Of a stretch of DNA of 64,000 nucleotides, positions 1-64,000 are shown piece by piece; positions within the stretch are counted from its first letter, which is position 1, and every line of letters begins with the position of its first letter. Source of the DNA: Naegleria gruberi. Taxonomy: Eukaryota. The stretch lies in NCBI GenBank assembly GCA_000004985.1, contig GG738847.1, one strand, 5' to 3'. The notes below the pieces were generated by a model that saw nothing but the letters and a program-made list of their open reading frames with translations, did not search any database and was not told the origin of the DNA. A program made the translations under genes and the position numbers.

Positions 1-732
1 TTTGTTTGCAAATCTATCATATTCATCAATTAATACCATTAATTTGCCTTTTCTCTTGACTAAAAGTTGGATAAGTTTTTGATAAGTATCAAATGAATCA
101 TTTTGATTAATGCTAACCTCACCACCCATACCATAACATTCCAAAAATCCTTCAATGGTTGTATTGATTTTTGTGTGAAGTCGTTGATTAATATCATCAG
201 CAGTACCATCAACTTGAATAGAAAAATCTAACTTTAAAACATAATATTGATTCTTTCCAGGTGTCCAATTATTTTCATCACCAATCCATAAACCAGAAAA
301 TAATTCATCAAATTCATCTTTCTTGTTAATATCATAATATGATGAAAGCATTGATAATAATAGTGATTTTCCCCATCTCGGAGGACGAACAAAAAATAAT
401 TGTTTTCCACTTTCTTCTAATAGAGGAATTAAATTAGTTTTATCAACATAAAATTGTTTACTTCTTCTGATGGAAGCAAAATCTGATTCACCATATGGAA
501 AATATGGCACCAACAAATTTCCGTCACCAATATTTTTAAATTTAATATTTTCAACATTATTTGTTGTTGGTTTTAATGTATTTGAATAGTTTTTAGTTTG
601 ATTCACTCTATTAATTGTAAACTTGTTAATATCATTAGTTAAATTATTAATTTTTAATATTGATCTGTTGATTTTGGGTGATGCAGTAAATAACTGCAAT
701 CTATTGATTTTACGAAGGAAGGTATGTTTCAT
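1..732 (-). CDS. AAA-ATPase-like domain protein (PF09820/DUF1703-type N-terminal domain); partial, C-terminus runs off the window start
   Basis: My minus-strand translation from the ATG (revcomp of 730-732) reads MKHTFLRKINRLQLF...GESDFASIRRSKQFYVDKTNLIPLLEESGKQLFFVRPPRWGKSLLLSMLSSYYD...KLMVLIDEYDRFANK. The FxxIRxxxxYVDKTxxIxxLL...FxxRPRRFGKSL pattern is the signature of the bacterial-type predicted AAA-ATPase family. The ORF is open to position 1. Confidence 0.6.
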   Translation of the reverse strand, partial: MKHTFLRKINRLQLFTASPKINRSILKINNLTNDINKFTINRVNQTKNYSNTLKPTTNNVENIKFKNIGDGNLLVPYFPYGESDFASIRRSKQFYVDKTNLIPLLEESGKQLFFVRPPRWGKSLLLSMLSSYYDINKKDEFDELFSGLWIGDENNWTPGKNQYYVLKLDFSIQVDGTADDINQRLHTKINTTIEGFLECYGMGGEVSINQNDSFDTYQKLIQLLVKRKGKLMVLIDEYDRFANK

Positions 733-2685
733 ATTTTTGATGATTTTTTTTTTAAGCTATTTGATGGCACCGTTGTGATGATTGTGATGGTGTGGAAGAG
801 GAAATCCTACAAAGTTACATTGTTGGTGTTTATTTTAGCTTCATTGCTTATTGGTTGCGTTGCATGTGCTACCCGTTATGAATATTGGGTCATGTTCAAC
901 AAGTACATGTTGTTGCGCTACTCTGAAGGTAAAAGTTCTTGACAATAATCTAGATTATGTTAATTATCCATGTGGTTGGTATACATGCCTGGGCGAAACC
1001 AGGAAATATTGGATTCAAAGGGTTATTATTTGTCTTTGAGTGGTTGGACTTCTAATGGGTTCTGTGATTCTTCTTCTGTTTATGCCACCTGTGTGAGTGG
1101 TTCTTGTTTGGTGATTCTGAAATTGTCTCATTGCCGGTTTTGAGATGAGTAATGTTTGGTAACGTAATTGTGTTTGGACTTCAAGAAGATAAACAACCAG
1201 GCATCAAAGTAAACTTATCTCTGTAAATTTAAGGTAACAAATGATCATTAGACCATGTGAACTTGGGAATTAAATCAAAAATGTAGTTTTAAAAGTATTT
1301 GAAAGTTGGTTTGTTGTTTTTTTATTGTACTGTTGTGTTCCCTTTTTCCTCAAGGGTATTGTGATGAAGCTGGTATACCCTTTAGAAAATGCAAACTTAA
1401 ATAAGCTACCAATCTCTTCAAATATAGAGCTTCTAATATTGATGAAAGCTGGAACAAAATTGTTTCCTGTTGTGGACTTCAAACCTTGGTAACATGAAAA
1501 GAACAATATATAATGTTCAGCTCTTCTTTTCCTGTGCCAATAGTTTCTAGATTTAAAACAAATTTACCATCTATTTCTAATATTAATGAATATCTATCTT
1601 CTGATATGGCATTGGAAGGTTTCTTCCTGGGAGAATTTTTGCAGGTTGCATTGGAATCCATTGCAGATGCTACTTCAATGGTTAATGGAAACAAACTTAT
1701 TAACTATATTTATACAAGCCAACAATTGGTGATAAGAGAACAAAAATATGGGTTCTTCAATAGAGATGACAAGAGAAATCCATTATGTAATATGGGACTG
1801 AGAGATAGGTTTTTGTTTGAGATTAAGAACTTTAACACAAATATGGTATCAACAACAACTTTTCCAAAGCAACAATGCTGTTTGCAAGACTTGTTGGAAA
1901 ATCCAAAATCTGTTACCTTTACAAGACTTAAACAAATTGTGAGATTAAAGAGATCAACATGACTGAAATGTTAACAATAGAACTAGTAGATGATTTCTCG
2001 AGAGGGATTATTACAAATATTAACCATGTTAACAATTTACACAAATATTCCTATCAGTTTCAATTCCTGACCCAATTCTACAATATACTGATATTATTCA
2101 CTCATAAATGAATTGATCACAAGACAACAAATTTTTAAAATATTTTGAAAACCTTATTTTCACAACAAAATTCATCTTTTCCAATTTTACAAAATTATTG
2201 AAATGGTTTGTTGTGACATGTATGGATGTCTACTTTTGTGATTGCTTTTTATGGAATTTTCGATAGATGTTGACATATTGAGCTTGTTCATTACTTCTTG
2301 TCAGCCACAAACAATGAGGTATTGCCATTCTGGAGAATGATCTCAAACGGTACCAGTCAATTTTGAGTGATCACTTTTTGAAACAATCAATAACTGTAGT
2401 TGTCCAACATATTGTTTAATAGTATTATTGTAATGTTTCGTTTAGTTCAGTTTAATTCAAAGGAACTTGATACCTCGTTCCAACATCTCCCTTTTTACAT
2501 TACGCAAGCCTTACAGAAGTACTCGCACGAACTCTTTTCAACGTATTAAACTGTAGACGAAACACATTTAAACTTTACAATAGTCAACTTGAAAATGTGT
2601 TCAACACTTTACCCAACACAAATTCCAAATTGCATGCAATTAAAAATGTATCATTAATTAAATAGTATCAAAATCTTAAAAAAAA

Positions 2686-4416
2686 ATGTCAAGACAAGAA
2701 GTTAACCAAACCACAACTCAATTCTATGAAATCCACAAAAATTACGATTTGATTCAGGAGGAGAGAATTAATCAGGTGAATTTTCTCATTCCCAATCAAG
2801 AGATTCAAATTTCATCAACTATTCATTCTATAAAACTCTATGATGATGCGAAGAAGGAAGTAGTAATTAATGATGATCGGAATGAAAATATAAATGATCA
2901 GGAAATTAAACAATTGGCAGAGAAGGGAAATGATGTGATGAAAGGACAAGAGGCTTATAAGAATGTTGATCATTTGTTTGTTTTGAATGAATTGCTTCAT
3001 CCTGATGAGTGTTGTCAAATTCTCTCTATTGAAAAGAAGCAAAAAAAGCAATTGGATGAAGTAAAGAGTCTTTCTAAAGATTTCGAATCAATTCAAGCAG
3101 AGTATCCTCCCGAATACAGAAATAGTAGCCGAATTATTTATAATGATAAGGAATTAGCTCAAAGATTGTGGAGAAGAATGAAGAAGCACTTGGTGAGATA
3201 TACATTTGTTAGACCTTATGGATTGGATAATGGTGGACATTGGATTCCAGTTGGAGTGAATGAATGTTTTAGAATGAGCAAGTATGAACCTGGAAATTAT
3301 TTCAAACCTCATGTTGATGGTCAATTTGTGAGAAATACGGATGAGAGAAGTGTTTATACTTTATTGATTTATTTGAATGAGGATTTTACTGGGGGAGAAA
3401 CAAGATTTTTGACAGTTGTTAATAATGTGGAAGAAGGACAAGGTTTGGATTCAAGCAAAAAAGTGAAGAAATTGTCAAGATCTGATAAGAAAATGGCAAA
3501 GAAAAAGTTTGCCAAAGAGGCAACAAAACTGAATCGTTTCAATGACAATCCAGAAAAGAGTTTAAAAGAAAATTCAACTTTACAATTCAAACATTTGTGC
3601 TCAGTTTCACCAAAAATAGGATCTGCAGCAATTTTCAATCATGATTTGTATCACGAAGGATGTCCAGTCACGAATGGTATCAAATACATTCTTAGAACTG
3701 AAATCATGTTTAAAAGAGTTGATTCGAATAGTGTTGTGAAAAATAAGAATGACACTAAGCTCTATAACCAAGTAATGGCCATTCTCAAACAGAGTGATGA
3801 TTTGGAAAAGAAGGGTAAAATTTACGAATCCACAGAATATTACAGAAAAGTTCAGGATTTATTAATAATGAATGGTCACTCCATGTCCTTATTGATGGTT
3901 CCAAAATTTCAAAGAAAATCAAATTTTTCAGATAATCAAACCGAATCTTACGACAATGAGTTGAGTATTCTTCCTGATGAAACCCTCAACCACATATTCT
4001 CATATCTACAAGATTCTGAAATTTGTACATTAATTTTACCTCTCGATAGATATTTTCATTATTTTGGAAGAAATAATCATTTGTGGGAATCATTGTATAT
4101 GCACAGATGGGGAAATAACATCACTGAACTATTGAAACGATTGTACAGAAAGAAAAACTTAGAGCTTGGTCAACTAAATAGCGTCGATAACACAACATCA
4201 ATTGATGAAACTCCCACGCTTGAAAATGATCAAAATTGGTACCATATTTATATAATGAAGAGATATTTCGAGAAGGAATTTGAACCAGTATTTTTGGATG
4301 TTGGATATGATCGTTCTAATTTGTCGAGCATTAGTGGAGAGTTCAAAAATGTGAGATCTCTAATGTACAGAACCAAATTCTCTCAGTATGTACATTTTTA
4401 TATTCGACATCATTAA
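2686..4416 (+). CDS. 2OG-Fe(II) oxygenase (prolyl 4-hydroxylase-like) with C-terminal F-box domain
   Basis: 576-aa ORF with an A-rich Kozak context (aaaaaaaaATG). The HVDGQF (His-x-Asp), YHEG (second His) and KYILRTEIMF (basic 2OG-binding residue) motifs are spaced as in P4H-type dioxygenases. Near the C-terminus LSILPDETLNHIFSYLQDSEICTLILPLDRYFHYFGRNNHLWESLY is a canonical F-box. Confidence 0.7.
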   Translation: MSRQEVNQTTTQFYEIHKNYDLIQEERINQVNFLIPNQEIQISSTIHSIKLYDDAKKEVVINDDRNENINDQEIKQLAEKGNDVMKGQEAYKNVDHLFVLNELLHPDECCQILSIEKKQKKQLDEVKSLSKDFESIQAEYPPEYRNSSRIIYNDKELAQRLWRRMKKHLVRYTFVRPYGLDNGGHWIPVGVNECFRMSKYEPGNYFKPHVDGQFVRNTDERSVYTLLIYLNEDFTGGETRFLTVVNNVEEGQGLDSSKKVKKLSRSDKKMAKKKFAKEATKLNRFNDNPEKSLKENSTLQFKHLCSVSPKIGSAAIFNHDLYHEGCPVTNGIKYILRTEIMFKRVDSNSVVKNKNDTKLYNQVMAILKQSDDLEKKGKIYESTEYYRKVQDLLIMNGHSMSLLMVPKFQRKSNFSDNQTESYDNELSILPDETLNHIFSYLQDSEICTLILPLDRYFHYFGRNNHLWESLYMHRWGNNITELLKRLYRKKNLELGQLNSVDNTTSIDETPTLENDQNWYHIYIMKRYFEKEFEPVFLDVGYDRSNLSSISGEFKNVRSLMYRTKFSQYVHFYIRHH

Positions 4417-4773
4417 CCTTATGTTTAGTTATAGCGTTTCTAGTTATTCCAACTATCGGCTGACAGAATCTGCTGGATATGCGAGAACCAGGCCCATCAC
4501 TGAAACTGAAATAGCCGCCAATTTTCACATATTCATTGTTCTTTTGTTATCCCAATTGAAGAAAACACCTCAGAGACATCCGATAGTTCTCAGTTTATCA
4601 CCAATATTGATGAAAAATTACAAAATCAATGAAGAGAAGATTAAGGATACGCTTGTAAGTTTACTATTATGGATTCAATCCTTTTCTATTAATCGACAAT
4701 AATCCAGTTTAAAAACAATGTTCCAGCTATATGCATACTCCCTAGATGTTACTTATTATCGATACATTATGAT

Positions 4774-5253
4774 GTGAGAACTTGTCTTGTGATAGATATT
4801 AATCAAGTTTGTTTGAGCGTCCATACAATAATTGAAAATGATATTGACACTATTGAATCACTGTATTTTGAATTTCCAAGGGTGATGGCAGGGTTTGAAA
4901 TTGTACCATTAATTTTTTCAGATGTTCATACAGAGGACTCCTTCGATAAATGTAAACTAGTTTCCATGATTGACCAAATACTTGGCCAATATCCAAACGA
5001 AATTAGATTCAAGCTCTCTGAAAACATCATTCTCTCTGGGGAAGTTATTGAAGATCAAAAGCAATTCATGGATTTCCAAAAAGAAGTCAAAACAAGATTC
5101 AACTCTAATTACTCTCGATACAAGATCAAGTTCACTACAGAAGGATCAGAAGCAATTAAGGGAGCAATATCCTTCTCAAAACTTCCAAACTTTAAAGATT
5201 ACTTTTCATATTGGTTTAATTGTGTGGATACTCTAAATAGGAATGGTATTTAA
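4774..5253 (+). CDS. hypothetical protein; start uncertain
   Basis: The track ORF starts at GTG. The first in-frame ATG is at 4885 (MAGFEIVPLIF...), about 122 aa. An A-rich ATG at 4718 lies in another frame and could be a short 5' exon, but I could not find a consistent splice. No recognisable domain. Confidence 0.3.
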   Translation: MRTCLVIDINQVCLSVHTIIENDIDTIESLYFEFPRVMAGFEIVPLIFSDVHTEDSFDKCKLVSMIDQILGQYPNEIRFKLSENIILSGEVIEDQKQFMDFQKEVKTRFNSNYSRYKIKFTTEGSEAIKGAISFSKLPNFKDYFSYWFNCVDTLNRNGI

Positions 5254-5256
5254 GGT

Positions 5257-6675
5257 TTATTCAGTATCCTCGAGTAAGAATTCAGCAATTTGTTCCTTCA
5301 TTTCCTTACGTGTTAATTGATAAGAATTTTGAATATATGATGGGAATGAATCATCAATAAAAACTTCACTGGTCAAGTCTGTAATGGCAACCTTTCCTAT
5401 TGATTGAGTATTTTGAGAATTCGAATAAGTTAACATTCTCTTGCAACCAAAACAACAACATGTTGAAAGCGACAAGTCTTCGGAGGTTGATTTAGCATCC
5501 TTCAAGTCTTCCTTTGAAAGGAAAGATCCACACATTGAGCATCTAATCTTATTTTGATCTGGAACCTTCAGTTTTTCAATAGTTCTCAAAATTGCATGAA
5601 CAGTCGATGGGAAATCCTTTTGTAACATTGAAATGAAATCTTCAACAAGTCTATTGATTGTACTTTGTCTTGCTCCTGCTTTGGTTGTGAGATTCTTAAC
5701 AAAGACATACTTCTTAATACCAGTCCAGTGATTGTACATGGCCAATTCGTTAGATAAAAAGCTACGAACAGGTCTGATATATGTTATCACTGGATCAGTT
5801 TCTGGGTTAAATGATGGTACATTATTCATAGTCTTGTCTTCGAGAACAATTTGTAAAGGAACAATATATCCTCTTCCCTTTGAAATTTCACTCAAAACAT
5901 TAATAGCCATATGATTAGCACTTTCACCTGTCAATACTTGCTTAAAGTTCTTTTCAACTGCAAATTTGTAAATGCATGTCTTGACCATTTGACTAATCAA
6001 ATCTTCATGAACACTCATAGTATTGAATTGTCTGAAAATGAAATCCTTCATTCTTTGTTCATCACCATCAAATAACATATCTTCAATTGATCTAATATGA
6101 ATAATATTATTACTTTCATCTAAATTTGTACAAAAATCTCTAACTTGTTGACGAACAGACTCTCTTTCTTCAGAATTTAATCCTAAAGCTCCAGTAACAT
6201 CAACAAATAAATATTCCCATTTGAAATGCAATTTCCAATTAGGATTTGGTGAAACGCAATTATGTAATAAATTAGCAAGTGATGTTGAATTCATTCCACC
6301 ACTAAAACAAACTAAAACTGTATCTCCCTTTGCAATTTTTTCATTTAAATTAATTTTAAATTGTTTGTGATTACTTTGAATAAATGTTTGTTTGTCAACA
6401 GGAACTCCTCTTCTTCCTTTGATTGCTGGTTGTCCCTTTACAGCTTGTTGTTTAGCAGCTTCTCTTTCTTCCTTGGAAGGTTTCTTTGGTGGTTGATTCT
6501 TTTTAGGTTTTGTTGTTGTAGTTGAATTATCACAATGATTATTACCGGAGCAACATTCGGTTGTTGTAGCTGGATGATTGGAAGATTGTACTTCCTCCGA
6601 GTTACCTCCACTATTTTGATGATGGCAATCACAAGAGTCAGAACATGAAATGTTGTTATTATTATCGGAAGACAT
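5257..6675 (-). CDS. cytoplasmic tRNA 2-thiolation protein 2 (CTU2/Ncs2)-like PP-loop family protein
   Basis: 472 aa. The N-terminus is low-complexity (N, S and Cys/His-rich). TVLVCFSGGMNSTSLANLLHN resembles the degenerate PP-loop of CTU2 (KVLLAWSGGPSSSSM). The C-terminal Cys cluster CSMCGSF...STCCCFGCKRM fits the CTU2 zinc-ribbon. ATG at 6673-6675 follows a poly-A run. Confidence 0.55.
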   Translation of the reverse strand: MSSDNNNNISCSDSCDCHHQNSGGNSEEVQSSNHPATTTECCSGNNHCDNSTTTTKPKKNQPPKKPSKEEREAAKQQAVKGQPAIKGRRGVPVDKQTFIQSNHKQFKINLNEKIAKGDTVLVCFSGGMNSTSLANLLHNCVSPNPNWKLHFKWEYLFVDVTGALGLNSEERESVRQQVRDFCTNLDESNNIIHIRSIEDMLFDGDEQRMKDFIFRQFNTMSVHEDLISQMVKTCIYKFAVEKNFKQVLTGESANHMAINVLSEISKGRGYIVPLQIVLEDKTMNNVPSFNPETDPVITYIRPVRSFLSNELAMYNHWTGIKKYVFVKNLTTKAGARQSTINRLVEDFISMLQKDFPSTVHAILRTIEKLKVPDQNKIRCSMCGSFLSKEDLKDAKSTSEDLSLSTCCCFGCKRMLTYSNSQNTQSIGKVAITDLTSEVFIDDSFPSYIQNSYQLTRKEMKEQIAEFLLEDTE

Positions 6676-7118
6676 TTTTTTCTATCGATTCAATAAAACA
6701 AGTGCAAGTTGAGAAATGATGACAACGGTAATAGTGATGAATAAACATATCAATTGCTAAATGAGTTGAATTTTCAAGAATATACTATGGATAATAATCA
6801 TGATCACAACATGTTGAGCTTATTTGAAAGTTTCCAAGAAGACACAAGATGATTATATGAGGGTTAAAGGCAAAATTGAGTTCTTATTATCGTAAATTTA
6901 TGGAAAGGGATTTGTTTTACAAATTGAAAAGATAAAAGGGAATGGAGAAGGATGGAAAATACTATTTGCTACTATTAATTAAATTACTCGTATTAAATAA
7001 TATGGAGTAAACAATAGAGGGTCTAAACACATATTGTTGTTATCTAAATAGAATGTTGTTTGAAATAAATAAATTTCTTATTCTAACAAAATATTAAACA
7101 ACATTAATTGAACAAAAT

Positions 7119-7808
7119 CTAATCAATTCTAATGCAATGAAGGACATTCTTCTTTCCTTGTAATTGATCTTCAAAGGTCTTAAAATCAAAGGTAAATTGG
7201 TCAGCATGTGAAGTCAAGATTGAAAGATCACCCTGCTTTGTGTTACCAGTGATAGAACCATGGTTGAGAGACTCTTTAAATTGTTGTCCAATACGTACAA
7301 TAGCCTCGTCATTAGACTTATCACCAACCCAAATGTTCAATCTAAATTGTGATTTACGAACAGCAACACAACCTCCAGTGATAATTTCACCATCATCAAA
7401 GAATTCACCAATGAGAGCCATAGCTAAATTCATCCACCAATCGTTAACATTGCACTTCTTTCTCAAGAATGGGAACATCCACTCTCCTCCGTGGATATTC
7501 TTTGGGTCTTCCCATTCAGGCCTGATACCATCTTTCAAGATGTAGTAAGCGCTACCAGTTTCAAGATGAGTAGGAGGTTTAATATGGTTGAAAACACTCC
7601 AGAAATCTTCAACATATTCGAAGGTGTATACTTGAATAAATTGTGGTGGATTATGATACCATAAAGTCCATGATTGTTGCAATGGATGTTTTTGAGCAAA
7701 TTCAGGGTCTACATTTTCTTCGTAATGTTCTTCAGCAATGTCTTCTGCAGGATGTTGTTGATTGTCAATTTCTTCACTGAGTAGGGATCCACTGCTTGTT
7801 CTTTGCAT
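7119..7808 (-). CDS. eIF4E: eukaryotic translation initiation factor 4E
   Basis: 229 aa. HPLQQSWTLWYH, FKDGIRPEWEDPKN and GGEWMF are the conserved cap-binding Trp motifs of eIF4E. Confidence 0.8.
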   Translation of the reverse strand: MQRTSSGSLLSEEIDNQQHPAEDIAEEHYEENVDPEFAQKHPLQQSWTLWYHNPPQFIQVYTFEYVEDFWSVFNHIKPPTHLETGSAYYILKDGIRPEWEDPKNIHGGEWMFPFLRKKCNVNDWWMNLAMALIGEFFDDGEIITGGCVAVRKSQFRLNIWVGDKSNDEAIVRIGQQFKESLNHGSITGNTKQGDLSILTSHADQFTFDFKTFEDQLQGKKNVLHCIRID

Positions 7809-8510
7809 TTTTTTTTTGTTTGAAGTTTTTTGTATTAATTTTTCTTCTCCCTTCGCAACATTTCAAAAATGGCAAGACTGAGGCTTGTCTGCAACTCATC
7901 AACACAATAATTATATTCATTTGAATCATAATAATTATAAGATGACATCATTAAATGATGACAATTATCTTTTGCAAACAACATTACGTTTCAGTTTGTT
8001 ACTTTCACACTGTTGCATTTCAAAACCACCTCGTTAACATTACGACCATATTGTTGTCTTCAAGAGATATGTGAATCTTTAGTCTTTCCTGTCTCTACAG
8101 TTAAATAATAATATATTTAATTGGTCCATATGAATAGCAAATTGGAAAAACAAGGCTCCACTGCCTACCATTCTTATTCATTGTGCCGTATGGAGAGATT
8201 CTCATTCTAGAAAAAATTGTGTGTAATTGAATAAGGTCATCGTTGGCAAAAGATTCACATTCTGTAGAACGCAACACAGTGAGCGAATAAATCCACGCAC
8301 TTGCCGCTTTTTGTAAGCACGTCCAAAAGAATGAATATTTCCATATTTTATTCCTAATTGCCGGTTGTCTCTGTTGTTTACAATGAAGATGCAACCATAC
8401 AATGAAATATACGGTATATTAATATTTCTGTTAAGGAATTTACTGATTTTAAGAATGATAATTATCGTTTTTTGAAATTGCATAAATATTGAAAAAATTA
8501 AGAAAAAAAA

Positions 8511-10745
8511 ATGTCGCAATTGCTGCAACACATTATTCTCAATGATGAATATATTCTCTCTCATATTTTATCTTATTTGAAAGTCGGAAATGTAATTTTG
8601 CTAGGAAGAGTATCGGGTACATGGAAGGAAATTATTCAAAAATTGTACTTTTTTCAATTTGAAGAGTTTTATTTGGATCAATATTTTGCAGAGTATTTTT
8701 CATTACGGGGGAGAGAAGGATCGATCAATCGTAGTGAAGGCATTGATGTTTGGAAAGGAAGGATGATCAATGTATTATCCAAATATCTTACGAATATACA
8801 AATTAGTTGTGGTACTTTTCAAAGTGTTACAGTGATGAATTTATTTGAAGACTTTATGTTGGATTTAAAATTGATAAAGAGCGTTTGTGCATTGTTTCCT
8901 TCGATAGAGGTATTTAGGATTTCATTTCCAGAGGAGAATGATCCAGCCAATTTTGTTGAAATTATTGAAATTATGATATCCCTGTTGGGAAATTTAAAGG
9001 AAATTCAAATAATATCTTGTGCTAGCCGTTCAAGCGGGGTTGATAACAAGTTAAATCAAAAAAGTATAATTCAATTGGAATTATTGAGCTATTTTGATGA
9101 ATTATCTAAGATGCATACCTCAATTTCGATTAAATTATTGGATTCTTTGACATTTTATACATCTAACTTGGGAAGACTTAGATTAAAGCTCGTTGAAATT
9201 CAATCATTCAAGAAAAATACAGAATTACAATTTAACACGAGAGAGAACTATTTTCAACTAAGCAGCAATGATTATTACAATTTAGAAGAAATATTTTCAA
9301 CTGATGAGGAATTACTTCAATTACTTACCGAAAATGAATGGATTCTGAAATTCCAATGTATGGAGTTCAATATTTTAACAATAGCAATCCATTTGAACTT
9401 TATTGAAAGTATGAAATATATTATAAGAAAACAACCAGATACTCTATACAGAGGCATGATAATTAACTACAACACAACATTAGCAACATCTTTTAAGTGT
9501 TTAAAAGAAGAAAATATTATATACCTCTTAGAAAACATGGTGAAATTATATGAAAAGAGTGAGTGCTTTATTCGTGATGAGATACCAATGCTTTTCAATC
9601 ACAATATGAGGAATGTACTCAGTCCACTCGAGAGCATTAGTGCAAAAGGAGATATGACTAACCACTATTTGGAGCTCACAATGAAAATATTTGGAAAAAA
9701 CCTATTCCAAGATAAGATTCTAAAATATCAAACTGGTCTCAGTACTCATCACTACATTCTGAGATATTTAAGCAGTCATCCATTATTATTGAATCAAATT
9801 ACTTATTGGGATTTGGACGATGAAAATGTTCGATTATTACTTGGTCATATTGTTCGGCTTGATGAAGTCCTTTTTCAACGAGTGGTTAGGGAATGGAAAG
9901 GATTCAATGAAAAATTAGTGAATAACTATAAGCTTGTCGATAATTGCAAGCAAAATATTCTTCATAATTTATTTTCCCATCACGATGTTCTTAATACCTC
10001 CGTTCAATATCATCATTTGAAGAAATTGTGTCCAAATATTTCAGAACTATTGTTGCAGCCAGATATTCTCAATTTTTATCCACTACAGAACCTGTTTACA
10101 AACCATTTCTGCATTGAATCCCGCTATGATCTTGTGGAAGAGCTTGTGACAGATATGAGGTCATTGGATGAGAATGAAACTAGAAAAATATTGAAGCATG
10201 CTTGTTTTGAACACAAACATTTCACAGTACTTTATGCATTGGTGAAATTTATGGGAGGAATTGATTTTTTGGAGGTGGAAGACTTGAATTTTGCCATGTC
10301 ATGGCACGGAGCTAATAGTTTGAAGGCTGAGGGCATTAATCGCCAATACTTTAACCTACTCCAGAAGGGCTATGTGAACCCAAAAAGAGTTAATTCTCAC
10401 AAACAAACTCTTCTTCATCAAGTAGCACTTGCTGGAATCAAACACTCAGGTCTTTTTATATTATTGGCAGCATTTGGATGTGGAGTTGATGATTTAGATG
10501 AATACGGGAACACTGTTTCACATTACTCTATTCCAAAGAACCAATGCTTACTGAAGAAAATGGGAGCAGATCCAAACATTTACAGCTTTTCAAAAAGAGC
10601 GTATTCATTCACGCAAAGGACGGGAAGAAATCTTTCTCCATACACGAAAAGGAGAATAGATAGAGTTTTAATTTGTCCAAGATGTCTCAAATATTTCACA
10701 TATTTCAGATCTGTTAGACATCATAATTTACATTGTAGAGATTAG
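8511..10745 (+). CDS. F-box-like / ankyrin-repeat protein with C-terminal C2H2-type zinc finger
   Basis: 744 aa. The N-terminus LLQHIILNDEYILSHILSYLKVGNVILLGRVSGTWKEII is F-box-like. Ankyrin-type repeats follow (HKQTLLHQVALAGI...GVDDLDEYGNTVSHYS...GADPN). The C-terminus is CPRCLKYFTYFRSVRHHNLHC. Poly-A Kozak context. Confidence 0.55.
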   Translation: MSQLLQHIILNDEYILSHILSYLKVGNVILLGRVSGTWKEIIQKLYFFQFEEFYLDQYFAEYFSLRGREGSINRSEGIDVWKGRMINVLSKYLTNIQISCGTFQSVTVMNLFEDFMLDLKLIKSVCALFPSIEVFRISFPEENDPANFVEIIEIMISLLGNLKEIQIISCASRSSGVDNKLNQKSIIQLELLSYFDELSKMHTSISIKLLDSLTFYTSNLGRLRLKLVEIQSFKKNTELQFNTRENYFQLSSNDYYNLEEIFSTDEELLQLLTENEWILKFQCMEFNILTIAIHLNFIESMKYIIRKQPDTLYRGMIINYNTTLATSFKCLKEENIIYLLENMVKLYEKSECFIRDEIPMLFNHNMRNVLSPLESISAKGDMTNHYLELTMKIFGKNLFQDKILKYQTGLSTHHYILRYLSSHPLLLNQITYWDLDDENVRLLLGHIVRLDEVLFQRVVREWKGFNEKLVNNYKLVDNCKQNILHNLFSHHDVLNTSVQYHHLKKLCPNISELLLQPDILNFYPLQNLFTNHFCIESRYDLVEELVTDMRSLDENETRKILKHACFEHKHFTVLYALVKFMGGIDFLEVEDLNFAMSWHGANSLKAEGINRQYFNLLQKGYVNPKRVNSHKQTLLHQVALAGIKHSGLFILLAAFGCGVDDLDEYGNTVSHYSIPKNQCLLKKMGADPNIYSFSKRAYSFTQRTGRNLSPYTKRRIDRVLICPRCLKYFTYFRSVRHHNLHCRD

Positions 10746-10752
10746 AAATAAT

Positions 10753-12432
10753 TTATTCTGATTTTTGATAGACAAAATTTAAATATTGACGATAATTGGT
10801 TGGTGTTAAGGTACTGAATGAATTAAATAGTTCAGATCTGAAATCTCCGAGTGGAGGCAATTCACCATCTTTCAAATTCATTCTTGACATTGCTAACTCT
10901 CCACTCAAAGCTACATAGGAACAGCCAGCTGATGCTGCAATAAGTGGATTGGAACATACTGATGCAAATGCTGCTTGGATGGCTCCTGTCATACATCCAA
11001 CACCTGTTAAATGTTGCAAGTTAGGCTCATTGTGGTAAACGTGAATAATATCAGAACCGTCAGAGATTACATCAACTGGTCCTGTCATACAAACAACACA
11101 GCCAAACTTTTGAGCTAATTCCGAGACAACCTTATCCATCTCTGGGAGATTTGATGAATTGGATTCAGAATCAACACCCTTCAACTTGGCAAATCCAGCA
11201 TTTCCATGAATTCTTCCAATCTCACCATAATTTCCTTTCAATATGGTGATTTTATGATTCAATAAAAGTTCCAAAACAGTTGCTTCTCTTGCCTTTGTAG
11301 CTCCATATCCAACAGGATCGAGAATGACTGGTTTACCCAATTCATTTGCACGTTTAGCAGCCAAATGCATAGCCTTAATTGAATATTCATCCAAAGTTCC
11401 AATGTTAATAAGAACACCACTTGCTATTCCAACCATATCACTAATTTCCTCATGATATTGAGACATTACAGGTGAAGCACCAATTGCTAATAAAGAATTG
11501 GCTGTTTGAGTTGTAACAACATTATTGGTGAGATTGTGAATGAGTGGTCTTGTCTTTTTGATATCCAAAAGGGCTTGTACCATTTCTTCTCTAACTCTTG
11601 CCTTATCATTTGATTGATTCATTTGATAATAATTAATAGTACTTCTCAATTCTCTGGATGCTTGAAGAGCACTTTCAGCTCCAACTACACTTGAAACAAC
11701 AGCCACACCGTCCACACCACATTCCATTACTTGAGAAATATTTTCCTTTCCAATACCTCCTATAGCAACAAGTCCAACATGTTTTCCATTTCTTGTGGTA
11801 TGTCTGACATATGAAACTAATTCTTTGAGACCATCCAAACCAACTGCTTGACCAGCATCTTTCTTTGTAAGGGTTGGGAATATTGCATTTGTACCCAAAT
11901 AATCAGCTCTAACATTGTGTGAAAGAGCTTCATCAACTTGGTCAAAAGTGCCAACTGTCAGACCCAAAATCTTTGAATTACCAATCAGTTTTCTAACATA
12001 TTGAGGAGGTAAATCCTTTTGTCCAACATGAACACCATCAGCATCAATAGCAACAGCCAAATCAACACGATCATCAATCAAGAATGGAACTCCATGTCTT
12101 CTACAAATTTTTTGCAAACTTTTAGCTTGTTCCAACATTTGTCTTGTTGTTAATTGTTGTGGATATCTCTTTTCACGATATTGGATAATTGATGATCCTC
12201 CCTCAATGGATTGCTCAACAGTTTCTTCCAAAGAACGTTTTCCCATCTTTTCTGAAATGTCGGAATCTGTAACAACATACAATCCGTAATCAATTTTGGT
12301 ACTATATGAACATTTTTGAAGAGAATTAAATAGTGATGATGATGGCAGCAGGAATTGTCTTGTAGATTTTTGATGGTTTTCTTGTTTTAAAATGTTTTGT
12401 GTAAGCTTGAGAGTTCTTTTTGAAGTTTTCAT
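10753..12432 (-). CDS. THI6: bifunctional thiamine-phosphate synthase / hydroxyethylthiazole kinase (THI6-type ThiE-ThiM fusion)
   Basis: 559 aa. The N-terminal half carries ThiE motifs (LYVVTDS, DADGVHVGQKD, RADYLGTNAIFPTLTKKD, VAIGGIGKENI). The C-terminal half carries ThiM motifs (PLIHNLTNNVVTTQTANSLLAIGASPVMS, VILDPVGYGATKAR, ILKGNYGEIGRI, CMTGPVDVISDG). The order matches fungal THI6. There is a basic ~45-aa N-terminal extension before the ThiE core. Confidence 0.8.
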   Translation of the reverse strand: MKTSKRTLKLTQNILKQENHQKSTRQFLLPSSSLFNSLQKCSYSTKIDYGLYVVTDSDISEKMGKRSLEETVEQSIEGGSSIIQYREKRYPQQLTTRQMLEQAKSLQKICRRHGVPFLIDDRVDLAVAIDADGVHVGQKDLPPQYVRKLIGNSKILGLTVGTFDQVDEALSHNVRADYLGTNAIFPTLTKKDAGQAVGLDGLKELVSYVRHTTRNGKHVGLVAIGGIGKENISQVMECGVDGVAVVSSVVGAESALQASRELRSTINYYQMNQSNDKARVREEMVQALLDIKKTRPLIHNLTNNVVTTQTANSLLAIGASPVMSQYHEEISDMVGIASGVLINIGTLDEYSIKAMHLAAKRANELGKPVILDPVGYGATKAREATVLELLLNHKITILKGNYGEIGRIHGNAGFAKLKGVDSESNSSNLPEMDKVVSELAQKFGCVVCMTGPVDVISDGSDIIHVYHNEPNLQHLTGVGCMTGAIQAAFASVCSNPLIAASAGCSYVALSGELAMSRMNLKDGELPPLGDFRSELFNSFSTLTPTNYRQYLNFVYQKSE

Positions 12433-12716
12433 TTTTTTTAATTGAAGTTTTTTAATTGATTAGATAATTGATTTGAGAATCCATTGAATAGAGAGGCCAG
12501 TTGGAGCCTTAGTTTATTGTAATAAAATTGATTGAGTAATTTTATCATGTTGTGGTTCAATTTAGTAACGTCTTTTAACATGAGCCCAAAAACAAAGCAT
12601 TAATTTTTCAATCATTTTAGATTTTGAAATTAAAGCATTTCGAAGAATGGTATCTTCTTACAGAATCAAAAATTATCACACAAATGAGAAACTTGAATGA
12701 TGATTGAGATTTTCTC

Positions 12717-15700
12717 TTTAGTGATATCTATCAGATTCTTGTGATTGTTGAGTAAGCAATCTTTCATCTTGGGTAGTGAAAGAGGCAGCAGGAGGGTTCA
12801 TAGATGGATTGTATCCACTTGGGAATAATGGATAAATTTGTTGACCAACATTAGCTGCTCCAGCCTAAAATAAGGTGTTAGATTTACAAAATTCAATATC
12901 AAAATTACTTACATAGGATGTAACAGGAATGAGAGGATTCATAGCAGAAGCCATTTGCATAGAGGCCATTGAAGAAGCAGGGTCAAGCAATGGAATAGAG
13001 GAAGTCAAACCATAACCAATGCCATATCTGTGGTTGGTGAACTTCTTTGGTTTTTGCAACTTGACATTACTAATCTTCAAGTGAGACAAAGCACCTTCAA
13101 CAATAAAGTTCTTTTGCATGTAATTATCATTCTTAAAGTGGTGCAATAATAAATTCCACAATGGTTGCTTAGATAATACCTTAGCATTACCAATAATAAT
13201 AAGTCCACATCTAGCACGAGTGAGAGCAACATTCAAACGTCTTGGATCATTCAAGAAACCAATACCTTGGTGATCGTTAGATCTGACACAAGACAAGATA
13301 ATGAAATCCTTTTCTCTACCTTGGAAAGAGTCAACACTGGCAACTTCAATTTCCTTGTAAAGATCAGCATCAGCAGTACCAGCTCTTTGCATATGACTAA
13401 CACAGAAAGCTCTTTGACCTTCATAAGGAGTGACAACACCGAGTTGTTGAGGTCTAACACCAGCCTTTAGCATCTTAGTAACAATCTTTTCTACAATTTC
13501 AGCTTCAGTTCTATTCAAGAATGAAGTACCACTAGCACTGTATTCTTCTTGACTAACAGAATTGTAGAAGAACATTGGAGCATCTGGATGAGGCCATGGG
13601 AAGTCAAGGTGAATTAATCTGTCTTCCTTCTTTACACCATTTTGAAGAGTACCTTCATAGAAAGTATTAGATGGGAATTCTGACAAACATGGATGCATTC
13701 TGTATTGAACTTGGAGACGCATTGGTCTAATACCCAACATGACAAGACGTTCAAATAATGATCTTGACAAGCCAGCACGAGCTGCCTTTTTACACATAAT
13801 AACTGGACCCAATTGACAGTGGTCACCAACGAGAACAACTTGTTTGGCACCCTTAACGATAGGAATTAAACATTCTGGTTCAGTAGCTTGTGTAGATTCG
13901 TCAATGAGGACATATTTAAATTTGAATTCTCTCAATCTGACATCACCTGCACCAACACAAGTGCAACAAATTACATCAGCTGCCTTCAAAATATCTCTTT
14001 CAGTGGATCTCTTCAATATCTTTAAACGTTTCTCTTCAGCAACAGATAATTCTCCATCATCTTCCTTCTTTTGTTGGAGTCTTTGATATTCTTCCTTTTC
14101 CTTAGTCTTATAGAGACGTAATTGATAGTGCAATGTAAGGAAATCAACAGGAGAATTAACAGCTTCTCTGCTTCTGGCACACAATCTTACAACCTTCAAA
14201 CCTGTAGCATGGATCTTTTCAGCTAATTGATCTACAGCAACATTAGAAGGTGCACAAACAAGAACTCTATGTTTGTGCTTGTCAACTAGGTGATAGACAA
14301 TAGAAGCACTGGTAACTGTTTTACCTGTACCAGGTGGACCTTGAATGAGGGAAAGTGGTCTTTGCAAGGCATTCTTAACAGCTTGAATTTGGAAATGATT
14401 GAGTTCTGGAAGTCCAGGAGCAGAATATTTCTTTGGTAAATTAACCTTGAGAACAACTTCCTTTGTAGATTGATTTGGATGTCCAAGCATTTTGTGATAA
14501 AGATAGCTGCTAATACAATTTTCATCAATAGCAAAAGTTCTCATTGCATTTTGCATTCTTTCAAAAGATGTTGGTTTCCAAACAAAATCAACACTAAAAC
14601 CAGTGTTAAAATTAATTGGAGCAGTCTTCTTTTTCAATTCCAAAACAACTTCTTCTTCTTGATTGAATTTGATAACATGACCAATGCCTTCCCAATTAGA
14701 ACCATCTCTTATGTAACGAAGTCTGAGTTCATCACCAGGAACAAGACGTAATTCATTATCATCACGAGTGAAATAAAAGTAAGCCAATAATCTGTGACTA
14801 CTTGTAGTTTCCCAGTGGACTGCAATATTATCCTTAGTTTGGGATTCTTTCATTCTCTTGTCATATTGGGCCTCCAATTGAATGAGAGGGCTAAAAACAG
14901 ATTGATAATGGTATGCATCTTCGTAGAAGAATTGAACAGGAAGAGGATCATCATCAATACCTGGTTTTTCCAAATCATCAATTGAAGCATCAGTATTGCT
15001 TTTCCACAATTCTTCCAATTTGTTAATTTGTTGGGTGGTAACCTTTCTTCCTCTGTTCTTTTCTTCATCAGGTTCTTTGACAAGCCAAGGTAATAATTGA
15101 CGATCTTGAATTAATGGTAACCATGAATCAACATCCCAATCCATTCCTTTCAAGCTATTATCATGCAAGCAAGGTTCTCTGCACAAAAGAACAACTACAG
15201 AATCATTCTTTGCAGGAATAAAACCCAACAAGAAGACATTTCTACATCCACAATTATAACATTCAAGAACAGTATCTCCCAAGTTAGATTCAGGATGTAA
15301 GCTAACTTCCTTGTGTTTTGATTTTACCAAGTGATGAACAATGTGAGAACCATTTGAACCACCTCTACCATTGCAAAACCACTTTTGGCAAATATTACAT
15401 TTAACAACACAAGCAGGATCATGAATTGTACAATACTTGCAAGCATGTTCCGGAAGCTTCTTTTCTAAAACTTCTTCATCCTCTTCATCAAAATTAAGAG
15501 GAGTAGCATACTTGTCAATAAATGAGGTCAAATCATGAGTTTCTTTCTTTTTCTTCTTTTTAGTAAGAGAGGAAGAGCTAGTACTTGATTTAATACCCGA
15601 ACTTGATTGTAATGAATGTTGAGAGAAGGTACTTGGTTGAGTACTTTGTTGAGTATTTAGGAAATCTTGGGAATAAAGTTGAGATTGTGTTGTTGGTTGG

Positions 15701-15966
15701 AATTGACTACTTTGTTGAGTATTTAATTCCTCTACATATTCAAAATTATTATTTCCGTTACTACTAGAATCTTCTGATGAATCGCTTTGGTCATCATTCA
15801 AACCTTCATCATATTCATCATCATCTTCCCCAATAAAATTGGAAGTAACAAATTGGTTTGATTGTGAAGGTTCATTCTCTGGATAGTCATCATCTCCATC
15901 CTCTTGGAATTGGTAGGTGATTACGTTTTGTGAAGAGCCCTCTCCATCACCGTAAAAACCATTCAT
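12717..15966 (-). CDS. UPF1: regulator of nonsense transcripts 1 (UPF1 RNA helicase); 2 exons, 48-nt intron at about 12865..12912
   Basis: The CH-domain Cys/His cluster ([27 protein letters not shown]...HIVHHLV) and SF1 helicase motifs ([28 protein letters not shown]) are present. The track ORF reads through a GTAAGT...TCTAAC...TTTTAG intron. Splicing it gives an SQ-rich C-terminal tail ending ...QESDRYH, as expected for UPF1. Confidence 0.9.
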
Positions 15967-16137
15967 TTTTTTTAAAGCTATTTTAAATTTTTATTTTAAT
16001 TTTATTGTATTAGCAATTATTTGCATGATACATTTGCCTTTATTGATGAAGATATCACACTTTGATAACAATATTTGTCACCTAAGATCATTTACAAAAG
16101 TTAATTCATTAATTTAAACTTAATTTATGTGATTAAT

Positions 16138-19100
16138 TTATTCATCTTTTCTTGGTGAGGTTTCTTCAACTTCCAAATCTCCTTCTTCATCTGAAACGGC
16201 TCCTCCTTCAGAGTTTTGGTCATCTTCAAATCCACCCTCATTTCTCAATACATTTTCTCTAACAATTTCCATTAGATCCTCTTTAGATAAGAGACCTCTT
16301 TCGTGGTGATGATCTTTCAAAAGGTAGGTTGAACACATACCCTTTCCTTTCACATCCAAGTTTCGTTCTTCAAATTCTAGACCCAAATCGTGTACTCTTT
16401 CATAGGAAGGTCTTGATAATTGGATACGACCTGGTTTTGAATTTGATTCCATTCTCGAGGCTGTATTAATAGTATCACCCCAGAAATCATAGGCAAACTT
16501 TTTAGTACCAATTACACCTGCAATAACAGGTCCTGTATTGACACCAATTCTGATATTAATTTGAGGAGTGCTTTCAATATCATTGACATTCATACAGTTT
16601 GCAAAGAGTCCCTTATTGTAATTACGAATAACAGTGAGAGTGTCAATACTGAACCGAAGCATTCTTTCAGGGTGATCTGATTGAGAATTTCCGTGAATAC
16701 CACCAACACAAAAGTATGCATCACCAATTGTTTTGACCTTCTCCAAGTGATACTTGTCAGTTAATGCATCAAATTCATTCACAATTGCATTCAGCATCAA
16801 AACTAATTCATTGGCTTGCATGTTACTTGAAATTCTTGTAAATCCAACCATATCAGAGAAAAATACTGAAACATCATTAAACTTTTCAGCAATAAATGTT
16901 TCACCTGTTTTTAACCTCGCAGCAACAGCATCTAAAAATGTTAAATTATAAATAAAATAATTAATATAAACATACCAGGCATAATATTTCTTAATAAGGC
17001 TTCAGATTTCTTCTTTTCTTCAGCAAGAAGGGCATTTTGCTTCTTTTCAGGGGTAATATCCTTAATGAAACAGGAAATAACTGGCTTTCCATTGAATGAT
17101 GTAACAAAAATATTGAGCTTGGATGAGAAGGACGACCCATTCTTTCTCATACACTCAACTTCAATAGTTTCTCCTTTTTGAGCAGCAGAGTTTGTACTAA
17201 GGAGGAAATCGACTGATTTGGCAACTTTCTTTCCCTCGCTTGCATCAAACAAAGAATATAGAGATGCACCAGCAACTTCATTTGCTTGAACACCAAACAT
17301 TCTCTGAGCAGATGGATTGATATACTCGAGACTAAAGTCATCGTTTGATTGCTTACAGAGACAAACACCATCAACAGCCGAGTCGAGAATACCAGTCAAC
17401 TTTGAAGTTGAATCATCCGTAACCTTCTTCTTTGAGAATCTATTGACAGCGTTTGGTAATTGGTGATTAAGGACAAATGATTTGAGTTCATGTGAGGATT
17501 CAATTTGATCTTCTGGAATGTAGTTCAACATCATTCTTAATTGCTTTTGATTACTTTCATAATTAAGAACTGTATTGTGAATCAAGTAGGCAAGTATAAT
17601 TGTAGATACAGCAGCAAATACTGTATAAATTAATATTAAGGTCAAATCATAAACAGTATTTGCAATGATAAGTTCACAAATTTGAACAAGATACAATGTA
17701 ATACTCTGAGTTTTTCTTGTAAGAGTGACCAAATTGGAAAATGATACTGGCTCTGTATAGATCTTTAGGTAATCGTTAAACCTTTTCATATTAACCATGT
17801 GAGCTGATACATCAGCAGACAAACCAACATAATCCACACATGAAGTAACATTTGTTAAAACAGATTCTGAACAATTAGTTCCCTTCAATATAGCATCTAC
17901 TTCAGGGTAGACTCCAACTAATGGATCAACACCTTGTGATGTATCACCATAGAATAAACTGTTCCAGCTACTGTAAAATGAGGGATATAAGTTATCCACC
18001 AATTTTGAAATTCCTACAACTTCATCTTGGCTTAGTAAATGTGAGGGTGTTATGGACATATTGTACTTGGAGAAGGTGGTGTAGAGGAATGTTTCTCTAA
18101 TAGAAAATTCCATAAGTTGCAATGTGCTCATTAAGCTAATTCCATCTCTGATGCTATACATATTTTGAAGAATGGTGTTTGCTTGATTCTTCAAATCTAG
18201 GAAAGCAACCACTAAAGCTATACAGCAAATAACTGTCAATATTATGGAAGAGGCAGAAACAATGTACTTTGGATTGGAAAATTTGGAGGGCAAACTTCCC
18301 AAGCCGTCATCATCAACTTTCTTTGACAAGTCATGGAATACCTTACCAGAAATATCTTTTGGAATGACTTTTGAATACATTCTGATAGCCCTCTCCAATA
18401 ATCCCAACCTAATAAAGGAAAATATGAAAAATAGAACACACAATGAAAAATATGTTGCTATGGCTACAGCAAAGTATTTCAAGAACAGATCTTGACTTCC
18501 AACTGATGCAGTACCCACACTAGTAATGAGAGTACTACAGAAAGTCTGGTAAGCAGTGGATGCAGTCAATCCATTGAGCCATAAAAACATGAATGAGAAT
18601 GTACTAGTTTCAGTAAGTAAATAATTCTTTTTTTCCCATTGTCTATCAAAATTTTCAAGTTCTGCATTCGTGATATCAATAATAGATGAATTTACAACAG
18701 TAGGAACAATAAAGAGAGTAGTATTTTCCTGTAGCTTTGGATAGATCAAATGGTGGGCAGGTTTGGAAAACTCTGTGTAAATTTGCTTTGTTAGGTCTTC
18801 TTGGAGTACTGTTGATCTCATGTTGGCGAGAATTTGTCTTGATTCTAGCCAAAAGTTTGTAGTTTTTGTTATGTCAACAGCTGCACCAGGATCATCTCTT
18901 GCAAAATACATTTGTCTCATTCTCAACTTGTTCAATCCATTCAAAACTGCTACGGCTGGTAAGCAAACAGTATCAACCAGAGGAACATAAGCAATAGTAT
19001 TTCCAACAAGTTGTGTTTCCAAGACGATACTTGAAACCAACAAACCTAATCCAATTACAATTAATATGACATAGAATACTTTCAATATAAGGTTAGAGGT

Positions 19101-21218
19101 TGGATTGGAAAGGGCGATGTTAATCATTGAATTCTTCTTTTTCACATCATCGATGGCAGTTCCTAACATATTTTCAATATCTTCAAGAGTTTCCTCAGCT
19201 CCCAAGTCTCTCTGGAACTGATCATGGCTCATTGAGATTGAACTTCTAGAACCAGTTACAGACATATTATTAGGTAAAGGAACAATTTTGTTTTTGGAAG
19301 CTCTGATACCAGCATTGTCTAGTTTACGAGCAATTTTAGCTTTGCGTCTACCTTCATCCTCCTCAATAATTGATGCCTCTGCAAAGAGCTCTTCTGCCTG
19401 ATCCTTGTTGAAACAAAGTTCTTCCAAGAATTTGCCATACATTCTCAAGAGATTCTTGTCATTCTTTCCTGAACTAGTACTGAGAAGGTTGACAAATATT
19501 TCATTACTTTTTTCGGTAAGTTCAGCAATACATCTATTGATGGTTTCAATCTTGATGAGATCTGTATTTTGAGCAATCAATTCTTTCCAAAATTGTTTGT
19601 GTAAAGCATATAGCCTCTTTTGTTGTTTTTCAAGTTTTTCAATGATATTCTTGTGTTCTGCTTTTACTATTGACTCAGAGTCTTTGGTATTGGCAGAGTC
19701 AAGGTCCTTTAATCTCTGTCTTAATTTCAATCTAGTAATAATATTTGGTCTTTGTTTCAATCCTCTTGTCAATAGTATGTTTGCGTAAGTGGTATTATTT
19801 GGTTGACCTTGGCAATAGTATGAATAGATCATTGAACATAACATTAATAATGGTGGATTGACAAACATCTTATTTGCTGAAATTCCTTTTGTAAATGAAA
19901 TTGCTAAAGTAATATCATCATATTCATCTGCCTTTCTCTTTGATTTGAAGGCAAATCTAAGGAACATGGTCAATTTTCTTAGATCATTATTGGACTCAAA
20001 GTATTGCATCAATGAAACAGCTTCCTTCTCCATGGCATCCATTTCATCATGATGAGCATGTTCGTCGTTGTTCATTCTGGCATAGAAATTACTTCTGACA
20101 GTATGGCAAATTACTCTTGTATAAATTTCCATTATAACAAAGCCAATAACAAAGCAAATCAAAATAAGTGCTAGACAAACACCACTCATTCCTAGTCCCA
20201 AATCCCAAGCTGATGTTGTATTGACAGAGGAACTGATAATTGCACCCAAGCTGGATCCAACTCTAGCAAATGCAATACCTGCAAAGATTGAGTTGTTTAC
20301 TCTGCTAAAGAATGGTGTCTCAATAAATAAGATGGGAACATAAAGTGCGGAAAACACCAAATGGAAAGCAGCTCTAACATACATTAAACTAGATGGAATA
20401 AAGTAAGGGATTACCAATTGAATAGTGTTTGAAACAATGAGTGGTACCTTATAGAAAGTGCTATCGGCAGTGAATAAAATTGAACTCAATGGATTGCATT
20501 CATTGGATGTCAAGACACTGAATGAAGTGATACCACAGATTACCAACATATTCAACAAGCCGAATACCAAAAAAATAATGTTCATCGTTCCGTAACACTT
20601 CTCTGTACTGTATCTTGTGAGTGTTCTGAATACTTGTGCATGGTCAACCATCAAGTTGTCACTACAGTCTGCAAAACTAGATATTACAAATGAGGCGAAC
20701 ATACTAGTGTAGAGCACTACTTTAGCCCACACAATGATAACTGGCCTAATCTTTTCTGTTGATGGGCTGGCATTTTCAATTGCCTTCCTTGCAAACATGA
20801 AATAATAACCAAAAAAAAGTACATTTAGAACCAAACTAGCAAACATAATCACTACTGCAGCAATATATGGCAATCTGAAAACTGCTAATGTGATAGGATA
20901 GTTCAAAATTTCAAATATCCATGCACCGTATTCTCCCCAATTATAGTTTCCTATTGTTGGAATAAGTATGGAACAATAAATGAGGTAAACATTGAGAACA
21001 GCATCCAATAGAAATGATTTCCACCCTTTCGTTTGTCTTCTGTCTTGAAGGGAAATTAAAGCATCAGTTAGTGTTGTAAAGACTGAATTGAAAGCTGACT
21101 TCTTCTCTTGCTCAATTGCTGTTAATGATGTTGAGGCAGAGGACTCAATTAGTGACCTAGCACCCTTTCCAACCTCACTTCTGGGACCTTTCTTCATCGC
21201 TAGAACAGACTGATTCAT
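16138..21218 (-). CDS. multi-pass membrane adenylyl/guanylyl cyclase with PAS domain; 2 exons, 44-nt intron at about 16932..16975
   Basis: Exon 1 (16976..21218) encodes two clusters of predicted TM helices, a coiled-coil/charged linker, a second TM block, and a PAS-like region (LDSAVDGVCLCKQSNDDFSLEYINPSAQRMFG...). Exon 2 encodes a class III cyclase catalytic domain (FSDMVGFTRISSNM...KVKTIGDAYFCVGG...FAYDFWGDTINTASRMES). The phase-1 splice ...NIMP(G)|gtatgt...ttttag|(AT)AVAARL restores the frame. Confidence 0.8.
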
Positions 21219-21301
21219 GCTTTTTTTTATGTAGTTGTTTTTATGAGATATAAGATATCATTTGATGGGAGTTAAAATAATTGACTACAAACATTAGAGC
21301 A

Positions 21302-24301
21302 CTAATGAAAAGATTCATTAAAGTTGTCAAGAAGAAATGTCTTAATCTCTTGCAATGTTCTGTCCGAAAAGTTAAAGTTGTAAAATTTAGAAAGAGCAGA
21401 ATGAATTTTGGCGCGTCTTTGGCTGTCAGCAACTTCTTTCGTTGATGGCTCCAATATTTGTAATTGCGTTGTATTCATCAATTGTTTGATCTCTTCAGCT
21501 TTGCTTTCGGCCACTCTTATCACATCAATCGGGAAATCAGCAAGTTTAGCAACTTCAATACCAAAGCTATTACTGTTTTCTGTAATGGCTTCTTCGTTAT
21601 CTGTTACTATTTGATATAACATGACAAGCCTATTGTCAATAATCCTATCAAACATTAATGGCCAATATTCAAAATAGTACTTACTTTGAATCCATTCTTT
21701 CATTACAAATTGCTGGGAACTTCTCAATTAAAGCTCTCAATTCGTGGAAGTGAGTTGCAAACAAAGTGAAAGCATTTGTGCTGTCCATTAGGTGTTCAAT
21801 GATTGCATAAGCAAGACCAAAACCGTCATAAGTCTATTTCAATAATATATTAAAAAGGTAAATAAAGAAAGAGATTTTCTATCAATACCTACCGATGTTC
21901 CTCTTCCCAACTCATCTACAATAATAAGAGATTTAGAAGTAGCTGTTGACAGGAGTGCAGCAGTTTCTAACATTTCAGCCATGAATGTACTAATGCCTCT
22001 TTGAGTAGAATCTGATGCACCAACTCTGGAAAGAATTGCATCTCTTACAGTGACGATACTACCCTCTCTTGCAGGGATAAAACAACCAATTTGAGCCATA
22101 ATCACATTGATTGCCACTTGTCTGATAAATGTAGATTTACCTCCCATGTTTGGACCAGTTATTAAATGTAATTGATGTTGTGAGCGATCTAAGATGCATG
22201 TATTCTCCTTAAAGTCTACAGAATCCTGAATCTCTACAACAGGATGTCTACAATCGTAAAGAATAATTTCTTCTTCTTCATAATCTATTGGTCTTATGAT
22301 AGGTCTAGTGTATGGAATGGCAGCATTTACAGAAACAGATGCAAAAGAGATGAAAATATCAATACTTGCCAAGGTTTCTCTGAGTTGTGTAAATGCAGGT
22401 GCAAAAGTTGTTACAACTTCTCTTATTTTTTGGAGAGTCTCTTGAGATTTGCTTTCATATTGCTCAAGAATGTCAATATATGATTTGGCTAGTTCCTTCA
22501 ATGTATCATTAGTAAACTTGACATCTGATTTAGACTGTGGACCTATTAAAGTATAATTTGTTGCACCGGTCAAAGCATTTGCCTGTGCCTTTTTAACTTT
22601 GAAACAAACACTCTTTTTTGTCATTTCTAAAAACAACTCATTAACATTCAAATCATTTTCAACTGATTTACATTCTTCATCACATTGTGAAATAATTTCA
22701 TTGAGATCATTCATCAATTTTTCTAGTTCTGCATCAATTTTACAATTAATTCTGTATTCATGTTTCTCGGTTGCCTCCATATCTATAATACTGATGACCA
22801 TTTGCAAAAAACTTTGTAGATCAGCATAATTAGAATCTAAATGCACCATCAAGTCCATATACAAGTTGTCTTTTACAAATGATTTTTCATTCCTGACTCT
22901 GTTCATAACTTCTTTCACGGCAGGAACTTGCTGTACACAAATATATAATTTTACAATATCTTCTATAGTAACTCTCTGCTTTACAACCCTGATTAAAATC
23001 TTATCAAGATCAGGAACCTTTTTAAGAAGCTCCTTGATTTCTTCTCTTAATTCGTTTTCTTCAGCGAATATTTGAACCATGTCTAATCTTTTCTCGATTT
23101 CTGAATGACTTGTTAGAGGTTGTCTAATCCATTCTCTCAATAATCTCGCTCCAGGTCTAGTTACACATTGGTTTAATAAACCAAACAGAGAAGTATTCTT
23201 GGATCTATCGTTTGGTGGTGGTAAGATGTTCAATGAAGAGACACAAGTACTATCTAACTTCATGAATAAGGATATTTGTTGGGATTTTGTTTTGTAGTGT
23301 GAATAATTATTAATATCATCCAATAATTCTAAATAATCTAAAAGGGCCTGAGTAGAATTTGCAACATGTTCTTCATTAAATTCTAAATTCATAACTCTTT
23401 CTTCACCAGTTAATCTACAAATGTCAGCCTCCAAAGTACTTTTCTTTACAAAATCTGATTTTTTACGTTCAGTTTCTAGAATGTTACTTCTTCTGAGAAC
23501 GTCCTTAAGTCTTTCAGAGTCAGGATCATTCTTTTGATAAAATACGAGAGCTTCCTTTGTTTCAATTTGAGAAAGAGTAGAATCCAAGTTTGCCAACTGA
23601 TCACTATCGGTGAATGAACAGAATCCAATAGTTCTAAGTGTAGTATCAGCGAATGCCAGGCCTATCTTTCTCTCATTTAATTCCTTCTTGATATAGATGG
23701 CACACACCACACCTGTTTGAGAATCATTTTCCAGAAGCTCCTCGAATTCTTGTAAATTACCTGGAGAAGCAGATTTTAAACATTCATATTTATCTTCACT
23801 CCAAATTTCCACTCTCTTTCCGTGATTCAATAATAAACCTCTGACATATTGATGGAAGTGTGACTGCTTCAATGTAATGAAAGGAAGCCCATTATATTTT
23901 TTACCATCTTCTGTTTTATAAGGATTAGTACGATCAATAACACCTTTGTGTGTAAAAAGTTTAAAGTATCCTGTTTTACAAAAGTGTCTATCAATAAACC
24001 ATGCATCATGACCATGAACGTCATAAGTAAATTGCGATTCAGGATCATCTGCTTTGGCATCCCTTTTTTTTCTTTGAATAAAGACAATAGTATTTTTCTT
24101 TGCTTCATTGGTCTCTATCTTCAAATACATGTCAACAAATTTTTGGTTTTCTGTTGTGACTACTTTTGTTTCATCCTCTAATTGTGGTGTTGTTGATTCA
24201 TCGTCACTATCTTCCTTTTTCTTTTTACTTTTACTACTAGAAGCCGATGATGCTTTCCGCTTGGTTCCTGTTGTGGTTGTTGATTTTTTGCGTGGAGGCA
24301 T
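21302..24301 (-). CDS. MSH2: DNA mismatch repair protein MSH2; 3 exons, introns at about 21834..21902 (69 nt) and 21645..21684 (40 nt)
   Basis: The MutS ATPase motif [16 protein letters not shown] is present. The N-terminal region [13 protein letters not shown] matches the MSH2 connector. After removing the two short introns the C-terminus reads ELGRGTS|[15 protein letters not shown]...FATHFHEL...MLYQIVTD...[13 protein letters not shown], which matches the MSH2 C-terminal helix-turn-helix. Confidence 0.85.
21408..21417. promoter_or_regulatory. E2F-like TTTGGCGCG element
   Basis: GGCGC-containing motif in an otherwise AT-rich region, about 190 bp upstream of the cyclase ATG. It also lies inside the MSH2 3' exon, so function is doubtful. 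Confidence 0.15.
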
Positions 24302-24342
24302 TTTTTAAATTTTTAACTTCTAGAATTTGGAAGAATGAAAAT

Positions 24343-24351
24343 TTTGGCGCC
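24343..24351. promoter_or_regulatory. E2F-like element TTTGGCGCC, 41 bp upstream of the MSH2 start codon
   Basis: Matches the TTTSSCGC E2F consensus. MSH2 is a classical E2F target. GGCGCC is rare in this AT-rich window. Confidence 0.35.
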
Positions 24352-24402
24352 GTTTGTGAAATATTATTAGTTTGTTGAAACAAGCTGAAAGAGAAACTTT
24401 AT

Positions 24403-37253: not shown

Positions 37254-37685
37254 ATGGCTTCAGCATCGCTCGGACCGTGCTTGGCACTTGCAGTGTGTAT
37301 CGCTGGAATTGGAGGTGGACCATATCTTGGTAGAAGATTATTTGAAGGAGAATGGGTAGGTTTTGAAACTAGTAAAAAGAGTGTTAAATAGTCGAAAATT
37401 TATAATTTCATATTTATTATTGGATATTGAATATCAACATCATGATGATAGAGAGAAAAACAAAAACCAGACTTTTTCAGATACGGTTTGTGGATGAGAG
37501 ACTATGCTGTCTCTGATACTATCCGAGAAGGAGTTGAACCAACAAATGCTTCCATCAAATCACCAGTGGCCAAGCCAGTTTTTGGTTTGTTTGGACCAAA
37601 TATTGATACCACAAATCCAATGAAGAAGGAATTTGATGAACAAATGGATAGATTATTACTTGAAGTTGCTTTCAAATCAAAGTAA
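37254..37685 (+). CDS. small putative membrane protein (about 110 aa); 2 exons, model tentative
   Basis: ATG at 37254 encodes MASASLGPCLALAVCIAGIGGGPYLGRRLFEGEWVGFET (Gly-zipper TM-like). A GTAAAA donor and the CCAG acceptor at about 37470 give phase-consistent joining to ...FFRYGLWMRDYAVSDTIREGVEPTNASIKSPVAKPVFGLFGPNIDTTNPMKKEFDEQMDRLLLEVAFKSK. The splice sites are weak. Confidence 0.25.
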
Positions 37686-37934
37686 ATAATATTGATAATA
37701 ATTTGGAATTTTGATGCAAATGATAAATAGGGCTACAATATTTGTTATTTGTGTAGTAAATACAATTAGAAAATAAATCAGGTGGCGATTATTATATGAT
37801 GTTTTTACTAAATGATGAATAATAGAAATGAGGATATTAGAATTCAATAACTATTGGCAAATGGTGCCATCGTTAATTACCGTTATTATTATGAAATTAA
37901 AACACTCCATCTTCAAATAATAGATAAAGAAAAA

Positions 37935-38852
37935 ATGTCATCACAACAAGATAGCCAATCGTCATCCACAAAACACAAAGTTGATCCGAATGGAAAGTAT
38001 TATGAAGTTTTAGGAATTGAAAATTGGCAAGATGCCTCTTCCGAAATTATTCAAAAAGGTTTTCGTAAGATGGCAGCACTCTACCATCCTGATAGAGTTG
38101 TCGATGATGAAGAGAAAAAGAAGGACTATGAGACCAAATTTTCTAAAATAACAGAAGCCAACTCAATCCTCAAAGATCCCGAACTCAAAACTAAATATGA
38201 TCTTATTCTAAAGCAAGCAGAATTTAAAGAAAAGCAAAAACAGGAAATGGATGAAAAAACTAAAGAGTTGAGAGAATCTTTGGAGGAGAGAGAAAAACAA
38301 GCTCATCAAAATCGATTGAAAAAAGAGAATATGGATCTAGTCTTTGCTAATAAGGAATTGGCATCAAGAATTAAGGAAAGTGGAGCCTATGATGCCCTGT
38401 ACAAAGTTCAAGAAAAGAAGCAGGAAAGAGAAAAGAAGGAAAAAAAAGACAAGAAGGAATCAGGTCCCACTCGACAAGTCATAGTTTCTTGGAAGAAATC
38501 TCAGGAAATAACTGAAGAAAAACTCAAAGTACTCTTTACAAGATTATTTGGACTTATTGAAATTATGATTTTCAAGGAAGCCAAAAGGAAATGCATTATT
38601 TCTTTCGAATCCGAGTCAAGTGCTCAGAAAGCAAAAGAATTCGATTGGGATGATCTCATTCAATACAAATTTAAAGTCAAACTAGCTGGAGGATCTTCAT
38701 CGTCAACAACTGAAGAGAATGATACTAAAAAAAGAGCAATGAGTGAAGCAACAACGATTGAATCTGACTCTGAGGAAGAATCAAGCAAACAGGATTATGA
38801 TCTCAATTTAAGACTAATGAGAATGGCCAATAAGAAACACAAAATAACCTAA
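37935..38852 (+). CDS. DNAJC17: DnaJ homolog subfamily C member 17-like (J domain + C-terminal RRM)
   Basis: J-domain KYYEVLGIENWQDASSEIIQKGFRKMAALYHPDRV...KFSKITEANSILKDPELKTKYD including the HPD motif. A Lys/Glu-rich coiled-coil follows. The RRM-like C-terminus is RQVIVSWKKSQ...LFGLIEIMIFKEAKRKCIISFESESSAQKA. The first ATG is at 37935; the track ORF starts upstream at a non-ATG codon. Confidence 0.75.
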   Translation: MSSQQDSQSSSTKHKVDPNGKYYEVLGIENWQDASSEIIQKGFRKMAALYHPDRVVDDEEKKKDYETKFSKITEANSILKDPELKTKYDLILKQAEFKEKQKQEMDEKTKELRESLEEREKQAHQNRLKKENMDLVFANKELASRIKESGAYDALYKVQEKKQEREKKEKKDKKESGPTRQVIVSWKKSQEITEEKLKVLFTRLFGLIEIMIFKEAKRKCIISFESESSAQKAKEFDWDDLIQYKFKVKLAGGSSSSTTEENDTKKRAMSEATTIESDSEEESSKQDYDLNLRLMRMANKKHKIT

Positions 38853-39032
38853 TTTGATTTTCAACATTTTATAGAACATGTGAAGAAGGTAAAAGTATTA
38901 GTCGAGATGAAAAGAAATGATGATAGCAAGATAAGGACCTATTCTGAACCAAATGAAGGTGAAGAGAAAGTTCCAATAATTATTAATTCCCATTTCAAAT
39001 AAAAAACAATAAATTTTAAAAGTTAAAAAAAA

Positions 39033-39320
39033 ATGGTGTTATTTTTCAGTTTTTTTAAAACTCTTGTTGATAAGGAAGTGATTGTCGAGTTGAAGAATGA
39101 TGTATCACTGAGAGGAACTTTGCACAGTGTTGATCAATATTTAAATGTTAAATTAAATAATGTACAAGTTGAGGACAAGGAAAAGTATCCATATTTATGC
39201 TGTATTAAAAATTGTTTCATCAGAGGAAGCACAGTCCGATATATACAACTCCCAGCTGCTGATGTGGATACGGAAGCATTACAAAATGCTACAAGAAAGG
39301 AACATATGCGTAAGAAATAA
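39033..39320 (+). CDS. LSM2: U6 snRNA-associated Sm-like protein LSm2
   Basis: The 95-aa product FFKTLVDKEVIVELKNDVSLRGTLHSVDQYLNVKLNNVQVEDKEKYPYLCCIKNCFIRGSTVRYIQLPAADVDTEALQNATRKE aligns almost residue for residue with LSm2. Confidence 0.85.
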   Translation: MVLFFSFFKTLVDKEVIVELKNDVSLRGTLHSVDQYLNVKLNNVQVEDKEKYPYLCCIKNCFIRGSTVRYIQLPAADVDTEALQNATRKEHMRKK

Positions 39321-39488
39321 TTTTGGAATCAATTTCATGTACATATATTAAATTATTAATTTTATTATGATGGTGATGATTATTTTCACAATTTATTATA
39401 AATTAAAACGGAGAGGAGATTGGAATACTATTAATTGTTCAGGATGTATTTGTTTTAACTCGATAGTCTTGTTATTTCTACAACTTTA

Positions 39489-40130
39489 TCACAGTGCATC
39501 AAAGATGTCATCAAATGAAATTGGAGTAATTGCTGAAGGCATTGGAGAAGGTAGTGGAAGACCACTTGAATCAACATCAACTTGAAAAGGAAGTGAAGAA
39601 TCCTCACTAGTTGGAGGCTTGGTCACTTGTTTCATCTTTTCGTCAGAAAGTGTCACAAATACATCTTCAGCCTTACCAGTCTCTGGATTAAATTCCATAA
39701 ATATTGGAGTTGGATATTCTAAAAAGTCTGCTATAGAATCAGCTTGTGGACAAAGTTCAATAGCCTCACATTCTTCAATTGTTGGTATTTTCAATTGTGG
39801 TTTTTGATTTGTTAAATTCTTGGTAGTCAATTCGGATTTTTTCTTCTTTGTAGGTTGTTGATTTGTTTGTGTTGTGATTGTTGACTTCTCTTGATTTGTA
39901 ATATCACCAAGAGCCTTTCGTTTCTGACCTCCTGTTGTTGTCTTTTGTGATGAAAAAGATTTATCCTGAGTTTCTTTTATTTTGATCGGACCCGAAGATG
40001 ATGAAAGAATATTCTTCTTTATAGATGGAGTAGAAGGAGGCACTGAATTTTCTAAATCAGTGACAGCTTTTATCTTTTCGTGATGAATTTGTTGTTGTTG
40101 CTGACGATCCACAATGATTTGTCTTTTCAT
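39489..40130 (-). CDS. securin-like protein (candidate separase inhibitor) with destruction box
   Basis: 213 aa, basic and unstructured. It has the D-box RKALGDITN (RxxLxxIxN), as in securin RKALGTVNR. The C-terminal region is proline-rich (FNPETGK...LPLPSPMPSAITP). Size and architecture resemble securin/PTTG. Poly-A Kozak context. Confidence 0.45.
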   Translation of the reverse strand: MKRQIIVDRQQQQQIHHEKIKAVTDLENSVPPSTPSIKKNILSSSSGPIKIKETQDKSFSSQKTTTGGQKRKALGDITNQEKSTITTQTNQQPTKKKKSELTTKNLTNQKPQLKIPTIEECEAIELCPQADSIADFLEYPTPIFMEFNPETGKAEDVFVTLSDEKMKQVTKPPTSEDSSLPFQVDVDSSGLPLPSPMPSAITPISFDDIFDAL

Positions 40131-40180
40131 TTTTTATTTAAAAACTTATTCGAAAATCAAGTAACAAAACGGCAAAAAAT

Positions 40181-40189
40181 GGCGCCAAG
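40181..40189. promoter_or_regulatory. E2F-like element GGCGCCAAG, about 50 bp upstream of the securin-like start codon
   Basis: GC-rich motif in an AT-rich promoter of a cell-cycle gene. Confidence 0.3.
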
Positions 40190-40452
40190 CCAAAATTGTC
40201 CTCTCTTGATAACTGTAAACACCAAACTCAAAACCAACCTTAATTATCCTCCAATTGTGCACTAACGACAGCCTCATTATTATTATAATACTACCAAACA
40301 AGCTACTCAATAGCCTTTCATCCCGCCCAATTCACACAGTTTATTCTCACAACAATAGCCTAAGAAACGAGAATGCACAATTTTTCTTCATTTGGTATTT
40401 TTTTTGCACTTCGCACTCCAAGCAACTTTGTTCAAATTTGAAAAGAAAAAAA

Positions 40453-41862
40453 ATGAAACAACAATCAACATTATGCTGTAACGTCTTGATAATAGGTGGT
40501 GGTTTGGCTGGGCTTTCCGCTGCTCATCATTTTAACTCGGTGGGAATGAGTGATTTCCTTATTGTCGAAGCTGACTCTCGTTTGGGTGGGCGTATCTATT
40601 CTGATACCCAAAGTGGTATTGAAATTGGTGCTGAATTTATTCATGGTCAAGGAAGCATGGCTCATGATATTCTTACCAAGTTGAAAGTACCACTCGATCA
40701 CGTTTTTGATTTTTCAAAGACTAATCCAAAGGAACATGGTGCCATGTATTTCATTGGTAAGTGTTTTTTAGTTTGATATGCTTATCGGAAATTAGATGGA
40801 AAACTTCATTCGATTGATTCACCTATTGCTAAGGAAATGCTTGGTATTATTGATGAATTGATGGAAGATAAGGAATTAAAAACAAGCCCAGATATGTCAA
40901 TTAAGGAATGGTTAGTCAAGAGAAAGATTCCAGAAAAGTATCACGTTTTTATTGATTCACTCCTCGCCAAAACAAATGGTGGGTGCATTAATACAGTTAG
41001 TGCTAAGGGTATACAAGAAGAAGGAAACAAGTGGCCATATGGTTCAGGAAACTTCCAGCTTAATGGTGACCACTATATGGAACCATCCTTGATGAAATAT
41101 TTATTGAATAATTTATCACTTAAGGATCAGGTTAAACTTGATTATGTTGTCCGTAAAATTGATTATACATGCAAATCGGGAATGATTAAGATCAATGATG
41201 GTGAAATTTTGTGTAATAAGGTCATTTGTACCGTCCCTATCACTGCATTGAAGAATCAAACTGTTGTTTTTAATCCACCATTGTCACCAATTAAGAAGCA
41301 CATTATTCAAAACATGTTACCAATGCAAAGTGGTATGAAAGTTGTTTTGAGATTTAAGAAACCATTCTGGAGAACAATGATTCCAGATACTAATATTATC
41401 ATCCTTGGTGATGAAAATCCATTTGTTGCTCAACTCTGGTTCCCACATACAACTCAACAAAAGCACGATCAATATGGTTACTACATGACTGGTTTCAGTA
41501 TGGGTAATAAGACTGATCATGGTCTTTTTTACACAGAAGAAGAAATTGCTCAAAGTATGAGAAAGATGGTTCACAAAGTTTTTGGTTTGAATGAATCTAA
41601 TGACGGTTTCATTGGAGGTATTGTCAAGAATTGGCAATCATTCCAATACGTTGCTGGTTCATATGCCTATTGTGGTGTTACTGATGCCTCCAGAAAGAAC
41701 TTTGTTGAAAATTGTAGACAAGTTTTGGGTGAACCAATTGAAAATAGAATCTACTTTGCAGGTGAAATTTATGCTGACTATTCTCCAGCCACAATTCATG
41801 GTTCTATGGAAACAGGTGATGCTGTTGCCAAGTCCATCATGAGCAGAGGATCCAAGTTATAA
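40453..41862 (+). CDS. flavin-containing amine oxidase, polyamine oxidase-like, with C-terminal PTS1 (-SKL); 2 exons, 39-nt intron 40757..40795
   Basis: The FAD Rossmann motif VLIIGGGLAGLSAAHHF...VEADSRLGGRIYS is present. The C-terminal half is amine-oxidase-like, with FAGE...Y near the end. It ends in SKL. The phase-1 splice YFIG|gtaagt..attag|DGKLHS joins the two track ORFs. Confidence 0.75.
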
Positions 41863-41891
41863 ACAATTTATTGAACTAGCATTTCTCTTAT

Positions 41892-43163
41892 TTAAAGTTG
41901 TGAAGCATCAAAGGTTCGAGGAGCATCATCATCCCCTTCTCTTGAAGGCATGTTATCGTTGAGTGTTTCATTTGATTTCATTCCTCTTTGCTCGCTGAGG
42001 ATTGAGTAAATGGTCCTTCCATTATTAATATAAATATCCACAAACTTTCTATCAAATTCAAACATATTATCCTCTGAATCGTCTAAAATTATAATATCCT
42101 TGATTTCTTCTGGAATATCTTTCGAAGTATCCTTTCTCAAGTAGGATGATTCTAATTTTTCTTCCTCAACTGTAAACATATTGATCTTCTCCTTTGTGTA
42201 GGTCTTGGTATTTTGTAAATGGGTGAAGAGTGAGTAGCATCGGGTGAGAGAATTGGCATGGTAGGTACACTTCTTTGAGCAAGTATCCATTTCTAAAAGT
42301 TCATAACATTCAGAGATCACCTTCCAGAATGAATAGCTTCTAATATTCGTCTGATAACAAGTGTCAATGACTGTAAATTTAAATCTGATATCCACTCCTT
42401 GTTCATTGACCGTGACATCCTTCTTTTTAATCTCATCACTAATAAGGAATAACAGTGACTCCTTCACATGGATGCATCTCTGCAATAAACCAATGCATTG
42501 AGTGAGAAGGTACTTATTCAATTTAGTGTTTTTCATGACATGTATCAAAACTCTTGCCTTGAATTCCCAAATCTGTGTCATGAAACTGGCCACATGTGAC
42601 TTGGAAAATTTCTGACTCTTTGGCAAGACACCATTCTTTCTAATAATTTCATACTCTATTACATTCAAATATTTAATAATCATATATTCTGCACCAGTAT
42701 CTCCTTTCATATTATTCATAATCTTCAATAAACATCTTAGGAAGGTATCGAGAATTTCTCTCCTAATCACAATCGGAACTTTCAACAATTTGAACATTTT
42801 AAGAAAATTAGCAATGGAATCATCACTGAAAATATAGGAAAGCAATTCATCACCATCATTAAATTCTTGATTAATTCCTTGCATTCCGATACTTTGAAAA
42901 ATTAATTCCACAACCTTGGTATATTCCCTCTTCATATACATATGATCCAATTCGTATTTTAAACAATTAGGTTCCATTTCCTTTCCTCTCTCTTGACAAT
43001 ACCAATTGCTAGTATGAAATTGTGCAATATATTTAATATTGTTATTATTATTTTCATCATGATGATTATTTTCCGAATATTCAGTTGTTGTTTCTTCTTC
43101 TATTGGAGCATTAAATTCCGAACCAGAATTTTGCAAGGGATTTACCTCTTTCTGTTGACTCAT
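41892..43163 (-). CDS. hypothetical protein (423 aa)
   Basis: Long ORF with a poly-A Kozak ATG. It has an acidic N-terminus with an Asn run and a C-terminal IILDDSEDN acidic patch. No recognisable domain. Confidence 0.45.
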   Translation of the reverse strand: MSQQKEVNPLQNSGSEFNAPIEEETTTEYSENNHHDENNNNNIKYIAQFHTSNWYCQERGKEMEPNCLKYELDHMYMKREYTKVVELIFQSIGMQGINQEFNDGDELLSYIFSDDSIANFLKMFKLLKVPIVIRREILDTFLRCLLKIMNNMKGDTGAEYMIIKYLNVIEYEIIRKNGVLPKSQKFSKSHVASFMTQIWEFKARVLIHVMKNTKLNKYLLTQCIGLLQRCIHVKESLLFLISDEIKKKDVTVNEQGVDIRFKFTVIDTCYQTNIRSYSFWKVISECYELLEMDTCSKKCTYHANSLTRCYSLFTHLQNTKTYTKEKINMFTVEEEKLESSYLRKDTSKDIPEEIKDIIILDDSEDNMFEFDRKFVDIYINNGRTIYSILSEQRGMKSNETLNDNMPSREGDDDAPRTFDASQL

Positions 43164-43449
43164 TTTTTTGTAAACGGAAAATGCAATTTTGTAATTGATT
43201 GTGAAGTTTTTTTGTATTTAGAAATATAGTTCGTTTCTTTCAGAACTATTATCTCCCTACAGAACCAACTTTTCAAATCAATCAAATGCACAAATTAACA
43301 ATTGTCTGAAATGGTCAACTCTGTACAATTGGTAACTTTCAACAATTTTCTGCATTCACTCAAAGATGTTAAATTGTCCTGAACTAACTTACCGTACCGA
43401 ACGAGAGTGATTCGTATTGTTTATAACATTACATTTATTATAACAAGAT

Positions 43450-46400
43450 TTACAAAAGGAAAACAGAGGCAATGGCCAAAAGGACAGCCAAGAGACTAGA
43501 GAAAACTGAAGCAGATGCACTCTTTACAGTGAGGGAAGTGAATTTGTTACCAAAATTGAGGGTTGGGAGAGAAAGGGTAACAGTAGCATCAGACAAGTCA
43601 ACAACCATTGGAGCATTCATAAATCCAGAGAATGTACTAGTAGCACAATCAATATCCAAATTGGTCTTAATCTTCATAGTATGGACCTTTCCATTTTGAC
43701 TAACTGGAACAACATAGAATGACAATCCATTTTCCAAGAGATGTCCCTTAAGAACAGTTGATGGTCCAAGATTTTGAGTGGCCTTAGCAGTTTCAGTATA
43801 GAGGACAATGGTACCATTGGCAAACCATGATGAAATATAACCAGTGTAGGAACCTTGAATTCTATCCAAGAGACCATCAGGATAAGCTGGGGCAACAACA
43901 CTCTTACGGAGTTGTTCAATAATTGGAGTGAAAATAATTGGAGCATTCTTGAGAGCAATATTGTTAGCAACTGGAGAGTTCAAAGAAGCTAAAGTAATCA
44001 TTACAAAATCAAGTTCTGGAACAACCAATGGTTTGGCATTGTAACCATAAACAGAACCTCCCTTAGTCAAGTAGAACAAGTTATTTTTGTTGTCATACAT
44101 GGTTTCAAAGGCACCCAAACCAATGGTGAACGTAGCATCGTTAGCCAAGAATGTTGGCATGAATTGTCTCATAGCATCCTTTGAAATTGGAACTGGACAA
44201 GCATTGGCATTGTTAAGAGAGCTATAAGTGAAACAAGAGAAGAATTTTAACATATCATTAGCAGTACTGTACATGCCACCAGCAGGTTCTTGAGCCAACA
44301 ACATGGTCAAATAATCTGGATCTCTACCAACAACCATCTTGGAAAGAATATCAGAAGTATAATCAAATCCAGTGTTTGACATGCCCAACTTGTCGAAAAT
44401 GTTAATCTTACAGAATTCTCTGAATGATTTACCTGTAATCAATTCAAGAACTCTACCCAAAATAGTAAAGTCTACATTACTGTAATAACGATCACTGATG
44501 GATGGAGCCATAAATTGCAACAAGTCAACAGTGGCTTTTCTGTATTCATCAAAAGTCATACTGCAATTATATGGGTCACAAGGGGAAGTTCTAGACAAAC
44601 CAGCACCATGGATCATTAATTGTCTGAAAGTAATCTTGTTAGTTGCTGTCGTAAAGTACTTGTTAGTATATTGGAAATCTTTAACATAGTTAGTGATTGG
44701 TTCATCAATACTCTTAATAATACCCAATTCTTGAGCAATCAAAGCAGCCATACTGGTAAAAACTTTAGTGACAGAGGCAACTCTAAAGATGGAATCGGCA
44801 GTAGGGGTTTCAGTTTCCTTACCCTTTGTACCAACTTGACCAACACCTTGGTTCATAACAACAGTATCTCTATATTTGGCAAGAATAATTCCTGATCCAT
44901 TCTTTGCGCCATTGTCAACCAAAATAGATTTAACCATGTTATTCTTGAGGTCTGTTAAAGCAGATTGAAGAGTTGAAACATCAATTTCTGCAGATCTTGG
45001 AAGAATGTTACATTTAGGGTTTGAATCAGCTGCCTTCAATGCTCTGACTTGAGACTTGAGGGATCTAGCACTTGCCTTTGGATTGACATCAGAACTAATC
45101 TTAGTGTAAGCAACGAACCAATCAAGACCTGGCATCCAGAAGTACAAGTTACCGTCCTTATCATTTGAGAATCTAAGAACTTCATTTCCGTAACCTCCCT
45201 TAAACAATGTCAAAGAATCGATATATGCAGCTTCTTGAATATCTCTAATAATGAAAGCATTATTTGGTTGGTAATCCAAATCAAAATTAACATAAATTCC
45301 ACCCAAATTAATGTTCATAATAGTTTGACCATCTTGATAATACAAAGTGGCATTGGTTCCATCAGCATTACACAAATAGGTACCTTGGTACTTGGCTTGA
45401 TCTTGAGCTGGAGGTAAAACAAATGCTGGCATGACAGACACATATTGACTCATAAGTGTTCCAACAGCCTTAGCATAAATTTGTTCAGCAATATATGTAG
45501 CAAAGACATCTCTATTGGAAGAAATTGAAATGATTGCAAACTTGTATTCTGGAACAAAGATCATGTGAGAAGAAAATCCGAGAACGTTTCCTCTCTTAGA
45601 TCTCTTCCATACGTTATACTTGCTATCGTGACTCATTTCAAAGGCAAAACCAGTTGCATTTTGAGCGTCTGGAGAAATATATTGAGGAGTGAAAAATTCA
45701 CGAACAGTTTGACGAGTAAGAATACTTTCATCATTCAAGATTGAGGAGGCATAATAGGTCAAATCTTGCAATGTAGAGTAAGCATCCATGGAACCTTCAC
45801 ACCAACCAGACTTTACTTCAGAATCGAATGTGATGGTGGCATTGCCAGCATAGCTTGGAGTAACGTGAGTGGAAACAGTGAGGAGATCAGAGACGAGACC
45901 AGAGTTGGACATGGAGGCACTTTTCATTACATCCTTAAGATTAGAAGAGACGGATTGGCCATTCATCTTGGCAAGAGCTTGACTCAACCAACAATAACCA
46001 AAGTCAGAATAAACTGGTACAGAGTATGGTTCATGTATAGCTGACGAATGTCCAGGAAGACCAGAATCGGTCATTGCCTTAACGACTTCATCACTAGAAA
46101 GATTACAATCAAAGAGTTTGCAAGGAGCTTGTCTACCGAGACCGCTCATGTGTGTGGATAATTGTCTCAAAGTTACAGAGGAAATTGGAAACTTGGAGAA
46201 TGTACTAGTGAGAGCATCATCGAGTTTCAACTTTCCAGCATCTCTCATTCTGAACATTTGAGTAGCAACCAACAACTTGGTCAAATCACCAATACGAACC
46301 TTAGTGGTGGCGTCACCATTTCCAGAGAACAAACTAATTGTGTTACCACCTGGATACACAATAGCACTAGCAGCAAAACCTGATGAAACTGTAAAGGCAG

Positions 46401-46506
46401 CATCTTGGATAGCTTGAGCATCACTTGGAGAAAACTTTGCGTCTAAGAATGTTGAGCAGAAAAGCAAGCAACTTAGAAGAATTACTAGAATTGTTGGTTT
46501 GAGCAT
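43450..46506 (-). CDS. secreted tandem beta-lactamase/transpeptidase-like (PF00144-type) protein with probable GPI anchor
   Basis: Signal peptide MLKPTILVILLSCLLFCSTFLDA. Domain 1 has RIGDLTKLLVATQ...LRQLSTHMSGL, so the SxxK motif carries Asp in place of Ser. Domain 2 has FRVASVTKVFTSMAAL...FRQLMIHGAGL with an intact SxxK and a YSN motif. The hydrophobic C-terminal tail SLLAVLLAIASVFLL follows small residues, which looks like a GPI-attachment signal. Confidence 0.7.
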   Translation of the reverse strand: MLKPTILVILLSCLLFCSTFLDAKFSPSDAQAIQDAAFTVSSGFAASAIVYPGGNTISLFSGNGDATTKVRIGDLTKLLVATQMFRMRDAGKLKLDDALTSTFSKFPISSVTLRQLSTHMSGLGRQAPCKLFDCNLSSDEVVKAMTDSGLPGHSSAIHEPYSVPVYSDFGYCWLSQALAKMNGQSVSSNLKDVMKSASMSNSGLVSDLLTVSTHVTPSYAGNATITFDSEVKSGWCEGSMDAYSTLQDLTYYASSILNDESILTRQTVREFFTPQYISPDAQNATGFAFEMSHDSKYNVWKRSKRGNVLGFSSHMIFVPEYKFAIISISSNRDVFATYIAEQIYAKAVGTLMSQYVSVMPAFVLPPAQDQAKYQGTYLCNADGTNATLYYQDGQTIMNINLGGIYVNFDLDYQPNNAFIIRDIQEAAYIDSLTLFKGGYGNEVLRFSNDKDGNLYFWMPGLDWFVAYTKISSDVNPKASARSLKSQVRALKAADSNPKCNILPRSAEIDVSTLQSALTDLKNNMVKSILVDNGAKNGSGIILAKYRDTVVMNQGVGQVGTKGKETETPTADSIFRVASVTKVFTSMAALIAQELGIIKSIDEPITNYVKDFQYTNKYFTTATNKITFRQLMIHGAGLSRTSPCDPYNCSMTFDEYRKATVDLLQFMAPSISDRYYSNVDFTILGRVLELITGKSFREFCKINIFDKLGMSNTGFDYTSDILSKMVVGRDPDYLTMLLAQEPAGGMYSTANDMLKFFSCFTYSSLNNANACPVPISKDAMRQFMPTFLANDATFTIGLGAFETMYDNKNNLFYLTKGGSVYGYNAKPLVVPELDFVMITLASLNSPVANNIALKNAPIIFTPIIEQLRKSVVAPAYPDGLLDRIQGSYTGYISSWFANGTIVLYTETAKATQNLGPSTVLKGHLLENGLSFYVVPVSQNGKVHTMKIKTNLDIDCATSTFSGFMNAPMVVDLSDATVTLSLPTLNFGNKFTSLTVKSASASVFSSLLAVLLAIASVFLL

Positions 46507-47073
46507 TTTTTTGCTTTTATTTCATTGTGATAACAAGAAGCTTGGTTTTAAAACAATTTCGAGATACAGCCTTAAATTGCGTCTTTGAAAAAGTTTACAA
46601 CAATCTAGATTGTGTTTGGCTTGAATACTTGGAAGGTGAAATGAGCACGAGAGATGCGAGTCGAATGATTTTTTGGAAGGGCACTGTAATGGAAAAGGAC
46701 AAATGCCGTTTGAGAAATAAGCCAACATTCCATCATGAAAGAGGATAAATTCGTTGAGGATTAAGCGGAAGGGAATTGAGAGAATGAAGTAGTAGGGGAC
46801 AGGATGCAACAATTCAAATGGAATAGGGCGAGATATTTTGGAGCACAAATTATGAAAACAGGCGATCAAGCAATCGTGAACTTCAACTACAAGAAGAAAA
46901 GAATCCTTAATATTATTGTTTGTTACTTGATGATATTCATGTTATTGATGCAGATGAGTTGATAGAAAGACACCCGAAATATTTCAATTTGCATTATGCC
47001 ACTTCTTGTATATCACACATGGGATATTACAATTTTCTTGACTATTAGATAGATGGAAAAGATGAATGCTATT

Positions 47074-48152
47074 TTACATCATGCTACACTTTTCATTCTT
47101 GTTGGAAACCTGTAATACTTTTGCATCGTCTTTTAACACTAACTTGAGAATTTCACTGATCGAGTAGGATCCAAGATAATGTCTTCTTCCCAATTGTTCA
47201 AACATGGCCCTCAGACTCGAATTACTGGTGGCGTTCGTTTCAAAAATTTCACTGTTCGAAAGATCATACGTTTTGATTAATTGTCCAAGCTTCTTCTTAT
47301 ACTCATCAACTTGATTTCGATATGTTGGATCTGAATTTGAAAAATCAATCTTATTCAGTGCAAACATGACTGGGAAATCATTCACCACTGCATTCTTTGC
47401 TTTCACAATCAGCTCGATATTAAAAATCAATTCTTGCATAATGAAATTGTCAATGGATGATACCACAACAAAGGCTTGTCTGTATTTCATATACTGTTCT
47501 TTCATTGAACTGAATTCCTCTCCATGAATATCATCATTCAATTCCAATCTAATTGATTTTTCATCCACTCGAATAAATTTCAAATCCACATCTTCTATTG
47601 TTGGATCGTAACTGTTTCATATGATTTAAAGTTATGAAGGATTGGAATGTTTCACAATATTTACATACGTTAAACCATAATTGGAAAAAATTCATGAACA
47701 AATGAATTGATTATACTGGTCTTTCCACTTTTCCTACATCCAGTAACGAATATTCTAATATCTCCTGCTCTATTCTCTGAAACTGGATGCAGTAGTGTTC
47801 TTCTAGCATGTCTTGTCAATAGAATTTTCCTTTTCAAGCAATTCTTCTTAATCATTTCCAACTTTGCTTTTTCAATTTCTTTTGAATTACTTTCTGGTTG
47901 TTCCAATTCGAACACTTTCCACCAAAAATTATTTAAATATTCTCTCATTTCCATTCTAGAATTTAATCGACAACTCAAGCTCTCAAATATGGCCATCATT
48001 CTAATAGAATTTTTAACTGTTCCACGATCGGATAATGATGTGTCCACAACAAATTCTAAAATTTCTATCAAGATTTCACTTGGGATTTGCAGAAATAAAT
48101 TAAATTCTTGAGGGTGGCCATACTGATGTGAGTGTTTCTTGTGTTTCGACAT
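47074..48152 (-). CDS. Ras-like small GTPase with N-terminal F-box-like extension and C-terminal CAAX box; 2 exons, junction unresolved
   Basis: Exon 1 (about 47593..48152) starts at MSKHKKHSHQ. It has an F-box-like segment IPSEILIEILEFVVD and the P-loop VTGCRKSGKTSIINSF. Exon 2 (47074..about 47622) has switch I YDPTIED, a degenerate G3 (DDIHGEE), G4 NKID and a CSMM terminus. No canonical GT..AG pair joins the two frames: a stop follows ...FPIMV and the phases mismatch. Confidence 0.5.
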
Positions 48153-48180
48153 TTTTTTACTGGTTGTTGGAACTTTGGTT

Positions 48181-48192
48181 GTTGGCGCCAAA
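48181..48192. promoter_or_regulatory. E2F-like element TTGGCGCCAAAA, about 30 bp upstream of the GTPase gene start codon
   Basis: GGCGCC core in an AT-rich promoter. Confidence 0.25.
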
Positions 48193-48355
48193 ATTTGATT
48201 TGCTGTTTTCCAAAATTAAAAAATGTCAACACGAATTTGTGCTTGAATTGCATAATTCGGGATGTGTTGAACATTTGAGATGAACATTTAATAATTCGGA
48301 GGAATGAAGAAAATAATAAAATAATAGATGATTTATTGAGAAGTTTAGAAACCAT

Positions 48356-50616
48356 TTAAACTACAGTACAAATAATTATTACAATAATTGAACCGATGAT
48401 AGATCCACCAATTGAAGAAGAAGCACTTGAATTTCTATTACTTGGTTGAGGATTATTTGATGATTTGGATCCAATAGGTTTAGGAAGGGATGAAGAAACA
48501 GGAGTTTCAATCTTTTCCAAAACTCTGATACGAAAATTGGATGCATCCCCAATGAAAATCTTTCCACTCACAGGATCAATTGAAACATCATATGGATAGT
48601 ATAATTGAGATTGTGTGGAAAGAATGCCATCTTGATTATATCCTCCAATTCCATTTCCAGCAATGGTAGTCAAATTTCCATTTTGAATTCTTCTAATTTT
48701 GTGGTTATTAGTGTCAGCAATATAAATCACTTGCCCACTTTCATCAACTGTGACATCATATGGAGAGTTTACTCTGGATTCGAGAGCTGACATGTTGTCA
48801 TCATTGAAACCTGCCTGTCCTGTTCCTGCAATGGTGGAAATCATTCCAGTACTTGCTAATATTTTACGAATTCTATGATTCTGCTTGTCAGCAATGTACA
48901 CATTTCCCTTATTATCAACTGAAACGCCATGAGGAAGATAGAGTTTTGCCTCTGTTGCCATAATGACATCGCCATTATATCCAGCGGATCCAGTTCCAGC
49001 AATGGTTGAAATAATACCATTATTGGAAACCTTTCTAACACGATGATTGGAACGATCAGAGATGAAAAGTTCATCATTTCCATTCAATGCAATACCGAAT
49101 GGATAATTCAATTGAGAAGAAGTGGCTTGAATTCCATCCTTATTAAAACCAGAATTACCATTTCCAGCTATAGTTGAAATAGTGCCATTTGTGAATACAA
49201 TTCTCACTCTATGATTGTATGAATCTGATATGTAAATATTTCCAATAGAATCACTAGCAACACCATGAGGATAATTCAATTGAGCGTCTATTGCCAACAT
49301 TCCATCTCCATTGTATCCACCAATTCCATTACCAGCAATTGTCTTTACAGAACCATCTTTTGAAATTCTTCTCACGCGATGATTGGAACGATCACAGAAG
49401 ATTAATTCACCATCCTTGAAGGCCATAGAGGATGGATGATTAATTAATGTAGAGAGGGATGTAGCTCTATCACCATTGAAACGTTCAAAGCCAGTTCCTG
49501 CAATTGTTGAAATCATTCCATTGAGTTTGACAATTCTAATTACAAAATTATCAGTGTCCGTAATGATCAGCTCTCCATCATAACCGATGGTTACATCGGC
49601 TGGGCGACTGAGTTTGGCAGAGGTTGCTAGAACTTCCTCATCTCGAGAACCAGTAGTACCATTACCAGCAAGTGTTGAAATGATTCCACTACTATTGGAA
49701 ATGAGTCTAATTCGATGATTATTTCTATCTGCAATAATGATATTATCATTCGAGTCGATAGTGATACCATTGGGAGTATTTAATTTGGTAGTATTAGCTG
49801 GAATTCCATCACCAGAATAACCACTCACACCTGTTCCAGCAACAGTTGAAATAATACCACTATTTGAAACCTTTCTGATACGATGATTTTGACTATCAGC
49901 AATGAAGACCTCATTTAAACTATTCAAAGCAACAGTTGTTGGAAGATTCAAACTAGATAACGTTGCCAACATGTTATCACCATTATATTTACCATATCCA
50001 TCTGCATCTCCTTCTCCATTACCTGCAATAGTAATGATTGTTCCATTTGAAAAAACCTTTCTAATAAGATGATTAAATGTATCGCTGATATAAATTCCTC
50101 AGTATTTGGTTGACCAGGTTGAGACTTTACATAGATACCATGAGGATAATTCAATTTGGCTTGCATGGCAGTAGAATAATCACCAGAATAACCAGCACTT
50201 CCAACACCAGCCACAGTAATAATGGTACCATTCAATAATATCTTTCTAATTCTATGATTATACGTATCAGCAATATAAACCTCACCCAAATCATTTACAG
50301 CCACATCATATGGATAGTACAAGTGAGCTTGTGAGGAAAGAATACCATCTCCATTGTAACCAGCAAAGCCAGTACCAGCAATTGTAGTCATAGTTCCATT
50401 TGCAAGGATTTTTCTAACTCTATGGTTATAAGTGTCAGAAATGAAGTATTCTCCCTTGATTGGTCCAGTTGATACATCGAATGGCCAATTTAAGGATGAT
50501 TCCTTAGCAGGGAGAGAATCACCCAAACCACCTGCAAAAGTTTGAATGAGATAGTCTTGTCCAAAAACCAAGGATTGGACTAGTAAGATTGAAAGGAGTA
50601 GAAGGATTAATTTCAT
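48356..50616 (-). CDS. NHL-repeat membrane protein; 2 exons, 41-nt intron at about 50098..50138
   Basis: Signal peptide MKLILLLLSILLVQSLVFG. At least 14 NHL repeats follow (NHRIRKI/NHRVRKV...IAGTG..GYNGDG). There is a Ser/Pro-rich stalk and a C-terminal TM helix GSIIGSIIVIIICTVV. The two overlapping track ORFs are joined by a phase-1 splice PHG|gtatct...actgag|IYISDTFNHLIRK. Confidence 0.75.
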
Positions 50617-51263
50617 TTTTTAACACAATTCGAATTGTTATTGGGAAACAATTCTTGAGGTTAAATAGTTTCATTGTTAATAATTATGAGTAGGGTATTA
50701 ATGGTTGAATGTGTTGTGTGTAAAAAATAAGGTAGAGGAGAATTTAGTGATTGAAAATACTCTCAATTAGGAAGGAATAGGATAACATTCAATCAATTTG
50801 TATCTCATTCGTGTGATTTTCATTCACATTCAATGAATAGGTTGAGTTATTTAGGACTGGATTTAGATAAATGGATATTTGTTGAATGAGCTGTTTGAAT
50901 GGTATCGTTAGAAACTGATTGGTTTTGATTGGATTGGATTGAATTGACCATCCATTTTTGGTATTTGAAATGGTGGTGTGGGTTGTGTGGATTCATACTT
51001 GAATTATTTCTAACGAATGTAGCCAACATCATTTTCGACTTTGTGCATTCTAGCAATACAGAAATCTATTTAGAACTCAAAATGATATAGGAGAAAGAAA
51101 TCTTGTGCTACCTTTTTAGAAACAACGTGAATAATAATTATTGTAAAATGTAAGGTACTTGTTATTGTGAAACATTGGAAATCTCCCTCAGCTCTTAATA
51201 AATTTCCTTTATAAGAAAAGAGAAACTTGTATTTTGAAAAACTTGTATTCCTTAGAAATAAGT

Positions 51264-53030
51264 TTATTGGGAATCTTGGTTGAGCTTCTTGATTTCAGAC
51301 AATTGGAATCTACCGCTAGGATCGACTTCATACTTACTCCATGGCAACCACTTCTTGCAAGTCTTGGCACAAATATCAGATGGGAAGTGCTTTTCGAACA
51401 AGGTTCTATAATAGTAAGCTTCCTTAGAAATTGGAGTATTGTAAGGGAATCTTTCAGCAGCCTTAGCAAAGTCTTCGTCAGTGACTTGCTTGTCACAGAA
51501 TTCCTTCAAAGAGTCAATCCAACCGTGACCAACACCATCACCAAATTGAACCTTAGTTCTCCACAAAATTTCATCAGGAATCAAATCCAATCCATCAAAG
51601 GCCTTTCTAAGAACAAACTTTTCCATATTGTGTTCCTCACCATCAGTACCATGGTAGTGATGCAATTTATGATCTGGATGAATAGTCATGACAGTATCCA
51701 AAAAGTCCTTATCCAAGAATGGAACTCTAGCTTCCAAACCATGAGCCATGGTAGCTCTATCACATCTCATAACGTCAGCCAAGTGCAAGTTTCTAACCTT
51801 AGTAACCATTTCATCTTGTAATTGTTGAGAGTCCTTGGCATCTCTGAAATAGACATAACCACCAAACATTTCATCACTTCCTTCACCAGACAAGATAACA
51901 CGAATGTATTGAGAAGCCAAGTGAGAGAGCAAGAACATTGGTGTAGTAGCTCTAACAGTAGTGACATCATAAGATTCCAAGTGATAGACAACCTTTTCCA
52001 AAGCAGCAATACCTTCGTCAATAGCGAAAATGTGTTCATGGTGAACAGTGCCCAAGTGAGCAGCAACCTTTCTGGCAGCAACCAAATCGGAACTTTCATT
52101 TGCACCAATACCAATTGAGAAACTGTGCAAACGAGGTTGGTTAGTATACTTTTTAACAAGAGCAGCAACAAGTGAGGAGTCCAAACCACCACTCAAAAAG
52201 ACTCCCAATTCAACATCAGACATCATTCTCTTCTTAACAGCAGCCTCAAAACCTTCTCTAATCTTGACCAAATCAGTTTCTTCTGGCTTGTTGTAAACCT
52301 TGCTATCAAACCAAATTGGGTTATAATATTGTTCAATAACACCAAATTCTTGAGAAGAATGTTGAAGATAGACCATACCTGGTAAGAAGGTATCAATTTC
52401 ATAACAGCCAGCTGCACTCAAAACTTTCATTTCAGAGGCAAACCAGACACTGTCCATTTGTCCATCAACATTCTTCTTTCTACCCATGTAGAGAGGCTTG
52501 ATACCAATACGGTCACGAGCAGCAACCAAGGTTTGAGTAACAGAGTCATAGACAACAGTAGCAAAGTAACCATCCAATTTGGAAACAAATTCAACAGCAT
52601 CTTGAATGGTAATAACAGTCAATGGATCGACTTGACCTTTTTCAATTCTCTTCTTTTTAGCTTGTTCGTACAAGTGAAGAATACATTCAGAATCGGAATG
52701 AGTACGGTATTGGAATCCTTCCTTTTTCAATTCAGCATCAATGTCATCATGGTTATAAATTTCACCATTGTGAATGACAGCACAAGTTTCATCTTGTGAA
52801 AGAATTGGTTGTTTACCAGTAGTAAGATCAATAATGGACAAACGTTCATGAGCCATACAAGCATAGGATTCCTTGGCAGTGGAAAGAGGCCATACTTTAA
52901 TATCAGATTCAATTGGTCCTCTGTGAACGAGCAATTTGGATAAGGCACGAACTTCTTCCAACGCTTCTTGTCTTTGATCTTGACTAGCTTTTTCAGTGAG
53001 ATATCTCAAAACAAAGGTAATTCCGCACAT
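51264..53030 (-). CDS. ASNS: asparagine synthetase (glutamine-hydrolysing)
   Basis: The N-terminus MCGI provides the Cys2 nucleophile of class II glutamine amidotransferases. The PP-loop SGGLDSS is present. Full-length 588 aa, collinear with ASNS, with no introns. Confidence 0.9.
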   Translation of the reverse strand: MCGITFVLRYLTEKASQDQRQEALEEVRALSKLLVHRGPIESDIKVWPLSTAKESYACMAHERLSIIDLTTGKQPILSQDETCAVIHNGEIYNHDDIDAELKKEGFQYRTHSDSECILHLYEQAKKKRIEKGQVDPLTVITIQDAVEFVSKLDGYFATVVYDSVTQTLVAARDRIGIKPLYMGRKKNVDGQMDSVWFASEMKVLSAAGCYEIDTFLPGMVYLQHSSQEFGVIEQYYNPIWFDSKVYNKPEETDLVKIREGFEAAVKKRMMSDVELGVFLSGGLDSSLVAALVKKYTNQPRLHSFSIGIGANESSDLVAARKVAAHLGTVHHEHIFAIDEGIAALEKVVYHLESYDVTTVRATTPMFLLSHLASQYIRVILSGEGSDEMFGGYVYFRDAKDSQQLQDEMVTKVRNLHLADVMRCDRATMAHGLEARVPFLDKDFLDTVMTIHPDHKLHHYHGTDGEEHNMEKFVLRKAFDGLDLIPDEILWRTKVQFGDGVGHGWIDSLKEFCDKQVTDEDFAKAAERFPYNTPISKEAYYYRTLFEKHFPSDICAKTCKKWLPWSKYEVDPSGRFQLSEIKKLNQDSQ

Positions 53031-53866
53031 TGTCAGTTTGGTAAATGTTCTTCTTTAGCTACTTGGAGTGGTCTACGATAGGTAATGAGGCTAAGGCTGC
53101 AATAGACAAATAATTCGTCTGTGTTGATGGTTTGTTGACAATCTAATAATACTTGTTGCATAAACAAAAACTTTGAATAATACAAAGTAGGTACAAATGT
53201 TTCAAAGGTGAGAGAGAACTTCTTTTAAAAAGAATTGTATGGAGAGCAATAAATCGTGATGATTAAATCAATCGTGATTATTGTTGAGTGAAGTGTTTTT
53301 TTTTTCGCTTTTAAATGATGTGGAAATCTTGCTCGCTTTATATCTCGTTTGCGTCGATTTGCATCTTTGTATTTGTCAATTTTACCGTGAATAGAAGGCA
53401 TTACAGTGTTTTTACGGGGAATTGGATTGGTAAGGGCTCCGGAAAATCTCTAGCTGCTTTTTCAACCTTGCACAAAAAGATGACGACTCTGTGAGTTTAC
53501 AAGATAGGTGAACTAAATTGCACTCATTGTGTGTGAAAAGAATTTTAACACACCCATTCCCAAAGTTGATGTTGTGTGAAAAAGTTCTATTTTTACATGT
53601 TAAAATGATACACGTCACTCTGTTATTAAATACTTTTGCAGATTACAATGAGTATTTACGATGATGATGGTCAGTTTACGATTATTTAGTATGCAATTTG
53701 GAAGATACATGAAAGTCGAGGAATCTCTCATACATTACTGTAATACTAGAGTTTACAATATTGAACATTTACAGTCTACCACATTACAACAAGAAGAAAG
53801 TTAAATATTTGTTGTGTTCAATTAGTTCATTCTATTAAAAGAATATCAAAACCAATCAATTAAAAA

Positions 53867-54789
53867 ATGCCATCAGTACAACATCAGCAACAATTGACTT
53901 TAATTCACCAACAGATAATAATACAAGTGAAGGAGGAATAGATTTTGATTCGGATTGGTGGGATCAAGAAATTAATTCAAAACCAAGAAGGGCATCAGGC
54001 CCAGTGTTTACCTCCGATAATGTCTATCATACCATTGAAAAATGTAGAAAGGATGCTGTGCACTTGTTACAGAGTGATGATAGAGTGAAGGAAATTGTGG
54101 CTGGAATTAAGAGTGGAAGATATGGTGGAACTAATATTTTAGATGAGGTATATATTGATATTTAATTATTGTTTAAATGGATTTATTGAATCCATTCAAT
54201 TTAATAATATTTATATTATGATTGAATTTTGAATTGGAAAATGAAATATAAAAAGGGACTCATTGTGGAAATGTGTCACGGAACACAACGATCAGATAAT
54301 TCATATTCAGGACTCTATGAACCAGTGAAGAGAATTAAAATTTGTTGTAATAGAAATGTGGGAATTTATGAATTGAGAAGGACACTCATTCACGAATTGG
54401 TTCATGCCTATGATTATGCGAGAGTGAGTTTTAAATTTTACTGATCATTGATATTAAAAAATTAATTGGAAATTATTTCATATTATTGGTATAATTAGGG
54501 ATTCAATAGAAGACATGGCTGTAAATTTAGAGCTTGTACAGTAAGTATAGCTATACTAATCTATTGAAATCTTACTCATTGTAATTAGGAAGTTAGAGCA
54601 TACATGTTGGGAGGAAGTTGTGATTTACCAATTGACTTGGCAAAATTTAATGGAGATCGAGAGGCATGCATTAAACATCATGCTTTCATGTCTGTAAACC
54701 CTTATTGTGACGACGCCACAAAGGTAATCAATGAGGTTTACCCTCAATGCCACAAGGATTATTCTCCAATTCAAAAAGATTCCCATTAA
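53867..54789 (+). CDS. ATP23: mitochondrial inner membrane protease ATP23 homolog; 5 exons
   Basis: Exons are 53867..53876, 53915..54147, 54256..54423, 54499..54540 (a 14-aa micro-exon) and 54589..54789. Introns are 38, 108, 75 and 48 nt, all GT..AG. The spliced product is MPSDNNTSEGGIDFDSDWWDQ...CRKDAVHLL...TLIHELVHAYDYAR|GFNRRHGCKFRACT|EVRAYMLGGSCDL...NPYCDDATKVINEVYPQC, with the HExxH motif and the Cys pattern of ATP23. Confidence 0.7.
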
Positions 54790-55140
54790 TTACTTTACAA
54801 TCAGATTCAAATCTATTTTTGAAAGGTTTTTTAATAATTGAATTATAATGGATTTTCTTGGAACTGAATAGTCATTACTTAAGTCAAACCAGTTAAAGAG
54901 ATAATAGTAGGTAGATGAATTGCTTTAATAAAAATGGTTCATGGAATGCCAACTTTAACCATTCATTTTGTAATATTTCCAGCAAGATGATGAATGGTCC
55001 AAGAAATCGAATAATAGATGAAGATGTGGAGGTTCTGGAAGTGGAAAGGAGAGTTGAATGAAGAATTTCTCTTTTGAATTTTCCCTCCACAATTCCAATT
55101 AAAAACAACAGAACGGACCACAAAAATCTCGAAGAAAAAA

Positions 55141-57687
55141 ATGCCAAAACAACAGCCGTTTTCTTCTTCCGCTGTTAATGCGGGAGAGTCTACCTCACTC
55201 CTCGGATCGTCGTCTTCAGGAGTTGCTGTTGGTGAATATGATAATTATGAAAATAATGATGGTGGTGACGGAATGATGGTGGGTTATCAACAGGACCATG
55301 GAATGGCTATTAATCATATTGGCGGAGGTTGGTTTGAATTATAATGAATTTTAATAGTTTAACACTTGTTTCTAACAGATTCCACAATTTATAGAAATAC
55401 GGAAACAGAATTTCCTAAAAAAACAACAAAGGATTCTATTGGACAATTTTATCAATTAAAAGAAAATGAGATGCTTGAAGAACATGAACAAGCTCTTGCC
55501 GAATGGGAATCGGAACAAAGTCAAAGATCATTCTTTTCAAAGTGGGTTCCAGGATACGATTTTGTAACGTCATGTAGGAAGGGAAATCGCTCTAATGATG
55601 TCGATGAAAGTCCAGTTCTTGATGACGGAGTTGCAGAGTTACATGTGGATAGAAGTGATGCTAAACCTCAAATCATTCCAGAATCACTCACACCAAAAAA
55701 GGAACACAAACTAGGTGAGCTTTTTGCCACTGCTATTTGTGGCAATGATATTACAAGTTCATGCTTGTATGTTATTGGTGTTTGTATCAGTTATGCAGGT
55801 ATTTGGGCTCCTATTTGTCTCTTACTTGTCAGTGTTTTACTCTTTTTATTTAGAGTATGTTTTTTTATTATCATTTTAATTTTAAATATGGAAAATTGCA
55901 ACATGACATTACTGGAATTATAGTCAATTTATGCAGAAGTAGGTTCTGCAATCACACTTAATGGTGCTTCTTATACACTCCTTTTGAACACTACATCGAA
56001 AAAGACTGCTTCCTTAGCTGCTTGTTTAACTGTAAGTCTCATAACATATTTGAGAATATTTAATTTGTGTGAAATTGCTTTCAGATTATTTCCTATGTTG
56101 CTACTGCTGTCGTTTCAGGAACCTCAGCTATTCAATACCTTAAAAATGTTCCATATTGTGAAGACATTCCCCTCATTCCTTCTACTGTAATTCTTTTGGC
56201 TATTTTTGCATTTTTGAATTTAATTGGTATTTCTGAGAGTGCTTTTGCTGCTGCTCTCATTTTTATTTTCCACCTCTTTTCACTTGCCACAGTTACCGTC
56301 TATGGAGGTCTTTATGTTTCTGTGACAAACAGTTTTGAAATGCTCCAAAGAAATTGGCAATTGAGTCAGAGTGATATTTCCGCTGTTGGAATGTAAGTTG
56401 TTTTTAAATGGAGAATTGAGAATTAATTTTCATAGTGCCAAATCAATCTTTTTCGGTTTTGGAGCTGCTATGCTTGGTGTTACAGGATTTGAAAGTAGTG
56501 CCAACTTTATTGAACAACAAAAACCAGGCGTTTTTCCAAAGACTTTGAGAAACATGTGGTGCTTGGTCTCATTCTTCAATCCAATTCTTTGCTTTATTTC
56601 TCTGTGTACACTCCCATTATCAGAATTGACTGACCCAGCTAAGAATGGTAGTGTCTTGTCTCAAGTTGGTAGAGTTTCTGCTGGCAAATGGCTTCAAATT
56701 ATGTTATCTTTGGATGCTGCTCTTGTACTGAGTGGTGGTGTATTGACAGCTTACGTTGGTATTATTGGTTTGGTTAGACAAATGTCTATGGATAGAGCCT
56801 TACCTTCATTCTTCCTCCAAGTTAATGCTTTCAGAAAGACCAATCACTTTATCATTATCTTGTTCTTCATTTTGTGTGCATCTATGGTCACTATTTTGAA
56901 TGGTGACATTGAAGCCTTGTCAGGAGTTTATACAATTTCCTTCCTTTCAGTTATGATGCTTTTTGCTATGGGTGACTTTTTGCTCAAGTACAAGAGAGGA
57001 CAACTCAAGAGAGACAGAAGAGCCAAAAAGACTGTGATTGTAGTTTCAGTCATTAGTGTTGGTATTGCATTGTTGGCCAATATTTTGGAAAATCCTGTTT
57101 ATCTTGAATACTTTGCTATTTATTATGCTATTTGTGCCTTGACCGTATTGGCCATGTTTTGGAGAGCCAAGATTATGAAGTTTGTCATATACTTGGTCTA
57201 TTCAAAACTAAGAGAATGGAAGATTGCCAAATCAGTCACAAATACAATTTTGAAGTTCTTGGTTAAGCAAGCAAAGAATGTGAACAGTCAATCATTTGTC
57301 TACTTTGCCAAAGATGATACGATAGCCATGTTGAATAAGGCCATTTTGTATGTTCGTGAAAATGAATTGACAGATTGGATCAAGATTGTGCACGTCTACA
57401 AGATTCCAAACACTGAGGAAGAGTATGTTAGACAACAAAAGACTATCGATAGAATCAGAAATGATTGTAAGAAATTGGATGAAGTTTATCCAAGAATGAG
57501 AATTGACTTTGTTGCTATTGAAAGTGAAAAAGGTTTCGGTGCTGATGTGATTAGATTAATCGAAAGTAGATTTGGCATTAGAAAGAACTTGATGTTTATT
57601 TCCTGTCCTGCTGCCAAATTTAAAGTTAGTGATCTTGGAGGTGTTCGTATTATTACAAATGATTCAAGTAGTGTTAGCTTCCTCTAA
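55141..57687 (+). CDS. APC-superfamily (amino acid/polyamine/organocation) permease with long cytosolic C-terminal domain; 5 exons
   Basis: Exons are 55141..55327, 55379..55852, 55924..56031, 56085..56393 and 56437..57687. Introns are 51, 71, 53 and 43 nt. The product carries permease motifs (ELFATAICGNDITSSCLYVIG, SIYAEVGSAITLNGASY, FGFGAAMLGVTGFESSANF) across about 12 TM segments. A hydrophilic tail of about 230 aa follows. Confidence 0.7.
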
Positions 57688-57883
57688 ATTATAATCAATA
57701 CTTTGATTTCTAGTAGTAGTAGTAAATTTGAATATGTTCTGTAATTTTGTTAGAGGTATCTCTTTCTGCAGTGCATGTCCTAGATGAATTTCAAATAAAA
57801 TCAATTAATGAATAAATCGATCACAACAACATCATCTATGTCCTCTCAACCAACCTACAGACTGGAAGTCAACCAATCAAAAA

Positions 57884-60800
57884 ATGTCAAAACATCTCAT
57901 CATCACAGTGTTATTATTATTCATTACTTATTACACAAAGTCATCAACAACAGTATACATTGATTCAATAAATGGAATTGACTCTAATTGTTCATCATTA
58001 GAAAATCCATGCAAAACAATCTCCTATTTTGTTGATTCAATTTCCTTTCCGACTGATCAAAGTTTGATTAACATTGTTCTATTGACAGATTGGTTGGATG
58101 AATATGAATGTTTAAATTTCAAGAATAGAAACATTACTCGGGTTCATTTCATGGGATTTAATGGTTCATTTGTTAAAATTAAATGTAATCCAATGGCTTA
58201 TTTTGTGACTCTAGTTAGATTTTCAAATGTGGAAATGGATTTTGTAACAACCAAATTTAACACTTTGGAAATTGTTGATAGTATTGTTAATAATGTTGGT
58301 ATTACAAGAAGTGCAAATAGAGTTCTTTTGGATAATGTACAAATGGGAAGATGGATAGTATTTAACCATGTCGACTCGTTGATGATTAACAATTCCAAAT
58401 TTGGGAGAGCATCATTGCATCTTACTGGTGGTTCTTACATTAGTAATTCAACATTTTCGAATAGCGTACTCAAAATTGACATGGATAGTGCACAACAACA
58501 TCTAACAGTCATTAATGGCTCAAGTTTTATGGAAAGTTCAGTTCAAGTAACAGGCAGTGGCCAATTTATTGTAGATCGTTGCAGTTTTACAAAGAATATT
58601 CCTTCACAATTGGAAAAACCTTATGCACTCTTTATTCAATCCATTTTCTTGTTGAAAATTTCAGTTTCATATTGTAATTTTACAAATTTCAATTTGGGAG
58701 TAGTGTATTTAACAGGAATTGGACTTAGTGGCGAAATTACAAATTCAATCTTTTCTAATAACTCGAATACAGGTGGGGGTGGGGCAATATCTTTAAATAG
58801 TATACAAATATTACAGGTTAGGGAGTCTGTTTTCATTAATAATAGACAAATTGGAGCAGGTAATGAGAATTTTGCAGATCAAGTTGGAGGAGGAGCTATT
58901 TATCAATATCAATCATTGCTCAGGACTGAGTATTGTAAATTTATTAAGAATGAGGCAATTACAGGTGGAGCTATTTTCTCATTCCACGCCTATCAGTACA
59001 GCTCGAGTTTTGATGTAAGTTTCACAACACTACTACTTGGCTCACAAAGAATAGCAATTTCTTAACAACTCGGCAGTTTATGGTGGAGCATACTCTTCCA
59101 TTTATTCATCATCATCGAGCACTGCCAATATTTACATTTATACCAGTTTATTTCAGTATAATAGAGCTCGAAAATATGGTGGTGCTATTTTCACACTGAG
59201 AGGTTCTCTTTTTTTCACCCAAATTCCAATAGTATCGTTTAATGGTGCTGATATTTTAGGAGGAGGAATTTATTTGATTGGAACCACTACATCATTGCAT
59301 TCTGAATCCTTTTACAATAATTATATAAATGGTGGTGGTGGTGGTGAATATTCAGATGTTGCTTCATTTCCTGAGCTGATTGAGGCAACTATTTCAGAGA
59401 AGAATTTTATTTCATACAATAACAAATCACAAATTGACATGATCTATATGAGATTTGGTGAAACTATATCTATTGATATACTATTATTTGATACTATTGA
59501 TGGAAAACCTAATATGGTTAATTCAAATACTGAATTTGAAATTAGTGTGGAAATTGAAAAAATTGCAGTATTTGATAAATTAGAAGCAAGTAATACCAGC
59601 GTGACTGGTGTCTTATATTCGAAAGTAGTACAAGAAAAAATCAGTAATTTCACTCTCACAATTACCATCAAATCAACACTTTTCACAACAGAAGCTTACA
59701 ATCGAAAAATTTCAATTCAAGCAATACCAACCCAATGTCAATCATGGTTCAGTTTACAGAGACAATCAAAGAAATTGTATGGAGATGATATTTATGCATG
59801 TACTTTCAATGTTGCATTAGTGTCCCCTTTTATAATTGCATCCATTGTTGTAATTTGTTGTCTATCATCAATTATTGTAATGGTTTCATGTTACAAACTC
59901 TATGGCATGCGTAGTAAAATCAAAATTCTTCACAAGAAGGAGAAAGCAGAGGAAGAATTGACTCAAAAGCTATTGGAATTACAAACCATGTACACAACAG
60001 AATTGGAAAGTAAATATTCATTGAAGAATTGGCTTATTAGAGTTGAGGATATCAAGATTGTGAAAAAAATTGGAGAAGGCGGAATGGGAGTTGTATATTT
60101 GGCATTGTAGGTTTTCATTTCTAGTATTTCAACATTAACATTTACCAATTTAGGTGGTCCAATGTAGAAGTTGCCTTAAAAACCATCAAATTGAGAGATG
60201 AGGATATTGATAGTGATGAGTTTGAACACGAATCTTCAATGTTATCATCAATAAGACATCCAAATATTGTAAATTTTTATGGAGTTTGCCTTTCTAAGGA
60301 ATCTAAATTCATAGTGACTGAATATGTGAGTGGAGGAAGTTTGGATAATTTAATTTATGATTGTAAATTGAAGAGAAACCACATTAATTTACGTGAAAAG
60401 ATTTCAATTCTACTTGGAATTGCTAATGGAATGAGCTATTTACATGGAAAAGACAAGTGTATCATTCATAGAGATTTGAAACCTGCTAATATCTTACTTT
60501 CTAATGATTTCATTCCGAAAATAACAGATTTTGGTCTAGCTCGATTATCTGAAAACTCAAATAGTACCAAAACAGGACATGTTGGAACCTTACTGTTCAT
60601 GAGTCCAGAAATTCTATTAGGACAATATTACAATGAAACATCAGATGTGTTCAGCTTTTCCATTATTATGTGGCAATTATTGTTTGATGAAAGTAATTTG
60701 TTCCACCATGATTATGCTACCAATCCTAAATATGTTTCAATCATGTCTAAACAAGAACAAGAAACTTTTGCTTCCTTCAAGTTTCAACCTTCACTTTTGC

Positions 60801-64000: not shown

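What the first reader, a model, noticed from the sequence alone, without database searches (positions are those of the whole stretch)
2686..4416. Prolyl-4-hydroxylase-like 2OG oxygenase fused to an F-box
One uninterrupted ORF carries a complete HxD...H...R dioxygenase core and a textbook F-box at the C-terminus. F-box domains dock on Skp1. In some protists a cytosolic P4H hydroxylates a proline of Skp1 itself. A P4H tethered to Skp1 through its own F-box would be an oxygen-sensing enzyme physically recruited to its own substrate or to the SCF ligase. Two other F-box-like genes lie within 45 kb (8511..10745 and 47074..48152).
Basis: partly seen in the sequence, partly recalled or inferred. Interest (0 to 1): 0.6.

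Follow-up and report, generated by a model that had tools for sequence, protein, structure and literature searches.

The report
Prolyl-hydroxylase–F-box–actin-fold protein, gene model truncated
This Naegleria gruberi gene does join a collagen-type prolyl-hydroxylase-like oxygenase to an F-box, but the open reading frame is only the first exon of a three-exon gene that ends in a degenerate actin-like domain, and this three-domain protein belongs to a widespread, apparently unstudied eukaryotic family that may link oxygen or metabolite sensing to ubiquitin ligases.

Summary
ORF 2686..4416 (576 aa) is identical to a deposited Naegleria gruberi "predicted protein". It carries a 2OG/Fe(II) oxygenase domain (Pfam PF13640, E 2.4e-10; H209-x-D211, H323, K333, R337). 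It also carries an F-box that is below Pfam's cut-off in this protein alone but clear across the family.

The ORF is not the whole gene. Two short introns (4386..4428 and 4655..4707) lie at the same codons and phases as in the annotated N. lovaniensis ortholog. They extend the gene to 5253, giving 823 aa, and add a very divergent actin-fold domain. The F-box is therefore central, not C-terminal.

The oxygenase–linker–F-box–actin-like layout recurs in Heterolobosea, Dictyostelia, choanoflagellates, a sponge, a chytrid, foraminifera and a dinoflagellate. Every member that carries a source name (about half of those looked up) is named only hypothetical or by domain, and I found no paper on the family.

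The oxygenase is collagen-type (profile E 4.7e-11 to Bacillus anthracis P4H). It is not the Skp1/HIF type (DdPhyA E 0.011). Dictyostelium has orthologs, yet deleting phyA alone abolishes Skp1 hydroxylation there. "Hydroxylates Skp1" is therefore unlikely.

Most likely this is a Skp1-docked hydroxylase and receptor, analogous to KDM2A/B and Dictyostelium JcdI. The mechanism is inferred, not shown.

The parts
2686..4385 (+). Exon 1 of the rebuilt gene (aa 1-566 plus the first two bases of His567). It carries the oxygenase, the helical linker, the F-box and the start of the actin-like domain.
   Evidence: ORF. 100% identical to the deposited N. gruberi protein. Donor CA|GTATGT at 4386.
4386..4428 (+). 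Intron 1, 43 nt, GTATGT...TTTAG, phase 2. The deposited 576-aa model reads through it to a stop at 4414-4416.
   Evidence: Best-scoring splice combination against the orthologs. Same codon (His after '...GG/FS') and same phase as the annotated 67-nt intron of the N. lovaniensis ortholog.
4429..4654 (+). Exon 2 (aa 567-642), the actin-like domain region equivalent to actin residues about 88-130.
   Evidence: hhalign of the Naegleria C-terminal profile against human beta-actin: E 5.5e-5 over actin 88-157. phmmer against PDB actins: E 0.13-0.6.
4655..4707 (+). Intron 2, 53 nt, GTAAGT...TCCAG, phase 0.
   Evidence: Homologous position and phase to the 50-nt intron 2 of the N. lovaniensis ortholog, which lies before 'MEMRIPAAC' where this gene has 'FKNNVPAIC'.
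4708..5253 (+). Exon 3 (aa 643-823 plus stop TAA at 5251-5253), the rest of the actin-like domain.
   Evidence: 181 open codons, chance about 1e-5. tblastn of N. fowleri aa 583-739 onto 4720-5214, E 3e-10. BLASTP of the C-terminal part against the N. lovaniensis and N. fowleri orthologs: 23-24% identity over about 285 aa, E 4e-16 and 2e-18.
2947..3729 (+). 2OG/Fe(II) oxygenase domain (aa about 88-348), collagen-type prolyl-4-hydroxylase-like. Iron ligands are H209 (3310-3312), D211 (3316-3318) and H323 (3652-3654). The 2OG-binding residue is K333 (3682-3684). R337 (3694-3696) is invariant.
3418..3576 (+). Lysine-rich, low-confidence insertion inside the oxygenase fold (aa 245-297, 28% K+R). 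It is seen in the N. lovaniensis and N. fowleri orthologs and in an unnamed metagenomic relative (P0007).
   Evidence: Alignment. pLDDT below 50 for aa 249-262 and 282-295. Composition.
3736..3879 (+). Conserved two-helix linker (aa 351-398) between the oxygenase and the F-box. Y386 is invariant.
   Evidence: Family sub-profile E 1e-21. Helices 354-375 and 379-395 in the model. Found in most family members.
3955..4110 (+). F-box (aa 424-475; 'LSILPDETLNHIFSYLQDSEICTLILPLDRYFHYFGRNNHLWESLY').
   Evidence: Pfam F-box-like 19.7 bits, E 7e-4, sub-threshold. Family F-box sub-profile E 8e-27. Family profile against solved F-boxes, E 9e-10 to 1e-7. 37 of 49 members pass at E <= 1e-3.
4273..5250 (+). 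Degenerate actin-fold domain (aa about 530-823, spliced across both introns). The nucleotide-binding motifs are eroded: 'DVGYD' for DNGSG, 'DINQV' for DSGDG, 'SGE' for SGG.

Best explanation
The locus encodes the N. gruberi member of a conserved, unnamed eukaryotic family of F-box proteins. The real product is an 823-aa, three-exon protein with this layout:
- an N-terminal cytosolic, collagen-type prolyl-4-hydroxylase-like 2OG/Fe(II) oxygenase with an intact iron and 2OG site;
- a conserved two-helix linker;
- an F-box;
- a C-terminal degenerate actin fold.

Proposed mechanism; every step of it is inferred, none is shown.
1. The F-box docks the protein on Skp1, and through Skp1 on Cul1/Rbx1.
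2. The actin-fold domain sits where WD40 or LRR receptor domains sit in canonical F-box proteins. It has lost the residues needed for ATP hydrolysis, so it probably serves as the partner- or substrate-binding module.
3. The oxygenase hydroxylates a residue, most likely a proline, on a bound partner or on an SCF-associated protein, in a reaction that depends on O2, Fe(II) and 2OG.
4. Oxygen or metabolic state would thereby be coupled to ubiquitylation, or to the stability of the enzyme itself.

The arrangement parallels KDM2A/B (JmjC oxygenase, F-box, LRR) and Dictyostelium JcdI (F-box with a JmjC oxygenase).
For: Shown:
- Gene structure. The best splice solution keeps the frame open to 5253. 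Both introns lie at the same codon and phase as in the annotated N. lovaniensis ortholog. The C-terminal part is homologous to the orthologs (E 2e-18 and 4e-16).
- F-box. Family profile against solved F-boxes, E 9e-10 and weaker; 37 of 49 members match Pfam F-box-like.
- Conserved order. 49 of 170 stored relatives show oxygenase-linker-F-box-actin and another 45 show oxygenase-linker-F-box. Taxa span Discoba, Amoebozoa, Opisthokonta and SAR.
- Cytosolic. The N-terminus is hydrophilic and no membrane-spanning segment is seen by hydropathy.
- Precedent. JcdI is a dioxygenase whose F-box binds Skp1 (PMC9485057).
Against: - No experiment exists on any family member. Skp1 binding, catalysis and substrate are all inferred.
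- The N. gruberi F-box is below Pfam's gathering score on its own.
- The N. gruberi actin-like domain is so divergent that Pfam does not call it, and an actin sub-profile built without Naegleria sequences does not find it.
- AF2 confidence is only moderate: mean pLDDT 67-70 and pTM 0.43-0.52. Inter-domain geometry is therefore unknown.
- There is no transcript evidence for the N. gruberi introns; support comes from comparison alone.
- Collagen-type similarity does not prove that proline is the target residue.
Confidence: 0.6

Rival explanations
1. The enzyme is a Skp1 prolyl hydroxylase that is tethered to its own substrate through the F-box.
For: A P4H-like domain and an F-box sit in one polypeptide. 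Skp1 Pro hydroxylation by a cytosolic P4H exists in protists (PMC7864055; PMC9485057).
Against: - The oxygenase profile is collagen-type. DdPhyA scores only E 0.011 and PHD2 is not detected. Structural matches to DdPhyA are no better than to many other P4Hs, at 13-18% identity.
- Dictyostelium has orthologs of this family, but deleting phyA alone abrogates Skp1 hydroxylation (PMC9485057 abstract).
- The family is also present in a sponge, choanoflagellates and a chytrid.
- The target Pro lies in the Skp1 C-terminal segment associated with F-box binding.
- The model gives no role to the conserved actin-fold domain.
Confidence: 0.08
2. The enzyme is the cargo rather than a receptor. The F-box mainly subjects the hydroxylase to Skp1/SCF-dependent control of its own abundance or localisation, as proposed for JcdI. 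Its real substrates lie elsewhere, for example in the actin cytoskeleton or in Arp-containing complexes reached through the actin-fold domain.
For: - In JcdI the dioxygenase activity, not the F-box, drove the oxygen phenotype, and the F-box was linked to JcdI levels (PMC9485057).
- The actin-fold domain resembles Arp4 and actin most closely.
- Accessory targeting domains (WW, FYVE, Arf, rhodanese) occur in some members.
Against: No data on turnover. The domain order, with the F-box followed by a C-terminal protein-binding fold, is the canonical receptor layout. This rival overlaps with the best explanation and differs from it only in emphasis.
Confidence: 0.22
3. A non-degradative Skp1 scaffold or a pseudoenzyme. 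The protein forms a Skp1 complex without Cul1, as KDM2B does in PRC1.1 or Ctf13 in CBF3, and the oxygenase and/or the actin fold act only as binding modules.
For: The actin-fold nucleotide motifs are eroded, with the P2 Asp lost in most members and all three motifs degenerate in Naegleria. 8 of 142 relatives lack the full catalytic motif. KDM2A/B F-boxes are among the best PDB hits.
Against: The iron and 2OG ligands are invariant or nearly so across very distant lineages. That argues for retained catalysis.
Confidence: 0.08
4. The deposited 576-aa two-domain protein is the true product, and the downstream open frames are a decaying remnant.
For: The deposited model ends at 4416. The C-terminal region is much more divergent than the rest, at 23% against about 39% identity to the orthologs.
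Against: Canonical GTATGT and GTAAGT donors, with introns at exactly the orthologous positions and phases. 75 and 181 codons stay open (p about 0.009 and 1e-5). Homology extends to the last residues. The paralog model P0006 and its unnamed metagenomic relative P0005 stop at the same place, which suggests a systematic annotation artefact.
Confidence: 0.04

Closest known systems
KDM2A/FBXL11 and KDM2B/FBXL10 (animals)
   Same: A 2OG/Fe(II) oxygenase lies N-terminal to an F-box, which is followed by a C-terminal protein-interaction domain, all in one polypeptide that binds Skp1. Their F-boxes are among the best solved-structure matches to the family profile (E 4e-8 to 8e-7).
   Different: The catalytic domain there is a JmjC lysine demethylase, not a P4H-type fold. 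The C-terminal module is LRR, not an actin fold. They carry CXXC and PHD chromatin readers that are absent here.
Dictyostelium JcdI/Fbxo13 and JcdH (JmjD6-like F-box dioxygenases; PMC9485057)
   Same: Protist non-haem dioxygenases that carry an F-box. Skp1 binding and oxygen-dependent activity were shown for JcdI. They are conserved across protists and proposed to act as an oxygen sensor wired to SCF.
   Different: They have a JmjC fold placed C-terminal to the F-box and no actin-like domain. They belong to a different oxygenase clade.
Collagen-type prolyl 4-hydroxylases (P4Hc: B. anthracis P4H, Chlamydomonas CrP4H-1, PBCV-1 vCPH, human P4H-TM and C-P4H alpha)
   Different: Eukaryotic members of that group are luminal, secreted or membrane enzymes (own knowledge). 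This protein has no signal peptide or membrane segment and is fused to an F-box and an actin fold. Its substrate is unknown.
Skp1 prolyl hydroxylase PhyA (Dictyostelium, Toxoplasma) and the HIF PHDs
   Different: Sequence relationship is only weak (E 0.011 to DdPhyA, none to PHD2). PhyA has no F-box and no actin fold.
Actin-related proteins (Arp4 and other Arps)
   Different: It is shorter and the nucleotide-binding motifs are eroded. It is fused to an F-box and an oxygenase. It belongs to none of the numbered Arp classes as far as tested. The Dictyostelium actinome paper does not mention F-box proteins (PMC2441452).

Membership tests
2OG/Fe(II) oxygenase superfamily (Pfam PF13640, 2OG-FeII_Oxy_3) | Profile match above the curated cut-off | tested here: met
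   41.7 bits against a cut-off of 27, E 2.4e-10, aa 196-335.
2OG/Fe(II) oxygenase superfamily (Pfam PF13640, 2OG-FeII_Oxy_3) | H-x-D...H iron-binding triad plus a basic 2OG-binding residue | tested here: met
   H209, D211, H323, K333 and R337 are present and invariant or nearly invariant in the family.
2OG/Fe(II) oxygenase superfamily (Pfam PF13640, 2OG-FeII_Oxy_3) | Double-stranded beta-helix fold | tested here: met
2OG/Fe(II) oxygenase superfamily (Pfam PF13640, 2OG-FeII_Oxy_3) | 2OG-dependent hydroxylase activity | not testable with these tools
   Needs recombinant enzyme.
Collagen-type prolyl 4-hydroxylase (P4Hc) | Closest sequence relatives are P4Hc enzymes, with Lys 10 residues after the distal His | tested here: met
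   Profile E 4.7e-11 to BaP4H, 4.6e-8 to CrP4H-1, 1.1e-6 to P4H-TM and 8.7e-6 to vCPH. K333 aligns with the Lys of BaP4H 'GEKW'.
Collagen-type prolyl 4-hydroxylase (P4Hc) | Secretory or luminal location (signal peptide or membrane anchor) in eukaryotic members | tested here: not met
   Hydrophilic N-terminus (mean Kyte-Doolittle -1.36); maximum 19-aa hydropathy 1.42. This is a hydropathy check only, not a dedicated predictor.
Collagen-type prolyl 4-hydroxylase (P4Hc) | Hydroxylates peptidyl proline | not testable with these tools
   Substrate unknown.
Skp1/HIF-type prolyl hydroxylase (PhyA, PHD/EGLN) | Specific sequence relationship to PhyA or PHD2 | tested here: not met
   DdPhyA E 0.011; PHD2 not found at E <= 1. 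Identity is 13-18% in structural alignments, no better than to other P4Hs.
Skp1/HIF-type prolyl hydroxylase (PhyA, PHD/EGLN) | Hydroxylates Skp1 | not testable with these tools
   Indirect evidence against: deleting phyA alone abrogates Skp1 hydroxylation in Dictyostelium (PMC9485057), although orthologs of this family exist there.
F-box proteins | F-box profile match above the curated cut-off | tested here: inconclusive
   This protein scores 19.7 bits against 24.3. Orthologs and relatives score 25-47 bits, and 37 of 49 members match at E <= 1e-3. The family profile hits solved F-boxes at E 9e-10.
F-box proteins | L-P-x-E...L..IF..L...W signature and a helical F-box fold | tested here: met
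   'LPDETLNHIFSYL...LW' at aa 427-467. Helices 431-438, 443-450, 455-461 and 464-475 at pLDDT 74-87.
F-box proteins | Binds Skp1 | not testable with these tools
   Needs co-IP, yeast two-hybrid or complex prediction with Naegleria Skp1.
Actin/Arp superfamily | Actin profile match | tested here: inconclusive
   - This protein has no Pfam hit; phmmer against PDB actins gives E 0.13-0.6.
- The Naegleria C-terminal profile against beta-actin gives E 5.5e-5 at 66% probability.
- The N. lovaniensis and N. fowleri orthologs are sub-threshold (24.8 and 19.9 bits).
- Dictyostelium, Acrasis and other members are above the cut-off.
Actin/Arp superfamily | Actin fold | tested here: met
Actin/Arp superfamily | Intact nucleotide-binding motifs (phosphate 1, phosphate 2, adenosine) | tested here: not met
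   N. gruberi has DVGYD, DINQV and SGE. The P2 Asp is lost in most family members, while DxGS and TGG are kept in many non-Naegleria members.
JmjC-type oxygenase F-box proteins (KDM2A/B, JcdI) | JmjC catalytic domain | tested here: not met
   No JmjC or cupin match. The domain is PF13640 and P4H-like. The relationship is one of analogy, not membership.

The most novel reading that the evidence does not exclude
An ancient, possibly LECA-era, cytosolic oxygen, 2OG or iron sensor built into an SCF ligase. A collagen-type prolyl hydroxylase and a pseudo-actin receptor sit on one F-box protein. Hydroxylation of a bound cytoskeletal or Arp-complex partner creates or removes a degron in cis. This would amount to a self-contained 'PHD plus VHL in one polypeptide' system, independent of HIF and of the PhyA-Skp1 pathway, and it survives in amoebae, choanoflagellates and sponges.
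Probability: 0.15. Interest if true: 0.85.

Novelty: new variant of a known kind. Interest (0 to 1): 0.55.

Why it matters
Oxygenase-bearing F-box proteins such as KDM2A/B and JcdI are among the few direct wires between oxygen or metabolite levels and ubiquitin ligases. This locus reveals a different and apparently undescribed wire: a collagen-type prolyl hydroxylase, an F-box and a degenerate actin fold in one protein.

The family is conserved from Naegleria and Dictyostelium to choanoflagellates, a sponge, a chytrid, foraminifera and a dinoflagellate. Members that carry a source name are labelled only as hypothetical or by domain. Several hosts are tractable (Dictyostelium, Naegleria, choanoflagellates), so the function can be tested directly.

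There is also a practical result. The deposited N. gruberi model, and probably that of at least one paralog, is truncated at a conserved intron, which hides the third domain.

Tried and rejected
I used the 576-aa ORF and the full-length N. lovaniensis ortholog instead.
- Nine literature searches found no paper on this architecture (one further query was rejected for syntax). Terms covered F-box with actin and prolyl hydroxylase, the Dictyostelium actinome, Naegleria with Skp1 and Gnt1, and others. The Dictyostelium actinome paper does not mention F-box or hydroxylase. The JcdI paper and its one held supplement do not mention a P4H or actin F-box protein. PMC4288264 and PMC4623824 are not held.
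- I could not test whether Naegleria has PhyA and Gnt1, or the target proline in its Skp1. Those genes are not in the window and no taxon-restricted search exists.
- An actin sub-profile built without Naegleria sequences does not detect the N. gruberi C-terminal domain. The actin assignment for this species rests on transitive homology and one local hhalign match.
- A search from a Dictyostelium cf. discoideum paralog found a D. discoideum ortholog, but it has no gene name.
- I rejected a clustering of F-box genes in the window as meaningful. One candidate is weak, and the other is a Ras-like GTPase with no F-box match.
Full report
**Source and observation.** The window is Naegleria gruberi. 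ORF 2686..4416 on the + strand (576 aa) is 100% identical to a deposited 'predicted protein [Naegleria gruberi]' on a 941-kb contig. Stops occur at 0.061 per codon across all frames of the window, so 576 open codons are not chance (p about 2e-16).

Pfam finds 2OG-FeII_Oxy_3 at aa 196-335 (E 2.4e-10, 41.7 bits, cut-off 27). It finds F-box-like at aa 427-471 (E 7e-4, 19.7 bits, below the cut-off of 24.3). The catalytic residues H209, D211, H323, K333 and R337 are in the sequence. H323, K333 and R337 are invariant and H209/D211 nearly invariant in 25 homologs.

**The ORF is not the whole gene.** The N. lovaniensis and N. fowleri orthologs (743 and 744 aa), the Dictyostelium homologs (about 770 aa) and an Acrasis homolog all carry a third Pfam domain after the F-box, Actin PF00022.

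- tblastn of the N. lovaniensis protein aligns aa 47-739 to window 2968..5214, well beyond the stop at 4416.
- I enumerated GT..AG combinations that keep the frame open and scored them against the orthologs. The best model is exon 1 2686..4385, intron 1 4386..4428 (GTATGT...TTTAG, 43 nt, phase 2), exon 2 4429..4654, intron 2 4655..4707 (GTAAGT...TCCAG, 53 nt, phase 0) and exon 3 4708..5253. The product is 823 aa.
- The annotated N. lovaniensis gene (L001:6001-8349) has exactly two introns, of 67 and 50 nt. They lie in the homologous His codon ('YRIGG[H]YSFF' against 'YRTKFS[H]YSVSS', phase 2) and before 'MEMRIPAAC' against 'FKNNVPAIC' (phase 0). This conservation of position and phase is the main support for the new model.
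- The deposited 576-aa protein ends by reading 30 nt into intron 1.
- Exons 2 and 3 stay open for 75 and 181 codons (p about 0.009 and 1e-5).
- The new C-terminal 295 residues align with the orthologs over about 285 aa (23-24% identity, E 2e-18 and 4e-16).

**The oxygenase.** AF2 modelling of the 576-aa ORF gives a confident double-stranded beta-helix, with core pLDDT 84-96.

- Foldseek against the PDB returns prolyl hydroxylases and their kin: Pseudomonas PPHD, PBCV-1 vCPH, PiuC, CrP4H-1, PHD2 and DdPhyA, at E 6e-7 to 2e-5 and 11-17% identity.
- A sequence profile of the oxygenase domain from 16 family members discriminates better. It scores B. anthracis P4H at E 4.7e-11, CrP4H-1 at 4.6e-8, human P4H-TM at 1.1e-6 and vCPH at 8.7e-6. 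Poxvirus C10 scores 1e-3 and DdPhyA only 0.011. PHD2 is absent at E <= 1.
- In that alignment K333 matches the 2OG-binding Lys of BaP4H, 10 residues after the distal His. From my own knowledge, this is the collagen-type spacing (His483/Lys493 in human C-P4H).

The domain is therefore a collagen-type (P4Hc) hydroxylase module, not a PhyA/PHD-type one. The protein has a hydrophilic N-terminus and no membrane-like segment, so it is cytosolic or nuclear, as expected of an F-box protein. A lysine-rich, low-confidence insertion (aa 245-297) interrupts the fold in the Naegleria orthogroup.

**The F-box.** On its own the N. gruberi F-box is sub-threshold. It carries the 'LPDETLNHIFSYL...LW' signature and is modelled as the expected helical bundle. 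It aligns to F-boxes that pass Pfam's cut-off in relatives, at 25-47 bits. The family sub-profile matches it at E 8e-27. The whole-family profile hits the solved F-boxes of FBXL5 (9e-10), FBXO3, KDM2B, KDM2A and FBXO4. A conserved two-helix linker (aa 351-398) precedes it.

**The actin-like domain.** At family level this is solid.

- 36 of 49 three-domain members match Pfam Actin at E <= 1e-3, with a best E of 9e-36.
- The family profile aligns to actin residues 4-329 and to Arp4 (E 3.5e-9 and weaker).

For N. gruberi itself the evidence is transitive.

- Pfam does not call the domain.
- A sub-profile built without Naegleria sequences misses it.
- The only direct signals are phmmer E 0.13-0.6 to actins and an hhalign match of the Naegleria C-terminal profile to beta-actin residues 88-157 (E 5.5e-5, 66% probability).

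Motif columns show that many members keep phosphate-1 'DxGS' and adenosine 'TGG' but have lost Asp154 of phosphate-2. The Naegleria orthologs are degenerate in all three motifs (N. gruberi: DVGYD, DINQV, SGE). I infer a non-hydrolysing, protein-binding actin fold.

**The family.** An exhaustive profile search of 1.84 billion cluster representatives found 1690 proteins at E <= 1e-30, and the top 150 all lie below E 1e-68. Weaker hits include ordinary P4Hs and actins.

134 of 142 near-complete oxygenase domains keep HxD...H...[KR]xxxR.
- Named sources are:
  - Heterolobosea: N. gruberi, N. lovaniensis, N. fowleri, Willaertia magna and Acrasis kona;
  - Dictyostelia: D. discoideum, D. citrinum, D. 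firmibasis, D. purpureum, Polysphondylium, Heterostelium, Tieghemostelium, Acytostelium and Cavenderia;
  - choanoflagellates: Choanoeca flexa and Salpingoeca infusionum;
  - the sponge Ephydatia muelleri and the chytrid Nowakowskiella;
  - the foraminifera Bolivina and Nonionella;
  - the dinoflagellate Breviolum minutum.
- Every member that carries a source name (about half of those looked up) is labelled hypothetical or by domain name only.
- Naegleria has several paralogs: at least three in N. gruberi and at least four in N. lovaniensis.
- Some members add WW, rhodanese, Arf, FYVE or ankyrin domains.

**Literature.** Nine full-text searches found no description of a P4H-F-box-actin protein. 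The Dictyostelium actinome paper does not mention F-box or hydroxylase. The nearest precedent is Dictyostelium JcdI/Fbxo13, a JmjD6-like dioxygenase. Its F-box binds Skp1, its Km for O2 is physiological, and its level and Skp1 association depend on PhyA (PMC9485057). JMJD6-F-box fusions were noted earlier (PMC2938197).

**Mechanism.** What is shown:
- a single gene;
- three conserved domains in a fixed order;
- an intact oxygenase active site;
- an F-box of the Skp1-binding type;
- a C-terminal actin fold with eroded ATPase motifs.

What is inferred:
- The F-box docks the protein on Skp1.
- The actin fold occupies the receptor position and binds a partner.
- The oxygenase hydroxylates, probably on proline, a bound partner or SCF component in a reaction that depends on O2, 2OG and Fe.
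- This couples oxygen or metabolic state to ubiquitylation or to the enzyme's own turnover.

A close rival follows the JcdI precedent: the F-box mainly regulates the enzyme, and the substrates are cytoskeletal or lie in Arp complexes.

I put it at about 0.08.
- The catalytic domain is not PhyA-like.
- Dictyostelium carries orthologs, yet deleting phyA alone abrogates Skp1 hydroxylation.
- The target proline lies in the Skp1 C-terminal segment associated with F-box binding.
- The model gives the conserved actin fold nothing to do.

**Verdict.** The gene itself is already deposited. The architecture is a new variant of the known class of oxygenase-bearing F-box proteins, and it appears uncharacterised.

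Noticed in passing
window 4386..4428; protein P0006 (N. gruberi paralog, elsewhere on the same 941-kb contig, not in the window): The deposited N. gruberi model for this gene stops by reading through intron 1. The paralog model P0006 (451 aa) ends at '...YVGRYTGGQ' and its unnamed metagenomic relative P0005 (447 aa, ENA) ends at '...YVGRNSGVQ'. That is the same conserved intron position ('...YRIGG[H]' in N. lovaniensis). The N. gruberi annotation has therefore probably truncated at least one further paralog and lost its actin-fold exons.
   Followed up: partly
window 8511..10745 (+): A 744-aa ORF with a weak N-terminal F-box match (17.8 bits, E 0.003), ankyrin repeats near the C-terminus (Ank_2, E 8e-6) and a C-terminal zinc-finger-like tail (zf-MYST, E 0.001). 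It is a plausible ankyrin F-box protein but is not related to the finding.
   Followed up: partly
Pfam Ras matches the downstream ORF at E 7e-8, and the upstream ORF ends in a P-loop-like 'GCRKSGKTS'. It has an N-terminal extension that looks F-box-like by eye ('IPSEILIEILEFV') but has no Pfam F-box match at E <= 0.1. Its intron could not be placed cleanly.
   Followed up: partly
window 5251..5259: The rebuilt gene's stop codon (5251-5253) lies 3 nt from the stop end of the convergent CTU2 (tRNA 2-thiolation) gene at 5257..6675 on the minus strand. The two 3' UTRs must therefore overlap.
   Followed up: no
window 1513..1962 (+); L001:8484-10901: The upstream ORF has a weak match to the periplasmic-binding-like domain of adenylate cyclases (E 2e-4). 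In N. lovaniensis the gene next to the ortholog encodes an OpuAC plus guanylate cyclase protein. This may be a remnant of conserved neighbourhood, with the order inverted.
   Followed up: no
window 3418..3576 (aa 245-297): A lysine-rich insertion ('KKVKKLSRSDKKMAKKKFAKE...') sits inside the oxygenase fold and is predicted to be disordered. It is seen in the N. lovaniensis and N. fowleri orthologs and in an unnamed metagenomic relative (P0007). It could be a nuclear-localisation or nucleic-acid-binding patch.
   Followed up: no
family members P0018/P0177 (Breviolum), P0190 (Heterostelium), P0028 (D. purpureum, 2127 aa), P0014/P0027 (Dictyostelium cf. discoideum): Lineage-specific additions to the core architecture include WW (4 members), rhodanese (2), Arf GTPase, FYVE and ankyrin domains. 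There is a 2127-aa version in D. purpureum. In Dictyostelium cf. discoideum two 90%-identical copies lie in tandem (loci 002477 and 002478).
   Followed up: no
window 5257..6675, 7119..7808, 10753..12432, 43450..46506, 48356..49972: The neighbours are ordinary housekeeping or secreted-protein genes. They are CTU2, eIF4E (Pfam E 1e-43), a bifunctional thiamine-phosphate synthase and hydroxyethylthiazole kinase (E 1e-57 and 6e-73), a 1018-aa secreted protein and a 538-aa repeat protein that looks NHL-like by eye. Nothing links them functionally to the finding.
   Followed up: partly
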